This document shows, one piece after another, positions 1 through 64,000 of a DNA stretch of 64,000 nt. This DNA is from a virus. Lineage: Duplodnaviria > Heunggongvirae > Uroviricota > Caudoviricetes. Both the position numbers and the translations under genes were made by a program. Within the stretch, counting starts at the first letter, position 1; the number at the start of each line of letters is the position of its first letter. The stretch lies in the IMG/VR virus record IMGVR_UViG_3300034106_001169; one strand, 5' to 3'. Below the pieces are notes generated by a model. The model worked only from the letters and a program-made list of their open reading frames with translations, was not told the origin of the DNA and made no database searches.

Positions 1-998
1 TAGCTACAGGACTAATAACTATACCACCAAATGGATGGGGTGCTGTAGAAAGACTTATATGGGCTTACAAAGATAGACTAAGTAAGTTAGGTCATAATGT
101 AGAGGTTAAATATATGAATGAGCTAGAGAAATGGCCTGATACAATTGTACACGCTCACCTAGCTAATCAAGCTTTATATTGTAGAGATAAAGGTATACCT
201 TATGTGTACTCTCTACATGACCACCATACAGAATGGTATGGTAAAGATAGCTGGGTGTATAAGCAAAATCTAGAAGCTATGAAGCATAGCATTATATCCT
301 TTACACATGCTGAGTATTTGATTGAATACTTTAGTGAGACTGATAAGTTATTCTATCTACCACATGGTGCTGACACTGCATTCTTTACTCCTGACTATCC
401 TCCTAAGACACACTCTTTATTGATGATAGCTAATAATGGATTAGCAGGTGACAGTGGCTTTGATAGAAAAGGATTTAGATATGGTATAGAGGCAGCTGAA
501 GAGTTAGACCTACCTATCACTATAGCTGGACATCCTGACAACCAAAAGTTCTTTGACATCCATTCAGAGCTATTACAATACAAAAAGTTAACTTTAAAGT
601 TAACAAACCCTACAGATGATGAGACTAGAGATTTATATCAATCTCATAGTATATTCTTACATCCATCTATGCTAGAAGCAGGACATCCTAATCTAACATT
701 AATGGAAGCAACAGCATGTGGTATCCCTATTGTAGGAACTTATAAAGGTTCTAGACATATGGATGGTATGTGGGTCTTACCAAACATCAGTACAGATGCT
801 GTTATCAAAGGTGTTAAAGAAGTTATTAAAACTTATGACCATAGAAAGAATGAAGTGTTAGCTGCACGTGATAGTAGAGATTGGTTCCATGTGGCTAAGA
901 CTCTTGAGAAGTTCTACATTAATGTATTAAAGATTAATGAAGGATATACATCAGAAAGAACACAACAATTATACATAAACACATACAATAATTTATGA
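1..998 (+). CDS. Glycosyltransferase, GT4/GT-B-fold family, 5' partial (reading frame +3 is open from the window start; listed Met at 114 is internal)
   Basis: Translation upstream of 114 continues in frame without a stop (…ITIPPNGWGAVERLIWAYKDRLSKLGHNVEVKYMNE…). C-terminal half has the retaining-GT4 signature EAGHPNLTLMEATACGIPIVGT (E-x7-E-like). Stop overlaps the next start (ATGA). Confidence 0.7.
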   Translation, partial: ATGLITIPPNGWGAVERLIWAYKDRLSKLGHNVEVKYMNELEKWPDTIVHAHLANQALYCRDKGIPYVYSLHDHHTEWYGKDSWVYKQNLEAMKHSIISFTHAEYLIEYFSETDKLFYLPHGADTAFFTPDYPPKTHSLLMIANNGLAGDSGFDRKGFRYGIEAAEELDLPITIAGHPDNQKFFDIHSELLQYKKLTLKLTNPTDDETRDLYQSHSIFLHPSMLEAGHPNLTLMEATACGIPIVGTYKGSRHMDGMWVLPNISTDAVIKGVKEVIKTYDHRKNEVLAARDSRDWFHVAKTLEKFYINVLKINEGYTSERTQQLYINTYNNL

Positions 999-1576
999 GA
1001 CTAGAAGTTATTTCTATAGCAGATTTTTATAACAATGTAGATGAAGTGAGAAAGTTTGCTATGGAACAAGAGTATAGAGAAGAACCAGATCATTTTCCAG
1101 GAAGAAGAACAGTTCCATTCTTAAATGATAGTACAAAAGAAATTATTAAAGATGTATTAAGACCAATGTGTGGAGAAGTTACTTGGTGGGGAGGCAAAGA
1201 CTCTGGTTGTTTTCAATATACCACTGCTACTGACAGATCTTGGATTCATTCTGATGGAACAACAATGTGGGCAGGAGTTATCTATTTAACTCCTGATGCT
1301 CCATTATCAGCAGGCACTGGCATATTCAGACATAAATCAACAGGATTAAAAGGATGGATACATACAGAACACACTGATGAAGAAAATACTAATTGGTTAA
1401 ACAGTAATGAGAGTTATGATTATACAAAATGGGATATGGTAGATAAGATTGGTAATGTTTATAATAGACTTATTATGTATAGAGGTGACTTGTTCCATGT
1501 ATCTTTAGACTATTTTGGAAAAGATATAAATGATGGCAGATTATTTCAAACCTTCTTTTTAAACACAGAGAAATGA
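995..1576 (+). CDS. Hypothetical protein, possibly a cupin/2OG-oxygenase-like fold (HSD…H)
   Basis: 193 aa, translationally coupled to flanking genes. It has IHSDG and FRHKSTG, a candidate HxD…H metal triad with short spacing. No firm family assignment from sequence alone. Confidence 0.3.
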   Translation: MRLEVISIADFYNNVDEVRKFAMEQEYREEPDHFPGRRTVPFLNDSTKEIIKDVLRPMCGEVTWWGGKDSGCFQYTTATDRSWIHSDGTTMWAGVIYLTPDAPLSAGTGIFRHKSTGLKGWIHTEHTDEENTNWLNSNESYDYTKWDMVDKIGNVYNRLIMYRGDLFHVSLDYFGKDINDGRLFQTFFLNTEK

Positions 1577-2637
1577 TAACATATAAAATATTACATATCA
1601 ATGGTTTACACTTTGAACTAGTGGATGATGGGGGAAAAGGTAGAGAATACGATGTAAGCTTTGTAGATGGTAATACAACTATCTATGAAACTAAAATGAA
1701 GAAAGGTGGATGGTCTAGGCTTAATAGAAAGTATCTATCTAACATAGCCATATTTATTAAGTACCAAGGACGTATAGTGTTACAGATTAATCTATTAGAT
1801 GAACTAGTAGGTAAGAGAGTATTTATTGTCTTTGAGTCTAAGAGTCTTGGAGATAGTATAGCTTGGATGCCATACTGTTTAGCCTTTCAAGAGAAGTATA
1901 AGTGCCACGTTGTGGTGTCTTCTTTTAAGAATGAGTTATTTGAATCTGTATATCCTGAGCTAGAGTTTGTAGAAAGGGGAGTGGTGGTACATAATATAGT
2001 GGCTCAAGTAGAGCTTGGCTGGTTTTGGGAGAAAGATAAAGAGCCTACGCATCCTGCCACTATACCATTACAGCAAGCAGCTAGTAATGTATTAGCTCTA
2101 GAATTTGAAGAGATACAACCTAGGATAGCATTTACACCAGGAGAAAGACCAATAGATAGTAAGTACATATGTATATCTACTAGATCTACAGCACAGTGTA
2201 AGCATTGGTATTATTGGCCAGAGTTAATTCAGGCTCTAAAAGATATAGGATATAGAGTGATAGAACTATCACAGGAGGCAGATGACTTAGGAGCAGAGAA
2301 GCTAGAAGATAAGTCTCTTAATGTAGCTATGAACTATCTACATCATGCAGATATATTTGTTGGTTTATCTAGTGGTATCAGTTGGTTAAACTGGGGTATA
2401 GGTAAGAAGACAGTGATGATTAGTAACTTCACTACACCAGACCATGAGTTTCAATCTAACTGTATACGCATAGTTAATAAAGACGTATGCAATGGCTGTT
2501 GGAACAATCCTGTGTTCAAGTTTAATAAAGGGGATTGGAATTGGTGTCCTGAGCACGAAGATACACCTAGACATTTTGAATGTCACAAATCTATTAGTAT
2601 GACCACTGTATTAAACACAATAAAAGAAAACCTATGA
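1573..2637 (+). CDS. Protein O-glycosyltransferase of the autotransporter-adhesin heptosyltransferase family (TibC/Aah/BAHT-like)
   Basis: 354 aa. Blocks match TibC as I recall it: KRVFIVFESKSLGDSIAWMPYCLAF, SKYICISTRSTAQCKHWYYW, LKDIGYRVIELS and FVGLSSGISWLNWGIGKKTVMISNFTTPDHEF. The C-terminal Cys cluster CNGCWNN…WCPEHEDTPRHFECHK matches the Fe-binding Cys cluster in TibC. Confidence 0.55.
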   Translation: MITYKILHINGLHFELVDDGGKGREYDVSFVDGNTTIYETKMKKGGWSRLNRKYLSNIAIFIKYQGRIVLQINLLDELVGKRVFIVFESKSLGDSIAWMPYCLAFQEKYKCHVVVSSFKNELFESVYPELEFVERGVVVHNIVAQVELGWFWEKDKEPTHPATIPLQQAASNVLALEFEEIQPRIAFTPGERPIDSKYICISTRSTAQCKHWYYWPELIQALKDIGYRVIELSQEADDLGAEKLEDKSLNVAMNYLHHADIFVGLSSGISWLNWGIGKKTVMISNFTTPDHEFQSNCIRIVNKDVCNGCWNNPVFKFNKGDWNWCPEHEDTPRHFECHKSISMTTVLNTIKENL

Positions 2638-3278
2638 ACCAGCAAGAAAATATATTAACAATATTCCCAACTATAATTTATACTAACAAAATAAATAGGG
2701 AATTTACAAAAGATGAATTAAACTGTATATTAGGTTATTATGATAAAGCAAATGCTACAGCACATGATATTTTATCTACAGATATGAATGTTCTTGACAA
2801 TGAAAAGTTATCAGATATAAAAGCTTTTTGTCAAGAAATGTTAGATGATTTCTTCTTAAAAGTATACAACCCAATTAATCCAAACAATGTAAGATTAAAA
2901 CTTACACAGTCTTGGTTAAATTTTATATATGGTGATAGACACCATGAGAGTCACAAACACCATAATTCATTTATGAGTGGAGTAATTTATATCAATGCTT
3001 ATAAAGACAAAGATTCTATTATATTTACAAAACCAGATACTGATTTTAACTGGCACATACAACCTAAAGAGGCAACTAAATATAACTATAGCCATTCTCA
3101 TCATGCTGTTAACACAGGTGATATAATTATATTTCCAGCTAACTTGTATCATAGCACACCTGTAAACACTAACAACTACGTTAGAATTAGTCTAGCTTTT
3201 AGTTCTTTTTTAACAGGAACTATAGGTTATGTTGAAGGACCACTTACAGGTATTAACCAATTAAAACTAAATTTATGA
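2634..3278 (+). CDS. 2OG-Fe(II) oxygenase, PF13759/TIGR02466-like (paralog 1)
   Basis: TQSWLNFIYGDRHHESHKHHNSFMSGVIYIN … IIIFPANLYHSTPVNTNNYVRISLAFSS. This is the HxH…H plus RISxSFN pattern typical of the small phage and cyanobacterial 2OG oxygenase family. Confidence 0.65.
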   Translation: MNQQENILTIFPTIIYTNKINREFTKDELNCILGYYDKANATAHDILSTDMNVLDNEKLSDIKAFCQEMLDDFFLKVYNPINPNNVRLKLTQSWLNFIYGDRHHESHKHHNSFMSGVIYINAYKDKDSIIFTKPDTDFNWHIQPKEATKYNYSHSHHAVNTGDIIIFPANLYHSTPVNTNNYVRISLAFSSFLTGTIGYVEGPLTGINQLKLNL

Positions 3279-3901
3279 AACTAAATACACTTCAACTATT
3301 TCCAACTCCCTTGATGACATTTGGACTTGAAAGAGATTTTACAAAAGAGGAATTAGATTATGTACATAGTCAAGAAATGGGAATTAGTATTGGTAATGAA
3401 GGTTCTTATAATCATAGAGTACTAGAAAACCCTATTATGGCAAATCTTAAAAAGTTTGCACAAGATGCTTTAGATCAATATTTTGAGGAGATTTATTCAC
3501 CAGCAAGACCAGAAGAAGTAAGATTAAAACTAACTCAATCATGGACAAACGTAACAGAACCAGGTGAAAACCACCATATACATTATCATCCTAATAGTGT
3601 AATAAGTGGAGTTATTTATATTAATGCAGATATAAATGATGATGAAATTGTTTTTTCAAATGTAAAAGAAACGATATGGGAATTTGTAGTAAAGAATAAG
3701 AATGCATACAACTCTCGTCAATATCATCTTCCTGTTTCAACAGGATTTATGGTTTTGTTTCCATCACAAATGTTTCATGGAGTTCCAGAAACCAAAAGCA
3801 AAACTGCTAGAATAAGTTTAGCCTTTAACTCTTTCTTTGAAGGTAAGCTTGGTATTGAGAACGATGGTGTGAATTATTTAGAAATAAATAATACAGTGTA
3901 G
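3275..3901 (+). CDS. 2OG-Fe(II) oxygenase, PF13759/TIGR02466-like (paralog 2)
   Basis: TQSWTNVTEPGENHHIHYHPNSVISGVIYINAD … LFPSQMFHGVPETKSKTARISLAFNSF. Same architecture as 2634..3278; tandem duplicate. Confidence 0.65.
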   Translation: MKLNTLQLFPTPLMTFGLERDFTKEELDYVHSQEMGISIGNEGSYNHRVLENPIMANLKKFAQDALDQYFEEIYSPARPEEVRLKLTQSWTNVTEPGENHHIHYHPNSVISGVIYINADINDDEIVFSNVKETIWEFVVKNKNAYNSRQYHLPVSTGFMVLFPSQMFHGVPETKSKTARISLAFNSFFEGKLGIENDGVNYLEINNTV

Positions 3902-4714
3902 CTATTTGTTATATTTGAAATACTTAAAGAACCAATCATAGTTTTTATATACCCAATCACATGCAGGCCTACCTATAATTTGTTCAGCTTGTGATTCCTT
4001 TTTCTTAACTACATTTCTAATCTCATGACTTGCAAAATAGAATATATCATTCTCTTTTGTAGTTTGTTCTATGTTATTAAAATCATGTTGGAAGTATGGT
4101 ATTTCTAAGTAGTTATAAACCCTAGCCATCTCTCTATTAGGATCTTCGCAAAAGTCTTCATACTTAATAAACAATATTTTAGAGTCAAGTCTAAAGTTAA
4201 TAATATCTTTGACAGCATCAAATACAACACCAATAGGATTTGTTTTACTCCAATCTATTATTCTCTTTTCCATTGTTGTATTCTTCAAATCAGACCAACT
4301 TATTAATGGATTTATTGTCAATGGATTTCTTCTATAGTTAGATTCAAAGGACGCAAATACATCTCTTGGGTCTCTAATCATACTTACAATCTTAGGATCT
4401 TTTCCATTAATACTTTTTAATAAATCAAAGTTCATTCCCCAATAGAAACTCTTATCTACAAAATAAGGCTTATCTGAAATTGAATTAGCATATCCTTTTA
4501 TTCCTTCTCTACAGAAAGACAATACAGCCTTTTCCATAACGTTAACATCTTGAGCTTTGAACTCAGCTAATATGAACTTTTCCTTTATTGACTGCAAGAA
4601 TTCAACCACACCACTTGTAGGAGTGGCATACATATCAGGATTTTGATTAAATACATTTTGTAATAATGTGCTTCCAGATCTGGGCAAGCTGCTATTATAA
4701 AATATCTCTTGCAT
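3902..4714 (-). CDS. Sulfotransferase (PAPS-dependent family)
   Basis: N-terminal LPRSGSTLL (5'-phosphosulfate-binding P-loop-like PKSGTT motif) and IVSMIRDPRDVFAS (3'-phosphate-binding RDPRD motif). Its stop abuts the stop of the convergent + strand gene at 3901. Confidence 0.65.
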   Translation of the reverse strand: MQEIFYNSSLPRSGSTLLQNVFNQNPDMYATPTSGVVEFLQSIKEKFILAEFKAQDVNVMEKAVLSFCREGIKGYANSISDKPYFVDKSFYWGMNFDLLKSINGKDPKIVSMIRDPRDVFASFESNYRRNPLTINPLISWSDLKNTTMEKRIIDWSKTNPIGVVFDAVKDIINFRLDSKILFIKYEDFCEDPNREMARVYNYLEIPYFQHDFNNIEQTTKENDIFYFASHEIRNVVKKKESQAEQIIGRPACDWVYKNYDWFFKYFKYNK

Positions 4715-5235
4715 TATATTGTTGTTGGTTTTGATGTATTAAAAGTTAAACTCATCTTTAAATCATTTCCTACATTCTTTGGTTCATAATATAATAAATG
4801 AGATGGGAATAATAATAAGTCACCTCTTTTTACACTAATTGTTTCTTTAACTTCTGGAAAAACAATTGTATGAAAGTTTGCACTAGCATTAACATAGAGT
4901 ATGCCAGTTATTAAACTGTTAGGATGATTGTGAGATTGATGCTCTTCGCTTGGCATTGTAAAATTTAGCCAAGACTCTGTAATGTAAATGTTAGCATCAT
5001 TAATGTATTTGTTTAAAGAACTTAAACAAAAAGATTTAATATCAATTAGTTCAGATTTGTCTAATACAGTTATGCATTTAGTTTTTGAATTTCCTAAATC
5101 TGATTCAATGTTTGCAATATTTTGAGTATAGCCAACAAAAATATCCTTCTCTTCCCTTGTAAACTTTCTATCTAAGCTAAGCTTAGAAATAAGAGACTGC
5201 ATATATTCTATTTGTAGTGTTCTCCTCCCACCCAT
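4714..5235 (-). CDS. 2OG-Fe(II) oxygenase, PF13759/TIGR02466-like (paralog 3)
   Basis: TESWLNFTMPSEEHQSHNHPNSLITGILYVNAS … LLFPSHLLYYEP … LKMSLTFNTS. Listed start overlaps the upstream gene by 28 nt; the internal Met (MQSLISK, about 5202) is a likelier start. Confidence 0.6.
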   Translation of the reverse strand: MGGRRTLQIEYMQSLISKLSLDRKFTREEKDIFVGYTQNIANIESDLGNSKTKCITVLDKSELIDIKSFCLSSLNKYINDANIYITESWLNFTMPSEEHQSHNHPNSLITGILYVNASANFHTIVFPEVKETISVKRGDLLLFPSHLLYYEPKNVGNDLKMSLTFNTSKPTTI

Positions 5236-5804
5236 AGTACGAAAGAACGTCTAGTTCCTTTAGTTACTTTGGTAACTCTGTGCATCATATAAGAAGGGAA
5301 TATAAATACAACACCTTTACCTCTTGGTGCTTTACTAGCTTTTTCAGGATCTCCTCCTCTAAAGTATTCTAAATCACCACCTTCATATTCATCAGAATCA
5401 GATAGTTGTACAGTAATACTTATCTTTCTTTTGGACATTTCATCTGGACCAATATCTTGGTGCCATGCATAATGTCCTCCTTTATCAGCATAATATTCTG
5501 TGTATTGAATATGATCTATTAAACTATGTAAATCAAAATGCCAAATTGCATTATTGGCTTCTATAACCATGTTCATTAGCTTTTCATAAAGCCATCCCCA
5601 TTGTTCATTTGGTGGAATCCATTTAATAGAAGATGATCTAATGTCTAAATTTTCTTCATCATTTCCTATAATTGCTTTTTGAAATGGAATTATTGCAACT
5701 CCATTATAAATTTTGTCTAGTTCTTCTGTAGAAAATCCTTGATTAAAGAAATAATAATTTTGTGAGTCACAAGTGTGCTTTGGAAAAACAATAGAGGTGT
5801 TCAT
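5208..5804 (-). CDS. Prolyl-4-hydroxylase-like 2OG-Fe(II) oxygenase (PF13640-type)
   Basis: HYAWHQDIGPD (HxD), MMHRVTKV (distal His) and GTRRSFVLWV (RxS 2-oxoglutarate-binding motif) in the order and spacing typical of P4H/PhyH-type enzymes. Confidence 0.7.
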   Translation of the reverse strand: MNTSIVFPKHTCDSQNYYFFNQGFSTEELDKIYNGVAIIPFQKAIIGNDEENLDIRSSSIKWIPPNEQWGWLYEKLMNMVIEANNAIWHFDLHSLIDHIQYTEYYADKGGHYAWHQDIGPDEMSKRKISITVQLSDSDEYEGGDLEYFRGGDPEKASKAPRGKGVVFIFPSYMMHRVTKVTKGTRRSFVLWVGGEHYK

Positions 5805-5829
5805 TATTTAAATTTTAGATAGAACAAAG

Positions 5830-6897
5830 TTAAGCATTATTTTCTAATATCTGCAACTTTTCATCTAATTCTTGTATAGCTTTCATTAAAATACCTAAAC
5901 TAGAAGGTATAACTATTTGATCATGAGCACTAGTAGCTAACTCTTCTCGTGTTTCTTCAGCAATAAAACCTATATGTGTTTCACCTTGAAGATCAGCATC
6001 TTCAAATTCAAAAGATATAATATCTGTATCATTAATTATTTCTAATGCAGATTTAGCAAATGGCTCAATGTTTTTCTTAATTTCTCTAGTAGAGGCTGGG
6101 AAGAAGTTACCCCCTCCTGCACCAATGCCTCCATTACTATACCATTGAGAAGATGAGTTATTATAGAAATAAACTGAACCATTTATACACCCCCTAACAC
6201 CTCCAAAATTATTCATGTTGTTAGCCATGTAAACTTGTCCACTAACATAAATAGAATTGAATGTAGGATTATCACCATAGTTTAGTGATTGACCATTTGT
6301 ATTTGAAGGACCTTGTGGACCTGTAGGGCCTGTTGGGCCTGTAGGACTAGCACCAGCAGGTCCTGTAGCACCTGCAGCTCCTTGTGGACCTTGTGGTCCT
6401 GTTCCACCATTAACACCACTAGTACCTGATGAACCTCTAGGTCCTAATGCACCTTGTGGACCAGTAAGACCTTGTGGTCCTTGTGGACCTGTGGGACCAT
6501 TGGCACCAGCTAGACCAGAGTTACCACTCGAAGCAGATAAGCCAGAGCTTCCACTTGTAGCAGCTACACCTGAAGAACCACTTGAGCCTGATGTACCTGC
6601 AGAACCTGATTCTGCAGATAATACTGAAGCACCACTAGTTCCTGCAGAGCCACTTGTTCCAGAGGTTCCAGAGGTTCCTGATGTTCCATATGCTCCTGTT
6701 AATTCAACAGTCCAAGAATTAAATGTTCCTGAACCATTTGATTCTAAAGGAGTTATAATTAATGTACCTGTGCTAGGATTATATGACACTACTCTTCCAA
6801 TAACATAATTGGTAGAGTTAGCACTAACTTGTACAAAATCATTTGTTACAAATGAAAGATTTGTAGTTACAGTGAATGTCAAATTTGAATAAGGCAT
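5830..6897 (-). CDS. Collagen-like triple-helix tail fibre with C-terminal intramolecular chaperone (peptidase S74-like) domain
   Basis: N-terminal module [10 protein letters not shown]…SWTVELTG. Gly-X-Y repeats run for about 165 residues (GTSGTSG…[16 protein letters not shown]…). C-terminus is [12 protein letters not shown]…IGFIAEE…[13 protein letters not shown], with the Ser…Lys dyad and layout of endosialidase-type self-cleaving chaperone domains. Confidence 0.8.
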
Positions 6898-6907
6898 TAT
6901 TTATTAA

Positions 6908-7270
6908 TTACTTTTGTAAAAATGGTGAATTGATTACAACAATACTAGGTGTAACTCTTTCTTGTATTCTTTTTAACACTTTGTTTTTAATCCAATCAAC
7001 ATTTCTTTGCTTCTTGTTTTCAGAAGCTTCCACCCATTTTTCAACAATTTCTGGAGTTAACTGATCATATGATGTAAAATTAGAATTTTCATCAAACTCT
7101 ATGAGAGTTACACCACTCCAAAAGTCTTTGAAAGATGTTCCAGTTTCATCAATGTATTCTCCATGTAATGAGAATCCTATTTTTGTAACTACGTTAACTT
7201 GATCTTTTAAAGATGGAACTACATGAAGCTGAGTTAATTCCCAAGTGTATTTGATATCATTTATTGTCAT
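6908..7270 (-). CDS. Hypothetical protein between fibre genes
   Basis: 120 aa ORF filling the gap between two fibre genes with 2 to 10 nt spacing. No recognisable motif. Confidence 0.4.
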   Translation of the reverse strand: MTINDIKYTWELTQLHVVPSLKDQVNVVTKIGFSLHGEYIDETGTSFKDFWSGVTLIEFDENSNFTSYDQLTPEIVEKWVEASENKKQRNVDWIKNKVLKRIQERVTPSIVVINSPFLQK

Positions 7271-7272
7271 AT

Positions 7273-8328
7273 CTATTTATTTTGTAAGTTTTTAATTTTC
7301 TCATCTAGCTCTTGAATTGCTTTCATAGCTACACAAATTGTGGAAGGAATAACCATTTCATCATGATCTGAAGAAGACATCTCAATAGGAGTTTCTTCAG
7401 CAATAAATCCTATTTTAACTAAATCTGTATAATGTGTTTCGCCTTCATATTTAAATGAAACAATTTCTGTTTGGTTAATTAGATCAAGTCCAGATTTAAT
7501 AAATGGTTCTATGTTCTTTTTAGCTTCTCTTGTAGATGTACCAAAGAAATAAGCAGAACCAATTGAGCCATAAGAAAACCAATTTGAACCATTACCATAC
7601 CAACTTACACCTTGGTTTGCACTATTAGAAACTTTTGGACATATATAATTACCTCCAGCATTTGATTGCGTCATAGCCATTCCACCAAAGTTTACATTAG
7701 CACCTGTAGTTAATCCTTGGTTATAAACTGTTTGAGGTCCTTGTCCTCCTGGAGCTCCTGTTGGTCCTGTATTGCCTGGATTTGCTGGTCCTTGTGGGCC
7801 TGTTGGACCTTGAGGACCTTGTGGTCCTGTGGCACCTGTTGGTCCATTATTCCTAGAAAGACCTGATGTTCCTGAAGAACCTGTGGCACCTGTTGGTCCT
7901 TGTACACCTTGAGGGCCTGTTGGTCCAATAGCACCTGATGTGCCTGCTGAACCTGACGTGCCTGCAGTGGCACTAGAACCAGATGTACCAGCTGTTCCAC
8001 TTGATCTACTTAAACCATCAGAGCCTGATGTTCCAGAAGTACCAGAACTTCCAGCATCACCAGATGTAGCACTTGTTCCACTAGAGCCTGATGTTCCTGA
8101 TGTTCCATTTGTTCCAGATGAACCAGCATTGCCTGTTAATTGAACGTTCCATATTGAATATGATCCACTACCTACAGATTTAACTGGGGTGATTACCATA
8201 ACACCTGTTACATCACTATACGAAACCACTGTACCAATAACGTAGTTATCTGCATCATAGCTTAGTTGCACAAAGTCTCCTGCTACATAGCTTAGTCTAG
8301 GTGAACAATTAAAAGTTGCGTTAGGCAT
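7273..8328 (-). CDS. Collagen-like tail fibre with C-terminal S74-like intramolecular chaperone domain
   Basis: MPNATFN…SIWNVQLTG N-module, long Gly-X-Y run (GTSGSSG…GPTGPQGVQGPTGATG…), C-terminal TSTREAKKNIEPF…[11 protein letters not shown]…ELDEKIKNLQNK. Confidence 0.8.
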   Translation of the reverse strand: MPNATFNCSPRLSYVAGDFVQLSYDADNYVIGTVVSYSDVTGVMVITPVKSVGSGSYSIWNVQLTGNAGSSGTNGTSGTSGSSGTSATSGDAGSSGTSGTSGSDGLSRSSGTAGTSGSSATAGTSGSAGTSGAIGPTGPQGVQGPTGATGSSGTSGLSRNNGPTGATGPQGPQGPTGPQGPANPGNTGPTGAPGGQGPQTVYNQGLTTGANVNFGGMAMTQSNAGGNYICPKVSNSANQGVSWYGNGSNWFSYGSIGSAYFFGTSTREAKKNIEPFIKSGLDLINQTEIVSFKYEGETHYTDLVKIGFIAEETPIEMSSSDHDEMVIPSTICVAMKAIQELDEKIKNLQNK

Positions 8329-9322
8329 TGTTATTTTTATTTTGTAGAGCTGTTACTCTATTATCAATTTCTTGAATTGCTTTTAATACAACTGCTAATG
8401 TATTAGTTGTATCCATTACGTTATGATCTGGAGTTGCTAATTCTTCTGGAGTATCTTCTGCTATGAATCCAATATGTTCAATTTGTGTATGTTCTCCACT
8501 TTCAAAATCCCAAGTGACTATTTCTGTGCTCTTTATAATTTCTGTAGCATCTTTAGTGAATGGTTCAATTTCTTTTTTCATACTTCTTGTAGAAGAGTTA
8601 AAGAAAAATGCACCACCTAAGCCAGCATTACTTGCCCAACCAAAGTTAAATCCAAACCATACAGGACCATATGTACCTGCAATTCCTTTATATGCATCAC
8701 CAGGCATATAAAATCTATAAGCAGTTTGCCAAGTTGTGGTTGAAGTTGGATATGTAAATGTTACATCTCCTCCAACATTAAGGTTTTGGTTATAGCTAGC
8801 TGATGTACCTGTAGGTCCTTGTGGTCCTGTTGCACCAGTTGGACCTTTAGGTCCTTGAGGTCCTTGAGGTCCTGTAGGACCTGTAGGTCCTGGGGCTCCT
8901 GTTGGACCTGTAGCTCCAGCTGAACCTGATGTTCCACTAGAACCACCTACTCCTGTTGGACCTTGTGCTCCTACAGCACCCTGAGGACCTGTACCACCTT
9001 GTACAGCACTTGTTCCTGAGGAACCAGATGTACCAGATGTTCCTGAAGACCCTGAGCTTGCTGACGTACCAGCTGAGCCTGAAGTTCCAGATGATCCTGA
9101 AGTTGCAGATGTACCATGTGTACCTGAGCTTGCTGAAGAACCACTAGTACCACTTGTGCCAGAACTAGCAGATGCACCAGAGGTTCCATTCTTACCAGCC
9201 AATTCAACGTTCCATGTATTGTATGATCCTGCATCACCTGTGTATTCAAGTGGGGTTACCACTAAACTACCAGTGACATCATCATAACTTACAACTCTTC
9301 CATGTATAAATGCATTAGCCAT
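8321..9322 (-). CDS. Collagen-like tail fibre with C-terminal S74-like intramolecular chaperone domain
   Basis: VVSYDDVTGSLVVTP…TWNVELAG N-module, Gly-X-Y run, C-terminal SSTRSMKKEIEPF…IGFIAEDTPEE…EIDNRVTALQNK. Overlaps the upstream gene by 8 nt. Confidence 0.75.
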   Translation of the reverse strand: MANAFIHGRVVSYDDVTGSLVVTPLEYTGDAGSYNTWNVELAGKNGTSGASASSGTSGTSGSSASSGTHGTSATSGSSGTSGSAGTSASSGSSGTSGTSGSSGTSAVQGGTGPQGAVGAQGPTGVGGSSGTSGSAGATGPTGAPGPTGPTGPQGPQGPKGPTGATGPQGPTGTSASYNQNLNVGGDVTFTYPTSTTTWQTAYRFYMPGDAYKGIAGTYGPVWFGFNFGWASNAGLGGAFFFNSSTRSMKKEIEPFTKDATEIIKSTEIVTWDFESGEHTQIEHIGFIAEDTPEELATPDHNVMDTTNTLAVVLKAIQEIDNRVTALQNKNNNA

Positions 9323-9336
9323 AATTTCTTTTTATT

Positions 9337-9729
9337 TTATATTGCACAAGTTAATGAACAATCTGTTCCAGCTGATGCTGCACCTGTTAAATCAACAACA
9401 GGTGTCCCTGCTCCTGTACCAAAGTTAACTTTATATACAAATCCATCACCTATGTTATAATAAAAACCATTAGTTTTTAATGTTGGAGAAACTGCAAGTA
9501 ATCCTGTTGAGAATGTTCCACATCCAGGACAATTGATTTTATCTACATCATAATAATATACAGCTGCAGTAGTAGTTGTAGTTGTTGTGGGTGTAGCAGT
9601 TGTGGTCGTTGTAGTTGTAGGTGTTGCAGTGGTTGTTGTGGTAGTAGTGGGTACATACACGTTTACAAAATCATTTGCAACAAATCTTAAACCTGGCTGA
9701 ACTTGGAATGTTAAATCTGCGTATGGCAT
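9337..9729 (-). CDS. Short fibre-related protein: fibre N-terminal motif, poly-Thr linker, small Cys-containing C-terminal domain
   Basis: MPYADLTFQVQPGLRFVANDFVNVYVP matches the start of the fibre N-module. Then (TTTTTTTATP)x3 encoded by a tandem ACN repeat at about 9590..9665, then a roughly 70 aa domain with CPGCG. Confidence 0.45.
   Translation of the reverse strand: MPYADLTFQVQPGLRFVANDFVNVYVPTTTTTTTATPTTTTTTTATPTTTTTTTAAVYYYDVDKINCPGCGTFSTGLLAVSPTLKTNGFYYNIGDGFVYKVNFGTGAGTPVVDLTGAASAGTDCSLTCAI
9590..9665 (-). repeat. Tandem 30-nt ACN-rich repeat encoding (TTTTTTTATP)x3
   Basis: Three near-identical units seen directly in 9337..9729; a slippage-prone tract. Confidence 0.6.
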
Positions 9730-9732
9730 AAC

Positions 9733-11334
9733 TTATGTTAAAGGTAAGGTTTGTGTTGTTCCTGAAGTTCCATTATATGTTGATGAATCACCAGAGGTTG
9801 CTGCAGTTCCTGAAGAAGCTGAAGTACCTGATGTTCCACTTGATCCACTAGAAGCACTTGTACCTGAACTACCATCTGTTCCATTAGTTCCACTTGATCC
9901 AGATGTAGCTGAGCTACCACTAGTTCCTGATGAGCCATCAGTTCCAGAACTACCACTCGATGCTGAAGTACCTGAAGTACCACTCACACCAATGAAGTTG
10001 AAATAGAATGCATCGTTAGCACTAGGATCTGGACCACCACTAGCAAGTTGTGTTACAGTGTAATCTTCATAGCCTGATACAAAAGGTGTATTACTTACAA
10101 TTCTTAAAAACTTATAAGTTGCAACATTACTTGAGCTTTGTAATTTAATAATTGAGTTTGCTCCAATAAAGTTTAAATATGTAGAGAAGTTTACATTTGG
10201 ATTGTATGCAGTGTCACTGATGGCAATATTTGTTACAGTTTCACTCCAAGAGTTAATATCTAATCTAAAGAATGTACTACCTGGGTTTACAGATGTGTCA
10301 GGATTTATACTATATAACCACTCTGCTAAGAATCCATCAGCACCTTGGTTACCACTTGTACCAGCTGAAGCTGATGTTCCTGAACTAGCACTTGTTCCAG
10401 ACGTACCACTTGACCCATCTGTTCCTGACGTACCTGTAGTACCACTAGAGCCATCTGTTCCAGATGTTCCACTTGACGCAGATGTACCAGACGTACCATT
10501 AGTTCCAGACGTTCCAGAAGAACCATCTGTACCTGAAGTACCATCACCTCCTGCAGCTCCTGCAAGGTTTACTTCCCAAACAGCAAATGTACCAGATCCA
10601 TTAAATGAATCTATAGTTAATACCATAGCACCTGTTGCTGAATTATAAGAAGTAACAAAACCAATCATGTCGAAGCCTACAGAGTAAGCAACAACCACAC
10701 CTTGACCAATTGTATATGCCAGTCCTAAACCAACAGTTAAATTTTGAGTGCCAACAGCTAATGTTAAACTAGTAGTAGATGTAGTCTTATATAAGTCACC
10801 AGAGTTACCAGATGTAGCTGCAGTTCCTGAGCTTCCACTTGTGCCACTACTTCCATCAGTTCCACTTGTTCCACTAGATCCATCAGTGCCACTAGTGCCT
10901 GAGCTTCCATCAGTACCTGTAGTTCCAGACGTACCAGAACTTCCATCAGTGCCTGATGTACCAGAGCTACCATCTGTACCACTTGTTCCAGAGGTTCCAC
11001 TAGACCCATCAGTTCCACTAGTTCCTGATGAACCAGAGGTACCAGAAGATCCATCTGTTCCAGAAGATCCATCAGTACCAGTTGTTCCACTTGTACCACT
11101 TGTTCCACCTGTTCCACTAGAACCTGAGACAGCAGATGCTACGACAGTCCATGTATTGAATGTACCAGCACCTAAGTAATTGGTAGGATAGAAAACAAAG
11201 ATTCCTGTTACAGGATCATATGTAACCACTTGACCAAAGATGTAGTTGTTCTCATCATGTATCACTTGGACATATTGTCCAGGATAGAATGATCTACCAG
11301 TTTCAATGGTTATGGTAATATTAGCGTAAGGCAT
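9733..11334 (-). CDS. Collagen-like fibre protein (two Gly-X-Y segments, each preceded by a copy of the about 55 aa N-module; no S74 domain)
   Basis: MPYANITITI…NTWTVV, then GSSGTGGTSG…(GTDGSSGTSG)n. A second module, LAYTIGQGVVVAYS…VTSYNSATGAMVL…AVWEVNLAG, is followed by more Gly-X-Y. C-terminal region is non-collagenous and Ser/Thr-rich. Confidence 0.75.
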   Translation of the reverse strand: MPYANITITIETGRSFYPGQYVQVIHDENNYIFGQVVTYDPVTGIFVFYPTNYLGAGTFNTWTVVASAVSGSSGTGGTSGTSGTTGTDGSSGTDGSSGTSGSSGTSGTDGSSGTSGTSGTDGSSGTSGTDGSSGTSGTTGTDGSSGTSGTDGSSGTSGTDGSSGTSGSSGTAATSGNSGDLYKTTSTTSLTLAVGTQNLTVGLGLAYTIGQGVVVAYSVGFDMIGFVTSYNSATGAMVLTIDSFNGSGTFAVWEVNLAGAAGGDGTSGTDGSSGTSGTNGTSGTSASSGTSGTDGSSGTTGTSGTDGSSGTSGTSASSGTSASAGTSGNQGADGFLAEWLYSINPDTSVNPGSTFFRLDINSWSETVTNIAISDTAYNPNVNFSTYLNFIGANSIIKLQSSSNVATYKFLRIVSNTPFVSGYEDYTVTQLASGGPDPSANDAFYFNFIGVSGTSGTSASSGSSGTDGSSGTSGSSATSGSSGTNGTDGSSGTSASSGSSGTSGTSASSGTAATSGDSSTYNGTSGTTQTLPLT

Positions 11335-11360
11335 TTATATTTATTTTATATTTTATAATT

Positions 11361-13148
11361 TTAACAAGCTACACAACTACCTGTGAATGTCATTAATGTT
11401 ATTCCTGCACCTGGAACTTTGTAAACTTGTCTAAAATTAGTTCCATCAGAAACATAAGATGTACCTCCACTTAAAGGGTCAACATCAGGGGAATCAAAAG
11501 AGGTTGAATCACAAAGACCTGTTCCACCATTATAAGTAACTGATGTTAATATAAAGAAAGGTCCAGATTGTGTACAAGCATTAGGACCACTAATTGAAGA
11601 AAAAATCAATGTTGGACCTGGAGCAGCTGTTGTTGTAGTAGATGTTGTACTTGTTGTTGTAGCTTCAGCAGGAGGAATAGTAATTGTACTACCACTTGTA
11701 CCAGCCATCAATGTAGAAATACCTGATGTTGCTGCTGTACCACTAGAACCATCTGTACCTGTAGTTCCTGAAGTTCCACTAGATCCATCTGTACCACTGC
11801 TACCATCTGTTCCTGTTGTGCCTGATGTACCTGAAGAACCATCAGTTCCACTTGTTCCAGTTGTTCCAGAGCTTCCATCAGAACCTGATGTACCTGAAGT
11901 CCCACTTGAACCATCTGTTCCTGTAGTACCACTAGATCCTGATGTACCAGAAGATCCATCTGTGCCACTTGTTCCTGTTGTACCACTTGTACCATTTGAT
12001 CCATCTGTACCACTAGTTCCAGAAGAACCAGATGTTCCAGAAGATCCTGATGTTCCACTAGAGCCATCAGTTCCAGAACTGCCACTTGTACCTGAAGAAG
12101 CTGAAGTTCCAGAAGAACCATCAGTTCCTGTTGTACCAGATGAGCCATCTGTACCAGTTGTACCTGAAGTACCTGTAGATCCTGAAGTACCTGTAGTACC
12201 ACTAGTTCCACTTGAACCTGATGTACCACTTGAACCTGCACCACCTGTGGCACCATTCAAGTTAATTTGCCATGAGCTATATGTTCCACCACCTATTATT
12301 ATTGTAGGAGCATCAAAATTAAGTGCACCTGTAGCACTGTTATAAGAAATTACATTACACTCTTGATAGTTGTTAATATCATGAGCAATAATAATTGCTT
12401 GACCAACAGTGTAAGCTAAACCAAGACTCACTTGTAAAGTACCAGCATTACCTAATGTGAATGTTTGTACTGAGAAGGTTGCATATCTATCACCTGTAAA
12501 ACCTGAAGATCCAGATGTACCAGCTGAACCTGAAACACCACCAGAACCACTTGAGCCTGATGTACCAGCACTGCCAGAAGTTCCTGTAGAACCTGACGTA
12601 CCACTAGAGGCAGATGAACCAGAAGTTCCTGCACTACCATCTGTACCAGCAGATCCAGATGTACCAGAAGAGCCAGAGGAAGCAGATGTTCCAGAAGAAC
12701 CTGAGGTACCATGAGAACCAGTTGTACCACTTGTGCCACTTGTACCATGAGAACCAGAAGTACCTGATGAACCTGCTGTACCAGCTGTACCATTTCTACC
12801 ACTAGACCCAGAACTACCTGAAGTGCCAGCTGTACCATTCCTTCCAGAACTACCAGAGGTAGCAGAAGTTCCACTTCTACCAGAAGAACCAGATGTTGCT
12901 GAGGTACCATTAGTACCACTTATTCCATTGGTTCCTGAAACTCCACTAGTTCCATTTCTTCCAGAAGAGCCACTAGTACCAGACGTACCATAGCCAGCTG
13001 ATGCAAAAGCTGCATCAATCTTCTCTAATGCTGTTTGTAAATTGTCGTTGGTATTTATACCAGAGTATACAAGATAGGGGCCTTCGTAGAATACGCAGGT
13101 CGAATCCAATATAACTGGACATGGGGTTGCAGAGCAAGTAACGTTCAT
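11361..13148 (-). CDS. Collagen-like fibre protein with Cys-rich N-terminus and C-terminal Thr-rich/Cys domain
   Basis: MNVTCSATPCPV… N-terminus, Gly-X-Y runs ([13 protein letters not shown]…), internal module LAYTVGQAIIIAHD…VISYNSATGALNF…SSWQINLNG, more Gly-X-Y, then TTSTTSTTTT and a Cys-containing C-terminus. Confidence 0.75.
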   Translation of the reverse strand: MNVTCSATPCPVILDSTCVFYEGPYLVYSGINTNDNLQTALEKIDAAFASAGYGTSGTSGSSGRNGTSGVSGTNGISGTNGTSATSGSSGRSGTSATSGSSGRNGTAGTSGSSGSSGRNGTAGTAGSSGTSGSHGTSGTSGTTGSHGTSGSSGTSASSGSSGTSGSAGTDGSAGTSGSSASSGTSGSTGTSGSAGTSGSSGSGGVSGSAGTSGSSGFTGDRYATFSVQTFTLGNAGTLQVSLGLAYTVGQAIIIAHDINNYQECNVISYNSATGALNFDAPTIIIGGGTYSSWQINLNGATGGAGSSGTSGSSGTSGTTGTSGSTGTSGTTGTDGSSGTTGTDGSSGTSASSGTSGSSGTDGSSGTSGSSGTSGSSGTSGTDGSNGTSGTTGTSGTDGSSGTSGSSGTTGTDGSSGTSGTSGSDGSSGTTGTSGTDGSSGTSGTTGTDGSSGTDGSSGTSGTTGTDGSSGTAATSGISTLMAGTSGSTITIPPAEATTTSTTSTTTTAAPGPTLIFSSISGPNACTQSGPFFILTSVTYNGGTGLCDSTSFDSPDVDPLSGGTSYVSDGTNFRQVYKVPGAGITLMTFTGSCVAC

Positions 13149-13196
13149 AGTGATAATGTGTTATGTGTAATCTATTGATATACAAAGAAGTGCATC

Positions 13197-13230
13197 AAAC
13201 TTATAGAATGTGCACTAATTATAGCAAAAA
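13197..13230 (-). promoter_or_regulatory. Candidate Bacteroidota-type sigma-A promoter (-33 TTTG / -7 TAnnTTTG) upstream of fibre gene 11361..13148
   Basis: Minus-strand reading: TTTTTG, a 21-nt spacer, TAAGTTTG, then about 45 nt to the ATG. This is one of the few intergenic gaps over 100 nt (13149..13300). Confidence 0.3.
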
Positions 13231-13300
13231 TAGTGAATTTAATTTATTTTCAATGAGTTAGGAAAATTATTCCTACATAATATAGCAATAACTATACTGT

Positions 13301-16300
13301 TTATTTACCAAATGGTTTAGCTTCAGATTGTGCCTTCATACCCAGATCTTTAGCTATGTCTGGATAGAACATTAACAGAACAGCATCTACTTGTGAGGCT
13401 ATAGGGAATCCTTTTAATAAGTATTTAATCACTTGAGTTTTCTCTGCCTTCTCTTCATCTCCTACTCCCAGAGCGTACATCTCTGTACCAAAGTTTAGGA
13501 ATAGCTTCTTGAAGTTATCTAAGTAACTTATTGCTGGGAAGATACCTGATGTGGTTAGGCTTAAGAATGATGTTGGATTGTAGAAATAAGCAACCTCATC
13601 TCTAATCTTATCCATCACTCTAAGCATATACTTATATCTATTCTTTGTGGCTTTATCGTCATCATCATCATCTGGCTGTGCAACTTTAGCTCCTATGATT
13701 AATGTAGACAATGCAAGATAGAACATGAAGTCTGTCATTTGATTACGTATGTTACTACTAACCAATTCTACAAACTCACCCTCTGTCATCCTTAGTTCTT
13801 TACCTGTATCTTTCTCATAGTCAGATCTTTTTGATTCATAAAGTCTCTTTATTTGATCGACAAACTTTTGGTCATCTCCTTTTATAGAACTCATTAAGCT
13901 ATCAACAGAACCCATAAAGTCTTCTGTTAGAAGTCTGAACATGTTTCTAGTTCTACCCCACTCATAAGCTTCTGTAGCTGAGTTATATTTTAAGTTACCA
14001 AATCTTACATCTACAAGTCTTGGTATCCAGTTCTTGAACACCATGAATGACTTACCATATATATTTAAGTTAATCTTTCTAAGGTCATCCTCAGATAGAT
14101 TACCTAATGCATCTTTAGTGATAGCCTGTACCTTTCTTCTAAGTTCAATCACACTATCAGACTTTCTATCCAAACCATCCACTACAAGCTCATTACCTTC
14201 AACTCTAGCTAGTTTTAAAAAGCCTTTCTCATCAATTAATCTCTTTACTTCTGTATCAAACTTTTCTTTTAATTGACTTCTTTCTTCAGCTGTACCTGTA
14301 AACATATTAGCAAACTCTGGCTGTTTCTTAAGATATTCTCTTACATTAAACACCTTACCATCTTCTACAATAGAGTTCTCTAGATAACTAAAGAAGTTAA
14401 TAGACTGCACATATTGATCTCCAGTTCTCATCAAAATCATTAAGAAGTCTTGTATTCCTTCTTGACTAAACTTACTAACAGATAATTGCTTAGCAAGAAT
14501 GTTGTTGTAGTTTTCTGTCAAAGGTTGAAAGTATTGAAGAGCTCCAACATATTTCTTAGAGTCTATTCCATTCATCTTTTGAGCCATCATAAACTCATTA
14601 CGTACAAAGTCTGCCTTTGTGAAGAATTTACCAGCATTGATATAACTTTGGAAGCTACCTCCCAAGAAGTTTGATAATGCTGAGATAGGATTTAATCCTA
14701 ATGTCTTCATTTGGAATACAGTATTTAACTGTGTGATTGTCTTGTTCAAAGATATCTGAGCATCATCATAGTCTTCAGTAAATATCTTTCTACCTAATAC
14801 TTTGTTTGCTCTCTTACCAAAGTTTGCTATACCTCCTAATAACTGATCAAAGTTTTCACTCTCTACATACTTCTGACCATATACAATAGCTGCCATCATG
14901 TCTCTTACAAGCTTAGTGTTGTCAGAGTTGTCTGATGTAGTTTCAAGTGTACCATCAGGTCTATATTTAGTTTTACCAAAGTAGGATGTCTTTATGGCTT
15001 CTTTGTTTGACTCAACCTTAATAATCACATTTAACTGGTGCTCAATGTTACTTAAATACTCATAACGAATGGCCATGTTATTTAACAGAGTCATGTTTCT
15101 GAACAAGTCTTCACTTGCTTCTTCTACAGTTTCTCTAGTGAAATATTTAGGAATAGAATATACTGGCTCTTTAGTAATAGGATCTATCTCACCATAACCT
15201 ACGTCTCCTTCTGTGATAGTTATGTTTCTTAACAAAGACTCACCAAGTTTATACTCACCACCCATTACAATCTTCTCTGTAAGACTCTTTCTTACAAATG
15301 GTAAAAACACCCTAGCATCTCTACTATTAATATATTTGATTCCCACTAGATATTCATTTCTACCTTTAATATAATCAAAGAACTCTTTAGCAGGTTTGTT
15401 CTCTGGTTTGTTAAGTTCTTTCCATGCTTCAGACTCCCATCTCTCCGCCTTGGGAAACTTACTAACAAACTCATACAATAACCAACCAGGAGAATCAGTT
15501 GTTGATGTATTGTATAAAGCATTAACATCAGCAACCTCTCTCTTCTTCTCTTTGTTTATACTTTCTTCATCACCAAATCTAGGTTTATCTTCTATTCTCT
15601 TAAATTCTTTTTCCTTCTGTTCTTTTAAGAATTCATTATACTTTGATACATCAATGTTATCTCTAACCCATTGTGTATCTTTCTCAGCAATCTTACTCTT
15701 CAAAGTTTCGTAGAACTCAGAACTAAACTCATTTATTAATTCATTCTTGTTCTTCTTCTTGATAATATCAAAGTAGTTTTTGTTTGTAAGCCCCTTAGAC
15801 TTAGCCCACTTATCATACTTCTCTTTAATAGCTAAAAGTTTGTTTCCTTGTTCTGACGTTTCAATAGACGCAAGACCAAAGGCTCTGTTAGCCATCTTAT
15901 ATAAAATCTCAGCAGACTTAAGCTGTATTACAGACGTAGAGTTAAATAACTTACTAAATCCTTTAATAACCTTCTCAGGTTTTAATAAGTCCATAACGTT
16001 TACATCTTTTGCAATAACATTCTCAGCAAAGTCTTTTCTTACTTCTTCAAGATCTGCTTCTAACTCATTTGCACTTTCTGCAGTGTCTCTAATGTCTTGC
16101 CACAATGCTTGATCTTTCTCAGACAAGTCTTTCTTGAACAAAGACTTTAAGTCTGTTGCCAAAGATGTATAAACCATCAGAGAGGTTTCATAAGATAGGA
16201 TTCTATCAGATAGGTCATTCTTTTGTTTATCTGTAAATGCTCCTGGATCTTTACCTTTCCACTCATTATTATATGTATCTATAACTCTTTGAACGTCAGC

Positions 16301-18307
16301 ATTTAATAACTTAGCCTGTCTAATAAGGGGCTCAACATTCTCTCTCATTTGTAATTGTCTAATAGACTCATACAATGAGTTTAATAATTCAGCTTTACTT
16401 CTTTTCTCTTCAGGACTAGCTTTCTTAGAAGATATAGTGTCATATATCTTATTAAGCTTTTCAATCAACGTATCTAGTTTCTTATTACTAGTCTTTTCAG
16501 TTTCTAAACCTACAGGTAGTAAGTATGCTAGTTCTTCTTTGTTTAAGTTTACATCTCCTATCTGAACACCTGTCAACTGTGGTAGCACTCCTTCTTTAGG
16601 AATAGCTCCAGAATAAATTGCTCTGATAGGAATCATTCTTGTTTGTTCAAAGTCTTCTGGCTTAACACCATACCCCTTTTCTATAATAGACTTGTATTGT
16701 TTCATTTGTTGTCTCCAAGCACTTACCTTATACCAAGGAACATCTTTATATCTTTGAACATTAAGGTCCATAAACTTCCAGTCTAAAATGCTTACCTTTC
16801 CTTCAGGAGTAACAGCAATAAAGTCTATAGTACCAGCTACATCACGTGATGCATTATATACAGTCATCTCAGCAAGAAACTTTGTATTAGCAGGGAATGT
16901 TTCCAAACGAGCTGCCATGTTTCTTTTAAGAATATTATACATATCCTTGTTCTTAGGATTCAACTGAGATATATATCCATTATCATCAGGTCTTTCATTC
17001 TCAGGTCTCAACGTACCATCTTCATTTAAGAAGTAGTTCTTAAGCATGTGCTCAATGTCAGCATGTCCTGCTGTACCTTTTTCTTTCTTAAGGTCATCTA
17101 CAGCTTGATCATACTCAGACTTAGTCAAGTCTTTGTTAGCAAATCTTGTGCTATACCAATCTTTAACAAAGTCAGTAACTCTTCTTTTGATTCTGTTACC
17201 ATTAATTAAATAACCAGTGTCATCTTTTGTAATCTGATTACTAGTTAATTTTAACTTATCAATTATAAGTTGTTGAGTGTTAACGTTTTGTTGGAAGAAT
17301 ATTCCTTCTTTGTTTCTAATATCATCAGCAGTGCCAATCTCTTCACCAGATAAAACCATCATTGCTGCTTGGTCAAATCCAGATTTAACAAATAATCCTT
17401 TTATAAAGTCAACTATTGTATTCCACCAACCTTCTACCTTAGCTAATAGCTCAGGCTTCTCTGTAGAACCTTCATTCTTTCTAATGATTGTCTCAGCTAA
17501 TATTTTACCAATAGCCTCCACCTTTAACTTTCTGATGTTAGGTTTGCCATCAGCAGTTTGATATTGTTTGTACTTACCATATGTAGCTAGGACATCAGAA
17601 TACATTTTGTATCCATTGATTTCTCCTAGTAATCTATTAAATAACTGAGGATTCTTTTGCTCTAATATTTCTACAACAAAGTGCATAGCTTCTTCTGTAA
17701 GGGCTACATTCTCTTTACCCTCTACTACTTGTACAAGCTTTTGCATAATGTTAGCAACACCATTTACATCTTGCTTAACACCATCCACTTCTATAGCTTG
17801 TAGTGTTTTAATATCTACACCTATTCTATTTAACAAATCTTTAACAAGACTTACAGTTTGAGGAGCTGCTTTAGAAGCAGGTATCTCTCCTGTTTGTAAT
17901 AACACTGTGCTATCTCCATCAGAGTTAACACCAAATGTAGTATCATTCTCAAGATCTAATCTGTTAGCCTCAGGTATTTCAAGATCTAATTCAGCCAAAG
18001 CTTGTTCAAGCTCAGTTGCATCTTTTGCATTTAATGCATCCAACTGCTTAACTGTAGGAGCAATAATTACTCCCACCTTATCTGAATATTGTTTAGGATA
18101 GAATACCTTTCCTAAAGCAATTTCAGAATTGATTGCTTTGTTAAGAGTGTCTGCTACAGAACGAGATACTCCATAGAAGTTGTTAGAATTAACTTTCTCC
18201 TTAGGAGATGTTCTAACTTCTATAAAATCCTTACCATCAAATCTTAAGTAAGGCTTGTTCTGTACATATTTCTCAACTGCAGTTTTTATACCTGTTTGAC
18301 AACTCAT
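13301..18307 (-). CDS. Large virion-associated protein (1668 aa), function unknown; possibly an ejected cargo/internal protein
   Basis: Long uninterrupted ORF directly downstream of the 3655-aa ORF, with a 1-nt stop/start overlap. It has a D6 acidic tract (PDDDDDDKATKN). No catalytic motif recognised. Confidence 0.55.
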   Translation of the reverse strand: MSCQTGIKTAVEKYVQNKPYLRFDGKDFIEVRTSPKEKVNSNNFYGVSRSVADTLNKAINSEIALGKVFYPKQYSDKVGVIIAPTVKQLDALNAKDATELEQALAELDLEIPEANRLDLENDTTFGVNSDGDSTVLLQTGEIPASKAAPQTVSLVKDLLNRIGVDIKTLQAIEVDGVKQDVNGVANIMQKLVQVVEGKENVALTEEAMHFVVEILEQKNPQLFNRLLGEINGYKMYSDVLATYGKYKQYQTADGKPNIRKLKVEAIGKILAETIIRKNEGSTEKPELLAKVEGWWNTIVDFIKGLFVKSGFDQAAMMVLSGEEIGTADDIRNKEGIFFQQNVNTQQLIIDKLKLTSNQITKDDTGYLINGNRIKRRVTDFVKDWYSTRFANKDLTKSEYDQAVDDLKKEKGTAGHADIEHMLKNYFLNEDGTLRPENERPDDNGYISQLNPKNKDMYNILKRNMAARLETFPANTKFLAEMTVYNASRDVAGTIDFIAVTPEGKVSILDWKFMDLNVQRYKDVPWYKVSAWRQQMKQYKSIIEKGYGVKPEDFEQTRMIPIRAIYSGAIPKEGVLPQLTGVQIGDVNLNKEELAYLLPVGLETEKTSNKKLDTLIEKLNKIYDTISSKKASPEEKRSKAELLNSLYESIRQLQMRENVEPLIRQAKLLNADVQRVIDTYNNEWKGKDPGAFTDKQKNDLSDRILSYETSLMVYTSLATDLKSLFKKDLSEKDQALWQDIRDTAESANELEADLEEVRKDFAENVIAKDVNVMDLLKPEKVIKGFSKLFNSTSVIQLKSAEILYKMANRAFGLASIETSEQGNKLLAIKEKYDKWAKSKGLTNKNYFDIIKKKNKNELINEFSSEFYETLKSKIAEKDTQWVRDNIDVSKYNEFLKEQKEKEFKRIEDKPRFGDEESINKEKKREVADVNALYNTSTTDSPGWLLYEFVSKFPKAERWESEAWKELNKPENKPAKEFFDYIKGRNEYLVGIKYINSRDARVFLPFVRKSLTEKIVMGGEYKLGESLLRNITITEGDVGYGEIDPITKEPVYSIPKYFTRETVEEASEDLFRNMTLLNNMAIRYEYLSNIEHQLNVIIKVESNKEAIKTSYFGKTKYRPDGTLETTSDNSDNTKLVRDMMAAIVYGQKYVESENFDQLLGGIANFGKRANKVLGRKIFTEDYDDAQISLNKTITQLNTVFQMKTLGLNPISALSNFLGGSFQSYINAGKFFTKADFVRNEFMMAQKMNGIDSKKYVGALQYFQPLTENYNNILAKQLSVSKFSQEGIQDFLMILMRTGDQYVQSINFFSYLENSIVEDGKVFNVREYLKKQPEFANMFTGTAEERSQLKEKFDTEVKRLIDEKGFLKLARVEGNELVVDGLDRKSDSVIELRRKVQAITKDALGNLSEDDLRKINLNIYGKSFMVFKNWIPRLVDVRFGNLKYNSATEAYEWGRTRNMFRLLTEDFMGSVDSLMSSIKGDDQKFVDQIKRLYESKRSDYEKDTGKELRMTEGEFVELVSSNIRNQMTDFMFYLALSTLIIGAKVAQPDDDDDDKATKNRYKYMLRVMDKIRDEVAYFYNPTSFLSLTTSGIFPAISYLDNFKKLFLNFGTEMYALGVGDEEKAEKTQVIKYLLKGFPIASQVDAVLLMFYPDIAKDLGMKAQSEAKPFGK

Positions 18308-21300
18308 TAGAATTTACATTTAAAGTCTTTAGTACTTAGATCTGTTTCTGTTTCAGGCTGTGAATTTACTTCATTTTCAACAATACCTGTAAAGTATTTT
18401 ATAATCTCTGAATTAGGAATCTCATCAGTCACCTTACCTGTGTTATTATCTAACTCAGAAGGTTTATTAAACTTATAGTATTCAGAAATAAATTGTCCAT
18501 CACCATATAAGTTTACCATCTTGAATACAAACTTTCCTTTATATGTTCTCAATGCTTCACCACTTATAAACTTAACTTTCTGATAACCAAACATTTGTCC
18601 AATTATAGGATCACCCTTAGCTTTTAATTCTGCATATCCTGCTCTTGTAATAGTCTTACCAGTCATGAAGTCAATCATCTCACCATACTTAGTGGTGATG
18701 ATACGTGGAATTGTAATCATATCATAGCCAGCAGCTTTAGATCTTTCACCTACAGATAGTACAAGTTTATCATTCTCACCTATACCAACCTCTGGGATTT
18801 CTACAAAGCCTGTAAACTTGTATTGAGAAACTATTTCATTCTTAAACTCACCAAGTTCTGTTATAGACTCTTCATCAATATAAGGGGCAATAGCAGGAGT
18901 GATATCTGGATTCTTCCAATTGTTTCTTTGGAACCAATTGTTATTAGCAAACTCTTGAACGTTTGTATCTACCACAGCTGTGTTTACAATATCTTTTACT
19001 TCTGTAGAATAGTCTTCAATAGGAACAATGTTCTTAATAGATACAGCAGATTGATAGGTACCTTGTATGATAGCTACTTTGATAAGATCTTTGAATAGTT
19101 GGTTAGTATTTGGATTGTCTCTCAACTCTCTCATCATACCAATATACATGTTCTCATCATAAGCTTCTTTAGTATTAGCTTTAAGCTTAATAGTCTTAGG
19201 GCTGTTTGGTCTTTCTGCAGACACTACAACTAAGTCTTGTAGTATTTGTACATTAGGATATTTTTGTTTATCTTCTTCTAACTTCACTGCTACAGATCCT
19301 GGACCAAAAGATAACTCACTGATATTCAATGCGTTCTTTCTACCTGTTTGAATAATATAATCAAGTAAGCTTGCTGTTGCTTTCTCAGCCACTCTATTAA
19401 ATGTATCCTTAGCCATGTAAAACTTCTCAGCATATTGTTGAATAGTATTCTCAAGCACCCCTCTGAATTCAGGTTGGTTAAACTTAAGGATGGCACCTAG
19501 TGCTGAATTAGATTGATCTAACACAGTCTTTTCTGTACCTAAGAAAGAACTGTCTAACACTTTCTGTGGAGAGCTAATAGCTCCTTTATTTTGTGCACGA
19601 TCAGTCATCATTTCTTTTCTGTAGAAGTCATCAGCATTTCTAAATGTACTGGTATCATAATTGATAGCCTGTGTGAAATTGAAGTTCTCATCAGCTAGGG
19701 TAACATAAGATAAGAATTCATTCAATATCTTGTGTTGTTCAGCATTCTGAGTTTCATTCATTGTATCCTTAGCGTAAGAGGATATGTTATCCTCAAAGTT
19801 ACCTTCAGCAACTGTAGCTGCTTGGATAGCTTTGGTACTTGCAGGGAAGTTTATCTTAGCCTGTTTGATATAATCAGCATTGCTTATTGCATATCTAGGA
19901 GCACCATTAGCATCTAAGTTCTTGATGTGTTCTCTTATAATAGGCTGGTTCATAAACATAGCCACTGTCTTCATAGGAACACCTGCACGCTCTAATAACA
20001 TAAATGTGCCCACAACTCTATTGCTGTAGATAATCTTCATGATGTATGGGTCTTTAGCAATATCTACGAAAGCATTCGCATACATTGATAACTTATCAGA
20101 GATGTATTTTTTATCCTGGTCTAACATACCAGAAAGAGATATATGCTCAAATCCACCATCTTTAAACTTGTTGTGTGATAAAGCCATTTCTGTTTGTGGA
20201 TTCTCAACAAACACATCTGTCTTTTGTGCAAGAGAATTACCTGTAATGTTTACAGCAGCAATACCAATCCATCTCTTACCAGTCAAGAAGGCATGTCTTT
20301 GATTAGTCATGTAGTTTCTATCCAACAATCTATTCTTGATATCACCTTCATCCTCTCCTCTTAATGTATCTAAATTACCAGCAATCTCTTTAAGAGTTGT
20401 ATCTGTATTAGGAGAAGTCAATCTATCAAAGTTATCTGGTAGAGTTAGTAATGTTTCAATAGATCTAAAGTATTCATTCTCAAGAGATTGTTTGTATAGC
20501 TTATCAGCTAATGTACCATAGTCATCAATTCTACTTCCAGATATCTCACTATTGATATCTAACATTGCTTTGATATCTTCCTCAAAGATGAATTTCTTGA
20601 TAGCCTCTTTAGCTTGATCTCCATATCCAAAGAATGGTACAGACTTGATTTCTCCAGAAGGAGTTACGTATATGTTCTTTAAGTATAGATTTAATTTATC
20701 TATGTCAAAGTCAGATCCAGCCTTTGTAGTGATTTCAGAAGGAACTACAATTGTCTTACCCATAAACTCAGGTAAGAAACCTTTGATTCTAAATACCTCT
20801 GCAGAGTTTAATCCCTGTGTTGGAATACGAAATCCTATACCTTTTAATATCTCTGAATCTTTCAATAACTCAATTAGTTCTTCATCAGTCTTTCCAACAA
20901 CACCTGCCTTAACTAATTGATTCTTAAACCATGCAGGAAGATATACCTCCATATATGGATCTTCTCTTGTATAAAACTTAAGAGCAGACTTCTTTAATCC
21001 TTCTCCTCTAGACTCACCAGCTTTCTCCCACATTGTTACAGGAACCTGTACAGCAGGGAAACCATTTACCTTAGGAGATACAATAGACTTGTCTACAATT
21101 GAATACAAGATGCTCTTGATCTGGATGTAGTTTGTTGATGCTTCGAATGGAATATAAAACTCTCCAATTTCTGGATCAATAGATATACTATCAATACCAT
21201 TCTCAGACATTTTTCTCTTAAGCATCTCCTGTCTTAATGTATCAGCTACAACAGTCTTATCTTTAACAACAAAGTTGTCACCTAGATCTTCAATACTAAG

Positions 21301-24300
21301 CTTTCTTAATAACTCTTGATATCCATTAAGTAACATCTCTTTCAACACCTCAGTGTTCTTTTCTACTGCCTTTCTAGCATCTTCATTATTAGCTTTACCA
21401 TCACTGTATAAGTCAACAGTGGCAAGCTTAGTTAACTGAGAACCAAGGGTTTGTTTGCTATCTTTATCATAGCTATTCTCTACTTGAATACCATAAGCAT
21501 CCCAGCCAACATTGATTGTATTGTTAAATGCTTCTTCATTAAAGTTACCATCTTCATTATATAATTTGTGTAACTTCTCAGCTCCCACTTTTCTACCAGA
21601 AACTACTACAGCATAGTCATAACCTTCTTTGAACATTTTCTTATAGAACTTAGCAAGATTGGTTCCTTTTACAGCTTTATAATATAAAGGCATTTGAGAG
21701 AACTTATCTAATACAAGGTCAAAGTTTGCTTTACCAAACTTATTACCAGATACAATAGGTTTTAATTCCTCTATAAAATTCTTAGGCTCAGATTGTTCTA
21801 TTAACGCTTCATCATGTTTACGAAGAGCTTCGCTTCTATATTTGTAGCCAGGAACATTCTGTCTTGTGTAAGCCATTTGCCATTGATGCCAATCTTCAGC
21901 CTCATCAGACCATTGACCATTCTTTAATTTCACTTCTTTAAATGCACCATCCATAATCCAAGAAGCAGCATCTGCTTCATTTGTCTTAGGATAAAAACTA
22001 TCTGTCACTTCTACATCAGCAGCTGTGAATGTCTTAGCAAAGTTTTTATGCTCATGATATCCATAGTCTTCTGATGTTAATTGAACACCAGCCACTGTAT
22101 TGTATTCACTATTGAATAAGTTATTAAACTCATCAGAGTTTACAGTGATTCTTCTTGGAGATAAGAAAGACTTAATACGCTTAGTCTCATCTAATTGATT
22201 GCCTTCAATCTTAAACTGATATGGATCACCAAACAATATCTTGTGGAACTCCACGTTGTTAATCATGTAGTTAGCATTAGCAAACTTGATAACATTATTA
22301 ACATCTTGATCTGCCAAAGCTAACTTATTCAAGCCAGCCTTTTCAGTGAATCTATTCTCTAGCTCAGGCATTATATATTTATCTGCTGCAAATTGAACTG
22401 AAACAGTTAAACTAAAAATAAGTTTATTTGTATCAATTAAGTTTTGTCTAGTCTTGGTAACAGTATCATTTAATGACTTTAGAATACCTGCATCTAAATC
22501 TTCACGATTTGTATTAATAAAAGTATTAATACTTTCTTCTGATGCTCTATTGTCAATAAGCTTTTGTATCTTCTTTAACAAGTTAGCAGGAAGCATATCC
22601 TTTAAGAATCTAAGCTCTGTAGCTTTATCTTCTACGTTTCTAAGCTTAGATCTGTTAGTGCTATCTTGAGCTAACTTAATCTCATCCTTTAAATATCCTA
22701 AGAATGTATCAGTGAATAACTTATCTGCATTACCAGCAGCTACGTCTGTATAGGCAATTGTATTACCTAAGTTCATCATCCACTCTCTAGAACTATCTGC
22801 AGGGATTAATACATAATATCTACCATCTAGGTTTTGGTTCATTTCTGTAATGTACCTATCACCTATGCTTAGAGAAGATGTTGTCTTTCCTTCATTGTCT
22901 ACAACATCCTTAACTCCCTGTATGTATTGTAACTTAATCTCAGCAATTCTATTACCTTCTTCATCAAAGAAGTTACCACCTAGTTTTAACACTTGGCTGT
23001 TTGTAGAGAATACATCATTTAACTGAGGCATGTTCTGCTTCAATTCTTCTAACGTGTCAGAAGAGTTAAATACGTATTCTAATAAAGAAGGATAGTTTGC
23101 ATCTGTGTCAGATTGTATTCTATTACCATCTACACCAAAGTATGTGCTGTCTTCTGCAGGAGAAGCAGCCACTGTATATAACTTAGCCAGCTCATTTAAC
23201 TGTGTACGAATACCAAGCTTTCTACCACCAAAGCTCATCAACTCATCTGTCTTACTAAGACCTATCTTAATACCAGTTACAGCATCACCAAAAGCTTTCT
23301 TGTTCTTCACCTTATTGTACACAGCCATTGGAAACTCTATACCTAACTGTGCTAAGAACTCTATCTTATCTTGTGGAAGCTTAATATTATAATCCTCTTT
23401 CTTAACTTTATATACTTTTCCATTAAAGCTAATGACAGAACCAGGCTGTTCAGCCTTAGTCTTCATGTTCTCTATCCACTCAGATCTTGTTGCAGCAATA
23501 GCAGAAGCTTGATTAGCAGGAGCAGTGTATACATTATTACCATCCATGAACATAGCTAACGCATCAGGTCTTTGTTTTGTAAACACCTGATAGAAGTTAG
23601 TAAACAATCTAATGTCATGAGGTTTGTAAGAATTAAAGTCAATCTTACCAGTGGTTAGGTTACCACCTAAACGTTCAAACAATCTAATATAGTCACTGTT
23701 TTCTTTAGCTAATTCATGTAGCTTAGATACAAACTCAGGGATACTTCTTGTGTTAGAAAGTCTATTCATTAAAGTTGTAAACGCTTGATTAAAAGGTAAC
23801 AGCTTAAGTCCACCAATACTAGATGTATCAGCTTCACGACTCAAACCTTTTGTCTTAATCAAAGTACCAATCAATAATTTAACAGCATATGGAGAAGACT
23901 TCTTGAAATTAACAGTGAACGCTTCAGCAGCATAGTCTTTTCTATTAGCTCCATCATCATTAACTGTAACTCTACTATCTTCATCAAACTCAATTCTGTA
24001 TGTTTTCAAGAACTCTTTAGTTCTTTCAACTAACTTAGCGTATTGATTCTCAGAGATTTGTGTTACAGGGTTGTCACCAATAACATTGTTCTGTATATAT
24101 TTTTCTCTGATTCTATTAAATAAATCAAAAGATGTAATGTCTTCTATATTAAACAAAGAGCTGTTGTTGGCAAATATCTCACCAAACACTCTAGCTGTAA
24201 TGTCTTGTACAAACTCATTAGTTTGCTTAGCATTTATACCTTCAATCTTTCTATACTCAGCAGCTTGATTCTTAACAGTTTCAGGAAGTGTTCTATCTGC

Positions 24301-27300
24301 AAACTCACCTGTATTTATAGCTTTGAATAAGTCTTCTTTCAATGTAGGTTTATTTACAAATGATTTGAAGAAATCCATAATAGCTTTGAAGAAGTTCTTA
24401 ATCTTTTCTGTAAGGTTTCTAGCAGGTAACTTACCAAGTCTAAACTCAGCAAAGTCATCAGCTATTCTTTCCTTAGCTTGTTGATCTGTAGCATCTGCAT
24501 AATCTATTCTTCTACCAGACTCTCTGTCTAAGAAAGAACCTGTTTGAGCTTTGAACTCATCAAGGATAGATTGTTGCTCTCCTTGAGATAAGAAACCTTT
24601 CCAGATACCTTCAAATATCTCATGGTATTCTGTACCTCTCTGAGCTCCTTTAAAAAACTTAGCCACACCATTCTCAAATGCTCCCCATGCCTTCTCTGTG
24701 TTATTAATAGTAATAACATTCTCTAACACTTGATAAGGAATGTTCTTAGCATTCTTAGCATGCCATTCTTTAAACAATGCAAGCTCAGCATCACTTATTC
24801 TATCTACATCTGTTCTACCTATTCTTCTGTATTCAGCATCACCAATGTTGATGTTCTTAGGTTGTTCTGCTTGTTCAGCTTTCTCTTCAACAGGAGCTAC
24901 TTCTACTCTATCTTTAACAAGCTTAGCTGTAATGAACTCAACAGCAAACTTAGCAGCAGTCTCAATAGGTTGGTCTAACTCATCATACTTACCTAGGTCT
25001 TTAAGTTGTTGTGTAGCAACAGCCATTAATTGTGGGTTGTCTACAATCTTCTGAATGTTTGGATTCTCACCAACTAACTCTACAGTGAAGTCACCTTTAC
25101 TATCTGTTGTAACCTTATATGTAACATCACCTACATTAGACTTATATGTCTCCACTCCAGTTTCTGCAGGTTTAACTACAGATTGTTTAGGAAGTTCTAA
25201 GCCATTTAGAATGATATACTTTTGTTTGTGTGTGTAAGGAACAGCCTCTGTAGGTTTAGCCACAGTGGTTGTTAAAGGAGCTATACGTCCAGATCCATCA
25301 GGATTCTTACTTGCTAACAAATAAGATTGATAGTTCTTCCAGTTTCTTTGTGCTAACTTACCAGCAGCATCTACATAGAATTCTATAAAAGGTTCACCTA
25401 GTCCTAAGTTAACTGTGAAGCTATTTACATTATGGAACACTCCTTGTAAATCACTTACAATAGGAATCTCTTGTTTCTCTATATTAGCAAAGTCATATGT
25501 GTTGCTTCCAATGTGCAATATAGATCCCTCTATATAAATACGATTGCCACTTCCTTCGCCTACACCATTTGCTACAGCATCTGCATTGGTATAGAATGTA
25601 ACTCCTTGTAAAAATCTTTTATATATCTCATTAAACTTAACTGGCTTCTTAGCAGCAATTTGTTGCTTAGCTTCATTAGACATAGCTTTGAGTACATTAT
25701 AAACTGCACTTGCTTGGTCTTTAGTTAAGTTAGAATTGTTTAAATATTCTAATGTGTCTTGGTTTTGGAATACAGGTCTGCCATTAGGAAATTTATAAGT
25801 TATACCATCTATATGGTCAATACCTTCTTTAGTCACAACAGTTAAGACTTGTTGTGTAGCAATCTGATTCTCAGGAATAAGAACACCACCTACAGACTTT
25901 TTAACATCATCTGTATTAGCAATACCTCTAGATGGAGTAAAGTTAAATATTGGATACTCTTCTTCAGCAGCCTCTCTTAAGTCTTTACGATATACTTCGT
26001 ATGCAGCTAACTCTAATGCAGCTTGTTCTTCTTGACCAGCTCTGTTTCTAGGTTCACCTTTACTATTGTCTAGTTTAGCAGCAGGCATACCTGTAAACAC
26101 CACCTTGTTTAATTCCACTTGCTCACCCACCTTACCAATAGGATTGCCATTCTTATCTACAAATTGTCTTTCTCCTTTCTTGTCTTCTACAAATACAAGA
26201 CCAATGAAACCATAAATAGGATCATTCAATAAAGCTGTATCAAAGTTACCTTCTCTAAAAGATAGTTCACCAAGACCAGCTAATCCCAATGCAGCTTCTT
26301 GTTTCTGAGTGACAACAATAGCTTTGATATTCTTCTTATTCTTAAAGGTCTTTACCTTGTTTATAAACTCATTGTAACGTGTAATGTTAGGAGCTAATGT
26401 TTTCTCCCAGTCAACAGAGGCAGACGTAGAAGAGGTAAACAATATACCTGCATCTTTCTTAGGAGTCTCCTTAGGACTAGGTGTATTCATTAAGTCTTCA
26501 TCATTGTTGCCTGTTGGGACAACTCCAGATGTAGCAGCAATATCAGTTTGTGCAGACTTAATCTTATCTGCTACAGCATTCATCTTCTCTCTATTAGCTT
26601 GAAGATCAGCTTGTTCTTTCAAATATGTTTCTGAAAGTGTATTGAACTCAGTCTCAACAGCATCAATTAATTGTGCATTGTCTAAAGAGTTAATATACGC
26701 TAACTTATCCTCTCCCTCAGGAAGTGTAACACCTGCAAACTCAGGAGTGGATAATACATTATCAATAGCAGCATCCATGATGTCTTTCAACTCTGGTGAC
26801 TCTGCACCTTCATCAGCTAAGTCTATTGTTGCAAAATCTTCAGGAGTTAAGAAACGCACATCACCTCTAGGTAACTGCACTTCATATTCACCACCCAATG
26901 TTTGAGATAACACCTTAATCTTAGGAGCTAATGTAAGTGTATTGTCTTGCTTTCTAACAGGTTGTTTTAAGAAGTACTCTTTACCAACCTCTAGTTTTCT
27001 TTCTGTTTGTATAGGAAAGAACTGTCCTTCTGATGTTACGTCTTCTTCTTCTTCTATCACTGTTACAGGCACTTCTCCTGCAGCACCAAACTCTACATCA
27101 GGCTTAAACTGAAAGTCTGTAGGTTTAGATTTGATAGCATCATATTCATCAATGAATAACTTTCTACGTAAACCCAATTCAATGATGTCAGACAATGCTG
27201 TCTTCAAGTCATCCTTAGTCTCAGAAGTTACATCCATCTCATTGATTTGTTTCAATGATTCTTGTACAGCTTCTTTATTAGGTTTGTTTTCTTTGATGAT

Positions 27301-29274
27301 ACTTTGTAATATGTCTTGTGTATTAACCCCTGCTGTGAACAACATGTTATTTACCTCAGGAATACGCAAGTCATAACTACCCACCTTAGCTAAAGAATAC
27401 ACCATTTTATCTAATATCTCTGATGTATAGCCAGGTTGATTACTATACTTTCTACCTAAAGAATCATATAAGTCATTTATGTTCTTTGTGATTCTTGCAA
27501 TGTTTGTAAGTCTCTTTAAGAAGTCTTCTCTAGTTTCACCAGCATTTACAATACCATTTGCAACCAATTGTTGGAAGCCTTCTTCTGTAGCTGATTGTTG
27601 AGAATAATAAGATAACTCTTCTCCAATAGAATCCACCTTACCATATTTAACTCTTGGCATAATGTAAGATAATGTAAAGTCTGTCTCAAAGTCTTTCTCT
27701 GAAACCTTATCATTATTTACAATAGATTGTTGTCTAGCCTTTTGAGAACCAATACCAATACCAATATATCTAGCATAGTCTCCAAGTACATTTTCAATAT
27801 TGCTTTGTTTCAAAGCACCTAGAGCTATATCTGTATTAGCTCTTCTTTGACCACCTGTACCTAATATACCTTGTTGTTGAATTGTATTTCTAATTTGTTG
27901 AATACCACCAGACAAGCCACCAATTAAGATGCTCTCTAAACCTTCTTTAGTAGAGATGGCATCATCTACACCCTTACCAAGTACGTTACCCATAGTACCA
28001 CTTAGAGCAGTCAAGAAGTCTTGTGTACCTTGTCTGTTTCTAAAAGCTCTATTGAAATAATCATTTGTACCTACTTGGATGGCAAACTGTGCACCTTCTT
28101 CAAATGCTTCTGTAGGAGCAAAGAATAGTTTAGAAACATCCTTTGATCTTTGTAACACTTTTCCAAACTTAGTAGAGGGAACCACTTCTGTAAAAGCAGC
28201 ACCTTGTCCTTTCTTTTCAATCTGATTAAGTAACAACTTATCAGCTCTGTTAGAAGAACCTAATATCTTTGGAAGTTGAATATAGTTTGTACCAGTTAAT
28301 AATAAAGTATTCATTCCCCAAGTGAAGTTACCAACGCTACTTACGTAGTCATCAAGTTCTTCTAGGTCAGCACCTGTAGGATTCTTACCATATTTTTGAA
28401 CATATTGTTCTATTGCCTTTTGTCTGAAATCATTTGCATTCTGTAAAGCCTCTAATGAAGCTTCACCAAATGTACCCATTGTAGAAGCAACAATTCTTTC
28501 AGGATCATTTAATAACTTACCTATAGGAGTCTTTAAATATTTCTGTGCTACAGAATTAAGAGCACCATCAAATGCAGCAAATTGATTTACTTTAGGAACA
28601 GCTTGCATTGCTCCCTCTGCAGCAGTAACAGCTTCTAATCCATATCCAGCTCTAACCAATGCATTTGTTGTACCTAGTGTTTTTAATAGTTTAGCCCAAG
28701 CTACACCACCACCTAATGCACCCACTGTATAACCTAAGTTCTTCATCAGTTTATCTGAGAAGAAGTTAGCAGTCCATATATTATCAGGAGACCACCAATC
28801 AGCATCTCTTTCTTTTGTTGTATAATAGTTAGGAGCAGTATCTTCCAATCCTTGAATAAATGTCTTATCCATGTTTCTAGTCAAATCATTATTATAAAGA
28901 CTAGAAAACTTTCCATCTTTTATAGCAGATCCAACACCATAAACAAGACCAGCTGTACCAGAAACAAGAGAAGCAGTTGCAGTGCCAAAAAACTTAATAG
29001 CACCATTCTTCCATCTATCTGCTGAAGATTGTTGTTGAGCATATGCTTCCTCAAGATTCTCACCAGGTCTAACAGCAGCATATCTTTCACCAACGTATAG
29101 GTTAGCTGTAGGAATAGCTTCCACACCTGTTGGTTTAGCAGTGCTTAATCCTTGTGTATACAAGTCAGTTATAGAAGGAGCAGGACCTTTAGATTGTCTA
29201 ATGTCTGTATTAACTACAGGTGTCTTTGGAAAACCTTCAATTGTACCCCCTAAATTTACTATTTTATCTGGCAT
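18307..29274 (-). CDS. Giant virion protein (3655 aa) containing a double-psi beta-barrel RNA-polymerase catalytic domain (crAss-like virion RNAP candidate)
   Basis: Translation of 20698..20835 (minus) gives FRIPTQGLNSAEVFRIKGFLPEFMGKTIVVPSEITTKAGSDFDIDKL. This parallels the beta-prime stretch NRAPTLHRLGIQAFEP…AYNADFDGDQMAV (RxPT… then DFDGD), with G replaced by I as in crAss-like phage vRNAPs. The position, after the tail genes in the late block, matches crAss-like genome layout. Confidence 0.65.
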   Translation of the reverse strand: MPDKIVNLGGTIEGFPKTPVVNTDIRQSKGPAPSITDLYTQGLSTAKPTGVEAIPTANLYVGERYAAVRPGENLEEAYAQQQSSADRWKNGAIKFFGTATASLVSGTAGLVYGVGSAIKDGKFSSLYNNDLTRNMDKTFIQGLEDTAPNYYTTKERDADWWSPDNIWTANFFSDKLMKNLGYTVGALGGGVAWAKLLKTLGTTNALVRAGYGLEAVTAAEGAMQAVPKVNQFAAFDGALNSVAQKYLKTPIGKLLNDPERIVASTMGTFGEASLEALQNANDFRQKAIEQYVQKYGKNPTGADLEELDDYVSSVGNFTWGMNTLLLTGTNYIQLPKILGSSNRADKLLLNQIEKKGQGAAFTEVVPSTKFGKVLQRSKDVSKLFFAPTEAFEEGAQFAIQVGTNDYFNRAFRNRQGTQDFLTALSGTMGNVLGKGVDDAISTKEGLESILIGGLSGGIQQIRNTIQQQGILGTGGQRRANTDIALGALKQSNIENVLGDYARYIGIGIGSQKARQQSIVNNDKVSEKDFETDFTLSYIMPRVKYGKVDSIGEELSYYSQQSATEEGFQQLVANGIVNAGETREDFLKRLTNIARITKNINDLYDSLGRKYSNQPGYTSEILDKMVYSLAKVGSYDLRIPEVNNMLFTAGVNTQDILQSIIKENKPNKEAVQESLKQINEMDVTSETKDDLKTALSDIIELGLRRKLFIDEYDAIKSKPTDFQFKPDVEFGAAGEVPVTVIEEEEDVTSEGQFFPIQTERKLEVGKEYFLKQPVRKQDNTLTLAPKIKVLSQTLGGEYEVQLPRGDVRFLTPEDFATIDLADEGAESPELKDIMDAAIDNVLSTPEFAGVTLPEGEDKLAYINSLDNAQLIDAVETEFNTLSETYLKEQADLQANREKMNAVADKIKSAQTDIAATSGVVPTGNNDEDLMNTPSPKETPKKDAGILFTSSTSASVDWEKTLAPNITRYNEFINKVKTFKNKKNIKAIVVTQKQEAALGLAGLGELSFREGNFDTALLNDPIYGFIGLVFVEDKKGERQFVDKNGNPIGKVGEQVELNKVVFTGMPAAKLDNSKGEPRNRAGQEEQAALELAAYEVYRKDLREAAEEEYPIFNFTPSRGIANTDDVKKSVGGVLIPENQIATQQVLTVVTKEGIDHIDGITYKFPNGRPVFQNQDTLEYLNNSNLTKDQASAVYNVLKAMSNEAKQQIAAKKPVKFNEIYKRFLQGVTFYTNADAVANGVGEGSGNRIYIEGSILHIGSNTYDFANIEKQEIPIVSDLQGVFHNVNSFTVNLGLGEPFIEFYVDAAGKLAQRNWKNYQSYLLASKNPDGSGRIAPLTTTVAKPTEAVPYTHKQKYIILNGLELPKQSVVKPAETGVETYKSNVGDVTYKVTTDSKGDFTVELVGENPNIQKIVDNPQLMAVATQQLKDLGKYDELDQPIETAAKFAVEFITAKLVKDRVEVAPVEEKAEQAEQPKNINIGDAEYRRIGRTDVDRISDAELALFKEWHAKNAKNIPYQVLENVITINNTEKAWGAFENGVAKFFKGAQRGTEYHEIFEGIWKGFLSQGEQQSILDEFKAQTGSFLDRESGRRIDYADATDQQAKERIADDFAEFRLGKLPARNLTEKIKNFFKAIMDFFKSFVNKPTLKEDLFKAINTGEFADRTLPETVKNQAAEYRKIEGINAKQTNEFVQDITARVFGEIFANNSSLFNIEDITSFDLFNRIREKYIQNNVIGDNPVTQISENQYAKLVERTKEFLKTYRIEFDEDSRVTVNDDGANRKDYAAEAFTVNFKKSSPYAVKLLIGTLIKTKGLSREADTSSIGGLKLLPFNQAFTTLMNRLSNTRSIPEFVSKLHELAKENSDYIRLFERLGGNLTTGKIDFNSYKPHDIRLFTNFYQVFTKQRPDALAMFMDGNNVYTAPANQASAIAATRSEWIENMKTKAEQPGSVISFNGKVYKVKKEDYNIKLPQDKIEFLAQLGIEFPMAVYNKVKNKKAFGDAVTGIKIGLSKTDELMSFGGRKLGIRTQLNELAKLYTVAASPAEDSTYFGVDGNRIQSDTDANYPSLLEYVFNSSDTLEELKQNMPQLNDVFSTNSQVLKLGGNFFDEEGNRIAEIKLQYIQGVKDVVDNEGKTTSSLSIGDRYITEMNQNLDGRYYVLIPADSSREWMMNLGNTIAYTDVAAGNADKLFTDTFLGYLKDEIKLAQDSTNRSKLRNVEDKATELRFLKDMLPANLLKKIQKLIDNRASEESINTFINTNREDLDAGILKSLNDTVTKTRQNLIDTNKLIFSLTVSVQFAADKYIMPELENRFTEKAGLNKLALADQDVNNVIKFANANYMINNVEFHKILFGDPYQFKIEGNQLDETKRIKSFLSPRRITVNSDEFNNLFNSEYNTVAGVQLTSEDYGYHEHKNFAKTFTAADVEVTDSFYPKTNEADAASWIMDGAFKEVKLKNGQWSDEAEDWHQWQMAYTRQNVPGYKYRSEALRKHDEALIEQSEPKNFIEELKPIVSGNKFGKANFDLVLDKFSQMPLYYKAVKGTNLAKFYKKMFKEGYDYAVVVSGRKVGAEKLHKLYNEDGNFNEEAFNNTINVGWDAYGIQVENSYDKDSKQTLGSQLTKLATVDLYSDGKANNEDARKAVEKNTEVLKEMLLNGYQELLRKLSIEDLGDNFVVKDKTVVADTLRQEMLKRKMSENGIDSISIDPEIGEFYIPFEASTNYIQIKSILYSIVDKSIVSPKVNGFPAVQVPVTMWEKAGESRGEGLKKSALKFYTREDPYMEVYLPAWFKNQLVKAGVVGKTDEELIELLKDSEILKGIGFRIPTQGLNSAEVFRIKGFLPEFMGKTIVVPSEITTKAGSDFDIDKLNLYLKNIYVTPSGEIKSVPFFGYGDQAKEAIKKFIFEEDIKAMLDINSEISGSRIDDYGTLADKLYKQSLENEYFRSIETLLTLPDNFDRLTSPNTDTTLKEIAGNLDTLRGEDEGDIKNRLLDRNYMTNQRHAFLTGKRWIGIAAVNITGNSLAQKTDVFVENPQTEMALSHNKFKDGGFEHISLSGMLDQDKKYISDKLSMYANAFVDIAKDPYIMKIIYSNRVVGTFMLLERAGVPMKTVAMFMNQPIIREHIKNLDANGAPRYAISNADYIKQAKINFPASTKAIQAATVAEGNFEDNISSYAKDTMNETQNAEQHKILNEFLSYVTLADENFNFTQAINYDTSTFRNADDFYRKEMMTDRAQNKGAISSPQKVLDSSFLGTEKTVLDQSNSALGAILKFNQPEFRGVLENTIQQYAEKFYMAKDTFNRVAEKATASLLDYIIQTGRKNALNISELSFGPGSVAVKLEEDKQKYPNVQILQDLVVVSAERPNSPKTIKLKANTKEAYDENMYIGMMRELRDNPNTNQLFKDLIKVAIIQGTYQSAVSIKNIVPIEDYSTEVKDIVNTAVVDTNVQEFANNNWFQRNNWKNPDITPAIAPYIDEESITELGEFKNEIVSQYKFTGFVEIPEVGIGENDKLVLSVGERSKAAGYDMITIPRIITTKYGEMIDFMTGKTITRAGYAELKAKGDPIIGQMFGYQKVKFISGEALRTYKGKFVFKMVNLYGDGQFISEYYKFNKPSELDNNTGKVTDEIPNSEIIKYFTGIVENEVNSQPETETDLSTKDFKCKF

Positions 29275-32060
29275 TATTGTTCAGTTAAAAGTGCTTCAAT
29301 CCACTGTGCGTTTACGTTATTTGTTAAGTTCTGAAGAACTGCTTGTAAGTTTGGACTACCAGGCATTGTCATTACCTTTGATCTTCTACCATCACTTCCA
29401 AATATGTTTGAATAATATAAACCATTTTTATATACAATATTAGCTGCAGCATCATATCCACTTCCTTTCAAGTTAATAAAGTCAGGTGTCTTAAGATAAC
29501 TATCTCCTTGTATGTATGTTGATTTTTCCTTAGGGTCACCTTTAGAAGTTTGGTCACCATTTGCATTTAAATAAGTTCTAACATTGGTAACTTCTTTTGG
29601 TTCGTATAATGTAGAAGGATTAACACCAAGTCCTCTAGCTTCATCATCTGCTATAATCATACCTCCTAATCTCTTATTATCATCTCCACCATATGCTACA
29701 ACTTCAACTAAAGGTTTACTTCCAGGACCTGTAATAACTTGTGCTTCAAAAGTAACATCTTTTTTACCAACATTAGAAGCAAAGCTTTTAAAGTCAGGAG
29801 AAATATTCTTTCCTGAAGTATTATAATTACCAGCAAATCTTGTTAATTTATCTACCATCACCTTATCATCTCCAGCATCTCCACTTAATAATCCAGCTTT
29901 TAAGTTTGGTTGAACATTATAAAATCCTTTTACAACATTTGCTTTTGTCTTTAATATATCAGCATAGTCATCTCCTAACTTATCATATATCTTATTTACT
30001 TGAGACAAGTCTATTCCTGGGAATGCACCTCTTCCTGGAAGAGGGATACCTTTACCAATTGAATTGATTGCAAGGTTTCCTATAGCTTTAGCAGATCTTA
30101 TAGTATTTGTTATTGGACCAGCATCTTCTCCATATTGTAATAGTGCAAGATCAAGTAATTCTTTTTTACCTTTTGCATCCATTCTAGCCTCAGCCTTTCT
30201 AGCTTGATCTCTTGCTCCTTTATCATTTAAAAAACCAACAGAAGATGCATTACCTTTTAAGTATAGTGCTATATCATAAAAATCATCTGGAGTTAATACA
30301 ACTGCTTTACCATCAACTAATCCTCCAACAGACTTTATACCTTCTGTTATCTTTGCTTTGTTTACATCTTTACCTAATATATTTCCTGTCACTTCATCTA
30401 CCTTTCTTTTGACAGTATTTAACATATCAAAGTTTCTTTTTGAAGCACTGTATAAATAATAAGCATCTTGAACATCAGGGTTGTTTCTTTTTTCTTGAGC
30501 AGTCATAGTGTTCATAGCTACTGTAGATTTATCACCCCATCTAGCTCTAAAGTTTTCTGGAGTTTCTTTATTCTGAGCTGCTGTACTATCAAGTAAGTTT
30601 TTAATAGCTTGATCTCTACTAGTACCTTGTGCCATCATTCTATCAAGCTTAGCTTGATTTCCAGGAACTTTAGAAATAGCAGCACTCCAAATAAAGTTAT
30701 CTGCAGAATTAGTATAGTTATCTGCAGCACTTGCATAATCTGATTCAAAATTAGAAATTAAATCAACATTACCTGGCATATCAGCTTGTTCAAAACCACT
30801 ACCTGCTCCAAAATCATCAGGTATACCATCACCATTAGTATCAATACCTTTACCTTTAGTTCCTTTCATTTGTGCAAGAACTAATTGTAATTGTCTATCT
30901 TTTGCTTTTTCTCCTAAATTAATTTCAATCTCCTTAATTTTCAAAGCTCTATCTTGAGCCCATCTAGATTGTTCATTAGCTTCTTGTAAAAGTTTGAAGT
31001 TAGCATCCCAACCTGGGTTGCTCATTGATGTTTCTTTAGTTTTCATCTCACCAAACATTGTGGTGAATCTACTTTTAACATCATCCTTATATAACAAAGA
31101 TCTGATAGCATCTGGATTATCCTGAGTTACAGACATTATATCATCATACTGACTTCTTATATTATTCTTCTTTAATTCAAGTTGATCTATCTGAGCTTGG
31201 ACATCCTTACCTGTACCTTTTTTTAAAGCAAGTTCATTTATCTCCTCATCATACTTAGCAATCATATTTTCCTTTTGAGCGTTAACCTTTTGAGCTAACA
31301 TATCTGGAGAATAGTTTTTGTATTCATATTCACCTGAGATACCTAATTGCTGACTCACTCTACTATCAGAAAAGATTTGTTCTATAGTTTGTTTTACCTT
31401 CTCTGGAAATCTACCTTCCTGCTCTAGTCTTTTCATCACTGGAGAATAAATAGGCTTGCCTGATTTATCAACTTTTATATTACCATTTCCATCTGTTTCA
31501 TAAACCATATCTGTTGTAAAACCATCAGGCTTTACAGAATCAAATGTTTCTTTAGCAAACTTCTGTACATCAAAATAAGGGATATAACCTGCTGAAAACT
31601 TTTGACCAGCTTTATCAGAAGACAACCAACTGTTAGCTTTCTTATTAAAGAAATCAACATTAGCTGGACTTGACTTACCTTCATCTACATCCTTCTGTAA
31701 CTTAGAAAGTTCTTTTCTATAATTGGCTGTAGAGTATACAGCATTCTGAACTGTAGGGTCTTTGATAACTTGGGTAGCCATACCTCCCACAGAGTTAACT
31801 AATTGCTGATTAGAGAAGTCTCCTGCTGCAACAGTCTTTAATCTACTACCCAAGTCATTTAGCTTGGACTGTAGATACTTTTTGTCAGCATCATTGACAA
31901 CGTCCATACCAGCAATATTATCTACATATCCCTGGATTTTTTGCACACCTTGGTCATACTGTTGTTGCTTTTGAGTGCCAACAGTGACCATTGCTTCTAT
32001 CAAAGGGGCCTTTGATACGTATGGGTTAAAGGTTGATATTTGATCTGTAAACGATGCCAT
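29274..32060 (-). CDS. Large virion protein (928 aa), function unknown
   Basis: Long ORF, 1-nt overlap with the downstream giant ORF, coiled-coil-like segments. No motif recognised. Confidence 0.5.
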   Translation of the reverse strand: MASFTDQISTFNPYVSKAPLIEAMVTVGTQKQQQYDQGVQKIQGYVDNIAGMDVVNDADKKYLQSKLNDLGSRLKTVAAGDFSNQQLVNSVGGMATQVIKDPTVQNAVYSTANYRKELSKLQKDVDEGKSSPANVDFFNKKANSWLSSDKAGQKFSAGYIPYFDVQKFAKETFDSVKPDGFTTDMVYETDGNGNIKVDKSGKPIYSPVMKRLEQEGRFPEKVKQTIEQIFSDSRVSQQLGISGEYEYKNYSPDMLAQKVNAQKENMIAKYDEEINELALKKGTGKDVQAQIDQLELKKNNIRSQYDDIMSVTQDNPDAIRSLLYKDDVKSRFTTMFGEMKTKETSMSNPGWDANFKLLQEANEQSRWAQDRALKIKEIEINLGEKAKDRQLQLVLAQMKGTKGKGIDTNGDGIPDDFGAGSGFEQADMPGNVDLISNFESDYASAADNYTNSADNFIWSAAISKVPGNQAKLDRMMAQGTSRDQAIKNLLDSTAAQNKETPENFRARWGDKSTVAMNTMTAQEKRNNPDVQDAYYLYSASKRNFDMLNTVKRKVDEVTGNILGKDVNKAKITEGIKSVGGLVDGKAVVLTPDDFYDIALYLKGNASSVGFLNDKGARDQARKAEARMDAKGKKELLDLALLQYGEDAGPITNTIRSAKAIGNLAINSIGKGIPLPGRGAFPGIDLSQVNKIYDKLGDDYADILKTKANVVKGFYNVQPNLKAGLLSGDAGDDKVMVDKLTRFAGNYNTSGKNISPDFKSFASNVGKKDVTFEAQVITGPGSKPLVEVVAYGGDDNKRLGGMIIADDEARGLGVNPSTLYEPKEVTNVRTYLNANGDQTSKGDPKEKSTYIQGDSYLKTPDFINLKGSGYDAAANIVYKNGLYYSNIFGSDGRRSKVMTMPGSPNLQAVLQNLTNNVNAQWIEALLTEQ

Positions 32061-32136
32061 AATACAAAATTAATTTAAAATATTAGAATTACCAAGAGTA
32101 ATAACATTTTTTGGTAAATCACTATAACTTAATTAG

Positions 32137-35010
32137 TTATAGATTTTTTAAAGCTTGAACAATAGAACCATTTCTGCTTGTCTTAGAAGTTCTGGTTCTT
32201 TCTTTACTTCCTGTAATATTGCCAGTTTTATCTCTACTAACAATTCTCTCATATAGGTCTTTTATTTTACTTTTATCTAAGTTTGATAAACCTTCTATGC
32301 CAACTCCTTCAGGTATATTAAACTGAGCAGGAGCGTTAGTATTGTAAGCTACACCACTTGGAGAGAATCTGTAGTTGTACATGTTCTCATAAACGTTAAG
32401 TGTTTGATTCTCAAGCTTGTTCTGAGCAGTCTTAGCAGCAATAGATTTAAGAGCTTCAAGAGCTTGAGCTCTAGTGTTAGATTTAGCTTGGGCCTGTCTA
32501 ACGTATTGTTGATCAAGGATTTGTAAGTTTTTCAACTGAGCATCATTTAACAAAGCTCTGTTTCTATTGTAAGTACCCATCTTGTTAGCTTGATTGACTC
32601 TGCTTTGTTCTCCCAATACTCTGTTCTTAGCTTCTAATGACTGAGCCATAATCTGTGCTTGGGCTGCTGGATTTGAACCTGCAGCTCTGATGGCAGCTCT
32701 AGACTGAGAGTCAATAGCATTAATCTGATCATTAAAAGAAATGTCATATGGAGTATCTAACATTGGCTGGAAGGTTTGAGCCTGTACAGGTTCTAACTGA
32801 TTGGTAGCCATTGCATAATATTCAGGATATATCTCTTCAGGGTCAAGACCTAATTTAGTTCTAGGTCTTAAGAATGGAGCAATGTTTGACAAAGCCATTT
32901 GACCTAATCCTTTCCAATCAAAACCTTTTCCTTTGTCTGAAGCTTCTTCAGCTCCACCAACCCCACCAGGAAGTAAGTTATTACTTGTACTTAACTTATC
33001 ACCAGTCACTGTAACTGTAGGAAGAGTTGTATTCATTGAACTATATCCTGGTTGATAAGGTATTTGAGTATATTCATCTCTTGTAGGAACTCCACTTAAT
33101 GCTGAAGATACAACATTATTTACAATATCTCTTCCTGTAGGGCCAGGATATAAATCAGGAGCATCTGAAAATGGTGTACCACTATATGGAACATTAGTTC
33201 CTTTTTGTGCTATCATACGAGGATCTTTTTCTTTTACTAATTTGCCTTGTGCTAACTCATCACTTTTAACACCTAACTCACTAGCTGTATCAAGAATAGC
33301 ATTCTGAACAGCTGCTAAGTTTTGTTTTAAAATAGCTGCACTTCTTAATTTCATGTTGGCTCCCATAAGTTGAGCTTGACTTGTATTCATTTTCAATTGA
33401 TCAAACCCACTATTTCCTGTAGTCATATCAGCTCTTTCTGTAGCTTTTTCTATTAGCTTATTTTGTTTCTTTTCTACATTGCTTATATCTGTAGCAACAT
33501 GTTTAAACTTCTTACCTTTTGCATCTGCTATACCAAACTCATCAGCAGCCATTTGTGATAATTTCATATTACCAAATACCACCATGCTGCTATCACGTCC
33601 ACCATCTTTTAACTTAACTGCTGGTTCACCACCTTCAACTTCTACACCATTCTCACCAAAGTTAATAGGGATACCACCATTATCATGTGATCTACCTTTG
33701 AACATAACTGTCTCACCACCATCTGGTAAGAAAGGATTATAAGAAATAGTTTCTGCTTTACCACCTTCAATTACTTCTAAGTCACCATTCATATCTGATG
33801 CTTTACCATTTTGAGCTTTAGGCATATCTGGTCTACCAGTGTATAATGCTGACGCACTAGGAGGAGTATAAGGTACTTGTGCAAGATGACCACCACTTCT
33901 TAACATATCTGCATCATAAGGAGGCTTTAACAAATCTTTAACATTGTATTCACCAAACTTAGCAATCACTTGTGGTTGCCATGTATGGCTCACCCACTTA
34001 TATTCATCACCCATTTTACCACCATCTTTCATAGACTTACTAAACTGACCACTTTGCAATTGATTTTGCCATGCTGCTTGTTGACTATTAAGAGCAGCTT
34101 GATCTTGATACTTTTTTAATTCTCTAGCATCTTTAGCACCACCTAATAAGTTACCTCCAACTTGACCTATTATTTTACCAGCCATACCACCAAGAGGACC
34201 ACCTAACATAGTACCTATAGTTTCACCTGCAGCACCACCAATTTGTGCTTGACCAGAATCTTGGAAGTACTCTCCTAATTCTGCTTTGGGCATCTTACCA
34301 CCTTTCTTGTATTGTTTTAGATTTTTAGATTCAATTGGTTCATATCCACCATCTGTATAAATATCACCAGGGTTATATATATTTTGAATCTCTGTAGGAT
34401 TGCCACCAATCATTGTACCATTCTGAGCTGCTAAATAGTTTGTACCTGTACCATAAGGACTACCCAATTGTCCAGGTTGTACTAAAGAATCTTCTGGTCT
34501 TACATACTTACGCTCAACTTTTTCTCTTGTAGTAGCAGCTTGGCTAGCAAGTCCTGCTAGTTGAGCTGATTGATTAGCCTTCTTGATATTTTTCTTTTGT
34601 TGACCTATTGCTTGTGCACCACCTATAATTGCTGGTAATGCATTAAGACCAGCCATAGCTGCACCTGCTGCATCAAATCCACCACCAGCAGGTTTTACAT
34701 TACCAAATCCTTCAGGAGGAGGAGTTGATCCATAACCTGCAGCCATTGTATCATACTGACTTACAGACTTTCCACTCATAGGCATTTGAAACATTCCTGT
34801 ATTAGGATTAACTGAACTACCATATTGAGCAATAGGAGGATTACCAAAGTCAGTCAACTGATGTAATTGATCATTAACCATTTTACTTCCCATAGCAGCT
34901 TTCTTAAATGCTTTACCATGAGCTTTCATAAATGCTTCCTCTGATGGATACTTCTTATAGAACTCCTTCTCAGATTTAACTTTAGCTATCTTTAACATTT
35001 GGTCTTTCAT
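32137..35010 (-). CDS. Gly/Gln-rich large virion protein (957 aa), possibly an internal/ejection protein
   Basis: Low-complexity Gly-rich segments (GGAAGETIGTMLGGPLGGMAGKIIGQVGGNLLGG) and Gln/Asn-rich C-terminal half. No enzymatic motif recognised. Confidence 0.5.
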   Translation of the reverse strand: MKDQMLKIAKVKSEKEFYKKYPSEEAFMKAHGKAFKKAAMGSKMVNDQLHQLTDFGNPPIAQYGSSVNPNTGMFQMPMSGKSVSQYDTMAAGYGSTPPPEGFGNVKPAGGGFDAAGAAMAGLNALPAIIGGAQAIGQQKKNIKKANQSAQLAGLASQAATTREKVERKYVRPEDSLVQPGQLGSPYGTGTNYLAAQNGTMIGGNPTEIQNIYNPGDIYTDGGYEPIESKNLKQYKKGGKMPKAELGEYFQDSGQAQIGGAAGETIGTMLGGPLGGMAGKIIGQVGGNLLGGAKDARELKKYQDQAALNSQQAAWQNQLQSGQFSKSMKDGGKMGDEYKWVSHTWQPQVIAKFGEYNVKDLLKPPYDADMLRSGGHLAQVPYTPPSASALYTGRPDMPKAQNGKASDMNGDLEVIEGGKAETISYNPFLPDGGETVMFKGRSHDNGGIPINFGENGVEVEGGEPAVKLKDGGRDSSMVVFGNMKLSQMAADEFGIADAKGKKFKHVATDISNVEKKQNKLIEKATERADMTTGNSGFDQLKMNTSQAQLMGANMKLRSAAILKQNLAAVQNAILDTASELGVKSDELAQGKLVKEKDPRMIAQKGTNVPYSGTPFSDAPDLYPGPTGRDIVNNVVSSALSGVPTRDEYTQIPYQPGYSSMNTTLPTVTVTGDKLSTSNNLLPGGVGGAEEASDKGKGFDWKGLGQMALSNIAPFLRPRTKLGLDPEEIYPEYYAMATNQLEPVQAQTFQPMLDTPYDISFNDQINAIDSQSRAAIRAAGSNPAAQAQIMAQSLEAKNRVLGEQSRVNQANKMGTYNRNRALLNDAQLKNLQILDQQYVRQAQAKSNTRAQALEALKSIAAKTAQNKLENQTLNVYENMYNYRFSPSGVAYNTNAPAQFNIPEGVGIEGLSNLDKSKIKDLYERIVSRDKTGNITGSKERTRTSKTSRNGSIVQALKNL

Positions 35011-35028
35011 ATTGAACGTTTGTATGAT

Positions 35029-36315
35029 TTATTTATATTTGTTTAACCAGCCACCCTCTTCTTTTTTAGGAACTTCTTTATATCTTTTTAACCAATCTTC
35101 TTTATATAATTTAACATTAGGATTAGATGTAGATATAGGTGCTTTTGAATAAACAACTGGATCGTCAAACATAGGTCCAGTAAAACCTTGTGTATTCTCA
35201 TCTACAAACAAGTCTTTGTTTCCTTTTACTTCTGCCATGTAAGGTCCTTCATATCCTGCTCTTCCAGTAGCATCTCTAAATCTTGTATCTAAAGGATATC
35301 CTTTATTATAATATGCATACTCTTGACCTAGTTCTTTTGGAGGTCTAACTATACCACTCTCTAGAGCATCTGCATATCCTCCTTCACCTATCATTCTATA
35401 ATAAGCATCTGTCTTAGGTTTAAATGCTAAAGGATTTAACTTATAAGCATTCTTTAAAGCTGTCTCTTCTGTAAGATATTTACCTGCAGCTTTGGCACCT
35501 TTACCAACAAGCTTACCTGCAAACATTCCCCCTTCCATTATCATTGCTGCTTCCATAGCATCTTGTAGATTACCAGATGCTTTAGATCTAGCAAACTTAT
35601 TTAATGGTTTGTTTTCATCAGCTATTCTTTGTAACTTCTCTCTATCTAATCTCTCTGCTTCTCCTTTCTTAGGAGTGTATTGAGACATTGTAGTTCTGTT
35701 AGCATTTTGTCTAGCTAAGAACTCCTCAGCTTGTTTCTTTAAATCTACATTTAATCTTGTACCATCCTGAGCCATTGGATATTCTGTAACCTTCTCACCA
35801 TCAAACTTATAATCTTGACCAGGCTCCATCATTTTTGTATCACCTGTATCAGATACACCAAGTACAGGATAGTCAACTCCCTGCATAGTGATGTTATTAG
35901 AACCTATCTCTGTTATCTCACCTGGATAAGCTAATTGTCCTCTGTCATCTTTAATAACAGAACCATTCTTAGATATAGACTTAGGTTTGAAGTCTAAGCC
36001 ATTCTGGTAGAAAGCCATTTCCTTGCCATTCTGAGCACTTGCTTTTGTCTTCTTAGTATACTTACCATTAGCAGGAGCTGAGCCAGCTGTGCGTGCGTAT
36101 GTGAATCCTACAGCACCTGGTAAAGCACCACCCATAGCAAACTGTCCTCCCCATGCTGGAGACTTCCAGTTTTGAGCTGTGTATCCATCTCCTTCAAAAC
36201 CAGGACCTGCAGATACTTTGACATCATTAACATTAGGTTTCTTACCATAGTTGTCCTTAGTCTTTTGTTTTAAGACTAAGCCACCTTGTTCATATTTGTC
36301 TAACCAATTTGCCAT
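35029..36315 (-). CDS. Hypothetical virion protein (428 aa)
   Basis: ORF in the structural block; stop/start overlap with the next gene. Confidence 0.5.
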   Translation of the reverse strand: MANWLDKYEQGGLVLKQKTKDNYGKKPNVNDVKVSAGPGFEGDGYTAQNWKSPAWGGQFAMGGALPGAVGFTYARTAGSAPANGKYTKKTKASAQNGKEMAFYQNGLDFKPKSISKNGSVIKDDRGQLAYPGEITEIGSNNITMQGVDYPVLGVSDTGDTKMMEPGQDYKFDGEKVTEYPMAQDGTRLNVDLKKQAEEFLARQNANRTTMSQYTPKKGEAERLDREKLQRIADENKPLNKFARSKASGNLQDAMEAAMIMEGGMFAGKLVGKGAKAAGKYLTEETALKNAYKLNPLAFKPKTDAYYRMIGEGGYADALESGIVRPPKELGQEYAYYNKGYPLDTRFRDATGRAGYEGPYMAEVKGNKDLFVDENTQGFTGPMFDDPVVYSKAPISTSNPNVKLYKEDWLKRYKEVPKKEEGGWLNKYK

Positions 36316-37181
36316 TACTTGTAAGAGATTTGAGATGGTGCAACAATGAATTGAGAAACTATATGAGCTGTAGAGCTGTTATCTAAGATGTGTCTCACCT
36401 TAAGATCCTTAGCTCTTAGTGGTTCTTTCTTAAATGATCTTTTTCCATAATCCATATTTGCTTGGTTTACAAGCTTATCTATTGATAAAGACTCACAGCT
36501 TGTTGTAAACAAAGGTACAGATTTACTTTTAATTAATCCCCAGAAAGTATTGTATTGATAGAAATTATCTGACTTAGTATAAGTGATAGTTTTACTTTCA
36601 GTATTATAGATTGGGTAGGTTAAGTATTGTTGTAGGTTATGCATTGGCTTTGGTACCAATTCTAATATACCTGTAGACTGTTGGCTATTGTAAAGAACAG
36701 CTTTGTTAAACCATTGATTATCAACACTTATCTGAGCATTATCATTAAACACACCATCAACAATAGGTAAGTAGTTAAACACCTTACTGTAGTCTTTTAT
36801 ATTCTGAAGAATCTCATCATACGTTTGGTAGGCAAATGGATACTCTATTATGTAAGGTTCTACGTTACCATAGTATTTATTGTAGTTAACTACATCAGTT
36901 AAGTGTCTCCATAAAGAACCTGTATTACATTCTGTGTAGGGTAATGCAGCAAGTTGTTCTATAGTGGCAGTGCCAATAGTAACTTGTAAAACTGTATGGC
37001 ATTTGCCCACAGATGTTATAGTAATTGTAGTGACAGAATTATCCACACTGACAGTATACCCATCAATAAGATTTTGTTTGGTTATACCAGTGCCCAAGAC
37101 AGTCCCTAAGTTATCAGAGATATCAAAGGGTCCAGTTCTGCCACCTGAACATGTTAATCTTATTATTACTGTTTTAGCCAT
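36315..37181 (-). CDS. Hypothetical structural protein (288 aa); N-terminal domain paralogous to 46419..46982
   Basis: MAKTVIIRLTCSGGRTGPFDISDNLGTVLGTGITKQNLIDGYTV resembles MTVLITLTLAGSDTGPFNLYSNADGYTTAFETGISRAALIAGYT. Confidence 0.5.
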   Translation of the reverse strand: MAKTVIIRLTCSGGRTGPFDISDNLGTVLGTGITKQNLIDGYTVSVDNSVTTITITSVGKCHTVLQVTIGTATIEQLAALPYTECNTGSLWRHLTDVVNYNKYYGNVEPYIIEYPFAYQTYDEILQNIKDYSKVFNYLPIVDGVFNDNAQISVDNQWFNKAVLYNSQQSTGILELVPKPMHNLQQYLTYPIYNTESKTITYTKSDNFYQYNTFWGLIKSKSVPLFTTSCESLSIDKLVNQANMDYGKRSFKKEPLRAKDLKVRHILDNSSTAHIVSQFIVAPSQISYK

Positions 37182-37191
37182 TTATTATTTT

Positions 37192-40100
37192 TTAAAGACA
37201 TGGTACTCCAGCACAAGATGTTACTGGTGTTGAAAATAAACCAACTGATCCTTGAATTCTTCTATATCCATTAGCTGCACCTCCATAGTAACCAGCAGGA
37301 GCAGGTATAGTTAAAAACTGATCTACATACATAACTGACGCATTGTCAAAATATGGAACACCATTGTCATCTACCCAGAATTGAGTCACTAAAGTATATC
37401 CTGATGGTACAGGAACTATTGGAAGTTCTGAAAATATAAATGCACCAAAACTATCTACATATATTAACTTTTGTATACAACAAATACCAGTGTTAGCAGC
37501 ATCTGTTTCATTATAACCAATAGCACTTGCATCAATAGCTACATATGTAGGTGCTGGTGGTAATGTAGTAGTTGTAGTAGTAGTTAGTGTTCCACATTCA
37601 GCTATACCTGTTACTTCGCCATCAAAACCTGTTACTTCATAAGTACAGTTACTTAAAGGAATATTACATGGTCTAGCATAGAACCCAGCAGGAGCAGGAT
37701 TTCCAACACTAGGTAAAGAATAGAAATGACTTCCTAATACAATAGGAGTTTCAACTACTAATACATATACAGTTGTGAGAACATTAAGTTCATAATTATC
37801 ACAAGCTTGGTTTGGATCAAATGCATTAAAACCATATTCTATAGTTGTCCATTCAGATTGTGTTGTACTAGTACTTGTAGTAGTTGTTATATCACCACAT
37901 TGACCAACTTGACTTATAATAGCTAAACTGCCTTCTAAAACATTAGGTGAATAACCATCACATAAACATGCACTTCCTGATTCACCTTCATTTAATACTG
38001 AACTTTGATTATTACCATTACAATCTGTCCACTGTACTATTGCACCTGTTGCACCTGCTGTAAAGTACCAATTGAAACAACCAGCCCCTGCACCAATTGA
38101 TTGACAATAAGTTAAAGTGGTAGTAGTGGTAGTTGTAGGAGGAGGAGTTGTTGTAGTTGTGGTTGTAGGAGGAGGAGTAGGGGTTGTTGTAGTCGTGGTA
38201 GTTGGTGGTGGAACATATGTAGCTGTACCATTTAAAGCACACTCTAATGGAACTGGTGTAGTAGTAGTTGTAGTGGTTGGAGAAGGTATCTCTGTAACAG
38301 CTACTGCTGATAATTCACATCCTTCATTTAATCCAGAATAGTAGAAACCATTTTCTCCTATGTAGAAATTAGGTATGTATGTATGGAAACTTACCCAAGC
38401 TTTGGTGTTCATGTTAAATGATGCAGTCCATGACTTATTGCAGAAGTATTCTACATCTGTTAGATTTACATATCTTATAACTGATGTATTACCAGCCACT
38501 GGTTGATTTATATAAAACTTCTGTAAAGCTTCATTATAGTATATTTGCTTATTAGGTTGAGGGATATAATCTAACTTAGTTATAATTATTCTCTCAAACT
38601 TACTATCATATACACCATGTAAACCAAGACCATTGAAGTGGTTATCTATATTTGCTGTAGGGAAGTGTCTTAATATTTCAAATGCTAAATGGTCTGTAAA
38701 GAACCTGTTTAGACCACTACCAAACGCTGAGATATCTATTGCTTTAGTAGCACCAGCTATCAAAAATATTTGACCTCTCTTAGCATCTATTGTTATTTGT
38801 CCATCAGGTATTTTAAGTAAGAACTTGTTTTGAGAACCTACATAACCTAGGTCAGTTTCAGCATAATCAATTGCAGGAGCTGATGTAAATAATGTAGGAT
38901 TACCTAAGAACGCTGCCTGAGGACTACTTGTGTTCATTGTCAATAAGTTACCATAAAGCAATGACTTGTTTTCAAATCTAGCTAGGGTAGCTTTATTCTG
39001 TATACCATCTAGTGATACTAACTTACCATAGTTCTGAGGGAAGTCAAAAAAACTTATTGGACGATATATCAACCAATTGTTAATTCTATTATCAGAATAA
39101 CTTTCTTGTGGATCAGAGTATATAGCTCTGAATGGGAAGTATGTAAAGCAAAGTTGCTTTATCCAGTCTGAAGGTAAATGAGAGAAAAAGTTCTCTGTGT
39201 TTTGTTTAGAGAAAGTGGTATTATAATAGTATGTGTTATCAAGTGCAATAGGAACTCTGCTTTCTTGGAACCAAGTATCAGGAATACCTGAGCTCACGTG
39301 TGGGTAGAAATCACCCTCTAGGTTATTAAATGCCTGACGTAAGTCTACATTAATAGAACTCTCTACATAGAAGTAAGGAATACCATAAGCAAATAGATAC
39401 ATCTTACCATCATAGATATAGTTTTGTGAACCAGCTAATACAGTACCTGGAGCAGGAGTTGTAGAAGAGGTAGTGGTAGTTGTACTAATATTATCCACTA
39501 TATAATCATTAGGACAGTCTAAATAGTGAGCTTTGGTAGAAATGATATTCTTCATTAAAGTACCACCTACAAAGTAATCAGATAATTCAGATCTAGCAGA
39601 ATACCAATATTGTGGATAGGCTACATTACCTAACTCATCGTAGTAAATGTCACTATCATCAGGAGCTCCCACTCTATTATCAATAAAGAAAGGAAGCTTA
39701 GTTTTGAATCCAAACTTACCAATATATGTATCACCACCAAATATTACTTCAGTGGCTGGAAGAGAACTAAATATTCTTTGGAATCCTGTATCAATTGTTT
39801 GATAAGAATATATTTGTCCCCATTGATTATTATTAATAGCCTTTATTGAAGCATAATAAGATACAACTTTTATATCTTCTTGCTGTTCAGGAGCACTACA
39901 GTTATTTGCTTGAGAAATAGTAAATCTTGAATTATCAGATATCTGACTTACACCTGCTATGTATAAAGAAGGAGTTTGATTAGGGAATGGTAGAGGATTT
40001 ACAACTACTCCTGATCTAGCTTCAATAGTTTTAGTATATATTGAAGACTCTCTATTAAAGTTATTAAGATCATGATTATCACCTACATTCTGTACACCTG

Positions 40101-42870
40101 GGAATACATATTGACACTTATCAAGTTGTCTTTGTTTAATACCTATATTACCAGTTAGAGGATTAGTAGCAGCATTCTGTATATCTGCACTATAGTCATA
40201 GCTAGAGACAGAGTTAAATGATTGTGCAAAGTTCTTTCTACTAATACCATTTAGGTAGATTTGTAAGTAAGTTTGATATGCTGTAAAGAATGCTACAGCA
40301 CTAAATCCTCCTAGGTCAGCAATCTTTTTGCTAGAGTTTAAGGCATCTATTTGAGTTTGTCTGGTAAGAAGCTTGTACATAGAATGCTTCTGTACCTCAA
40401 CAAAATGAGATCTTCCACCACCAAACAATACACTTTCTAATTTAAGAACATTACCTAATGTAGGTTGTCCAAAAGAAGTTTCTGGTGAATTAAATACTTG
40501 TCTATATTTAGATTCAATACTACTAAATCCATCTAAGTTATTTGGAAAACAATTAATATTTACTTTACTATTTTCCACTATAGTGAAACGATCACATCCT
40601 GATACAAATGTAGGAGCACCTATTGAATTAACTGTCACTGATGTATTAAATGGTACAGTGATAGTTTGTAAAGCTCCAGTTATAGGATCTAAATAATTAA
40701 ATACAGGTGCTGAAAAAGTTACACATTTATAAGTTGAAGAGATTATATAAGTGCTAGATGTAATGTTTGTAAATGTAGCTGCTCCTGTATTTACAACAGG
40801 AAGTGTAAGAGAACATATTTCAGTGGTAGCTGTAGTAAAATTTTGACTTGATACAGTGCCTGTATAACAATCTGTATATTGTAATGCACCATCAACTGTA
40901 GCTGTCACTTGGAAAGTATCACATTGAGACATGTAAGAATTGCTCTTCTCAAGTAAGAATGGATCTTTATCAAGGTCATTATATGGATAGTTAGGATAGT
41001 AAAAGTTTGTACCTTCTCTATTATACTTACCTACATTTCTCAATATACCTTTAGCAATAATAGATTTGTTTGCACTTCTATTTCCTCTCACTATTTTAAA
41101 TCCAACAATTGAAGCTTTTTCTTCAGTTGTTAAAGTAGATGTTTGAATTAAGAATGCTACCTGTTGTACATCTATTTTTACACCTATTGGATAGATGGCA
41201 TTAGAAGTTTGCATGATTGGTTCTATCTGACCACCTGAATATGTAATAGGAGGAGTCTCAAAGTAAGGAGAAACTAATACATCAGGAAATTTGTGATGTC
41301 TAATTTTCTGACCAGCAAGGTCTCCCCATACATCTACATTACAAGGATATTCTTCATCTTGAGCTTCCCAATAGGCAAATTCTCCAGATTGATATGGATA
41401 TGCTTGTCCTATATTTTCATTGGTAGAAACAGGATATGTAGTGGATACAGTGGCAGTGTTATATATCTTCCAATAAGGTTGAGGAGCTCCATCTCCTATG
41501 TAATCTGCATTAGCTGTTGTTACATCTGGCTGAGATAACTCTTGAGCATTTTTAACTCTACCAGGAATATGAAAGCCATCTGTTTGTTTACCATTATCTA
41601 ATAAAAATACTATCTCAAATGCATATATCTCATCTCTTAAATATCCTCTTAGATTAGCTGTATAGAAAGGATCTGCATAGCTGTTACCTGCTGGTAACTT
41701 ATAAGTTTCCCATTCTAATGTTATTTTACTAGCAATTGATTGATAGTTAATTCTATCAATAGAAGTAAGATTGTCCCAAACGATATAGTCTTGCACACTT
41801 GTAACATCTTGTGCAATATCATAATAAGGGAACTTCTCTAATATATCACCTAAGCTTAAAGGTATTTGTGTTTGGTTTTGACCTGAATAAGTGGCTGTTG
41901 TTATCTTGTCTTGAATCTTAAAAGTTCCTACAAGTTCTACACTGGTACCATTATTAATAGTCTTAATAACAGCTAAATTAAAATATTGGAAGTATCCTGT
42001 AATATCTACATTACCAATACTTAACAATATAGACTTTCCTACAGAGTATTGAAAATCAGGAGTAGTTATCTCTGTATTTGCAATAGATGTAGGATTAGTT
42101 ACAGAATAATAGGATGTGTATCCATCTCCTGAAGCATTACAATATTGAACAGCAAACTGATATGTACCTGCTTGTAAATCTCCACCTACAGCTGTTCCAG
42201 TAATATCTATGCTAGGAATAGAGAAGTTAGGTTGTACTTTTAACTTATTGCAATCAAGTACAGGAGTAACAATTGGATCACAATTTTGAGTACCTGCATA
42301 AGTTGAAATATAGGGAACTTGTTCAATGTTTATATATCTTCTTGGATTTAATCCATCAGTCCAATATACCTCAGTGGTACAGTTTGTAATCTTATGTACA
42401 GCCTTATGAATAGGATAGTTTATATCAAAGTTTAAGCATTCAGAGTTAGCACATACAGTGATTTCTAAATCAGGATATTCTGTACATAGTGTATGATATA
42501 CACAATCATTATTATCCATATATCCAATTTCACTTCCTCCTGTTTCAGGATTAGCTAAAAAGAATATGTGTTTGTTTTTCTCTTGAATGAAATGAGTTCC
42601 AATTAAATGATAGCCTTCAGGAAACTCTAAACAAGCTTCATTACTTGGCTCATTTTGATAACTTACAGAATTAGCATCAAAGTTTTCTAATGCTCCATTT
42701 AGGGCATAAGAAAGTTTACCCTTCTGTATTTGGTTTACAGAAGAATCCATATCTAGTCCAACTCTGCCAAGATTATACTCTTGTCTTATGTTAGATGTTC
42801 CTTCTTGGTTATCTGCCATATCTTGAGCTTCTGTTTGGTAGTTCATATTGTGCAAAGCGTTGTAAATCAT
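37192..42870 (-). CDS. Giant tail protein (1892 aa) with Thr/Pro-rich mucin-like linkers and a Cys-rich C-terminal region
   Basis: Longest structural ORF after the RNAP ORF. It contains TTTTTTTPVPLE…PPPTTTTTTTPTPPPTTTTTTTPPPTTTTTTT, encoded by ACN/CCN repeats at about 38100..38290. Only 10 nt separate it from the next gene. Confidence 0.6.
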   Translation of the reverse strand: MIYNALHNMNYQTEAQDMADNQEGTSNIRQEYNLGRVGLDMDSSVNQIQKGKLSYALNGALENFDANSVSYQNEPSNEACLEFPEGYHLIGTHFIQEKNKHIFFLANPETGGSEIGYMDNNDCVYHTLCTEYPDLEITVCANSECLNFDINYPIHKAVHKITNCTTEVYWTDGLNPRRYINIEQVPYISTYAGTQNCDPIVTPVLDCNKLKVQPNFSIPSIDITGTAVGGDLQAGTYQFAVQYCNASGDGYTSYYSVTNPTSIANTEITTPDFQYSVGKSILLSIGNVDITGYFQYFNLAVIKTINNGTSVELVGTFKIQDKITTATYSGQNQTQIPLSLGDILEKFPYYDIAQDVTSVQDYIVWDNLTSIDRINYQSIASKITLEWETYKLPAGNSYADPFYTANLRGYLRDEIYAFEIVFLLDNGKQTDGFHIPGRVKNAQELSQPDVTTANADYIGDGAPQPYWKIYNTATVSTTYPVSTNENIGQAYPYQSGEFAYWEAQDEEYPCNVDVWGDLAGQKIRHHKFPDVLVSPYFETPPITYSGGQIEPIMQTSNAIYPIGVKIDVQQVAFLIQTSTLTTEEKASIVGFKIVRGNRSANKSIIAKGILRNVGKYNREGTNFYYPNYPYNDLDKDPFLLEKSNSYMSQCDTFQVTATVDGALQYTDCYTGTVSSQNFTTATTEICSLTLPVVNTGAATFTNITSSTYIISSTYKCVTFSAPVFNYLDPITGALQTITVPFNTSVTVNSIGAPTFVSGCDRFTIVENSKVNINCFPNNLDGFSSIESKYRQVFNSPETSFGQPTLGNVLKLESVLFGGGRSHFVEVQKHSMYKLLTRQTQIDALNSSKKIADLGGFSAVAFFTAYQTYLQIYLNGISRKNFAQSFNSVSSYDYSADIQNAATNPLTGNIGIKQRQLDKCQYVFPGVQNVGDNHDLNNFNRESSIYTKTIEARSGVVVNPLPFPNQTPSLYIAGVSQISDNSRFTISQANNCSAPEQQEDIKVVSYYASIKAINNNQWGQIYSYQTIDTGFQRIFSSLPATEVIFGGDTYIGKFGFKTKLPFFIDNRVGAPDDSDIYYDELGNVAYPQYWYSARSELSDYFVGGTLMKNIISTKAHYLDCPNDYIVDNISTTTTTSSTTPAPGTVLAGSQNYIYDGKMYLFAYGIPYFYVESSINVDLRQAFNNLEGDFYPHVSSGIPDTWFQESRVPIALDNTYYYNTTFSKQNTENFFSHLPSDWIKQLCFTYFPFRAIYSDPQESYSDNRINNWLIYRPISFFDFPQNYGKLVSLDGIQNKATLARFENKSLLYGNLLTMNTSSPQAAFLGNPTLFTSAPAIDYAETDLGYVGSQNKFLLKIPDGQITIDAKRGQIFLIAGATKAIDISAFGSGLNRFFTDHLAFEILRHFPTANIDNHFNGLGLHGVYDSKFERIIITKLDYIPQPNKQIYYNEALQKFYINQPVAGNTSVIRYVNLTDVEYFCNKSWTASFNMNTKAWVSFHTYIPNFYIGENGFYYSGLNEGCELSAVAVTEIPSPTTTTTTTPVPLECALNGTATYVPPPTTTTTTTPTPPPTTTTTTTPPPTTTTTTTLTYCQSIGAGAGCFNWYFTAGATGAIVQWTDCNGNNQSSVLNEGESGSACLCDGYSPNVLEGSLAIISQVGQCGDITTTTSTSTTQSEWTTIEYGFNAFDPNQACDNYELNVLTTVYVLVVETPIVLGSHFYSLPSVGNPAPAGFYARPCNIPLSNCTYEVTGFDGEVTGIAECGTLTTTTTTTLPPAPTYVAIDASAIGYNETDAANTGICCIQKLIYVDSFGAFIFSELPIVPVPSGYTLVTQFWVDDNGVPYFDNASVMYVDQFLTIPAPAGYYGGAANGYRRIQGSVGLFSTPVTSCAGVPCL
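38100..38290 (-). repeat. ACN/CCN tandem repeats encoding Thr7-8/Pro3 mucin-like linker blocks in the 1892-aa tail protein
   Basis: ggtagtagtggtagttgtaggaggagga… units repeated at least three times on the plus strand (antisense of ACC/CCT codons). Confidence 0.6.
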
Positions 42871-43765
42871 TTCTTACTCTTCTTTGCTTAGTCCATACAT
42901 CTTGTTTCTTAATCTCAGTGTAAGCCATAATAAAGGCTTCTTCTGAAAGTTGCTTATAGTAAACTAACTTAGCTTGTATTTGGTTGAATGTCTCATCATT
43001 GATTTGGTTAGATAAGGTTTCAAAAACTTTATATTTAATAAAGGCTTCTACGTATTCTCTTATACGATAGTTATCAGGAATCAATTGATTACCTGTAGCA
43101 TCATAGTCTGTAGCATAGAAAATCATATGAACAACACCACAGCTGAAGTTTGTAACAAACTTATTATCTCTAATATCAAAGCTATCATAACCAGCACTTC
43201 CTGGAGTGAACTCATGCACAGGGGGTGCATTTGTATAAAACTGCCAAGCATCTGTATAGCTTACATCACATTTACCTTGGCAAGATATATTGCCTGGTTT
43301 TAATAAATACTCTTTTCTTATACCTCTAGCTATCTGTTGATTGGTTTTATATACAGCTTGGATGATATCAGGCATACACGTAGGACATCCTGTTGTACAT
43401 TGTGGATTAGTACATGGTACTCCACCACTAATAATAGGAGAGACTTGTATTGTTGTTTGGCTAGCTGCCTGAGAATAGAATGAGTTAGCTGTTTGATATG
43501 GAAGCTGAGGAATCTCTGTACACATCCAAGCTTCTCTAACAGCAAAGAAGTTGTCAGGAAGTCTAGCCTCATATCCAGAAATATCTAATGTCTGTTCAGC
43601 AATGACATAACTTGATCTACCCATCTTTTGTAGACACTTGTCTAAATAGGTGGGGAACATTAAATCATCAACTGCTCCTGTGTCAAAGTAAGATTTTAAC
43701 TCTTCTTTAACAATTGAATAGATTGGCTCAGGAGAGACAAAGTTGTATCTGTAATAGTATGCCAT
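42809..43765 (-). CDS. Hypothetical Cys-rich protein (318 aa)
   Basis: ORF whose 3' end overlaps the annotated start of the 1892-aa gene by 62 nt. It has CTNPQCTTGCPTCMPD. Confidence 0.45.
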   Translation of the reverse strand: MAYYYRYNFVSPEPIYSIVKEELKSYFDTGAVDDLMFPTYLDKCLQKMGRSSYVIAEQTLDISGYEARLPDNFFAVREAWMCTEIPQLPYQTANSFYSQAASQTTIQVSPIISGGVPCTNPQCTTGCPTCMPDIIQAVYKTNQQIARGIRKEYLLKPGNISCQGKCDVSYTDAWQFYTNAPPVHEFTPGSAGYDSFDIRDNKFVTNFSCGVVHMIFYATDYDATGNQLIPDNYRIREYVEAFIKYKVFETLSNQINDETFNQIQAKLVYYKQLSEEAFIMAYTEIKKQDVWTKQRRVRNDLQRFAQYELPNRSSRYGR

Positions 43766-43771
43766 GTTATT

Positions 43772-44248
43772 TTATTTTTTCCATTCCCTATAAAGGTGCT
43801 GGTATTTGTCATCTGTTTTTATGTAATGTGACAGCAATCTAGAAGTAGAACGAGAAGGTTTGAAGTACCATAAGTTGATGTTACGAATTCTTGTAGACTC
43901 TTTAAACCACATCCAACCAAAAAAGAATCCTTCTGTATGGAAGTTAAAGTTATAAATGATCTTACCCTTTTGTTTTGTCTTTTGCCAATCAACTGGTAGG
44001 TTAACCATCTCCTTACCATCAACTGTTTTCATCTTCTTTCTCTTCTTTTTATTGATAGAGAATTCACCAAAGCCAAAAGGAAGTCTTGCTTTCTCTCCTG
44101 TTTCTAGAATGTAGTTTTTGAAATGTTCATTATATTGATATATAATGTTTCTCCACTCATCAAATGTAACTTTTATGGTGGGATTTTTTCTGCAGAAATT
44201 GTTGTAGTTTTCTTTACTGGAGCTTCTCCAGTCAATCTTGGTTCGCAT
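43772..44248 (-). CDS. Hypothetical basic protein (158 aa)
   Basis: Lys/Arg-rich (KKKRKKMK), Trp-rich. No family recognised. Confidence 0.4.
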   Translation of the reverse strand: MRTKIDWRSSSKENYNNFCRKNPTIKVTFDEWRNIIYQYNEHFKNYILETGEKARLPFGFGEFSINKKKRKKMKTVDGKEMVNLPVDWQKTKQKGKIIYNFNFHTEGFFFGWMWFKESTRIRNINLWYFKPSRSTSRLLSHYIKTDDKYQHLYREWKK

Positions 44249-44985
44249 TAACTAGTTGGTTTAGCATTAGGAGCCTGACCATCTATACCATCAAATGTCA
44301 TGTCAGTCTTAATGCTAAAGTAAGTAGATAATAGTTTTTGAGATGTTAACTCTAATACTTGCTTTTCTAAATAACCAGGACATCCAAACTCCTTATCCAA
44401 TGGATTCATACAGTATTCTTCATCGCTCACTGTAGGAGATGGGCCACATGCACAGTCTGATGGGTATAGTATCTCATTAGGAACATCTTCTTCAAAGAAT
44501 GCAGAAATTCTCACTGAGTGCAAATTAGGATTATTAATGTATAAATATCCTCCATTTGCTATCCAGTAATATTGTTCAGCTCTAATGATAGGTAGCTTTA
44601 ATAAATTTAAGTATCTGTTAATTGTAATCTCTTTAAATCTTTTTCCTTTACCACCCATAGCGTTGATAGAATATACACCTTGTATTAGATATTGATAGTT
44701 TCCTTCACTGATGCGAGGAAGTTTGAATCTGCTTCTTGCCACTTGACAAGGATCAACATACTCACAGCAATCAGAAATAGGAACCTCTATCATCTCTAAA
44801 CAAGGAAGCGTTTGGAATACAGTGTCTGTAGCCCAAAGCTTTCTGAGATTTGTTTCTCTCTTTACCAATAAAAATGTATTGTTTCTAACCTCAGACGCAA
44901 CAACCCTATCAGTGATAAGGTTATCTGTTGTTAATAGTTTGTGCATTGCACGAACATCTGAGACCATTTTTCTTAATGTAGCCAT
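44248..44985 (-). CDS. Hypothetical protein (245 aa)
   Basis: ORF with 1-nt overlaps on both sides. Confidence 0.45.
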   Translation of the reverse strand: MATLRKMVSDVRAMHKLLTTDNLITDRVVASEVRNNTFLLVKRETNLRKLWATDTVFQTLPCLEMIEVPISDCCEYVDPCQVARSRFKLPRISEGNYQYLIQGVYSINAMGGKGKRFKEITINRYLNLLKLPIIRAEQYYWIANGGYLYINNPNLHSVRISAFFEEDVPNEILYPSDCACGPSPTVSDEEYCMNPLDKEFGCPGYLEKQVLELTSQKLLSTYFSIKTDMTFDGIDGQAPNAKPTS

Positions 44986-46235
44986 TATAAATACTGTTTG
45001 AATATATTTGTTATTCCTTCATCATAATCAATTAGGAATCCTGTAACTTCTGCTTTAGACATCGTATGACCATTCTTATCATCCCATAGACTCTTAGCAT
45101 TTGAGAATGCTGGGATCTGGTAAAATTTAATACCATTGAAATCATGACTCACTTCATGGTGTTTGTCTCCTGTGAATATATAGAACTTATCATGGTAAGA
45201 CCACCCTGCTCTATATTCTATTGGAAACAATGCAGCAAGCTTTGCAGGTTTAATAGCATCTCCATGATTAAACATCAATGCTGATTGACCATAGCTTACA
45301 TACTTTCTATACTTAGGAGAACAATCAAATGTTACTCTCCCTGTATTTCTAAAGTAGGTTTGTAACCAATTAACCATATGCCATCCTACAAACTCATCAT
45401 GATTACCTGCTACATATACTACCTTCACTTCATGACCATACTGTAATAACATTGTAATCATTAAGATCTCATGTCCACAGATATACTCAAAAGAAGTGTG
45501 ATATGTGTGAGTGTTTGTTTGAGGAGTTCCTTTTGTAGTCATACCAGTGTATTCACTATTGAACTCATCAGATCCAATGATATATGTAATTTGTTCTAAG
45601 TTATTTGAAAGCTGAGCTTGGTTAGCTATCAACTCCACCTTGTACATGATATGAGCTAGTCTATTAGTAACATCATTGTTACCATCTATGTCATATTTGT
45701 TCAAGTGAGAGTCTTGTTTGTTGATGACTAACATACCTTTTGGTTTGTCAAAGTCAACCTTAGGACTCATAACCTCTTGACTTACAGGCTTATATGAAGC
45801 TAAAAAGTCTACAAACGCATCTTGAAAAACTTGTTCTGTAGACTTCTTCCCTAACCAGGCTTTGACTTGCCAATGTGGATTCCCACCATTTCCCCAGTAG
45901 TTCTGTACGTACTTGGTGATTTCCCATTTGTCTGTGTCAATCTTACACTTTACTATGAGCTCATCTAAGCTCTTAATTTCATCTTTTGTATTGAAGACAA
46001 TCTCTCCTGTTCCTTTAGCTATATCCTCTTCAAATCTCACTATTGTTTCCTCTAGCTCAGAAACATAGTTACCTACCTCTGCCACTTCTTCAACAAGTTC
46101 TCTATTTCTTAACTCTATCAACAACTCATCAACCTCTGATTCTGTAATTCCAAGCTTGTCAGCGTAGAACTTTTTACTCTTTTTCCAATGTAGGATTTCT
46201 TCTAGCTGGTTTAGTAATGCTTGATTCTCAGGCAT
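44985..46235 (-). CDS. Calcineurin-like metallophosphoesterase domain protein
   Basis: Ordered motifs IIGSDEF, VYVAGNHDEF (the GNHD/E motif), MFNHGD and FTGDKHHEVSHD match the metallophosphatase signature set. Confidence 0.5.
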   Translation of the reverse strand: MPENQALLNQLEEILHWKKSKKFYADKLGITESEVDELLIELRNRELVEEVAEVGNYVSELEETIVRFEEDIAKGTGEIVFNTKDEIKSLDELIVKCKIDTDKWEITKYVQNYWGNGGNPHWQVKAWLGKKSTEQVFQDAFVDFLASYKPVSQEVMSPKVDFDKPKGMLVINKQDSHLNKYDIDGNNDVTNRLAHIMYKVELIANQAQLSNNLEQITYIIGSDEFNSEYTGMTTKGTPQTNTHTYHTSFEYICGHEILMITMLLQYGHEVKVVYVAGNHDEFVGWHMVNWLQTYFRNTGRVTFDCSPKYRKYVSYGQSALMFNHGDAIKPAKLAALFPIEYRAGWSYHDKFYIFTGDKHHEVSHDFNGIKFYQIPAFSNAKSLWDDKNGHTMSKAEVTGFLIDYDEGITNIFKQYL

Positions 46236-46349
46236 ATGTAGTTTATTTTGGTTAAAATTATTGTAAAGATAGGAACTATTTCTGAATTTCCCAAAAATAA
46301 GTTAACTATTTTGGTTATATACAATAACTTTTTTAGTTATAGTTAAAAC

Positions 46350-46409
46350 AAAAACTCCCAGGGTGGAAACCCTAGGAGAACTCCCTGTAAACCAACAAAC
46401 AGGGTTTTT
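46350..46409 (-). terminator. Rho-independent terminator pair (back-to-back hairpins with U-runs on both strands)
   Basis: Minus-strand RNA has CUCCUAGGG-UUUCCA-CCCUGGGAG (9-bp stem with one U·G pair) followed by UUUUU, about 40 nt after the stop of 46419..46982. The adjacent CCCTGT-aaaccaacaaa-ACAGGG TTTTT reads as a plus-strand terminator. Confidence 0.5.
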
Positions 46410-46418
46410 AAAATTGTA

Positions 46419-46982
46419 TTAGCATTGGAACTCATAATATTCAAAGGTGCCACTTATAAGCTTCCAAGATATATTCTCTGAATCATAGAATAAAGCAGTG
46501 ATAGGAGCACCTACAGCGTTTCTAGCAATTGCTGTACATGTTATAGAACTGCCTCCTCCTAGGCCTGCAAACGAGTCACCATTGGCTACAAATAAGGCAT
46601 AGTCAGAAGCATCTAAGAATATTCTTAAAATTGAACCTGTAGGACATCCATCATATCCAGCATAACGTCCTATATCAGCTAAATATAATTCATCTGGATT
46701 AGGGGTTGTAGACGTAGAAGTTGTGCTTGTGCTACTTGTAGAAGTGGTGGTGGTTGTTGGAGCTCCAGATACAATTAAGTAAAGGTCTCTTTGACAAACT
46801 CCTGTAGATCTTACAAGAACTTCTGTAGTTCCATCTGGAGCTAGGCTTGAAGTATATCCAGCAATAAGAGCTGCTCTAGAAATACCAGTTTCAAATGCTG
46901 TTGTGTAACCATCTGCATTTGAGTATAAGTTGAATGGACCTGTATCAGATCCTGCTAGGGTAAGTGTTATTAATACTGTCAT
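46419..46982 (-). CDS. Hypothetical structural protein with Ser/Thr-rich linker (187 aa)
   Basis: N-domain paralogous to 36315..37181. It has TTTTTSTSSTSTTSTSTTPNPDE, and is followed by a strong terminator. Confidence 0.5.
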   Translation of the reverse strand: MTVLITLTLAGSDTGPFNLYSNADGYTTAFETGISRAALIAGYTSSLAPDGTTEVLVRSTGVCQRDLYLIVSGAPTTTTTSTSSTSTTSTSTTPNPDELYLADIGRYAGYDGCPTGSILRIFLDASDYALFVANGDSFAGLGGGSSITCTAIARNAVGAPITALFYDSENISWKLISGTFEYYEFQC

Positions 46983-46993
46983 TATTATTATTG

Positions 46994-47920
46994 TTATGGT
47001 CTTACTAAAACTAAAAATCCTCGTCTAAATCCTGCACCATCTCCTAAGTTTATACTATAGAAATATGTTCCGTCAATAGCATCTACTCCTACATTATTGT
47101 ACTTACCATTCCAAGGAACATATACAGCTCCTGAAAAATTAGCATACCAAACATTTTGACTTATATCAAAAATTTCCCATACTGCATTTGGATAACACGT
47201 ATAGTTTAAAAGTTCCCATGTACCACCTCTTTTGCCTTGCCATTGCCATGTGTCATCTATACCATCACCATTGGGAGAAAATCCCCCTGAAAATAATATC
47301 TGTGTATATGCACATGGTCCTGGAGGTGGGGGAGGTGGTAAAGAACAACCTCCACTAATTCCAAGAGGTGATGATATCAATTGTATATTAGTTGATGTAC
47401 TATAACAAGAACCATCACATACACCTGACATTGCACAGTTCCTATATGTATAAGTTCCAAATTGTCCAAATCCTTGATATTGACCTGCATTTACATTAAG
47501 ATTTGTAATAAGTGTATCACTTATTTGATAAGGAGGAACATCTTCTTGTTCAAAATAATCATACTGAACTTCAAAAGTTAAAGTAGTTGGTGTATAATAA
47601 GCATTGCCAAACTGATCAATAAGAGATATTGTCCAAGTCTCAAATGTATCTGTATAACCATTACAACCTGGATACAAGTTATTAGTTATAGTTAAATTAT
47701 AACAAAGTAAAAATGGTGTAGTTTGTGGAACTATATCCTGATATGGAGGAAGTCTATTTCCAGTATATCCAGATAATGCAGCTGTATCTGCATAATAATT
47801 TGTAAGAATAAAGTCTTTTGTAGCACATTGATTTCCACTAGGAGGATTTGCTCCTGGTTTTTGAATTAATCCCATTGTGGTTAAATCTGTATATGTTACT
47901 AAAGCATTATTTGTTTTCAT
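46994..47920 (-). CDS. Structural protein with C-terminal T9SS type-B (gliding-motility-associated) C-terminal-domain-like module
   Basis: C-terminus is FSGGFSPNGDGIDDTWQWQG…VWEIFDISQNVWYANFSGAVYVPWNGKYNN…GTYFYSINLGDGAGFRRGFLVLVRP. This matches the FxPNGDGxND…W.G…G.Y.Y…G hallmark of Bacteroidota CHU_C/T9SS type-B sorting domains. It is preceded by a PPPPPPGP linker. Confidence 0.55.
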   Translation of the reverse strand: MKTNNALVTYTDLTTMGLIQKPGANPPSGNQCATKDFILTNYYADTAALSGYTGNRLPPYQDIVPQTTPFLLCYNLTITNNLYPGCNGYTDTFETWTISLIDQFGNAYYTPTTLTFEVQYDYFEQEDVPPYQISDTLITNLNVNAGQYQGFGQFGTYTYRNCAMSGVCDGSCYSTSTNIQLISSPLGISGGCSLPPPPPPGPCAYTQILFSGGFSPNGDGIDDTWQWQGKRGGTWELLNYTCYPNAVWEIFDISQNVWYANFSGAVYVPWNGKYNNVGVDAIDGTYFYSINLGDGAGFRRGFLVLVRP

Positions 47921-47935
47921 TTAACTACAATTGGT

Positions 47936-49495
47936 TTATAATATACAAGCTCCATTACAAGTTGTGGCAGATGGAAGAGTAAGTAATATTGGAGTACTAC
48001 CTGAACTAGTTGATTGTGTTATTTGATAAACAAATCCAGTTACACCTATATCTGCATAGAATCTATTTATTATAACAGAAGTTCCAGTTGGAAATCCTAC
48101 TAGTACATTTGTACTTGTTATATTACAACCTGAACAATTATATTCATCTGCTAAATAATAATCATAATTTGGATTTGCTGTGGTAGATGTTGTAGTTGTA
48201 GTGGTACCAGGAATATCAAGAAATCTTGACTTACTTAATCCTCCAAAAGTATAAGCTGTTGGAATAGATTGTGACGCCCAACTTGACCATGTTATACCAT
48301 TGTTATAAGTTATTTGAGCACTGTCTATATATGTTATCAATGCATAAGTTCCATCTGAATTAACAAATACTCCTCCTGGTGTTTGTCCAATTGCTGGAGC
48401 ACTTGGATTTGTATCAAAGACAGTAAAGCTAACACCATAATTTGTAGAGAAGTAAAATTTATTTAATGTATTATTAGTATTAACTAATGCTACTAACATA
48501 TACTGTCCATTCTCAGACATATCACAATAGAGTGCTCTATCATATTGATCATATGTTTTTTCAATAAATGATGCACCATAGTTAGAAGATAAATATATCC
48601 TTCCTTCTCCTTGTGTATTACCTGTACCAAAACTAGACATTTGTGATAATAATTGATATTGTCCTGAAGTATTTATAGCTACATCTGTCCAATATTTTAA
48701 ATTATAATCACCACTAACACTAAATGACACTCCAAAGTTAGAAGACTTAATTATTCTAGATCCCCAATCAAATGAGTTATTTTGTTTATTTACAACACAT
48801 GTAATATATCTACCATCACCAGAACATGCTATTTTTGGATAAGGAATTTCTATAAGTTCATTAGAACCAATAGCAGAATAGTAAATTTCACTCCAAGTAA
48901 CTCCATAGTTAGATGATTTACATATAGATGGTCCTACTGTGTTACTACCATATGTAATTATATACATATATTGACCATCGCTTGAAACAGCTGTTCCAAC
49001 AATACTTTGAATTGAACTAGGTGATGCTGGTAATGAACATGAACGTGTTGTCCATGTTACTCCATAATCACTTGAGACTTTTATATTATTAGTTTGTGTA
49101 CCTGTTAATACATATTGTCCTCTACCACTTCTAGAAACACTATATCCAGTAACAGTAGTACTTGACCATGTTACACCTGAGTTACTTGAATATATTACAG
49201 TTCCATAGGTTGGTACACCTGGTGGAGTATAAGGATTTACGTCATCAACTCCATATATTCTATTAGAATATAAAAGAGGATCCAAATCACTTTTAACAAC
49301 TAGTTGATTAGCAGATTTACTAGAAAAGCTTGGATAGGAAGTATTTAAGGCAACATAAGATGATGCCTCAGTTTTAGTTATTTGTTTTTGACTTACAGGA
49401 ATAGTAGAGGTAGGAATAAATACACCAGTATCTACACCATCCTGAAGATTATTACAAGAAACTGTTTGATTACTTGCTATGCCTGACCAACTCAT
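47936..49495 (-). CDS. BNR/Asp-box repeat beta-propeller protein (sialidase/Ycf48-like fold), likely a tail receptor-binding or glycan-binding protein
   Basis: At least seven SxDxGxTW-type repeats: SSNSGVTWSS, SSDYGVTWTT, SSNYGVTWSE, SSNFGVSFSV, SSNYGASFIE, STNYGVSFTV, YNNGITWSS. Confidence 0.65.
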   Translation of the reverse strand: MSWSGIASNQTVSCNNLQDGVDTGVFIPTSTIPVSQKQITKTEASSYVALNTSYPSFSSKSANQLVVKSDLDPLLYSNRIYGVDDVNPYTPPGVPTYGTVIYSSNSGVTWSSTTVTGYSVSRSGRGQYVLTGTQTNNIKVSSDYGVTWTTRSCSLPASPSSIQSIVGTAVSSDGQYMYIITYGSNTVGPSICKSSNYGVTWSEIYYSAIGSNELIEIPYPKIACSGDGRYITCVVNKQNNSFDWGSRIIKSSNFGVSFSVSGDYNLKYWTDVAINTSGQYQLLSQMSSFGTGNTQGEGRIYLSSNYGASFIEKTYDQYDRALYCDMSENGQYMLVALVNTNNTLNKFYFSTNYGVSFTVFDTNPSAPAIGQTPGGVFVNSDGTYALITYIDSAQITYNNGITWSSWASQSIPTAYTFGGLSKSRFLDIPGTTTTTTSTTANPNYDYYLADEYNCSGCNITSTNVLVGFPTGTSVIINRFYADIGVTGFVYQITQSTSSGSTPILLTLPSATTCNGACIL

Positions 49496-51114
49496 TATTT
49501 ATTTAATTTAGCTTCTAACTCAGCAATACGTTTTTCTAGTTGAGCAATCTTCCAGCTATGTACTTGTGTATAATCCACTACTAAGAAACCATCATCTTTT
49601 ACTTCTATAGCATCAGGAAGAAACTGTTGTACTTGTTGTGCTATGTATCCCCAGTGTTGTTTAGTATCTCTTTCTGGATTATTCCAAGCATACATTACAG
49701 TTTCTATATTTTCTGATTGAATAGCACCTAAAACAGTTTTAAGTCTTAAGTCAGAGTTTTGGAAGAAAGAGTCTGCATATATTGAATTACCACTTACATA
49801 TACACTTGAGTTTGTAAATCCAGAGTTTGCGTTAGTACATATAACTATTGCTCCTGCAGTTGCTGGAGAGATAGTTGTAAATCCAGGACCAGTTGGGCCA
49901 GTAGGGCCAGTTGCTCCTTGGGGACCTTGGGCACCTTGAGGACCAGTAGGACCAGGTCCTCCTGTTGCTCCTTGAGGTCCTGTAGCTCCCTGTGGTCCAG
50001 TTGGACCAGGACCTCCTGTTAAACCTTGTGGTCCAGTAGCTCCTTGTGGACCTTGAGGGCCAGTGGGACCAGCAGCACCAGAAGTACCAGCTGTTCCTGT
50101 TGCACCACTAGAGCCAGTAGCTCCAGATGTGCCAGCTGTTCCTGTACTAGTTCCTGCTGTAGCTGATGTACCAGAACTAGCTGATGTACCTGCTGTACCT
50201 GATGTACCTGCTGGTCCAATAGAACCAGAAGTACCACTTGTACCATTACCACCAGCAGCTCCAAATAAGTTTACAGTCCAAGCTGCATATATTCCTGAAC
50301 CTGTTGTTGCTATTATATTAACAACCATAGCACCTGTAAGACTATCATAGCTTGTAACAGTGCCTTCCATTGTATTAGAACCATCATATGCCAAAAGTAT
50401 TGTTTGAGCAACACTATAAGCTAATCCTGTACCAGTAGTTAAAGTTTGAGTACCATTTCCTATTGTTAAAGATGTGACAGAAGATGATAGGTATCTATCT
50501 CCATCTAAACCAGCTGTACCAGAAGTACCTGCTGGTCCTATTGAACCTGACGTTCCTGCTGTTCCTGCTGGTCCTATTGAGCCTGACGTACCAGACGTAC
50601 CCATTGTACCATCTGCAGCAGATGTACCTGAACTTCCTGAACTTCCAGAAAGACCAGAAGAAGCAGATGTACCATTAGTTCCAGAAAGACCAGCAGAACC
50701 TGATGTACCATTAGAACCTTCTCTACCAGAACTTCCAGATGTTCCACTAGAACCAGTGTCACCACTTGTACCAGATGAACCAGCAGCACCACTAGCACCT
50801 GAGCTACCTGAAGTGCCAGATGAACCACCAGGTCCTGTAGCACCTGAACTTCCAGATGTACCAGCAGTGCCTGTAAGACCACTAGAACCAGAAGTTCCAG
50901 AAGTACCATTAATACCAACAACACCATTGCAAAGAGCGTCATCTATTTTTGATAGAGCACAGTCTAAGTTATCTCCAGTGTGAATTCCTGAACAAGGAAG
51001 GTTTGGTCCATTATATATAACATTACCTGCTGTGGTTGCACAAGGAAGTGAACTACAGTTTTGGTTAGGATGATAGTAAGCATTGTAACAAGGATCTCCA
51101 GGATTGCAAGCCAT
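49495..51114 (-). CDS. Collagen-like tail fibre with C-terminal S74-like intramolecular chaperone domain
   Basis: Cys-rich N-terminus [14 protein letters not shown]…, Gly-X-Y runs including [28 protein letters not shown]…, internal [14 protein letters not shown]…[13 protein letters not shown]…AAWTVNLFG module, C-terminal [14 protein letters not shown]… (SDxRxK signature) and ELEAKLNK. Confidence 0.75.
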
Positions 51115-51135
51115 TTTATAATTAGTTTAATAAGA

Positions 51136-52221
51136 TTAAGGAATATACATAATATAATATGCAGCTATGACAGGTTGAATATTTGCGTGAGCTGCCCCAC
51201 CACCTGTATTAGCATTTGTAACACTTGTAGTTATATCAACAGTAAGACTAACACTACTAGTATCTCTAGCTAGAGGCACAGAAGTTCTACTTCCATCTCC
51301 TTGTCCTGAAGGAGCTTGAACTCCTGCATAACTATGGCTATGAGGATTTGGGGAAATAGTACCAACAGATGTAGCAGTTGCACTATGTGAGTGAGAAGGC
51401 ATCTGTGATGCAATAAGCGTCACTGTATTTGCTCCAGCTGTATTAAATATTGCATAGTTTGGATTACCAGGATTTGCAGGATTAACTGCAGCATCTAATG
51501 GACCACCTGGAACATTTTGAATAGCTCCAACACCAACACGTCCTCTTTTATCAGGAGTGCCATTTAAGCCATTGCATAGATTTACCTTATAGAAACCAGC
51601 AGAATTTAAGCCTGCACCTGTTCCATCAAAGTTAGTTAATGGTCCATAGTATTCATATGCTACATATGGAACCATTTTTAAATTTTGTTGGTTTGAACCA
51701 CCACCACCTTGACTAGCTAAATAAGCTGCAATCAAAGCATCTAAATCTGCTAGCTTAACATAGTTTGTATCTACATCAAGTGTAAGAGCAGCAAGATCAG
51801 TGACAGTTAGACAAAGCTTATTTATAATAGCTTGGACAATAGCATGAGTGTCAGAAGAAGCAGTTACTCCTGTAAGACAACCTATTGTGTAATTAGCATT
51901 AAGTATAGTTAATATATCATCAATAGTAAATATTTGTGCTTGTAAGCTACATATAGCTGATACTGTAGCAGTAAATAACTCTTGAGTGTTTGGTGTATGA
52001 GCAGGTAAATATAAATCAACTATAGGACAAGATATATTTAATGCAATAGCATCTCCTTCTCCTGATAATAAAGGAACCAAAGCATTCATTATGGCTTGTT
52101 CAACAGAAACTAAATTGTCTCCTGTTTCAACACCTAGTGCCTCATAGTTTATACCTGTATATCTAACACATTCATCAGATACTGTCTGAACACATCCATT
52201 ATAACAACTTTCGCAAGACAT
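51136..52221 (-). CDS. Phage tail-collar-domain fibre protein
   Basis: C-terminal LCNGLNGTPDKRGRVGVGA…NTVTLIASQMPSHSHS…GGGAAHANIQPVIAAYYIMYIP matches the tail-collar domain pattern (…PDLRGRF…, …LT.aQ.PaHtH…, …hnN.QPy..lnyiI). The N-terminus MSCESCYNGC is Cys-rich like the adjacent fibres. Confidence 0.7.
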   Translation of the reverse strand: MSCESCYNGCVQTVSDECVRYTGINYEALGVETGDNLVSVEQAIMNALVPLLSGEGDAIALNISCPIVDLYLPAHTPNTQELFTATVSAICSLQAQIFTIDDILTILNANYTIGCLTGVTASSDTHAIVQAIINKLCLTVTDLAALTLDVDTNYVKLADLDALIAAYLASQGGGGSNQQNLKMVPYVAYEYYGPLTNFDGTGAGLNSAGFYKVNLCNGLNGTPDKRGRVGVGAIQNVPGGPLDAAVNPANPGNPNYAIFNTAGANTVTLIASQMPSHSHSATATSVGTISPNPHSHSYAGVQAPSGQGDGSRTSVPLARDTSSVSLTVDITTSVTNANTGGGAAHANIQPVIAAYYIMYIP

Positions 52222-52229
52222 GGTTTAAT

Positions 52230-52505
52230 TTATTTATGAATTAACACTTTAACTCTGCTCACCACTTGAGAGGTAGTGGGAAGCCCACACACCATAGCAT
52301 AGTTAGGAGTACAAAGTCTATATGTTAATATTTGTTTGTAATGTAATAAATCATCAATTATCTCTCCAGGAATATAATTGTTCATGGAGAAGATAATATT
52401 ATTATACTGGCGATTTGCCCAGTAAGTTAATCTTTCATCAATTTGTAATAGTGTAGCAGGGATGCTAGCATCAACTACACAATCTGTTAATCTTGGTGAT
52501 AACAT
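52230..52505 (-). CDS. Hypothetical small protein (91 aa)
   Basis: ORF only; no motif. Confidence 0.35.
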   Translation of the reverse strand: MLSPRLTDCVVDASIPATLLQIDERLTYWANRQYNNIIFSMNNYIPGEIIDDLLHYKQILTYRLCTPNYAMVCGLPTTSQVVSRVKVLIHK

Positions 52506-52618
52506 CTTTTATTCTTTTTGTAGCGTTTTTAAGTTTGTTGTTGCATGCTGAGCATAGGCCATTAATCAATTGACAGCCACAGCCCACCTTCATACCACAT
52601 CCTCTACAGTTTGCCATA

Positions 52619-53176
52619 TTAAGGGAAATTAATTACATAGTTGTTTCCTGTACAACCACATTGGTTTGCAATAAAATAATCCAATTGTCTATTGGCTTGG
52701 ACATATAATTTATTGGCTGTATCAATAGCACAGTTATTAGCTGCTGCTATAGAGCCTTGAATCATATACCAAATACTATTCAATACTACTTTTGACTGGG
52801 TTCTTATAGCTGAATCACATTCCATCATGTCAAGCTTCATAAATGCACTATCAAACTTTTCTTGAATAAGTTCAGTACGCATAATGTTCTTCTCTACAAA
52901 GTTTGTAGTAGCTGGGGCAACTGAATATTTCATGAAATAAATTCCATCAGGCAATGGTGTCACTGCTGGGAATGGACTTAATCCTAAAATAATTGAGTTG
53001 TAAACATTAAAGCTATTCACATTGAATGGAATAGAAACAGGTGTAGTAAAACCAGGAACAGTAATTTGCATAGTAGGAGCACTCACATTAGGTGGATTTG
53101 TATCATAAACAGATATATCAGCCACACCAAGTGTTTGTGTGTTATATGTGTTGATTACTAAAAAATCTAATATCAT
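52619..53176 (-). CDS. Hypothetical protein (185 aa)
   Basis: ORF in the structural block, preceded (upstream in transcription) by a terminator hairpin. Confidence 0.45.
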   Translation of the reverse strand: MILDFLVINTYNTQTLGVADISVYDTNPPNVSAPTMQITVPGFTTPVSIPFNVNSFNVYNSIILGLSPFPAVTPLPDGIYFMKYSVAPATTNFVEKNIMRTELIQEKFDSAFMKLDMMECDSAIRTQSKVVLNSIWYMIQGSIAAANNCAIDTANKLYVQANRQLDYFIANQCGCTGNNYVINFP

Positions 53177-53187
53177 GGTTTTTGATA

Positions 53188-53230
53188 ATAAAAATGCCAG
53201 AGGATTTGAGATATCCTCTCACCCTCTGGC
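53188..53230 (-). terminator. Rho-independent terminator downstream of 53259..54419
   Basis: Minus-strand RNA has GCCAGAGG…(nested GAGGAU/AUCCUC)…CCUCUGGC followed by AUUUUUAUUAU. There is no U-run on the plus-strand side. Confidence 0.5.
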
Positions 53231-53258
53231 ATAGGTTAATATGATGCTACTTTTATTC

Positions 53259-54419
53259 TTAAGGAATCAAAGTAGTTGTTGTTGAAGTACTAGGCCATAC
53301 AGTAGTTGTAGTGCTAGTAGTTGTGATACAAGCAGTATCTCCAGCTACAGCTCCTAAACCAGCTACTAATATAGCTTCGATAGCAGATGTTTGGTTCTCA
53401 GGAACAGCAATGATCACCATGCTATCTTCCATAATATAGTCACCCCATTGGTAAGCACTCTTATCATATTCATTGAATTTGATATAGTACAAATCATAGA
53501 TCTGACCATCAGTTACCCAAGACTCAAAGTTCTCGTTGTAACCATTCATTCTGTAAAGATGCTTCAAGTAACCAGCTTGGTAACTATAGAAGTTCTTCTC
53601 TAATTGTTGAACCTCAGCAGAAGTACCAACAGCATAGTTAGAACGTTGTGTGATAATAGGTTGAGCAACTCTATTACAAGGATCGTCAACAATAAAGTCA
53701 GCAGTTGTAGCTGGACCAGAGAAGATGAAAGTTCTGAAATAGAATCTGTCATACTCAAAAGGGAATGCAGCAACGTCACAAGGTTGTCCATAAGCAGTCA
53801 AAGGTTTACCAGTAATACGTAACAACGCAGATGAATCGTTACCAATTCTTTGGAATTGATAAAATTGATTTAAAGTGATGTTATCAGGGTTATTACCTGG
53901 AGCATCTAACTCTAAATGATAGATAAGATCATCAATTAAAGCAGGAACATCAACGTCTGTACAAGGATCATCACCACATCCAAGACATGGAGCATTAACT
54001 GTTACAGAACGAGTGAAACCATTGAAATACAATGTGTTTAGATAACTAGAGAAACCACGTAAAGTTAATGTTACAATCTCACCAGGTTTTACTGTGAAGT
54101 CAACTACATCAGTTACTTGATTCACTGGAGTAGGACAACCTAAAGATTTGTACCATTCAGTTACGTTTGTTTTACAAGAGTTACCACTAGGACATCCAGC
54201 AATTTTGTCTGAACGCTTAGAACCTTGTAAGTAGGTGTTAACTCTACCTTGAGCTACATAAAAATAAGGGGCAGCAGCAATATTACCTGCTGTTGCAACA
54301 GAATAGTCATTTAGGAATATTCCTACTTGACCTGCTGTTAAGTCTTGTGTTGATCCAGAGCTAGGTAATGTATTTCCTACTGGTACAACAAAGAGGGTGG
54401 TTAGGGAAAAATCAGCCAT
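53259..54419 (-). CDS. Hypothetical virion protein with C-terminal Thr-rich tail (386 aa)
   Basis: Ends in TTTSTTTTVWPSTSTTTTLIP, followed by a terminator. Confidence 0.5.
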   Translation of the reverse strand: MADFSLTTLFVVPVGNTLPSSGSTQDLTAGQVGIFLNDYSVATAGNIAAAPYFYVAQGRVNTYLQGSKRSDKIAGCPSGNSCKTNVTEWYKSLGCPTPVNQVTDVVDFTVKPGEIVTLTLRGFSSYLNTLYFNGFTRSVTVNAPCLGCGDDPCTDVDVPALIDDLIYHLELDAPGNNPDNITLNQFYQFQRIGNDSSALLRITGKPLTAYGQPCDVAAFPFEYDRFYFRTFIFSGPATTADFIVDDPCNRVAQPIITQRSNYAVGTSAEVQQLEKNFYSYQAGYLKHLYRMNGYNENFESWVTDGQIYDLYYIKFNEYDKSAYQWGDYIMEDSMVIIAVPENQTSAIEAILVAGLGAVAGDTACITTTSTTTTVWPSTSTTTTLIP

Positions 54420-54445
54420 TTTGCTTTATATTTAATTGTTAAAAA

Positions 54446-55177
54446 TTATTCGTTTGTTTGTATTCTGTAAATTGAGCTTTGAACAGCACTTTGGTTTTCT
54501 GTATACATAGCCAAGTTTTGTACTGTAAGATCTAATAGTTCATCTTCTAGGTATAGTTCAAGTTCGCAATCCTGATCGAATGATGGTAATCCATCAAGCA
54601 TGATGTATCCTGCCTTATTTATATATTGAGGATATCTCATGTAAGACATATATATATCCTTAGGTATAAACGTACCATCTGTAAATATAGAGATCTCATC
54701 AGAAGATATAAAGTTGAATGTCTCTTGATATTCAAAAGAGGGTCTATAGTGAGTGTTGTTTAAGCAAAACTGTAAGTCACCATGCTTAGCCAAGTCTCTA
54801 TTAATCCATACCTTTCTATCTGTACATCTTCCTTTATCTGCTAATATATAACTATCTATGTAGAACATGTACTGAGGTACAAGGAGATGAACGTTTGCAA
54901 ACCATTGATTTAGTTCAGCATTCTTCAATGCTAGGGTAAGTGGTTGGTGATTGTAAGGCTGTACAAGACTTTGTAAGTCTTCATAACGCTTCTTAAACGC
55001 ATCCATACCTAATCCAGAAACTGTACTAAACCCATCAACTTTTTGCTTTATCAATTTGATTTGAGCTTCATTCAATGCTAGAATTTTATCTTCTACAGGA
55101 ATCTCTTGATGCTCGTTAGTGGATAGTTTATTTAGTTTCTGATCAATCTTATATAATAAACTATCTACTGGGATCAT
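54446..55177 (-). CDS. Hypothetical protein (243 aa)
   Basis: ORF with 4-nt overlap to the upstream gene. Confidence 0.5.
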   Translation of the reverse strand: MIPVDSLLYKIDQKLNKLSTNEHQEIPVEDKILALNEAQIKLIKQKVDGFSTVSGLGMDAFKKRYEDLQSLVQPYNHQPLTLALKNAELNQWFANVHLLVPQYMFYIDSYILADKGRCTDRKVWINRDLAKHGDLQFCLNNTHYRPSFEYQETFNFISSDEISIFTDGTFIPKDIYMSYMRYPQYINKAGYIMLDGLPSFDQDCELELYLEDELLDLTVQNLAMYTENQSAVQSSIYRIQTNE

Positions 55178-56139
55178 ATTGCAGCTATTTTTTTACCTTT
55201 CAATTTACCTTCTAAAATTAATAATTGGTCTTGGTTATCTTCATCTGCTAAGAACTTCACTAAATCATCTTCGTCTTTAGCTATCTCAAACTCACCTTCA
55301 TAAATCTTACCATTAGGTTTAGCTCTATATACTGAGTGAGCAACAGCTTGTTTAACCAAGTCTTTAATATGGAGTAAGTTTTCTTTCATATCTGCAAATC
55401 TGTTGAATACCTCAATTGGATTCAAACCTTGATATCTGCCATTCTTGAATTCAGTTTGTTTCAATAGGTTATCCACCTGATTGTAAACTGCTTCTTCTTT
55501 GGAATCATCTGACACTGGAAGACCAAGTAGACGAGCCACTTTCTTTTTCTTCTCAGGAGTCATACTATCAAACTTAACAATTGCTTTGTTGATAAGTTGT
55601 TTCTTCTTAAACATTACCTTGTTCTCAATATCATCATCAGCAACATAGTACTGAATATCAGCAGGGAATTCACCTCTCTCCCAAGCTTGGTAGCTAGAAG
55701 CAATTGTTGGATGAACTCTTAACCATGAGAATGCTAATTCTTGTAATGGTAATGTAAAGTCAAAATAGTTATCACCATCTAGTAACTTTACTGGTTGAAC
55801 GTGCAAAGAATCATCAACAGAAGTTGATAAGCCATAGTTCCAGAACTGAGAACGAGGACTTAAGTCAGCATTTAAAGCTGCTTGAAGTTTATCTCTTAAC
55901 TCTGTTACTCTTTCAATCTCCATCTCCTTTTCTAAAGGATCTTGGATTCTCTTGATGTAACTAGCGTTAGGATCTAAGCCTGTTCTATACTGACCATCTA
56001 ATTCTTTGTAAGGATATTTAAAAACTCCTGTACCAGGAATTCTTGTGTATCCTCTTGCTGCAAGTCCACCTTGCATCGTTTGCAATTGCGAGTTGTTGTA
56101 CTCTTTCTTAATAGTAGAGATTTTTCCTATCTTACCCAT
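55174..56139 (-). CDS. Hypothetical protein downstream of the capsid gene (321 aa); possibly a capsid-associated protein
   Basis: First ORF after the terminator cluster following the putative major capsid gene. Confidence 0.45.
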   Translation of the reverse strand: MGKIGKISTIKKEYNNSQLQTMQGGLAARGYTRIPGTGVFKYPYKELDGQYRTGLDPNASYIKRIQDPLEKEMEIERVTELRDKLQAALNADLSPRSQFWNYGLSTSVDDSLHVQPVKLLDGDNYFDFTLPLQELAFSWLRVHPTIASSYQAWERGEFPADIQYYVADDDIENKVMFKKKQLINKAIVKFDSMTPEKKKKVARLLGLPVSDDSKEEAVYNQVDNLLKQTEFKNGRYQGLNPIEVFNRFADMKENLLHIKDLVKQAVAHSVYRAKPNGKIYEGEFEIAKDEDDLVKFLADEDNQDQLLILEGKLKGKKIAAI

Positions 56140-56238
56140 ATGTAGTTGTTTTTGTTTGGTTTATTTGCAGATGGTTCCCATCGAAGGGAACACTGTACAG
56201 CATTTACTTGTACATGTCCATCTGTGATTTAGAAGACT

Positions 56239-56280
56239 CCCCCACTGGGAGAGTGGGGGGAATGTCTTCTTAGTTTTTTG
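56239..56280 (-). terminator. GC-rich hairpin terminator after the putative major capsid gene (orientation ambiguous; may act bidirectionally)
   Basis: CCCCCACT-GGGAG-AGTGGGGG, an 8-bp G/C stem in AT-rich DNA. The plus side has TCTTCTTAGTTTTTTG downstream; the minus side has UCUUCUAAAUC after the stem. Two further perfect palindromes lie between it and the capsid stop: ACACCAaTGGTGT at 56286..56298 and TAAGGATAcTATCCTTA at 56303..56319. Confidence 0.45.
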
Positions 56281-56331
56281 CGAAACACCATTGGTGTCAG
56301 TCTAAGGATACTATCCTTAAAGGGGCATTTA

Positions 56332-57885
56332 TTAGAATTGAGGAATCTCTTCAATCAATACTGTACGAGATAAATCTTCGATAAATACATCACAACGATC
56401 TTTCATCCAAATCTCATATCCAGGGAATTTATTTGCAGAACTCATACCTTGAGACTTAGCAAAGCCTAAGTGGTGACGAGTACCATCGATATAACCCCAA
56501 GTCATAGAAGGTGCACCCTTCATACGTACTTCACGAATATTATTGATCATAGAACCATCAGACATTGGAGATACATCAAACACCATAAATACTGGAGTTG
56601 ATTTCTTGTTTTGTCCAAATTCTAAATTTGTTTGAGGTAAGTCTAATTCTTTCAAGTGAATTAATTCAACACGACCAGTCTCACGAGTTACCATTGCATC
56701 GAATGCAAAGTTGTAAGTGATATGTTGACCTTCACCTTGCATGTATCTGTTACCAGAATCAGCCATGAAAGTAAGACCAGAATTCAAAGCATCTGTTTTT
56801 AAAGCTTGTTGGAATACATCAAAGCCAGCTTCATTAGTGTACATTTTAACACGTCTGTCTTTAACATCCACACGTCTGTAGAATAAGTCACCAAATACAG
56901 AACGAATTAAGTTCGCAGTGAACTCACCTCTGTTGTACTGTACTAAGTTACCATTGTTACGCATTCTGTGATATACACCAGCAGAAGTACGCTTTAATTC
57001 TTGCTTAGAACCATTAGTCTTCACAGTTCCAGGACGAGCCCAGATCATACGCTTAACTTTTAATTCTAACATAGACTTACGCATCCAGAACTCAATAAAT
57101 GGTTCCCACTTAACATCGTTACGAGTTAAAGGTAATTGGTTACGTCTTTGAGGAGCATATACTAAGATATCTAAAGGTTTGCCAGAAGCATCTCTCATCA
57201 TCTTGTCATCAGCCCACTCAGTGATTTTGTGCTCATAACCATATGCAGAACCTAAAGATTCAAACATAGTGATTTGCTCACCTAAACGAGGAAGACCTAA
57301 TAAGTCTTGGTCGAATTCACCAATCGCAGCATCAACTAACTCTAATTCCACACCCACTTGCAAGAAGATAGGGCTTACGAAATCTACAGTTGGGTTGTCA
57401 CTCACTAAAGTGAAAGTGTATAAGAATCCAACGTTCCAAGGAACTGGATCTTTTACTACGTAAAAACGAGGACCATATTGACGTGTACCTACAGAGATAA
57501 TTGCGTTCTTAGAAAATTCATTAGTATCAACAATTACTTGAAACTCTTGTCCATCAATACCAGGCTTGTTTAATTCCTGTGTAGAAGTTGGAACATCAAT
57601 AAATTTTGGGAACTTGTAAGGTACTTGCACTTGCCATTTCCAAGCATCACTATTGTTATCAATATAGTAAGGAGTAGACTTGTTAATCATGTCTAAGAAG
57701 TCATTACTATAAAGAGAACTCTGAGTGTATAAGCTGATGATTTTCTTATCATAGTCAGCAGGCTCAGTTGAGTGAAAGCTCTCTAAATGGTTTGCGTCAG
57801 TCAATTTACCTACAGCACGCTTGTCCATAGAAGCTACTCTAGCATAGGTAAAACCAGTTAAACCTGGGATTGTTTGAATTGCCAT
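56332..57885 (-). CDS. Major capsid protein candidate (517 aa)
   Basis: Call rests on position (portal, SPFH, scaffold-like, then this ORF), size and the strong hairpins immediately 3'. No capsid-specific motif was recognised from sequence. Confidence 0.45.
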   Translation of the reverse strand: MAIQTIPGLTGFTYARVASMDKRAVGKLTDANHLESFHSTEPADYDKKIISLYTQSSLYSNDFLDMINKSTPYYIDNNSDAWKWQVQVPYKFPKFIDVPTSTQELNKPGIDGQEFQVIVDTNEFSKNAIISVGTRQYGPRFYVVKDPVPWNVGFLYTFTLVSDNPTVDFVSPIFLQVGVELELVDAAIGEFDQDLLGLPRLGEQITMFESLGSAYGYEHKITEWADDKMMRDASGKPLDILVYAPQRRNQLPLTRNDVKWEPFIEFWMRKSMLELKVKRMIWARPGTVKTNGSKQELKRTSAGVYHRMRNNGNLVQYNRGEFTANLIRSVFGDLFYRRVDVKDRRVKMYTNEAGFDVFQQALKTDALNSGLTFMADSGNRYMQGEGQHITYNFAFDAMVTRETGRVELIHLKELDLPQTNLEFGQNKKSTPVFMVFDVSPMSDGSMINNIREVRMKGAPSMTWGYIDGTRHHLGFAKSQGMSSANKFPGYEIWMKDRCDVFIEDLSRTVLIEEIPQF

Positions 57886-57921
57886 TTGTTATTCTTTTTT
57901 AATTTTTGTTATATAAATTGT

Positions 57922-59205
57922 TTATTTAAACCAAGAAGTGGATTGTGTAACTGGTTTAGATTTCACTGAACTCTTCTGGGCTTGTCTGGCAACTTCACCA
58001 AATAATTCATTAGACTTTTTGGTGATACCTGTCTTTTGAATAGTTGATAATGTAGGATCTTTCTCCATTATCTTCATTAGCAACGCAAGCTTTACTTTTG
58101 TTGCATGATTCTCAGGACGTTTCAGCTCCAGAATTGTACGATCAAAATCAGTGAGAGTCTCACCTGAATTTGTTTTGTACTTGTCTGTTACTAGGAAATC
58201 TTGTAGTTCACCAGCTAATTTAGTGTTAATTGGTATGCCATCAAATTCTTTAGCTTTTATTTTCTCTTGTAAAACATTGTTTACATTTTGATAATATTGC
58301 TGTTTGATAGCTTGTTGTTGTTGTAATTGGGCCTCTCTTTCTTGCTCCATTTGTTGGAGCTTTTGGCCTTCTTTCTTTATTAGGACTTTATGGTGTTTCG
58401 TAGCAACACTTTCTAGGTCACCATAATTTTTTAATCTTTCAACTTCTGTTGTAACATCTTCAGGCTCAAATCCTTGATCAGTCAAAGCTTGTTTAATAAC
58501 AGCTATTTGATTGTTCTCTTGAGTTAAGTCCATATCAGAGAAAGATTTGATTTGGTTAAATGCACCAAAGTAATCTTCAGGTTTTACACCTTTTACATAT
58601 ATGGCATCAAATGCTTTTTGATAATCTTCTCCAAACTGACCAATGAAGTTATCTACAATTTCAATAGCTCCTTTCTTCTTCTCTGCTTGGAACTTTTCCA
58701 AGAAAGCTTCAGGAGTATCTATTGTAACGTCTTCCTCATCTTCTTCTTTTGAGAATACACCTAGTTTGAAAAGATCTCTTGATAATGCAGTGAATTGACT
58801 CGTAGGAGCTTCTTCACCTTCTTCATTATCATCTTTACTATCTTCTTGATTATCAGCATTTTGTACAGCTTTCTTAGCTGGTGCAGCTGCTGATTCATCA
58901 TTTGTTTCTTCCTCGCTTTCTTCATTATCCTCACCATATAAGAAACTTTGAATATCCTTTGTAGGATTTTCATCTTTCTTTTCAGGTTCTGGTTCTGAAG
59001 CAGCTGGTTGTTTAGAAGTAGTTTTCTTTGTTGGAGCAGGAGCAGGTGCAGGTTCATTATTAATGTCCTGAATATCATCAGGGCTAGAAGTTGCACTTTC
59101 AGGGGACAATAAGTCATTTAATAACTCTTGACTACCCATTCCCATGTCCATAGTATCTTGAATACTAAAGTTGCCCAGTTGGGGCATATCTAGATTTTCA
59201 GCCAT
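57922..59205 (-). CDS. Acidic coiled-coil protein, scaffolding-protein candidate (427 aa)
   Basis: Very acidic Glu/Asp-rich N-half (…EEETNDES…DDNEEGEE…), Gln-rich coiled-coil C-half (EQEREAQLQQQQAIKQQ), located between portal and capsid candidates. Confidence 0.45.
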   Translation of the reverse strand: MAENLDMPQLGNFSIQDTMDMGMGSQELLNDLLSPESATSSPDDIQDINNEPAPAPAPTKKTTSKQPAASEPEPEKKDENPTKDIQSFLYGEDNEESEEETNDESAAAPAKKAVQNADNQEDSKDDNEEGEEAPTSQFTALSRDLFKLGVFSKEEDEEDVTIDTPEAFLEKFQAEKKKGAIEIVDNFIGQFGEDYQKAFDAIYVKGVKPEDYFGAFNQIKSFSDMDLTQENNQIAVIKQALTDQGFEPEDVTTEVERLKNYGDLESVATKHHKVLIKKEGQKLQQMEQEREAQLQQQQAIKQQYYQNVNNVLQEKIKAKEFDGIPINTKLAGELQDFLVTDKYKTNSGETLTDFDRTILELKRPENHATKVKLALLMKIMEKDPTLSTIQKTGITKKSNELFGEVARQAQKSSVKSKPVTQSTSWFK

Positions 59206-59323
59206 ATGTAGTTGTATTTATTTGGTTTTCAATGTAAAAGTATATCAAGTTAAATTAACAGCAAAGAGACAAGGCTCTATATAGATCATTATTCAATATA
59301 ATATAGCATTAATGTTTTTTACT

Positions 59324-59854
59324 CTAATCTAATTTGTTAGTAAAATTGTCATTTATAAGTCTAAAGCTTCTGATTGGAGCCAAGTCAGTAAGGGTAACTT
59401 GTTGAACCTCAACTCCCCACTTCCTAGCTTCCACCCTAACCTTCTTTGTCAAAGTGTTGTCAAGTTCTGAATCTGTACATTCATCCATACTCATAGACAT
59501 AATGACATTTTTGATGATGCTTTGAGACATATCTGACAGAGCATCCTGGGCATCAAATACCTCAAGAAGAAATATCTTGACATCAGCTATCTTATATTTA
59601 ATGACTCCTTTCACTACAATGTTCTGCTTGTCTTTAGTATATAAAGATTGGGCATCTAAACTGAGAGTTGTGACAACCACATGTTGGTCAATCACTTCAT
59701 CAAATAGAGGCATCTTGAAATGTATTCCAGGTTTGAGTACTCTTTTAAAGATACCAAACCTGAGTAATACTGCTTCTTCATAGTCTCTAATAATGATAGC
59801 TGGTGTGAGTTGTAACCACCAATTGGTGATTATCTCTATCAGTTTATCAAACAT
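59324..59854 (-). CDS. SPFH/band-7 (stomatin/prohibitin-like) domain protein
   Basis: EEAVLLRFGIFKRVLKPGIHFKMPLFDEV, TKDKQNIVVKGVIKYKIADV and ARKWGVEVQQVTLTDLAP align with the SPFH core consensus (…AVV.RFG…L.PGLHF.IPFID.V…TKDN..V.VD.VV.YRI.D…WGI.V..V.I.DI.P). Confidence 0.7.
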   Translation of the reverse strand: MFDKLIEIITNWWLQLTPAIIIRDYEEAVLLRFGIFKRVLKPGIHFKMPLFDEVIDQHVVVTTLSLDAQSLYTKDKQNIVVKGVIKYKIADVKIFLLEVFDAQDALSDMSQSIIKNVIMSMSMDECTDSELDNTLTKKVRVEARKWGVEVQQVTLTDLAPIRSFRLINDNFTNKLD

Positions 59855-59856
59855 AT

Positions 59857-62439
59857 TTATTTAGTTTTCTTAGCTCTGCCCTTGGCATTCTCCTTGGCCA
59901 CAGCTAAATCATTTGCTTGGTTTTCTCTAGCTATCTTTAACTTCTCTCTTTCTATTTCTAGTTTTTGAGAAGCTAATTGATTTTTACTTTGTACATCCAT
60001 CATCTTAGCCTGATAGTCTCTTTCAGCTTTTGATTGAGCTAGGGCTAGTTTATCTATTTCTAAAACATCAGGGGTACCACTTGCGTCAATATCTGATAAA
60101 GGACCTGCTTTAGATTCAGCTGCAATAAGAGCAATCTCTTTCTTGTTGATTCTATCAAGCTCTGCTTGGTAGTTTTCATTAGCTATTTTCTCTTCAGATT
60201 GTTGTTGAGCTAATTGAATTTGAGCTTGAGCTTGTTGTTGTTGTTGCTCAAGTTCTTGTTGTTTTTGTTGTAACTGAGCATTCTGTAAAGCTTCTTGTCT
60301 ATCTTTCAACTTCTTAAAGACTTGCTTCATTTGTCTCATTGAGTTAGTACTGTAAAGCTCAATCACATCATGTAAGCTACCACCATTTTGGATGACAGCT
60401 TGAGATAATCCTCTAATCTCACTAAACATTTGTCTGTCTTCTGGTCTATTAGTTAAGAATACTTTAAGATCTCTGAAACGTAAATCTGTACCATTTACAG
60501 AAACAAACGCAGATTCTCCTTCATTAGTAATATAAGAAATAGTAGATTGTGGTTTAGCACTTTCTATATATAAAGCTGCGTCAACAATTGCTTGATACAA
60601 TTGACCTAGTACATATTCATGAGCTACAAATAAAGGTTCTGTCTGAGCGTAAGATTGTGTAATAGCTGCATTAGTACCTGTAGCTGATTCACTAGCTTGT
60701 ACAGATCCAAGTCTTTGTCTTGACATACCAATTAATTCCCAGCACTCATTCTTTATTTGTTGTGCTAGAGTATATCTTGCTTGGATTTCCTGTGTACGTG
60801 TAAGGTCAAGACTTGTAAATTGGTTGAAGCTAGATGGACTCTTTAAGTTCTCAGGACTATCATCAACAAATACTACACCTCTATTACGTGCTTCCATTTC
60901 CCAGATATCTAATGCATCTTGAGCATCACCATCCTTAGGAATAGGAATATGTCGAATAGACATTAACTGCACCTTACCTACTTCTTTCTCTAATAACTTA
61001 TAAAGTTGATTCATACAAACATTATAAATTACTTGGAAAGGCTTCATCATATCCACTAAGCTCTTAGCTTCTGTGTTCTTAACTTCAAATGTTTGTCCAA
61101 TGATTGGGCAATAAGGTAATAACTTATAAGGTTTAATATGATAGATGTCTGGACCAATCTTAATACCTTGGTACCATTGGTTAATCCATCCCCACTCTAA
61201 TGAAATTTGTGTAGGAATATTATTAGACTTATAGTCTTCATCAACTAACATAGACTGTTCGTTGCCCATCTCATCTGTATATATAACTTTACCAATCTTC
61301 TTTTTACTAATCCAATATGCTCTTACCACCACATACTTATAACCAAATGAGCTTACATTAGATGTAAGTCCTAAGAAGTCTTTAAGACCATCATTATTTT
61401 CTTTCATCTCAGACTCAATAATCATTCTAGTTTGTAGAACAAGAGGATCGTATGTATCATATTGAATAGAGTCATTACCTGGAACAGCATTAGGATTACC
61501 TAAGTTAGATTCACGTACATTGATTAATCCATAGTCTTGTAATGAACTACGTAAGTGATCAATCTCATCTTTAGTTAAGTCAGGAACTGATTCAATAATC
61601 TCAGATAGTTCTAATACCTGTACAGTACCAGCAGCATATGCTCCTTGATTTCTACCTGTAGGATCTGAAATATATTTTCTATCAGGAGTAGTTAAGAACC
61701 AAGTGTTTTTAGGGTTAGCTACCTCAATGTTAAAACCAGTTTTAGAATTGTCCTCGTATACATGGAAGAACTCTCTAGAAGAAATTAAAAGATCTCTAAA
61801 TGCATCTTCAGATTTCTCCTTTAATACAAACTCAGCTTTCTCAGCAGTCAATACGTGGTTTGCCCATTTCTCTGCTACAGATGTATAATTGTCAAGTTCA
61901 TCTTTTACTTGTTGTAATGTTTTCTCTTGTAACTCCTCATCTGTAATCTCCACTCCATCAAATGAAGCTTTTTCTAATATCTTTCTTTGTGCTTGAGAAA
62001 CAACGTAGTCTTGTAATAGTTGAGTTTTAAATTCTAACTCTTCAGACTTACTATCATCATCAAATGCTTTGACACGAAATGCATCAGGTCTTTTACTAAT
62101 CTCTCCCACTAATTCATTAATAGGAGTGGTCATTATAGAATAATGTTTTACATAGGCAGGAAGTTCAAGATCTGCTGTAAGCACATCTGTGAAGCTTCTT
62201 ACTTCTGGTTCTACAAAGAAATCCTCTCTTCTTAAAATACCCTTTACAAGATCATAGTTCTTTACAAATGTATCTCTAGCTTTAACATATTCAGCATATG
62301 CCTTATTGGCAAAGTAATCCATTGAATTCTTTATCCAGCTCTCATCCATCTTTTCCTTCTCAGTTTTAAACTGATCAGGGAAGATATTCAGATAAGCATA
62401 TCTTATAGTTGCGTCTTTCGTGTATCTTATAATTGCCAT
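59857..62439 (-). CDS. Portal protein candidate (860 aa) with C-terminal Gln-rich coiled-coil extension
   Basis: Large ORF immediately downstream of the terminase ORF with 1-nt overlap. C-terminal about 160 aa is QQKQQELEQQQQQAQAQIQLAQQQ… low-complexity coiled coil. Call is by position and size. Confidence 0.5.
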   Translation of the reverse strand: MAIIRYTKDATIRYAYLNIFPDQFKTEKEKMDESWIKNSMDYFANKAYAEYVKARDTFVKNYDLVKGILRREDFFVEPEVRSFTDVLTADLELPAYVKHYSIMTTPINELVGEISKRPDAFRVKAFDDDSKSEELEFKTQLLQDYVVSQAQRKILEKASFDGVEITDEELQEKTLQQVKDELDNYTSVAEKWANHVLTAEKAEFVLKEKSEDAFRDLLISSREFFHVYEDNSKTGFNIEVANPKNTWFLTTPDRKYISDPTGRNQGAYAAGTVQVLELSEIIESVPDLTKDEIDHLRSSLQDYGLINVRESNLGNPNAVPGNDSIQYDTYDPLVLQTRMIIESEMKENNDGLKDFLGLTSNVSSFGYKYVVVRAYWISKKKIGKVIYTDEMGNEQSMLVDEDYKSNNIPTQISLEWGWINQWYQGIKIGPDIYHIKPYKLLPYCPIIGQTFEVKNTEAKSLVDMMKPFQVIYNVCMNQLYKLLEKEVGKVQLMSIRHIPIPKDGDAQDALDIWEMEARNRGVVFVDDSPENLKSPSSFNQFTSLDLTRTQEIQARYTLAQQIKNECWELIGMSRQRLGSVQASESATGTNAAITQSYAQTEPLFVAHEYVLGQLYQAIVDAALYIESAKPQSTISYITNEGESAFVSVNGTDLRFRDLKVFLTNRPEDRQMFSEIRGLSQAVIQNGGSLHDVIELYSTNSMRQMKQVFKKLKDRQEALQNAQLQQKQQELEQQQQQAQAQIQLAQQQSEEKIANENYQAELDRINKKEIALIAAESKAGPLSDIDASGTPDVLEIDKLALAQSKAERDYQAKMMDVQSKNQLASQKLEIEREKLKIARENQANDLAVAKENAKGRAKKTK

Positions 62440-64000
62440 TATGAAAACAATTTATTGCGTTTATATTTATTTTTTGTTTGTCCAAACATGTTGTTTCTAG
62501 AATCAGTGAAGAGTATGTTTCCTCTCTTCTTCTTAAACATAGAAGCAACTCTCTCATCTGATGTTCCACCTATCCTACCCATAATTGGGTCCATCTTTAA
62601 AGCCTGTGCTATGGCTAACTCTGCAGCTACAATTCTATCAAAGTTTCCTTGATCATTGTATTGAATGATTTCTTCAAGTAATACAGGATCAAATATCTTA
62701 CTTACACCTAGCACTTCTCTTATCACTTCACCTGCTTCATTTGTTTCTTTAAAGATTGCAGCTTCCATATACTTCTTTAAACAAGTGTGAAGATAGTCAA
62801 TTATCTTTGCAGCTGAACGATGTATACCATAGTCTCTTTTTACAGTGGTGTTTGGTACAATCTCCTTTAACCATTCAGGTTGTTTTTCTAGATAATGAGC
62901 ATCTCCTTTACTCTTCATATATTCAATAAAGGATATATCATCATTCTCACAAAGAGCTCGTGCATTATAATACTTTATAAGAAGTCTAGCTTGTTCTTCC
63001 CAAGTTTCTTTCTTATCAGGTCTTGCACAATACGAAGCTACGAACATATCTTGATATTTCTCACCACTAATTTCATGCATCCTTTTATAGATGTATACAG
63101 ATCCAAGTGAAGTTGAATATGCAGACTTACCTTGTCTATATGGATCGACTCCTGCTACATACAATCCATAAGGTGGATTATCTATAGGGAATTCATATAT
63201 AACTATAGGTGCTTCTTTTAGGTCTGAGTTCTTTAGAGGAAAGTTAGATATGGGTAGTTTATCTGTAAACTCATGAGCTATCTTCTCTCCATCATTAAAC
63301 AATACAACAGGAGTTCCTGTTTTTTCTTGTTGTAACAATCTAGCTTTCTGTCTCTTAGCACTCTCAATATCAAATATATTTGTATCCTCATTTAGAAAGA
63401 TATCATCCACTTCCTGAGGATAGTACATCTTTTCTTTTAGATAGGCTATACGATCACCAGCCTTTTTAAGTCTCTCTAAGTTATCATTAGTAATCTTTGT
63501 AGCTTTCTCTTCATCACTTACAAGCATCTTAACATTATGTAAATCAGATTTACCTGATATATTTAAATATGCTCCTAGTGTAGATTCATCTTTAGCCTCC
63601 ATCCTATACTTATGTGAGATGAACAAACCATGTATACGTTTGTCATCTTTAGCATTGTTATATGTAAGGAAGTTAAAGTTATCTACATCAAACATCAAGC
63701 TTTTAGCATCCATGAATTTCTTCATGTCACCACCAGTCCCAGTAAGTATGGGGCTACATCCCCAGCCATAGGGTGTAGTGAAACCTGGAATAGCAGCTTG
63801 TAAGCCTCGAAGGAAATTACCTTTACCAATCTCATCTATAATTAATTTACGTGGTTTTGTACCTGCAATAGCTTCTTCATTATTACCTTCATCAAGGTTA
63901 CGTATTAGAATGGAAGAGAATGGGATACGTTCACCAGACTTGGTCTTTATACCTAGAGTCACTTGGTTCTTCCAGTTGTCCTCAATTCTCTGCCATCTCC
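62439..64000 (-). CDS. Terminase large subunit candidate, 5' end outside the window
   Basis: Frame is open to the window edge (…RWQRIEDNWKNQVTLGIKTKSGE…; the listed start at 63962 is a GTG inside the ORF). It has a Walker-B-like KLIIDEIGK, and is the first gene of the leftward structural block. Confidence 0.5.
   Translation of the reverse strand, partial: RWQRIEDNWKNQVTLGIKTKSGERIPFSSILIRNLDEGNNEEAIAGTKPRKLIIDEIGKGNFLRGLQAAIPGFTTPYGWGCSPILTGTGGDMKKFMDAKSLMFDVDNFNFLTYNNAKDDKRIHGLFISHKYRMEAKDESTLGAYLNISGKSDLHNVKMLVSDEEKATKITNDNLERLKKAGDRIAYLKEKMYYPQEVDDIFLNEDTNIFDIESAKRQKARLLQQEKTGTPVVLFNDGEKIAHEFTDKLPISNFPLKNSDLKEAPIVIYEFPIDNPPYGLYVAGVDPYRQGKSAYSTSLGSVYIYKRMHEISGEKYQDMFVASYCARPDKKETWEEQARLLIKYYNARALCENDDISFIEYMKSKGDAHYLEKQPEWLKEIVPNTTVKRDYGIHRSAAKIIDYLHTCLKKYMEAAIFKETNEAGEVIREVLGVSKIFDPVLLEEIIQYNDQGNFDRIVAAELAIAQALKMDPIMGRIGGTSDERVASMFKKKRGNILFTDSRNNMFGQTKNKYKRNKLFS

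Follow-up and report, generated by a model that had tools for sequence, protein, structure and literature searches.

Why does a phage carry an island of glycosyltransferase, oxygenase and sulfotransferase genes directly beside its collagen-like tail-fibre genes? The question was raised by a stretch of 64,000 nucleotides (the window) from an environmental crAss-like phage, in which an earlier note had placed eight enzyme genes next to the fibre genes. This arrangement was borne out. Profile searches found all eight enzyme ORFs within positions 1-5804 and upheld their family assignments. The five 2OG-Fe(II) oxygenases that had been counted were also recovered, with DUF6445 as the fifth beside three PF13759 members and one PF13640 member. 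However, the array of supposedly seven adjacent collagen-like fibre genes consisted of five, together with two small non-collagen genes (DUF7936 and a 130-aa ORF). The genes were as follows.

1..998, + strand: GT4-family (GT-B) glycosyltransferase (PF00534, 38.6 bits; PF13692 and PF13439 matches)
995..1576, + strand: DUF6445 2OG-Fe(II) oxygenase with an HxD...H...R motif (PF20043, 46 bits)
1573..2637, + strand: TibC/Aah-type (BAHT-like) protein O-glycosyltransferase, phage subtype (TIGR04414)
2634..3278, + strand: PF13759 2OG-Fe(II) oxygenase, motif intact (PF13759, 63.8 bits; phrog_81; motif alignment)
3275..3901, + strand: PF13759 2OG-Fe(II) oxygenase, motif intact (PF13759, 76.8 bits; TIGR02466, 72.2 bits, cut-off 62.5 bits)
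3902..4714, - strand: PAPS-type sulfotransferase (PF00685, 65.7 bits; PF13469, 58.5 bits)
4714..5235, - strand: PF13759 paralog, partial match (profile positions 1-42 of 101 only)
5208..5804, - strand: PF13640 2OG-Fe(II) oxygenase, PKHD/PiuC type (PF13640, 53.7 bits; phrog_61)
5830..6897, - strand: collagen-like fibre 1 (PF01391, 52.7 bits; PF13884, 32.3 bits; tail-fibre PHROGs; GXY composition)
6908..7270, - strand: DUF7936 small protein inside the fibre array (PF25590, 50 bits)
7273..8328, - strand: collagen-like fibre 2 (111 GXY residues; precomputed Collagen and S74 matches)
8321..9322, - strand: collagen-like fibre 3 (81 GXY residues; precomputed Collagen and S74 matches)
9337..9729, - strand: conserved 130-aa ORF inside the fibre array (72-91% identity in relatives)
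9733..11334, - strand: collagen-like fibre 4 (186 GXY residues; tail-fibre PHROGs)
11361..13148, - strand: collagen-like fibre 5 (318 GXY residues; phrog_6320, E 2.8e-51)
49495..51114, - strand: sixth collagen-like fibre with an S74-type C-terminus (240 GXY residues)

All four junctions on the + strand were ATGA overlaps. The three - strand enzyme genes (sulfotransferase, PF13759 paralog at 4714-5235 and PF13640) formed an unbroken same-strand run with the fibre genes, with gaps of at most 25 nt, and the sulfotransferase gene converged on the + strand block with zero intergenic bases. The island was truncated by the window edge, which cuts the GT4 gene (open from base 3, 3..998 +). In an identical public contig (L240), the full GT4 gene encoded 337 aa and started 15 nt left of base 1 (8413-9426), and the island continued for another 5.5 kb, with genes for an APS kinase, a GT9, an 887-aa glycosyltransferase and two additional PF13759 proteins. 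Judged from the sequence, it is fairly likely that the region makes up the right-hand two-thirds of a system, encoded by the phage, for post-translational modification of its own collagen-like fibres, in which two add-on modules are optional.

The product of 1573..2637 had been described as a TibC/Aah-like protein O-heptosyltransferase. It scored 250.3 bits against the equivalog model TIGR04414 (cut-off 200 bits) and matched PDB 4rap with an E value of 5e-43. Its AF2 model (pLDDT 83.7) shared the N-terminal beta-barrel and GT-B core of the BAHT enzymes (TibC, Aah, BimC; TIGR04414; PDB 4rap, 4rb4), with a TM score of 0.80 to TibC compared to 0.47-0.50 for LPS heptosyltransferases. The catalytic Asp (D110), the beta-phosphate and sugar contacts (T226, K230, W305) and the four Cys of the iron finger, all common to TibC, were invariant in 163 phage homologs. 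However, the phage-encoded enzyme had a structure-based identity of only 28-29% to TibC and 31-33% to Burkholderia-group homologs. In the alignment, the position of Arg-286, an essential adenine contact in TibC, was V/A/T/I in all phage homologs, and the beta-hairpin thumb was deleted in all of them. TibC needs both Arg-286 and this dodecamer-building thumb for activity on autotransporters (PMC4358343). The TibC/Aah homology of the original description therefore stood, but the heptose did not, since a donor sugar cannot be assigned as heptose when the adenine-reading Arg-286 is absent. Donor and acceptor recognition cannot simply be transferred from TibC.

The BAHT family comprised approximately 1,300 representatives among 1.84 billion protein clusters, and at least 555 IMG/VR contigs encoded BAHT relatives. 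The phage relatives nearly always adjoined or were fused to a GT1/GT4 domain, and the GT4 gene of this island adjoined or was fused to the BAHT gene in nearly all related loci. Besides GT4, the fusions involved FkbM methyltransferase, GT25, GT32 and DUF6165 domains. Such coupling to further glycosyltransferase and methyltransferase domains distinguished the phage enzymes from TibC and implied an oligosaccharide rather than single heptoses. Bacterial BAHT genes precede their substrate gene (PMC4358343). In the case of the phage, the gene likewise adjoined one encoding a long fibrous surface protein, repetitive and rich in Ser, which is the presumed acceptor, although this neighbour was collagen-like and not an autotransporter beta-helix.

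The linkage between enzyme and fibre was followed across phages. An S/T-rich GXY ORF was found in the flank of 43 of 58 BAHT clusters at 95% identity, 36 of 47 at 80% identity and 15 of 21 at 65% identity. Because the pairing recurred in 36 of the 47 clusters, it was not a chance juxtaposition. Downstream of the BAHT gene, at 0.4-6.4 kb, 27 of 35 clusters had a convergent collagen-like gene whose X/Y positions were 60-98% Ser/Thr; in 4 of the 35, such a gene lay upstream. The S/T collagen genes converged with BAHT in 74 of 75 cases, and the median distance was approximately 2.5 kb; in one locus (L065), a 3192-aa protein with 94% S/T at X/Y lay 407 bp from a GT4-BAHT fusion. Distant lineages showed the same pairing, namely the cultured Microcystis phage Mel-JY01, contig L039 and the 735-kb megaphage LR756501. 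In the reverse test, BAHT was present in 7 of 120 chunks (1.03 Mb) picked solely by the pattern (GGN WSN WSN)8, and did not appear within the short stretches retrieved for the other 113. In the remaining 6 of the 21 deep clusters (65% identity), no S/T collagen lay within 10-15 kb. Five of these six (L040-42, L043, L045, L047, L068) had no nearby collagen of any kind, and one of the six had an S/T collagen elsewhere on its contig, since L136 lies on the same contig as L041. The counts were not independent and gene order was partly inherited, because many loci came from related phages. These results suggested that such phages probably add sugars to their own fibres, because enzyme and fibre genes are paired in the same way in many unrelated phages. 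The proposal that the enzymes act on the phage's own Ser/Thr-rich fibres gained support from the TibC/Aah homology and from the BAHT/GT4 linkage across many lineages. As a reading of homology and gene neighbourhood, fibre glycosylation was well supported by comparative genomics.

The fibres offered a suitable context. Fibre 4 consisted almost purely of (G-T/S-S/D)n repeats without proline (X = T41/S19, Y = S40/D14) and contained 55 S-G dipeptides; fibre 5 was almost purely (G-T/S-S/T)n (X = T59/S37, Y = S62/T13) and contained 72. Fibre 1 was ordered as an N-terminal domain, GTS/GSS repeats, GPQ/GPT repeats and a C-terminal S74 intramolecular chaperone. The six fibre ORFs contained 211 S-G dipeptides in total, and the sixth, which lies 36 kb away from the island, may be a further substrate. 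Ser-Gly, the commonest dipeptide of the phage repeats, also marks the mapped sites of TibC, which modifies Ser in NSGG and VSGT contexts but does not modify Thr (PMC4358343). The DUF7936 gene was kept in the fibre arrays of seven related loci (L003, L004, L008, L013, L015, L017, L066).

We propose that, in the infected cytoplasm, the BAHT-like enzyme would attach the initial sugar to Ser residues that precede Gly (x-Ser-Gly) in the (Gly-Thr/Ser-Ser)n repeats, probably before or during trimerisation, and it may act on Thr too. The host would supply the donor nucleotide-sugar. GT4 would then extend the glycan, as would the GT9 and the 887-aa glycosyltransferase left of the window. Because the repeats have little or no proline, dense O-glycosylation would, by analogy, stabilise and hydrate the triple helix, as suggested by galactosyl-Thr in Riftia cuticle collagen, (Gly-Pro-Thr)10 peptides and BclA. 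Thr glycosylation renders the (GPT)10 peptide triple-helical (PMC11923368), and BclA is glycosylated (PMC8968730). These systems share Gly-X-Y repeats rich in Thr/Ser, with O-glycosylation taking over from hydroxyproline in stabilising the triple helix (PMC8968730, PMC11923368). Bacillus BclA carries O-linked rhamnose-anthrose oligosaccharides on GPT repeats and uses host rhamnosyltransferases. Mimivirus supplies the collagen as well as the enzymes that modify it, as here, although its L230 hydroxylase/glucosyltransferase acts on hydroxylysine. The phage fibres differed in their (G-T/S-S)n repeats, where Ser occupies Y and Lys is nearly absent, and in belonging to a tailed phage with a bacterial host. 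If the proposal is true, the glycan surface could influence how the fibre binds receptors, resists proteases or sticks.

The novelty claimed for such a system was overstated. Mimivirus collagen is known to be hydroxylated and glycosylated (PMC8968730), and phage-encoded virion glycosylation is known in mycobacteriophages, where glycosyltransferases encoded beside structural genes O-glycosylate capsid and tail-tube proteins (Freeman et al. 2023, Cell Host Microbe, as cited in PMC12619734). As summarised in that citing source, sugars are added to the C-terminal tails of capsid and tail-tube subunits by enzymes of other GT families; a collagen-like acceptor, BAHT, oxygenases or a sulfation module do not appear there. 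Fibre glycosylation had not previously been described for the BAHT enzyme family.

The oxygenase and sulfation genes behaved as add-ons. DUF6445 and PF13759 were present in 7 of 7 loci with Pro-containing collagens, including the independent lineage L102, and in 0 of 57 loci without. Hydroxylation of fibre residues would be the most likely role of these oxygenases, and proline at the X position is the best guess for the target; oxidation of the glycan would be an alternative. A homolog of ORF 3275-3901 was present in 185 phage records, mostly of cyanomyoviruses. The cyanophage genes belong to the same families as the island oxygenases (phrog_81, phrog_61; TIGR02466), but the cyanomyovirus copies lie among auxiliary metabolic genes (psbA, hli), whereas here up to seven copies per genome lie inside a glycosylation island and track proline-containing fibres. 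In the cyanomyoviruses and two other phages examined, PF13759 genes were not near collagen genes. Phage APS kinase and sulfotransferase occurred together in 18 of 20 loci, and the APS-kinase-fed sulfotransferase would most likely sulfate the fibre glycan.

It is less probable that the island remodels host surface glycans (LPS, capsule or a host glycoprotein) during infection, blocking superinfection or preventing progeny from being trapped on debris, with the fibre adjacency incidental; we regard this as unlikely. The island does hold families typical of LPS or polysaccharide clusters (GT9, GT4, GT2-like and a NoeE-like carbohydrate sulfotransferase), of which the LPS-type GT9 and GT2-like members could act on host glycans. 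This is also the usual literature reading of phage GT clusters (PMC7029224; PMC10202952). The + strand block may be expressed earlier, because it runs opposite to the late operon. However, the family of the best-defined enzyme is known only as protein-Ser glycosyltransferases, and this explanation accounts neither for the S/T-rich collagen partner in phages of very different size and architecture nor for the tracking of collagen proline content by the oxygenases. A main acceptor elsewhere in the virion (for instance one of the giant 1668-, 3655- and 1892-aa proteins, the capsid or the tail tube) likewise has a low probability. Here, accessory genes would simply collect at the end of the late operon, and the island indeed lies precisely where two transcription blocks converge. 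Fibre genes are commonly the last ones of a structural module. The capsid and tail-tube targets of the mycobacteriophage enzymes (PMC12619734) fit such an acceptor, as do the beta-helices that TibC naturally modifies, a fold common in phage tail proteins, and the five deep clusters without any nearby collagen. On the other hand, S/T collagen was strongly asymmetric around BAHT, the pairing recurred in jumbo and megaphage contigs with different layouts, and enrichment was seen in the reverse direction too.

Some GT-B enzymes of phages, and 2OG oxygenases that belong to other families, hypermodify DNA (Pyle 2024, as cited in PMC12619734). An anti-restriction role here, with bases or nucleotides hydroxylated and then glycosylated, is highly improbable. 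PHROG labels of some homologs mention DNA endonuclease V, but these appear to be annotation carry-over on PF13759 proteins. Profile searches found no TET/JBP-type or DNA-binding domain, and the fold and residues of the BAHT-like enzyme were those of a protein glycosyltransferase. To our knowledge, sulfotransferase and APS kinase have no role in DNA modification.

Modification of the phage's own fibres being the preferred reading, the individual enzymes can be described further. The gene at 5208-5804 had been labelled P4H-like; however, its nearest solved relatives were PKHD/PiuC hydroxylases (PDB 3dkq, PiuC). PF13640 was a frequent BAHT neighbour, also at loci with Pro-free collagens, and across BAHT loci its presence showed no association with collagen proline. 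The fibres were almost without X-Pro-Gly, because Pro occupied the X position. On these grounds, the assignment as a collagen P4H was not supported. The PF13759 paralog at 4714-5235 is probably catalytically degenerate, because its distal His was changed to Tyr and its Arg to Lys, with a deletion of about 20 residues; the L003 ortholog also lacked the HxH motif. The nearest PDB entries to ORF 3275-3901 were 3bvc and 2rg4, both uncharacterised. In DUF6445, H85, D87, H168 and R182 were invariant (22 homologs). Among the best 50 PDB matches to its AF2 model (pLDDT 76.6), with TM scores of 0.45-0.55, nearly every entry was an Fe/2OG-dependent oxygenase or a close relative of one, and a few were uncharacterised "putative oxygenase" entries. 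The sulfotransferase at 3902-4714 carried LPRSGST (5'-PSB-like) and RDPRD (3'-PB-like) motifs.

The earlier note had placed eight enzyme genes in the first 5804 nucleotides of the window, beside an array of collagen-like tail-fibre genes. The ORF listing agreed with these eight, and their families were assigned by profile scores. The enzyme genes and the collagen-like genes of the window were as follows.

Enzyme and collagen-like genes of the window
ends at 998, + strand: GT4-type glycosyltransferase (PF00534/PF13692)
995-1576, + strand: DUF6445, a 2OG-Fe(II) oxygenase family (PF20043)
1573-2637, + strand: TibC/Aah-type glycosyltransferase (TIGR04414, 250.3 bits, cut-off 200)
2634-3278, + strand: PF13759 2OG-Fe(II) oxygenase (63.8 bits)
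3275-3901, + strand: PF13759 2OG-Fe(II) oxygenase (76.8 bits)
3902-4714, - strand: sulfotransferase (PF00685, 65.7 bits)
4714-5235, - strand: partial PF13759 (profile positions 1-42 of 101)
5208-5804, - strand: PF13640 2OG-Fe(II) oxygenase (53.7 bits)
5830-6897: collagen-like gene, fibre 1
7273-8328: collagen-like gene, fibre 2
8321-9322: collagen-like gene, fibre 3
9733-11334: collagen-like gene, fibre 4
11361-13148: collagen-like gene, fibre 5
49495-51114, - strand: sixth collagen-like fibre gene, far from the array

The five + strand genes showed an ATGA overlap at all four junctions, as expected from the translational coupling proposed earlier, and the three - strand enzyme genes were continuous with the late - strand block and directly adjoined the fibre genes, also as described. 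The two blocks met at 3901/3902 with zero intergenic bases, so that the genes ended back to back, and no terminator-like hairpin was found at this junction. A scan of 1-13400 gave sigma-70 promoter and terminator sites that were no commoner than in shuffled sequence, and it marked no operon boundaries. The GT4 frame was open from base 3, the gene being truncated by the window edge. How far it extended could be read from two public contigs, to which 12,637 bases of the window were 100% identical (JGI 3300043539 Ga0453745_0000024, 113 kb; ENA ERZ27272060 k141_1192096, 96 kb). In these contigs, the full-length GT4 protein had 337 aa with its start 15 nt left of the window, and the + strand operon ran a further 5.5 kb to the left. 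The leftward + strand genes were, in order, an APS kinase, a 124-aa cytidylyltransferase-like protein, two PF13759 proteins, a GT9 glycosyltransferase (312 aa), and an 887-aa protein with a GT1 domain. The whole island comprised about 14 enzyme genes, including four glycosyltransferases, seven 2OG-oxygenase-like genes, one sulfotransferase, and one APS kinase. PDB sequence searches with the GT4 protein and with the 887-aa glycosyltransferase were uninformative. Beyond the leftward operon, a divergent DUF6165 gene was located in the identical contig L240 (2520-2897, - strand). DUF6165 was a repeated companion of the TibC/Aah-type module, found in 51 loci (for example L065:11062-11442) and as the C-terminus of an FkbM-BAHT fusion in L090. 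Further out in L240, a GH19 glycoside hydrolase (492-1097), which is likely an endolysin, and a PAS-domain protein (1-472) were encoded on the - strand. To our knowledge, PAS sensor domains are unusual in phages.

The ORF at 1573-2637 had been named a homolog of the TibC/Aah-type protein O-glycosyltransferases (the BAHT family, TIGR04414), and this homology held. Its profile match covered residues 27-352 and exceeded the equivalog cut-off, and the sequence matched TibC (PDB 4rap) with an E-value of 5e-43. The AlphaFold (AF2) model (pLDDT 83.7, pTM 0.83) contained seven strands in residues 3-73 and was aligned with 4rap by Foldseek with a TM of 0.80 and an E-value of 4e-25, the N-terminal beta-barrel included. 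LPS heptosyltransferases gave TM values of 0.47-0.50 against the model, and the next best match after 4rap was WaaC with 0.47. The protein is thereby predicted to have the TibC protomer fold, with an N-terminal flattened beta-barrel and a GT-B catalytic domain.

Functional residues were taken from the TibC structure paper (PMC4358343) and checked in an alignment of 163 phage homologs. In TibC, Asp-110 is catalytic, and Thr-226, Lys-230, and Trp-305 contact the beta-phosphate and the sugar (PMC4358343). These residues corresponded to D94, T206, K210, and W271 in the window protein. Trp-305 and the four iron-finger cysteines (Cys-339, 342, 358, and 370) were invariant in 163/163 phage homologs, while Asp-110, Thr-226, and Lys-230 were invariant in 162, the remaining one being gapped. 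The same four catalytic and contact residues were kept in 142-149 of the best 150 family representatives. The cysteines were C306, C309, C325, and C337 in the window protein, where metal binding is predicted. Judged from its sequence, the ORF product is a true BAHT relative with a competent-looking active site.

Two features of TibC were different. Arg-286 of TibC forms a hydrogen bond with adenine N1 and sets ADP specificity, and R286A abolishes activity; the beta-hairpin thumb (Phe-265/Val-266) drives dodecamer assembly and was described as highly conserved in the family (PMC4358343). Both are essential in TibC, whereas both were missing from the phage homologs. The position of Arg-286 was Ala-252 in the window protein and V, A, T, or I in 163/163 phage homologs, and the thumb columns were gapped in all 163. 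Among the best 150 family representatives, only 31 retained Arg-286, and in half of them the thumb region had 16 residues compared with 25 in TibC. The Burkholderia-group homologs retained both features. Position 300 was Ser, the same as in Aah. Since Arg-286 and the thumb were missing, the quaternary structure, nucleotide-sugar donor, and acceptor recognition of TibC should not be assumed for the phage enzyme. In addition, the island showed no gene of a heptose pathway. The label of O-heptosyltransferase was not justified.

We then turned to the fibres as possible acceptors. Seven collagen-like genes had been counted in the array; five were collagen-like and the other two were small non-collagen genes, DUF7936 and a 130-aa ORF. 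The uninterrupted Gly-X-Y runs comprised 81-318 residues per fibre (PF01391, 52.7 bits for fibre 1), and a triple helix is predicted for them. X was mostly Thr/Ser and Y mostly Ser. Fibres 4 and 5 were nearly pure (G-T/S-S/D)n with repeats lacking proline. Fibres 1-3 and the sixth fibre carried additional GPQ/GPT stretches with Pro at X only, and the sixth mixed GTS with GPQ. G-P was counted 12, 11, 12, 1, 4, and 20 times in the six fibres and P-G 0-5 times per fibre. Ser-Gly dipeptides numbered 211 across the six proteins, and Pro-Gly was nearly absent. Fibres 1-3 had a C-terminal S74 intramolecular-chaperone domain by Pfam, and the C-terminus of the sixth was S74-like, as judged by eye from the sequence. 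This domain is typical of tail fibres. The sixth gene was positioned in the late operon, with the head genes on one side and the genes that follow these on the other. DUF7936 (about 120 aa; 6908-7270) was conserved within or beside collagen fibre arrays (L013:11459-11818, L003, L004, L008, L015, L017, and L066) and might be a fibre assembly factor. The 130-aa ORF was used as a query that was meant to sample relatives irrespective of BAHT, and it gave only 5 loci, too few for a presence/absence test.

The pairing of enzyme and fibre genes was followed in relatives. A word-indexed search listed 1,112 protein clusters at E <= 1e-10, and an exhaustive search of 1.84 billion representatives gave 1,346 family members at E <= 1e-3. 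Among the best 150 BAHT representatives, 132 were fusions of more than 420 aa. A BAHT homolog was encoded on at least 555 IMG/VR contigs, and in just four records of the isolate/GenBank phage collection, namely Microcystis phage Mel-JY01 and three megaphage assemblies. The scan of cellular genome contigs gave nine loci and no informative cellular context: four (L053, L054, L059, and L061) were short MAG contigs (1.8-4.2 kb), and the rest were mostly Burkholderia-group BAHTs with 31-33% identity. ORFs were called and classified in 104 loci within ±10 kb of the BAHT gene. A GT1/GT4 domain was adjacent to, overlapping, or fused with BAHT in essentially every lineage, and larger fusions added FkbM methyltransferase, GT25, GT32, and DUF6165 domains. 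S/T-collagen ORFs were defined as collagen-like ORFs within the flank that had at least 60 Gly-X-Y residues and in which Ser/Thr made up at least 60% of X/Y. They were present in most clusters.

Clusters with an S/T-collagen ORF in the flank
BAHT clustered at 95% identity: 43/58
BAHT clustered at 80% identity: 36/47
BAHT clustered at 65% identity: 15/21

The arrangement was polar. In clusters whose two flanks each reached at least 5 kb, the S/T-collagen was downstream of BAHT in 27/35 and upstream in 4/35. It converged on BAHT in 74/75 cases, and the distance between the two was 0.4-6.4 kb. The partner in L065 had 3192 aa with 2862 Gly-X-Y residues, 94% S/T, and 0% Pro, and was located 407 bp from a GT4-BAHT fusion. 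The pairing was kept in lineages just 37-50% identical: Mel-JY01, a cultured Microcystis phage that carries the core module; L039, with a 2447-aa collagen; and LR756501, a 735-kb megaphage. The L040-42 lineage was apparently negative, and its S/T-collagen was found elsewhere on the same contig (L136). In a reverse test, 120 IMG/VR chunks (1.03 Mb) were picked solely for encoding (GGN WSN WSN)8. BAHT was present in 7/120, which is far above the chance expectation from family size, and most chunks had no BAHT in the short stretch retrieved. The bacterial and phage systems were alike in that an enzyme gene is followed by the gene of a repetitive substrate. However, the bacterial BAHT gene precedes an autotransporter, whereas here the neighbour was a collagen-like fibre gene and an autotransporter was absent.

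The oxygenases were examined for an analogous link. DUF6445 had invariant H85, D87, H168, and R182 and an oxygenase fold, and these mark it as a genuine 2OG oxygenase. Its phrog_1644 label, minor coat protein (head and packaging), was not supported by the HxD...H...R motif and the fold and is a probable annotation error. Its structural neighbours included the sugar-acting HygX, EvdO1, and KanJ. Of the three PF13759 paralogs named earlier, two kept an intact HxH...H...R motif (2634-3278 and 3275-3901), but the third had lost it. In 4714-5235, the distal His was replaced by Tyr and the Arg by Lys with a deletion of about 20 residues, and the L003 ortholog additionally lacked HxH; this ORF looks degenerate. 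Using HMMs built from the window genes, DUF6445 and PF13759 were found in 7 loci, each with a collagen in which Pro made up 5% or more of X/Y, compared with 0/57 loci with Pro-free collagens. Three Pro-collagen loci lacked both families. The seven positive loci included interleaved members of the window's clade and an independent lineage, L102. Because these counts were not phylogenetically independent, the oxygenase-proline link is suggestive. In L102, the Pro-containing collagen gene was followed on its own strand, after two small ORFs, by a sulfotransferase gene and two PF13759 genes. As a general rule for PF13759, the link was rejected: phages S-B64, P-HM1, DSL-LC04, and Manatee Spring podovirus had no Pro-collagen within 10 kb, and the link is therefore limited to BAHT-bearing loci. 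The PF13759 genes of cyanomyoviruses had photosynthesis genes and other auxiliary genes around them, and no collagen was near. Of the PF13759 homologs in isolate phages, the closest (40% identity) was in phage DSL-LC04 (L242, OR003939.1, 5324-5944), inside a tail-fibre module. Its neighbours there were an S74-chaperone protein, a lectin, a Gly-rich protein of 561 aa, and a ConA-like protein of 1365 aa. This context hints at a structural-protein target outside collagen.

The PF13640 oxygenase at 5208-5804, with HQD...H...RR seen in the sequence, had been called P4H-like. P4H-like enzymes fall within PF13640, but among solved chains the nearest were the PKHD hydroxylases 3dkq and PiuC, and the gene did not track proline: it occurred with Pro-free collagens in 12 loci and adjoined them in L030-38. 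The X-Pro-Gly acceptor was also nearly absent in the fibres. The reading as a collagen P4H was set aside on these grounds.

The PAPS-type sulfotransferase was upheld, with a PF00685 score well over the cut-off of 22 and LPRSGST and RDPRD in the translation, which we take to be the 5'-PSB and 3'-PB PAPS-binding motifs. A PDB search gave weak matches to cytosolic SULTs only. Sulfotransferase and APS kinase occurred together in 18/20 loci, which speaks for sulfation as a functional step with a supply of its own. The 124-aa cytidylyltransferase-like gene (L240:3371-3745, + strand, 5.1 kb left of window base 1; PF01467, 21.6 bits, GRWQPWHAGH motif) overlapped the APS kinase gene at its 3' end. Of the 20 loci with APS kinase, 10 had a homolog, and the protein may act as a minimal adenylyl- or sulfuryl-transferase in the supply of PAPS.

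These results suggested, with moderate confidence on our part, that the phage enzymes modify the phage's own collagen-like fibres. The direct observations were the enzyme families, conserved catalytic residues, conserved neighbourhood, fusions, and module co-occurrences. Glycosylation of the fibres is likely, and the core of the original proposal stood; heptose transfer, prolyl 4-hydroxylation, and sulfation of the fibres are putative. The BAHT-like enzyme would start O-glycosylation on Ser of x-Ser-Gly repeats; TibC modifies Ser, and not Thr, at NSGG and VSGT (PMC4358343). The GT4, GT9, and 887-aa glycosyltransferases would lengthen the glycan, which methyltransferases may decorate in other lineages, and the sulfotransferase would sulfate it from phage-boosted PAPS. 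DUF6445 and PF13759 would hydroxylate residues of Pro-containing fibres, or else oxidise sugars. (Gly-Pro-Thr)10 stays a random coil unless its Thr residues are galactosylated (PMC11923368), and Riftia cuticle collagen and BclA have glycosylated Thr instead of hydroxyproline (PMC11923368; PMC8968730). By analogy, phage repeats with little or no proline plausibly need glycosylation.

Remodelling of host glycans by LPS-type glycosyltransferases is possible, though rather unlikely, and it leaves the specific, polar, cross-lineage link to S/T-collagens unexplained. It is quite unlikely that accessory genes simply gathered at a module boundary or that a different virion protein is the acceptor. The excess of downstream over upstream S/T-collagens and the renewed presence of the pairing in jumbo and mega phages speak against pure coincidence. 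DNA modification found no support. A more extended form of fibre modification is a three-step collagen maturation, in which the thumbless BAHT and the glycosyltransferases would densely O-glycosylate (Gly-Thr-Ser)n chains and thereby make proline-free collagens of up to about 3,000 residues fold as triple helices, DUF6445/PF13759 would be X-position prolyl (or other residue) hydroxylases, and the fibre glycan would be sulfated with PAPS from the phage APS kinase. We regard this full sequence as doubtful. If it is true, a 2OG-oxygenase family widespread in aquatic phages would gain its first function, and the glycan would be the first sulfated one of a phage virion.

The novelty claimed for such a toolkit was partly retained. 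Phage-encoded virion glycosylation is already known in mycobacteriophages (Freeman 2023, as cited in PMC12619734), viral collagen modification in mimivirus and BclA glycosylation are known (PMC8968730), and so is the action of BAHTs on autotransporters (PMC4358343). However, in a literature search of incomplete coverage, with subscription papers underrepresented, no report was found that joined TibC/BAHT with phages or described phage collagen-like fibres with a dedicated glycosylation or modification island. If fibre modification is true, the range of phage self-glycosylation would grow from a few mycobacteriophages to aquatic phages in large numbers, most of them uncultured (at least 555 IMG/VR contigs, with crAss-like, jumbo, and mega phages among them), and a virulence-associated bacterial family would be moved to a new substrate class, collagen. 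It would explain the stability of very long, nearly proline-free collagen-like fibres. Glycan-coated receptor-binding fibres would bear on host range and adhesion to mucus or particles, and also on recombinant expression of phage fibres or bacterial collagens. The modular pattern is directly testable: around a glycosyltransferase core, the oxygenases go with Pro-containing fibres and the sulfotransferase goes with APS kinase.

The portal of the window phage was 24-29% identical to those of crAssphage, a Flavobacterium phage, and a Cellulophaga phage, and its major head protein matched phrog_11589. By these matches, the phage is classed as crAss-like, and its host is therefore probably in Bacteroidota. 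Megablast of 1-6000 against 50,697 phage records gave no match, so the phage has no close cultured relative. Giant late ORFs with nearly no family matches were located on the - strand at 13301-18307 (1668 aa), 18307-29274 (3655 aa), and 37192-42870 (1892 aa); such ORFs are typical of crAss-like phages, and these three are possible alternative glycosylation acceptors. In Mel-JY01 (L001, PP395634.1), an unannotated collagen-like ORF of about 1016 aa was found at 2-3052 on the + strand, with 606 Gly-X-Y residues and 40% Ser+Thr overall. The GenBank annotation has a hypothetical protein at 739-2298 on the opposite strand. The collagen ORF runs up to the start of the record and may therefore extend into the opposite end of the genome.

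What the first reader, a model, noticed from the sequence alone, without database searches (positions are those of the whole stretch)
1573..2637. Phage-encoded homolog of bacterial autotransporter-adhesin O-heptosyltransferases (TibC/Aah/BAHT) with the Fe-binding Cys cluster
Several long blocks resemble TibC as I remember it (SLGD…W.PY, C[IV][AS]T[QR]ST.Q.K.W, GYRV, G[LI][SP]SG[LI]SWL.W), including the distinctive C-terminal CxxCW…WCP.H….ECH cysteine cluster that coordinates iron in TibC. This family is so far mostly described in enterobacterial adhesin loci. Here it sits in a phage of an apparently Bacteroidota-like host, with no autotransporter nearby but many Ser/Thr-rich repetitive fibres.
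Basis: partly seen in the sequence, partly recalled or inferred. Interest (0 to 1): 0.75.

Follow-up and report, generated by a model that had tools for sequence, protein, structure and literature searches.

The report
Phage TibC-like protein glycosyltransferase, thumb-less variant
A crAss-like phage carries a true relative of the bacterial TibC/Aah adhesin-glycosylating enzymes, from a little-known branch that lacks the ring-forming "thumb" and sits next to collagen-like Gly-Ser/Thr repeat proteins, here the phage's own tail fibres, so the phage probably sugar-coats its fibres.

Summary
ORF 1573-2637 (+, 354 aa) is a clear TibC/Aah homologue. It matches TibC in the PDB at E=5e-43. It scores 250 bits on TIGR04414 (cutoff 200). 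Its AlphaFold model superposes on TibC with TM 0.80. The catalytic Asp, the Thr/Lys/Trp donor-site residues and all four iron-finger cysteines are conserved.

It is not a canonical autotransporter heptosyltransferase:
- The beta-hairpin thumb that builds the TibC dodecamer is deleted.
- The adenine-contacting Arg286 is Ala.
- It falls outside the canonical clade.
- No autotransporter is present.

Across 80 bacterial loci, canonical enzymes (thumb plus Arg) sit beside AIDA-type autotransporters and never beside (Gly-Ser/Thr-Ser/Thr)n proteins (0/57). Short-thumb and thumb-less enzymes sit beside such collagen-like repeat proteins in 16/23 loci (Fisher p=9e-12), and so do 28/40 thumb-less viral loci.

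In this window the gene lies in a five-gene plus-strand operon with a GT4 enzyme, DUF6445 and two 2OG oxygenases. This operon abuts a sulfotransferase, a prolyl-hydroxylase-like oxygenase and five collagen-like fibre genes.

Best reading, partly inferred: cytoplasmic O-glycosylation of the fibres' Gly-Thr-Ser tracts. The donor sugar is unknown. I rate it a new variant of a known kind, of moderate to high interest.

The parts
1573..2637 (+). TibC/Aah-like iron-finger glycosyltransferase (354 aa), thumb-less class
   Evidence: TibC E=5e-43; TIGR04414 250 bits (cutoff 200); AF2 pLDDT 84.8; Foldseek to TibC TMq 0.80.
1573..1797 (+). N-terminal flattened beta-barrel domain (about aa 1-75), equivalent to TibC residues 1-97
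   Evidence: The AF2 model has seven strands between aa 3 and 73 at pLDDT above 90. The Foldseek alignment to TibC spans about 375 columns. The domain is described in PMC4358343.
1852..1854 (+). Codon of Asp94, equivalent to the TibC catalytic base Asp110
   Evidence: Invariant in 152/152 family domains.
2188..2202 (+). Thr206...Lys210, equivalent to TibC Thr226 and Lys230 (beta-phosphate contacts)
2281..2286 (+). Site (Asp237/Asp238) where the 10 residues of the TibC beta-hairpin thumb (TibC 261-270, including Phe265 and Val266) are missing
   Evidence: The AF2 model shows no hairpin between strand 228-231 and helix 249-258.
2326..2328 (+). Codon of Ala252, at the position of the TibC adenine-contacting Arg286
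   Evidence: Arg occupies this position in almost all canonical class I domains and is replaced in the phage clade.
2368..2385 (+). Ser266 (position of TibC Pro300 / AAH Ser294, the heptose stereoselectivity determinant) and Trp271 (TibC Trp305, heptose O4 contact)
2488..2583 (+). Iron-finger region Cys306, Cys309, Cys325, Cys337 (TibC Cys339/342/358/370)
   Evidence: The four Cys are present in 148-149 of 152 family domains. The AF2 model is low-confidence here (aa 307-336). The metal was not tested.
1..998 (+). GT4/GT1-family glycosyltransferase, cut by the window's left edge (the ATG at 114 is internal); first gene seen of the + strand operon
   Evidence: It is 51% identical over 330 aa to the N-terminal half of a 701-aa GT4+TibC-like fusion protein in L031.
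995..1576 (+). DUF6445 protein; its stop overlaps the TibC-like start
   Evidence: Syntenic in related phages.
2634..3278 (+). 2OG-Fe(II) oxygenase (PF13759/TIGR02466); its start overlaps the TibC-like stop
3275..3901 (+). Second 2OG-Fe(II) oxygenase (PF13759/TIGR02466); last gene of the + strand operon
3902..4714 (-). Sulfotransferase
   Evidence: PF00685, E=5.7e-18. An APS-kinase-like gene accompanies it in relative L001.
4714..5235 (-). 2OG-Fe(II) oxygenase-like protein (PF13759)
5208..5804 (-). Prolyl-4-hydroxylase/PKHD-type 2OG-Fe(II) oxygenase (PF13640), next to the fibre genes
   Evidence: A homologue lies next to the TibC-like gene in about 22 of 44 viral loci.
5830..6897 (-). Collagen-like fibre with GTS/GSS and GPX triplets and a C-terminal Peptidase_S74 chaperone domain; candidate acceptor
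7273..8328 (-). Collagen-like fibre; candidate acceptor
8321..9322 (-). Collagen-like fibre with Peptidase_S74 domain; candidate acceptor
9733..11334 (-). Collagen-like fibre, 38% Ser+Thr, 52 GXY triplets, mostly G-T/S-S/D; candidate acceptor
11361..13148 (-). Collagen-like fibre, 42% Ser+Thr, 106 GXY triplets, with (G[ST][ST]) runs of 9 and 6; candidate acceptor
49495..51114 (-). Sixth collagen-like fibre (80 GXY triplets) in the tail module; candidate acceptor

Best explanation
ORF 1573-2637 encodes an active cytoplasmic GT-B protein O-glycosyltransferase of the TibC/Aah (BAHT, GT9-like) superfamily. It belongs to a thumb-less branch that is not tied to autotransporters. It is expressed from a translationally coupled operon with a GT4 enzyme, DUF6445 and two 2OG oxygenases. 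I propose that it transfers a sugar from a nucleotide-sugar onto Ser/Thr hydroxyls in the (Gly-Ser/Thr-Ser/Thr)n collagen-like tracts of the phage's own fibre proteins, before or during fibre assembly in the infected cell. By family precedent the donor would be ADP-heptose, but this is unverified because the adenine-reading Arg is lost. The neighbouring GT4, and the GT1 and GT9 enzymes seen just upstream in related phages, would extend the glycan. The sulfotransferase would decorate it. The P4H-like oxygenase may hydroxylate the Gly-Pro-X tracts. Without the thumb, the enzyme should not form the TibC dodecameric ring and may work as an iron-finger-mediated dimer or a monomer. Shown here: homology, fold, conserved catalytic and Cys residues, the thumb deletion, Arg->Ala, operon structure, and the statistical association with the repeat proteins. 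Inferred: the acceptor, the donor, the oligomeric state and the roles of the neighbouring enzymes.
For: Homology and fold. Residue mapping onto the published TibC functional residues. Family-wide conservation: Asp110 and Trp305 equivalents in 152/152 domains, Lys in 150/152, four Cys in 148-149/152. More than 120 close relatives at 71-94% identity keep these residues, so the gene is under selection. Classes defined by thumb length: class I (29 residues, Arg in almost all) forms a pure NJ clade and sits beside PF03797/PF16168 autotransporters, with 0/57 loci having a (G[ST][ST])>=5 ORF within 6 kb. Classes II and III have one in 16/23 bacterial loci, mostly 70-1000 bp away, Fisher p=9e-12. The bacterial partners are exported proteins with tracts such as (GTS)39 and (GTS/GTT)50, in otherwise unrelated housekeeping neighbourhoods. 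Among thumb-less viral loci, 28/40 have such an ORF within 6 kb, as does Microcystis phage Mel-JY01. The window has six fibres with the same tracts, the nearest 3.2 kb away. Fusions of GT4 with the TibC-like domain link the two adjacent window genes functionally. The closest isolate, Lbo-JY46, has neither the enzyme nor any such repeat in 125 kb. Phage-encoded enzymes glycosylating virion proteins have a precedent (Freeman 2023, PMC10527164, cited).
Against: No biochemical data exist, so the acceptor rests on guilt by association. In phages, glycosyltransferase islands often sit beside fibre genes in hypervariable regions for other proposed reasons. Several phage lineages carrying the enzyme show no repeat protein within 10 kb: L041-L044, L046, and the megaphages LR756501 and LR756504. 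The loci within each class are partly related by descent, so the Fisher p-value overstates independence. No ADP-heptose pathway gene was found near the gene in any lineage examined. The iron-finger region is modelled with low confidence.
Confidence: 0.55

Rival explanations
1. The enzyme is part of a host-surface remodelling island. It and the neighbouring glycosyltransferases and sulfotransferase modify the host's LPS, capsule or surface glycans during infection, for example to block superinfection, rather than modifying phage proteins.
For: Glycosyltransferase clusters beside tail-fibre genes in aquatic phages have been interpreted this way (PMC7029224). The fold is GT9-like, and the next-best structural hits are the LPS heptosyltransferases WaaC and WaaF. 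Relatives also carry a plain GT9 gene, carbamoyltransferase, methyltransferases and sugar-nucleotide enzymes typical of polysaccharide loci.
Against: The characterised members of this family, TibC and AAH, glycosylate protein serines. The N-terminal barrel and the iron finger, implicated in binding the protein substrate, are retained. In bacteria the non-canonical enzymes sit in minimal cassettes with an exported repeat protein and no polysaccharide genes.
Confidence: 0.15
2. It glycosylates some other protein, phage or host: for example the capsid, a giant virion protein, the T9SS-signal protein at 46994-47920, or a host surface protein. On this reading its proximity to the fibre genes is incidental.
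For: In mycobacteriophages the glycosylated targets are capsid and tail-tube subunits. Some phage lineages with the enzyme lack a nearby repeat protein. The window contains several large proteins with no detectable domains.
Against: The specific, repeated pairing with (G-S/T-S/T)n proteins in unrelated bacteria and in several phage lineages. No other conserved candidate neighbour emerged.
Confidence: 0.15
3. It is a canonical BAHT that heptosylates an AIDA/TibA-type autotransporter of the host using ADP-heptose, as a ring dodecamer.
For: It scores above the TIGR04414 equivalog cutoff, and sources label relatives as 'autotransporter strand-loop-strand O-heptosyltransferase'.
Against: The thumb is deleted, Arg286 is Ala, and the protein lies outside the canonical clade. 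No autotransporter is present in the window or in the related loci examined. The canonical enzymes are the ones adjacent to autotransporters.
Confidence: 0.05
4. The island hypermodifies phage DNA: the 2OG oxygenases hydroxylate bases and the glycosyltransferases glycosylate them.
For: Several 2OG-Fe(II) oxygenases and glycosyltransferases are clustered. Virus-encoded glycosyltransferases that hypermodify DNA are known (Pyle 2024, cited).
Against: The oxygenases belong to PF13759/TIGR02466 and PF13640 (P4H type), not to the TET/JBP family. TibC-family enzymes are protein glycosyltransferases. The bacterial cassettes pair the enzyme with exported proteins.
Confidence: 0.04

Closest known systems
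TibC (ETEC) and AAH (DAEC): bacterial autotransporter heptosyltransferases (BAHT), PDB 4RAP/4RB4
   Same: 33% identity over about 300 residues. Same domain order: N-terminal beta-barrel, atypical GT-B core, Cys4 iron finger. Same catalytic Asp and the same Thr/Lys/Trp donor contacts. The position equivalent to AAH Ser294 is Ser.
   Different: The 10-residue beta-hairpin thumb needed for the dodecamer is absent. The adenine-contacting Arg286 is Ala. The protein lies outside the canonical clade. It is encoded by a phage with no autotransporter partner, and its neighbours are collagen-like fibres and other glycan enzymes.
LPS heptosyltransferases WaaC and WaaF (CAZy GT9, Pfam PF01075)
   Same: GT-B fold. 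Weak Pfam GT9 match at 24.3 bits against a cutoff of 22. Foldseek TM about 0.5.
   Different: They have no N-terminal barrel and no Cys4 finger, and they act on lipid-linked oligosaccharide rather than protein.
Uncharacterised short-thumb or thumb-less TibC-like genes paired with exported (GTS)n, (GSS)n or (GTT)n proteins in Methylococcales, Arenicellales, Acidiferrobacterales, Burkholderiales and Pseudobdellovibrionaceae MAGs
   Same: Short or absent thumb. The same kind of repeat protein lies next door. The catalytic and Cys residues are conserved.
   Different: Only 35-38% identical to the phage protein. They are single enzymes without the accompanying GT4/GT1/sulfotransferase island. Some retain the Arg. 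I found no published characterisation.
Phage multidomain TibC-like fusion proteins: Microcystis phage Mel-JY01 1226-aa 'FkbM methyltransferase', megaphage LR756501 725-aa protein, UniProt A0A6J5SVC1 'Glycosyltransferase Aah/TibC', A0A7S9XE01 of Virus NIOZ-UU157
   Same: The same TibC-like domain at 33-45% identity, in phages, combined with GT4/GT1 domains.
   Different: In those phages the domains are fused into one polypeptide, sometimes with an FkbM methyltransferase. Here they are separate, overlapping genes.
Mycobacteriophage virion glycosylation (Freeman et al. 2023, PMC10527164)
   Same: Phage-encoded glycosyltransferases that modify the phage's own structural proteins (cited).
   Different: A different glycosyltransferase family, different targets (C-termini of capsid and tail tube), and a Gram-positive-type host.
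Glycosylated collagen-like proteins: Bacillus anthracis BclA and Mimivirus collagen hydroxylase/glycosyltransferase L230 (from my own knowledge, not checked here)
   Same: Collagen-like GXY tracts rich in Thr that carry O-glycans. In Mimivirus a hydroxylase and a glycosyltransferase act together on viral collagen, which resembles the pairing here of a P4H-like oxygenase with a glycosyltransferase next to collagen-like genes.
   Different: Unrelated enzymes. The parallel is functional only.

Membership tests
BAHT / TIGR04414 (TibC, AAH) | Sequence score above the curated family cutoff | tested here: met
   250.3 bits against a cutoff of 200, E=2.9e-74, near full-length. TibC PDB E=5e-43.
BAHT / TIGR04414 (TibC, AAH) | Protomer architecture: N-terminal beta-barrel plus GT-B catalytic core | tested here: met
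   AF2 model pLDDT 84.8 with strands at aa 3-73. Foldseek TMq 0.80 to 4rap over about 375 columns.
BAHT / TIGR04414 (TibC, AAH) | Catalytic base Asp110 | tested here: met
   Asp94 aligns with it. Invariant in 152/152 relatives.
BAHT / TIGR04414 (TibC, AAH) | Donor contacts Thr226, Lys230 and Trp305 | tested here: met
   Thr206, Lys210 and Trp271.
BAHT / TIGR04414 (TibC, AAH) | Arg286 contacting adenine N1 (basis of ADP specificity) | tested here: not met
   Ala252 in the query. Arg in almost all class I domains, and variable (T/V/I/A/L) outside that class.
BAHT / TIGR04414 (TibC, AAH) | Cys4 iron finger (Cys339/342/358/370) | tested here: met
   Cys306/309/325/337 align. The identity of the metal cannot be tested here, and the AF2 model is low-confidence in this region.
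   A 10-residue deletion removes TibC 261-270. The thumb region is 18 residues against 29 in TibC. No hairpin appears in the model.
BAHT / TIGR04414 (TibC, AAH) | Ring-shaped dodecamer | not testable with these tools
   Only the absence of the thumb can be shown. This needs SEC-MALS or cryo-EM.
BAHT / TIGR04414 (TibC, AAH) | Gene adjacent to an AIDA/TibA-type autotransporter substrate | tested here: not met
   No PF03797 or PF16168 match in any window protein scanned. Control class I loci do have these domains next door.
BAHT / TIGR04414 (TibC, AAH) | Placement within the clade of characterised enzymes | tested here: not met
   In an NJ tree on identity distances, class I forms a pure clade of 63 of its 67 members and the query lies outside it. 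Query identity to class I is 30-38%. The tree is rough.
BAHT / TIGR04414 (TibC, AAH) | Heptosyltransferase activity with ADP-heptose on protein Ser | not testable with these tools
   No heptose pathway genes were found near the gene in the lineages examined. An enzyme assay is needed.
CAZy GT9 / Pfam PF01075 | Match to the GT9 profile and GT-B fold | tested here: met
   24.3 bits against a cutoff of 22. WaaC and WaaF are the next structural hits at TM about 0.5.
Proposed thumb-less or short-thumb TibC-like branch (not a curated family) | Short thumb region together with a neighbouring (Gly-Ser/Thr-Ser/Thr)n repeat protein | tested here: met
   The query's thumb region is 18 residues. Fibres with such tracts lie at 5830-13148. 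The branch-wide association is 16/23 bacterial and 28/40 viral loci, against 0/57 for class I.
crAss-like (Crassvirales-related) phage, as genomic context | crAss-type TerL, portal, MCP, muzzle and tail ring proteins | tested here: met
   phrog_6681, phrog_6547 and phrog_11589. PF25731 crAss_MUZ. PF24228 and PF25702 ring proteins. TerL matches Cellulophaga and crAss phages at 29-35%.

The most novel reading that the evidence does not exclude
Thumb-less and short-thumb TibC-like enzymes form an undescribed family of cytoplasmic O-glycosyltransferases dedicated to collagen-like (Gly-Ser/Thr-Ser/Thr)n tracts in bacteria and phages. In this abundant crAss-like lineage the enzyme primes a phage-encoded fibre-maturation pathway. 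In that pathway a prolyl-hydroxylase-like oxygenase, the priming glycosyltransferase, the extending GT4/GT1/GT9 enzymes and a sulfotransferase together give the virion sulfated, glycosylated, proteoglycan-like collagen fibres.
Probability: 0.3. Interest if true: 0.8.

Novelty: new variant of a known kind. Interest (0 to 1): 0.6.

Why it matters
BAHT enzymes are known only as virulence-associated modifiers of autotransporter adhesins that work as iron-containing dodecamers. This gene shows three things.
- The same catalytic and iron-finger scaffold exists without the ring-forming thumb.
- It is widespread in environmental phages and bacteria.
- It is paired with a quite different kind of partner, simple collagen-like Gly-Ser/Thr repeats.

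If confirmed, the result would extend protein O-glycosylation by this family to phage tail fibres. That bears on host recognition, particle stability and immune visibility of crAss-like phages. It would also offer a compact enzyme-plus-tag pair, the glycosyltransferase with a (GTS)n tract, for cytoplasmic glycoengineering.

It also flags an annotation problem. The TIGR04414 'equivalog' name, 'autotransporter strand-loop-strand O-heptosyltransferase', is being applied to proteins that have no autotransporter partner.

Tried and rejected
- Megablast of the first 20 kb against phage records found only short collagen-repeat matches, so no close relative is known.
- PHROGs has no family for the protein.
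- The promoter and terminator scan of 1-6000 found no more sites than shuffled sequence, so it says nothing about transcription.
- No tRNAs are in the window, so they give no host clue.
- Literature searches for the NCBIfam product name, for TibC with bacteriophage, for heptosyltransferase with collagen-like, and for BAHT homologues found no paper on phage or non-autotransporter members. Hits for 'TibC' were mostly the unrelated abbreviation TIBC.
- I looked for ADP-heptose pathway genes near the gene in Mel-JY01, L031, L040, L044 and L048. I found only a weak cytidylyltransferase-like match, a GalE-like epimerase, a PseC-type aminotransferase, a NeuD-type acetyltransferase and a NodU-like carbamoyltransferase. 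The donor therefore remains open.
- I tested whether the roughly 885-aa GT1 protein of the crAss-like lineage is the same as the N-terminal part of the Mel-JY01 fusion. Similarity is only weak (E=2e-5 over 130 aa), so I do not claim orthology.
- I rejected the canonical autotransporter reading and the DNA-modification reading, for the reasons given under rival explanations.
- I did not use the second structure job. No multimer prediction is available, so the oligomeric state could not be tested.
Full report
**Observation**

The window has an ATG-to-stop ORF at exactly 1573-2637 on the + strand, encoding 354 aa. The next hit is noise at E about 0.8. NCBIfam TIGR04414 'hepto_Aah_TibC' scores 250.3 bits against a curated cutoff of 200, over model positions 30-373 of 374. 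Pfam sees only a marginal GT9 match of 24.3 bits. An AlphaFold2 model built on 54 sequences has mean pLDDT 84.8 and pTM 0.84. By Foldseek it superposes on TibC chains with TMq 0.80. The next hits are the LPS heptosyltransferases WaaF and WaaC at TM about 0.5.

**Functional residues**

I took the residues that define TibC function from the structure paper (PMC4358343) and mapped them through the alignment.

| TibC feature | TibC residue(s) | Query | Status |
|---|---|---|---|
| Catalytic base | Asp110 | Asp94 | conserved |
| Beta-phosphate contacts | Thr226, Lys230 | Thr206, Lys210 | conserved |
| Heptose O4 contact | Trp305 | Trp271 | conserved |
| Iron ligands | Cys339/342/358/370 | Cys306/309/325/337 | conserved |
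| Stereoselectivity position | Pro300 (AAH has Ser294) | Ser266 | AAH-like |
| Adenine N1 contact, explaining ADP rather than GDP specificity | Arg286 | Ala252 | not conserved |

The model shows no hairpin between strand 228-231 and helix 249-258. The iron-finger stretch (aa 307-336) is the only low-confidence part of the model.

**The genome**

The window is a phage, and a crAss-like one. PHROGs identify a large terminase, portal and major head protein. Pfam finds the crAss muzzle protein at 37192-42870 and crAss tail ring proteins 1 and 2. TerL is closest to Leptolyngbya phage Lbo-JY46 (38%), then to Cellulophaga phages phi17:2 and phi4:1 (35%) and to crAss phages (about 30%). The capsid protein matches only Lbo-JY46. 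There is no near-identical known phage.

The host is not established. A Bacteroidota-specific type IX secretion CHU_C domain in ORF 46994-47920 and the crAss-like tail genes favour Bacteroidota. The nearest isolate infects a cyanobacterium.

**Local context**

The genes at <1-998 (GT4, cut by the window edge), 995-1576 (DUF6445), 1573-2637 (TibC-like), 2634-3278 and 3275-3901 (two PF13759 2OG oxygenases) overlap start-to-stop on the + strand. They look like one operon. Every other gene-sized ORF in the window is on the - strand.

Converging on this operon are a sulfotransferase, another 2OG oxygenase and a prolyl-4-hydroxylase/PKHD-type oxygenase. Next come five collagen-like fibre genes (5830-13148), two of them with Peptidase_S74 chaperone domains. 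A sixth collagen-like fibre lies at 49495-51114. Their GXY triplets are dominated by X=Thr/Ser/Pro and Y=Ser/Thr/Gln/Asp. The two largest fibres are 38-42% Ser+Thr. No autotransporter domain occurs in any window protein scanned.

**Distribution**

The protein is common in metagenomes.
- 1112 proteins match at E<=1e-10. The best 120 are 71-94% identical and come from contigs of up to 116 kb. JGI already labels many of them with the NCBIfam product name.
- In the library clustered at 50% identity, 1346 clusters match and 653 do so at E<=1e-30. Most of the best 150 are multidomain proteins (median 765 aa) with the TibC-like domain at the C-terminus.
- At least 584 loci occur in reference genomes and MAGs of Bradyrhizobium, Paraburkholderia, Reyranella, Methylococcales, Negativicutes and others.
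- Among deposited phages only Microcystis phage Mel-JY01 and three megaphage assemblies have it. BFVD holds two viral UniProt entries with it, one auto-named 'Glycosyltransferase Aah/TibC'.

I found no paper that discusses phage or non-autotransporter members.

**Three structural classes with different partners**

I aligned 134 domains from the fetched loci with TibC. The thumb region (TibC 252-280) falls into three length classes.

| Class | Thumb-region length | Residue at the Arg286 position | Typical neighbour |
|---|---|---|---|
| I | 29 residues, as in TibC | Arg in almost all | 1300-2600-aa proteins, confirmed as AIDA-type autotransporters |
| II | 25-26 residues | Val, Ile, Met or Thr | (G[ST][ST])n repeat proteins |
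| III, includes the query | 17-20 residues | Ala, Val or Thr in the phage clade; Arg in one gammaproteobacterial group | (G[ST][ST])n repeat proteins |

Class I forms a pure clade in a rough NJ tree (63 of its 67 members) and the query lies outside it. The class I neighbours carry PF03797 and PF16168.

The frequency of an ORF with (G[ST][ST])>=5 within 6 kb is as follows.
- Class I genome loci: 0/57.
- Class II genome loci: 10/13.
- Class III genome loci: 6/10.
- Classes II and III together against class I: Fisher p=9e-12.
- Thumb-less viral loci: 28/40, plus Mel-JY01.

In bacteria the repeat ORF is usually only 70-1000 bp from the enzyme gene. The partners are exported proteins such as these:
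- a 293-aa signal-peptide protein with (GTS)39;
- lipoproteins with (GSS)n tracts;
- a 534-aa protein with (GTS)/(GTT)50.

The genes around these pairs are unrelated housekeeping genes, or a DUF6502 gene. The window's fibres carry the same kind of tract. The closest isolate, Lbo-JY46, has neither the enzyme nor a single such repeat in 125 kb.

**Links to the neighbouring enzymes**

The crAss-like lineage keeps a conserved order: GT9 (about 315 aa), a roughly 885-aa GT1-domain protein, variable small genes, GT4, often DUF6445, and then the TibC-like gene. Convergent collagen-like fibres usually follow. A P4H-like oxygenase lies next to the TibC-like gene in about half of the loci.

In other phage lineages GT4 and the TibC-like domain are fused.
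- The 701-aa protein of L031 is 51% identical to the window's GT4 over its N-terminal 330 residues.
- A 699-aa fusion occurs in L040 and a 725-aa fusion in megaphage LR756501.
- Further fusions combine the domain with a GT1 domain (959 aa in L044, 957 aa in L051, 1226 aa in Mel-JY01) or with an FkbM methyltransferase (916 aa in L041).

These fusions argue that the adjacent enzymes act on one product. Neighbours elsewhere include GT2 and GT34-like transferases, NodU-type carbamoyltransferase, PseC-type aminotransferase, NeuD-type acetyltransferase and a GalE-like epimerase. So the glycans are probably elaborate. No heptose pathway gene was seen.

**Mechanism**

Shown here:
- A conserved, selected gene for a TibC-fold glycosyltransferase with an intact catalytic centre and Cys4 finger.
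- Loss of the thumb and of the adenine-reading Arg.
- Operon linkage to other glycan enzymes.
- A strong, lineage-spanning association of this branch with (Gly-Ser/Thr-Ser/Thr)n proteins rather than autotransporters.

Inferred:
- The enzyme O-glycosylates Ser/Thr in the fibres' repeat tracts in the cytoplasm, as BAHTs do to autotransporters before export.
- It is not a dodecamer.
- The donor may be ADP-heptose by precedent, but nucleotide specificity may be relaxed or changed.
- The neighbouring transferases extend the glycan, the sulfotransferase decorates it, and the P4H-like oxygenase may hydroxylate the Gly-Pro-X tracts.

I put this reading at about 0.55.

**Limits**

- The evidence for the acceptor is associative.
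- Several phage lineages with the enzyme have no repeat protein within 10 kb.
- Loci within a class are partly related by descent.
- Phage glycosyltransferase islands sit next to fibre genes for reasons others have attributed to host-surface modification.

**Rivals**

- Host LPS or capsule remodelling (0.15).
- Another protein target (0.15).
- Canonical autotransporter heptosylation (0.05).
- DNA hypermodification (0.04); the oxygenases are not of the TET/JBP type.

**Verdict**

The added value is that this is not a canonical BAHT. It is a thumb-less variant from a large uncharacterised branch whose likely substrates are collagen-like repeat proteins, here the phage's own fibres. I rate it a new variant of a known kind, with interest 0.6.

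Noticed in passing
window 46994-47920 (-): A 308-aa phage protein carries a CHU_C type IX secretion signal domain (PF13585, 33 bits, cutoff 27) at its C-terminus. T9SS is specific to Bacteroidota, so this is a host clue. It also raises the question of whether a phage protein is exported through the host T9SS.
   Followed up: partly
window 13301-18307 (-), 18307-29274 (-), 29274-32060 (-), 32137-35010 (-): Four very large ORFs (1668, 3655, 928 and 957 aa) lie between the fibres and the muzzle gene and have no Pfam match at all. By position they may correspond to the giant virion or cargo proteins of crAss-like phages, but this was not tested.
   Followed up: partly
window 44985-46235 (-): An SbcD/Mre11-like DNA repair exonuclease (phrog_704, E=2e-42) is embedded in the tail and structural module, between the ring-protein genes and the fibre genes.
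   Followed up: no
window 6491-6808 (+), 7710-8000 (-), 7940-8143 (+), 10202-11179, 11708-12919, 50063-50983: Many ORFs of 90-180 aa lie on the opposite strand or in other frames inside the collagen-like repeat genes, with products such as [10 protein letters not shown]. They are most likely frame artefacts of the GGN-rich repeats, which also explain the GC bumps at 8-14 kb and 50-52 kb.
   Followed up: partly
window 995-1576 (+): The DUF6445 protein in the glycosyltransferase operon matches phrog_1644, which PHROGs labels 'minor coat protein'. That label looks doubtful for a gene sitting among modification enzymes.
   Followed up: no
L002 (Microcystis phage Mel-JY01, PP395634.1) 4750-8430: The CDS annotated 'methyltransferase FkbM' (1226 aa) is really a multidomain protein with an N-terminal GT1 domain and a C-terminal TibC-like domain, including the TibC N-terminal barrel. 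A (G[ST][ST])10 ORF lies 724 bp away.
   Followed up: partly
L058 7063-7947, L059 7132-7956, L062 7033-7875: In gammaproteobacterial MAGs the thumb-less TibC-like gene is always preceded by a DUF6502 gene of about 280 aa and followed by a (GSS)n lipoprotein. This is a conserved three-gene cassette of unknown function.
   Followed up: partly
L048 and L051 (MAG contigs labelled 'uncultured Bacteroides sp.'): These contigs carry the same phage glycosyltransferase island plus collagen-like fibres. They look like phage contigs binned into bacterial MAGs, which is a weak host hint or a binning artefact.
   Followed up: partly
L001 1489-3144 and L048 892-1335: Related phages encode an APS-kinase-like protein next to the sulfotransferase. 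This suggests that the phage supplies its own PAPS for sulfation. The equivalent region lies upstream of this window's left edge.
   Followed up: no
L130 (LR756501.1, 735-kb megaphage) 5299-11086: The megaphage carries the same pair: a 1140-aa GT1-like protein with the N-terminal 'TPHLSTGG.PQ' motif, followed by a 725-aa GT4+TibC-like fusion. No collagen-like gene lies within 10 kb. The GT1-like partner recurs in nearly every phage lineage that has the enzyme.
   Followed up: partly

Follow-up and report, generated by a model that had tools for sequence, protein, structure and literature searches.

A 3655-residue open reading frame of an environmental crassvirus joins a cargo module to a probable two-barrel virion RNA polymerase

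The virion RNA polymerase (RNAP) gp66 of phage phi14:2 (PDB entry ID, 6VR4; Drobysheva et al.) is a stand-alone protein of 2180 aa that follows a separate gp67 (1797 aa). A cleft-blocking domain of gp66 occupies its cleft for the RNA-DNA hybrid. Each Asp of its DFDID motif is essential for activity, and Mg2+-dependent, rifampicin-resistant, DNA-templated RNA synthesis has been demonstrated for gp66 only, while homologs have been detected in virions by mass spectrometry. In crAss001, Gp47 and the RNAP Gp50 are 'RNAP-associated' virion cargo proteins encoded on opposite strands (Bayfield et al. 2023). In cr108_1 (Pipoluvirus rarus, NC_055878), gp054 and gp053, annotated as hypothetical proteins only, together represent a fused protein of ~3765 aa, whose gene is split by a group I intron within the codons of the catalytic motif. 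Among more distant systems, gp96 of the Thermus siphovirus P23-45 contains distantly related barrels, but its RNAP is N-terminal and fused to an unrelated tail tape measure protein. The vRNAP of coliphage N4 (~3500 aa) is likewise a giant, encapsidated and ejected early-gene RNAP flanked by packaging/ejection regions, but has the unrelated fold of T7-like single-subunit enzymes. Neurospora QDE-1 and the eukaryotic RDR polymerases serve in RNAi, play no part in virions and share no detectable sequence similarity with the present protein.

Within a 64,000-nucleotide stretch of viral DNA (the window; IMG/VR record IMGVR_UViG_3300034106_001169), one ORF very probably encodes, in one polypeptide with a cargo protein, a single-chain two-barrel virion RNAP of a Crassvirales phage that is orthologous to phi14:2 gp66. 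In comparison with cr108_1, with which it is collinear over aa 1276–3118, it has the same fused architecture in a single intron-free ORF. The features of this ORF and of two genes in its neighbourhood are as follows.

18307..29274, minus strand: whole ORF, cargo module fused to the probable virion RNAP; 3655 aa, ATG start
24907..29274, minus strand: module at the N-terminus (aa 1–~1456), homologous to phi14:2 gp67 and, in crAss001, to the N-terminal part of Gp47
24835..24906, minus strand: variable linker and fusion junction, aa ~1457–1480, VEVAPVEEKAEQAEQPKNINIGDA; from ortholog alignment
24115..24834, minus strand: conserved HExx[H/E] domain, aa 1481–1720, …EKAWGAFENGVAKF…RGTEYHEIFEGIW…; best-conserved block outside the core
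21778..24114, minus strand: middle part, aa 1721–2499; positionally equivalent to the pre-barrel domains of gp66
21544..21777, minus strand: first double-psi beta-barrel (DPBB1), aa ~2500–2577; from phmmer alignment to gp66, boundaries approximate
21094..21543, minus strand: Connector between the barrels, aa ~2578–2727; aligned to gp66 1095–1238
20635..21093, minus strand: second double-psi beta-barrel (DPBB2), aa ~2728–2880, carrying RIPTQG…GSDFDIDK; from alignment, model and conservation
20698..20712, minus strand: catalytic Asp triad DFDID, aa 2855–2859; identical to gp66 1361–1365
20221..20379, minus strand: bridge-helix region, aa ~2966–3018; aligned to gp66 1529–1559
20032..20151, minus strand: trigger-loop region, aa ~3042–3081, with conserved NAFVDxAKDPY; aligned to gp66 1598–1636
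18310..20031, minus strand: C-terminal region, aa 3082–3655; from ortholog alignment
37192..42870, minus strand: crassvirus muzzle protein (Pfam crAss_MUZ, 1.8e-32)
13301..18307, minus strand: ORF of 1668 aa on the downstream side, the third giant cargo protein, similar to cr108_1 gp052; match to crAss001 Gp49 weak

DFDID is the sole DxDxD in the 3655 aa of the ORF. Since a bare DxDxD is not significant at such a length (0.96 expected; at least one in 57% of shuffles), weight is placed on the extended match to gp66 and on conservation among homologs; the stricter DFD[IVG]D arises in about 1% of shuffles of the protein. GYRIPNQG…KTGSDFDIDKM of gp66 aligns with GFRIPTQG…KAGSDFDIDKL of the ORF, in which FRIPTQG…SDFDIDKL spans aa 2815–2861. 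An earlier note made from the DNA letters had recognised the motif RIPTQG…SDFDID, together with the Ile that replaces Gly in the triad, and both are confirmed; the motif (aa 2816–2859) occupies 20698..20829 of the window, the upper bound given in that note (20698..20835) being two codons too far. In a phmmer search of the PDB, 6VR4 was the single match (E-value, 2.4e-25, in two collinear stretches), and tblastn matched 137–145 records, those among the matches listed being crAss-like or uncultured phage records. Searches of the whole ORF against Pfam, PHROGs and NCBIfam gave nothing above noise, and megablast of the gene against a phage collection gave no match. The triad, whose loss in orthologs the earlier note had named as contrary evidence, is kept in all 32 homologs covering the site (DFDID in 31, DFDFD in one); DFD[IVLFM]D is present in 131 of the 146 best-scoring metagenomic representatives, and the triad in 13 IMG/VR loci.

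The predicted model contains two double-psi beta-barrels in one chain with a connector, in a gp66-like overall fold, as the earlier note had proposed should be checked around DFDID. The Lys of the first barrel, also to be looked for, was located in SGRKVGAE (aa 2559–2566; S, R, K, and G near-invariant), in which K2562 is the aligned counterpart of the Lys in gp66 DGVKVGA. The window further contains Crass_capsid, a P22-like portal and crAss_MUZ, and the order of muzzle, small ORFs and giant ORFs is the same as in phi14:2, cr111_1, and crAss001; the RNAP gene thus sits in the cargo/'transcription' block of a Crassvirales genome. The analysis establishes homology to gp66, a matching fold in the predicted model, conservation of the motif, the limits of the modules and a crassvirus setting; sequence, fold, motif and setting uphold the proposal of a crAss-like two-barrel virion RNAP within a giant fused protein. 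It is conceivable that the RNAP module has degenerated into a non-catalytic structural or ejection protein that keeps the barrel fold only, since gp66 itself was crystallised in a self-inhibited form whose motif adopts a non-canonical conformation. This is very improbable, however, because the relatives checked show hardly any variation in the Asp triad, in RIPxQ, in the SGRKVG lysine or in the trigger-loop NAFVDxAKDPY, the triad is retained across hundreds of diverged relatives, the RNAP core has the lowest dN/dS of the protein (about 0.10), and the identical motif is essential to gp66 activity. The find confirms that crassviruses of the environment possess the virion RNAP that is known from gut and marine members.

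Alignment places the cargo module (aa 1–~1456) first, followed by the linker (~1457–1480) and the RNAP module, the latter consisting of the HExx[H/E] N-domain, ~800 aa of lineage-specific domains, DPBB1, Connector, DPBB2 with DFDID, the putative bridge helix and trigger loop, and the C-terminal region. DPBB1, the bridge helix and the trigger loop were tentatively mapped by alignment to gp66 at ~21–25% identity together with the predicted model. Residues ~2500–2577, which form beta strands in the model, align directly before the gp66 Connector; the Connector of the ORF holds a conserved TxGSQxTK, and a 33-residue helix is predicted at aa 2986–3018 of the bridge-helix region. The DFDVD core of crAss001 Gp50 matches aa 2584–3115. 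No domain could be assigned to aa 1721–2499, a part that is collinear with cr108_1 gp054 and with the stand-alone RNAP genes of two loci (L019/L020); aa 1481–2318 have no significant similarity to gp66 and match only cr108_1, crAss001 Gp47 and metagenomic homologs. Near the C-terminal end, orthologs carry up to ~670 aa extra.

The more than 2800 aa preceding the second barrel, left unassigned by the earlier note, can now be largely accounted for. About 1375 residues (aa 1481–2855) correspond to what an RNAP of this family normally has at its N-terminal side, gp66 having 1361 aa before DFDID, and the alignments and the structural model assign aa 1–~1456 to the gp67/Gp47 family of cargo ('RNAP-associated') proteins. 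This homology was found by tblastn, BLASTP, and phmmer; for the N-terminal ~700 aa, BLASTP gave 1e-20 with cr111 gp032, 7e-19 with crAss001 Gp47 (whose N-terminal region matches aa 94–718) and 6e-4 with gp67. A Foldseek search of BFVD returned a phi14:2 structural protein (1.8e-11) and structural proteins of phi4:1 and cr108_1. Homologs of the module also occur as stand-alone proteins of 1.5–2.2 kaa. Its AF2 model (pLDDT, 70) shows long alpha-helices at aa 74–720 and small beta and alpha/beta domains, with Gly/Ala-rich, weakly hydrophobic helices near aa 95–120 and 175–200. Foldseek of the model against the PDB gave no fold match, the helical-bundle hits (e.g. ABC transporters) being spurious with TM ~0.06. 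Based on its composition and family membership, this helical, Gly-rich module probably serves in ejection or envelope crossing rather than in catalysis.

The ORF overlaps the neighbouring ORFs by TAATG at both its start and its stop. A lost stop or a frameshift introduced by misassembly could have fused two genuine genes, and in one relative (L011) a frameshift splits the gene into 2512 + 1653 aa, while numerous database entries are fragments. Such an artefact is nevertheless effectively refuted, its probability being negligible: 13 independent IMG/VR contigs (among loci L004–L018) carry the continuous frame unbroken at 46–97% identity, the best 146 representative proteins are mostly 3.5–5.65 kaa long, and the modules on either side of the junction are under purifying selection. 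This selection acts on the ORF over its full length (dN/dS 0.15–0.25 for the whole ORF; 0.08–0.38 per module). The closest IMG/VR contigs are 87–97% identical, and the nearest characterised phages only ~25%. The two modules are joined at a hypervariable linker, where dN/dS is relaxed (0.24–0.81) and orthologs insert 89–444 aa. In unfused relatives, the cargo and RNAP modules are separate genes. Placing the junction behind the HExxE domain, on the pattern of crAss001 Gp47, was rejected for this lineage, since in unfused relatives the RNAP gene begins with this domain and since the distance of the domain to DFDxD is tightly conserved.

The earlier note had regarded 3655 aa as far larger than described crAss-like virion RNAPs, which does not hold. 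Sub-region searches of a 5.8-billion-protein database, returning mostly fragments or stand-alone modules, had suggested that the fusion is rare; this was overturned by an exhaustive HMMER search of metagenomic proteins, which found hundreds of clusters. Among the 146 best-scoring, the median length is 4220 aa and the longest protein has 5650 aa. The RefSeq equivalent in cr108_1 is of similar size, a review gives ~6000 aa as the reach of crAss RNAP genes, and Drobysheva et al. report the three cargo proteins as fused in some phages. Fused giants of this kind are therefore common and feature in earlier literature, and the find is real but ordinary; none of the present results overturns current understanding. 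The ORF offers a clean, intron-free, single-ORF case of fused cargo and RNAP with mapped module boundaries.

Of the additional activities suggested upstream of the barrels, all that is left is the conserved HExx[H/E] domain with its putative activity. On sequence grounds, this domain forms the N-terminus of the RNAP module and is possibly zincin-like. It was detected in 1042 clusters at E<=1e-3, and opens the RNAP module of >1000 clusters (50% identity), whereas gp66 is without it at the sequence level. The key residues are H1551, E1552, E1555, and E1573, in and after the motif HEIFE. H1551 and E1552 are invariant across the 146 aligned homolog stretches, whose fifth motif position is Glu in 125 and His in 21, with nothing else. 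The zincin signature HExxH is thus absent from this protein (HEIFE being HExxE), and is found in those 21 stretches, in cr108_1 (HESFH) and in crAss001 Gp47. The near-invariant E1573 lies 18 residues past the motif, a gluzincin-like spacing. The hhalign program related the domain to the HESFH region of cr108_1 (98%), and the HEAFH domain of crAss001 Gp47 matches aa 1514–1684. The domain is N-terminal in stand-alone RNAPs, follows the linker in fused forms and is C-terminal in crAss001 Gp47, whereas the present ORF combines all parts in one collinear chain.

It is possible, though rather unlikely, that the protein is a polyprotein precursor in which the zincin-like domain, with Glu for the second His in most members, cuts in cis near the linker and frees the cargo module at maturation or after ejection. 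The invariance of H1551 and E1552, the restriction of the fifth position to His or Glu (both metal ligands), the spacing of E1573 and the constant location of the domain at a module boundary would fit such a protease, as would the proposal by Drobysheva et al. that fused polyproteins are cleaved and that the gene block contains a zincin domain. Against it, HExxE is not the canonical zincin signature, Pfam, NCBIfam, PHROG and PDB sequence searches gave no match (profile searches returned only coiled-coil noise), and hhalign found no similarity to the zincin region of phi14:2 gp65, by which the idea of a relocated copy of that region was also dropped. Slightly more doubtful still is the reading of the domain as a metal-dependent autoprocessing unit not described before, derived from a zincin and using a Glu ligand, that detaches the polymerase from the cargo/ejection module or removes an inhibitory N-terminal plug; if true, this would answer how crAss virion RNAPs become active once ejected, a question raised by the gp66 structure. 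The domain is a concrete target for studies of polymerase maturation or activation.

By analogy with phi14:2 and crAss001, the 3655-aa protein would be made late, packed into the cargo zone of the capsid and extruded through the tail, at least partly unfolded, ahead of or with the DNA. It would then refold in the cytoplasm and transcribe the early genes even in the presence of rifampicin, with D2855, D2857, and D2859 presumably binding Mg2+. Cys is almost wholly missing from the protein, which fits unfolded extrusion through the tail, and the gene block around the RNAP is depleted of Cys as well. Together with the detection of homologs in virions, the depletion of the block lends indirect support to packaging and delivery. 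In the downstream 1668-aa ORF, HExxH does not occur, and no match to phi14:2 gp65 reaches significance. On the upstream side, position and Cys depletion draw attention to the following ORFs.

29274..36315, minus strand: three upstream ORFs without Cys (928, 957, and 428 aa)

These three ORFs gave no family matches, and are probable further cargo or ejection proteins.

The giant ORF (18307..29274, minus strand) does encode a virion RNA polymerase of the crAss-like type, and what the earlier note had read from one motif is borne out by homology, fold, conservation of that motif and crassvirus context, which are established for the protein together with its module boundaries and purifying selection. 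The ORF itself is real, with an ATG start and 3655 codons, and an assembly artefact, in which the single reading frame would be spurious, is excluded because many independent orthologs are intact. Each of its modules is under purifying selection (dN/dS, 0.08–0.38). TAATG stop/start overlaps at 18305..18309 and 29272..29276 form the junctions of the 928-, 3655- and 1668-aa ORFs, and suggest translational coupling of the three. The stretch FRIPTQG…SDFDIDKL occupies residues 2815–2861, and its RIPTQG…SDFDID portion (residues 2816–2859) lies at window 20698..20829; the motif was correctly recognized, with its upper coordinate having been placed two codons beyond the true end at 20829. DFDID is the only DxDxD sequence in the protein, in which 0.96 such sequences are expected by chance and at least one occurs in 57% of shuffles, as compared with ~1% of shuffles for DFD[IVG]D. 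A bare DxDxD is therefore uninformative at such length, and the assignment must stand on homology, which supports it.

In a phmmer search against all PDB chains, the sole match was the virion RNA polymerase gp66 of phage phi14:2 (PDB ID: 6VR4; E-value, 2.4e-25), aligned in two collinear stretches (residues 2318–2871 with gp66 863–1391, and 2929–3116 with gp66 1488–1671) and sharing an identical GSDFDIDK block. The gp66 motif is 1361-DFDID-1365, and the Mg2+-dependent RNA synthesis by gp66 requires each of its three Asp residues. Among crAss-like RNA polymerases, the fourth position is typically Ile or Val. The earlier note had called for a structure prediction around DFDID and for a second double-psi beta-barrel with conserved Lys/Arg residues. 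The model predicted from an alignment of residues 2300–3200 with 34 database homologs (pLDDT, 79.9; pTM, 0.80) contains a double-psi barrel around DFDID. The other barrel, upstream of a connector, has the near-invariant SGRKVGAE (residues 2559–2566), which is aligned to DGVKVGA of gp66. TxGSQxTK is conserved within the connector. The bridge helix (residues ~2966–3018) and the trigger loop (residues 3042–3081, including the conserved NAFVDxAKDPY) were mapped to gp66 elements at the alignment level only. The Asp triad is retained in all 32 homologs covering the site (DFDID in 31 and DFDFD in one), at 13 of 13 orthologous IMG/VR loci, and in 131 of the 146 representatives. With the barrel present and the triad conserved, neither of the outcomes named in the earlier note as refuting its reading was obtained. 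It is unlikely that the RNAP module is degenerate and non-catalytic, because the catalytic elements are near-invariant and dN/dS is lowest in the core. A tblastn search with the core matched 145 phage records at ~22–33% identity, those among the listed matches being crAss-like or uncultured faecal or metagenomic phage records.

The more than 2800 residues preceding the barrel, formerly regarded as unassigned, are assignable at the module level to a cargo module (residues 1 to ~1456), a linker (~1457–1480) and the beginning of the RNAP module (1481–3655). The first 240 residues of the RNAP module (1481–1720) are its best-conserved block besides the catalytic core, and contain …AWGAFENGVAKF…RGTEYHEIFEGIW… with an HExx[H/E] motif. 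When this block was the query of an exhaustive HMMER search, 1042 representative clusters were retrieved (E ≤ 1e-3); among the best 146 of these, the motif His and Glu were present in 146 of 146 aligned stretches, with Glu (125) or His (21) at the fifth position. The corresponding site reads HESFH in cr108_1 (RefSeq; hhalign, 98%) and HEAFH in the cargo protein Gp47 of crAss001. The spacing between HExx[H/E] and DFDxD varies little (median, 1376 residues; 1304 in the giant ORF), and is close to the 1361 residues before DFDID in gp66. Stand-alone RNA polymerases of 2.4–2.7 kaa open with the HExx[H/E] domain. In the giant-ORF clade, it is therefore the polymerase's N-terminal domain, whereas it forms the end of Gp47 in crAss001. 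No match to the domain was found in Pfam, NCBIfam or PDB sequences, or in the phi14:2 gp65 zincin and the gp66 N-terminus. A cis-acting metallopeptidase is a candidate function that we consider rather improbable. In an unfused relative (JGI 3300050207 contig), the stand-alone giant RNAP gene (19734..25427) has a Pfam NADAR match apparently preceding the HExxE domain, and an upstream 1353-aa cargo-block gene (3201..7262) encodes an SLT lytic transglycosylase domain.

The cargo module is homologous to cr111_1 gp032 (1e-20), crAss001 Gp47 (7e-19; residues 94–718) and phi14:2 gp67 (6e-4), the latter two being virion proteins according to mass spectrometry, and also to structural proteins of Cellulophaga phages phi4:1 and phi17:2. 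Its predicted model (pLDDT, 70; pTM, 0.38) consists mostly of long helices (residues 74–720), after which come small beta and alpha/beta domains; in Foldseek searches it matched phi14:2, phi4:1 and cr108_1 proteins in BFVD (E, 1e-11 to 1e-14) and no fold in the PDB. From the composition (Gly/Ala-rich, weakly hydrophobic helices) and family membership, we infer a role in ejection or envelope crossing. In other crassviruses, the homologs are separate "putative RNA-polymerase subunit" or structural proteins. Many metagenomic relatives carry a stand-alone cargo-module protein of 1.5–2.2 kaa, and in two long contigs 3–7 small genes lie between its gene and a separate, downstream giant RNAP gene. 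The homologs in the 145-kb phages phi4:1 and phi17:2 (e.g., NC_021788, 33013..33822) are annotated as structural proteins, and no match to the RNAP part was found in these phages in the phage collection; the spread of the cargo module may thus extend outside the crassviruses that carry the RNAP.

The polymerase is indeed fused into a giant protein, as had been proposed, its partner in the ORF being the cargo module. The protein is, however, not far larger than those described: a 2023 review puts the upper size of crAss RNAP genes at ~6000 aa, Drobysheva et al. reported the three cargo proteins joined as one huge polyprotein in some phages, and the giant ORF stands at the small end of its relatives (3655 to 5004 aa among IMG/VR orthologs; median 4220 and maximum 5650 aa among the best 146 of the 1042 representatives). 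The fused giant form is thus already documented and common. The same architecture occurs in cr108_1 (NC_055878), where the annotation has a pair of "hypothetical proteins" (2967 and 798 aa) whose junction (14492..14810) falls exactly inside the catalytic Asp motif codons. The ~290-nt gap between them is occupied by a group I intron of full length (Rfam RF00028; 80 bits; E, 1e-20), and the two are one fused polymerase of ~3765 aa once spliced. All big length differences among orthologs (3655–5004 aa) are due to 89–444-aa insertions at the linker, where dN/dS is relaxed, and C-terminal extensions. The 5004-aa orthologs on IMG/VR contigs L009 and L016 (1367..16384) have a 444-aa linker insertion and ~670 extra residues near the C-terminus. 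On contig L011 (2416..14878), the ortholog is broken within the RNAP module into pieces of 2512 and 1653 aa, at a 38-nt overlap or frameshift that might reflect programmed frameshifting, a pseudogene or an error in sequencing; the gene is continuous in the close relatives L010, L012 and L018. The modest addition made here consists in the mapping of the point of fusion and in the conserved HExx[H/E] domain at the start of the RNAP module.

The crassvirus context is provided by the following features.

37192..42870, minus strand, crassvirus muzzle protein
56332..57885, crassvirus major capsid protein
59857..62439, P22-like portal

On the minus strand, the muzzle gene is followed by ORFs of 288, 428, 957, 928, 3655 and 1668 aa and then collagen-like fibre genes, mirroring the gene order of phi14:2 (g070…g067-g066-g065) and cr111_1. 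The five consecutive ORFs of 1668, 3655, 928, 957 and 428 aa (13301..36315, minus strand) contain only 2 Cys in 7636 residues, with His likewise scarce, while Cys amounts to 1–3% in many other ORFs of the window, above all the muzzle (37 in 1892 residues) and tail-side ones. The cargo proteins of phi14:2, cr108_1, cr111_1 and crAss001 are similarly Cys-depleted. This depletion supports the mechanism proposed by analogy with phi14:2 and crAss001, in which the packaged protein would pass through the tail at least partly unfolded, and could be a simple predictor of ejected proteins. No near-identical genome was found in the phage collection; IMG/VR contigs are 87–97% identical, the longest being 116 kb. 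Six ORFs with collagen triple-helix repeats (5830..13148 and 49495..51114, minus strand), four of them ending in a Peptidase_S74 intramolecular-chaperone domain, probably encode several alternative tail fibres. At 114..4714, genes for glycosyltransferases (GT1/GT4 and GT9), DUF6445, two 2OG-Fe(II) oxygenases and a sulfotransferase, all except the last opposite in direction to the structural genes, may serve in modification of host surface or virion glycans.
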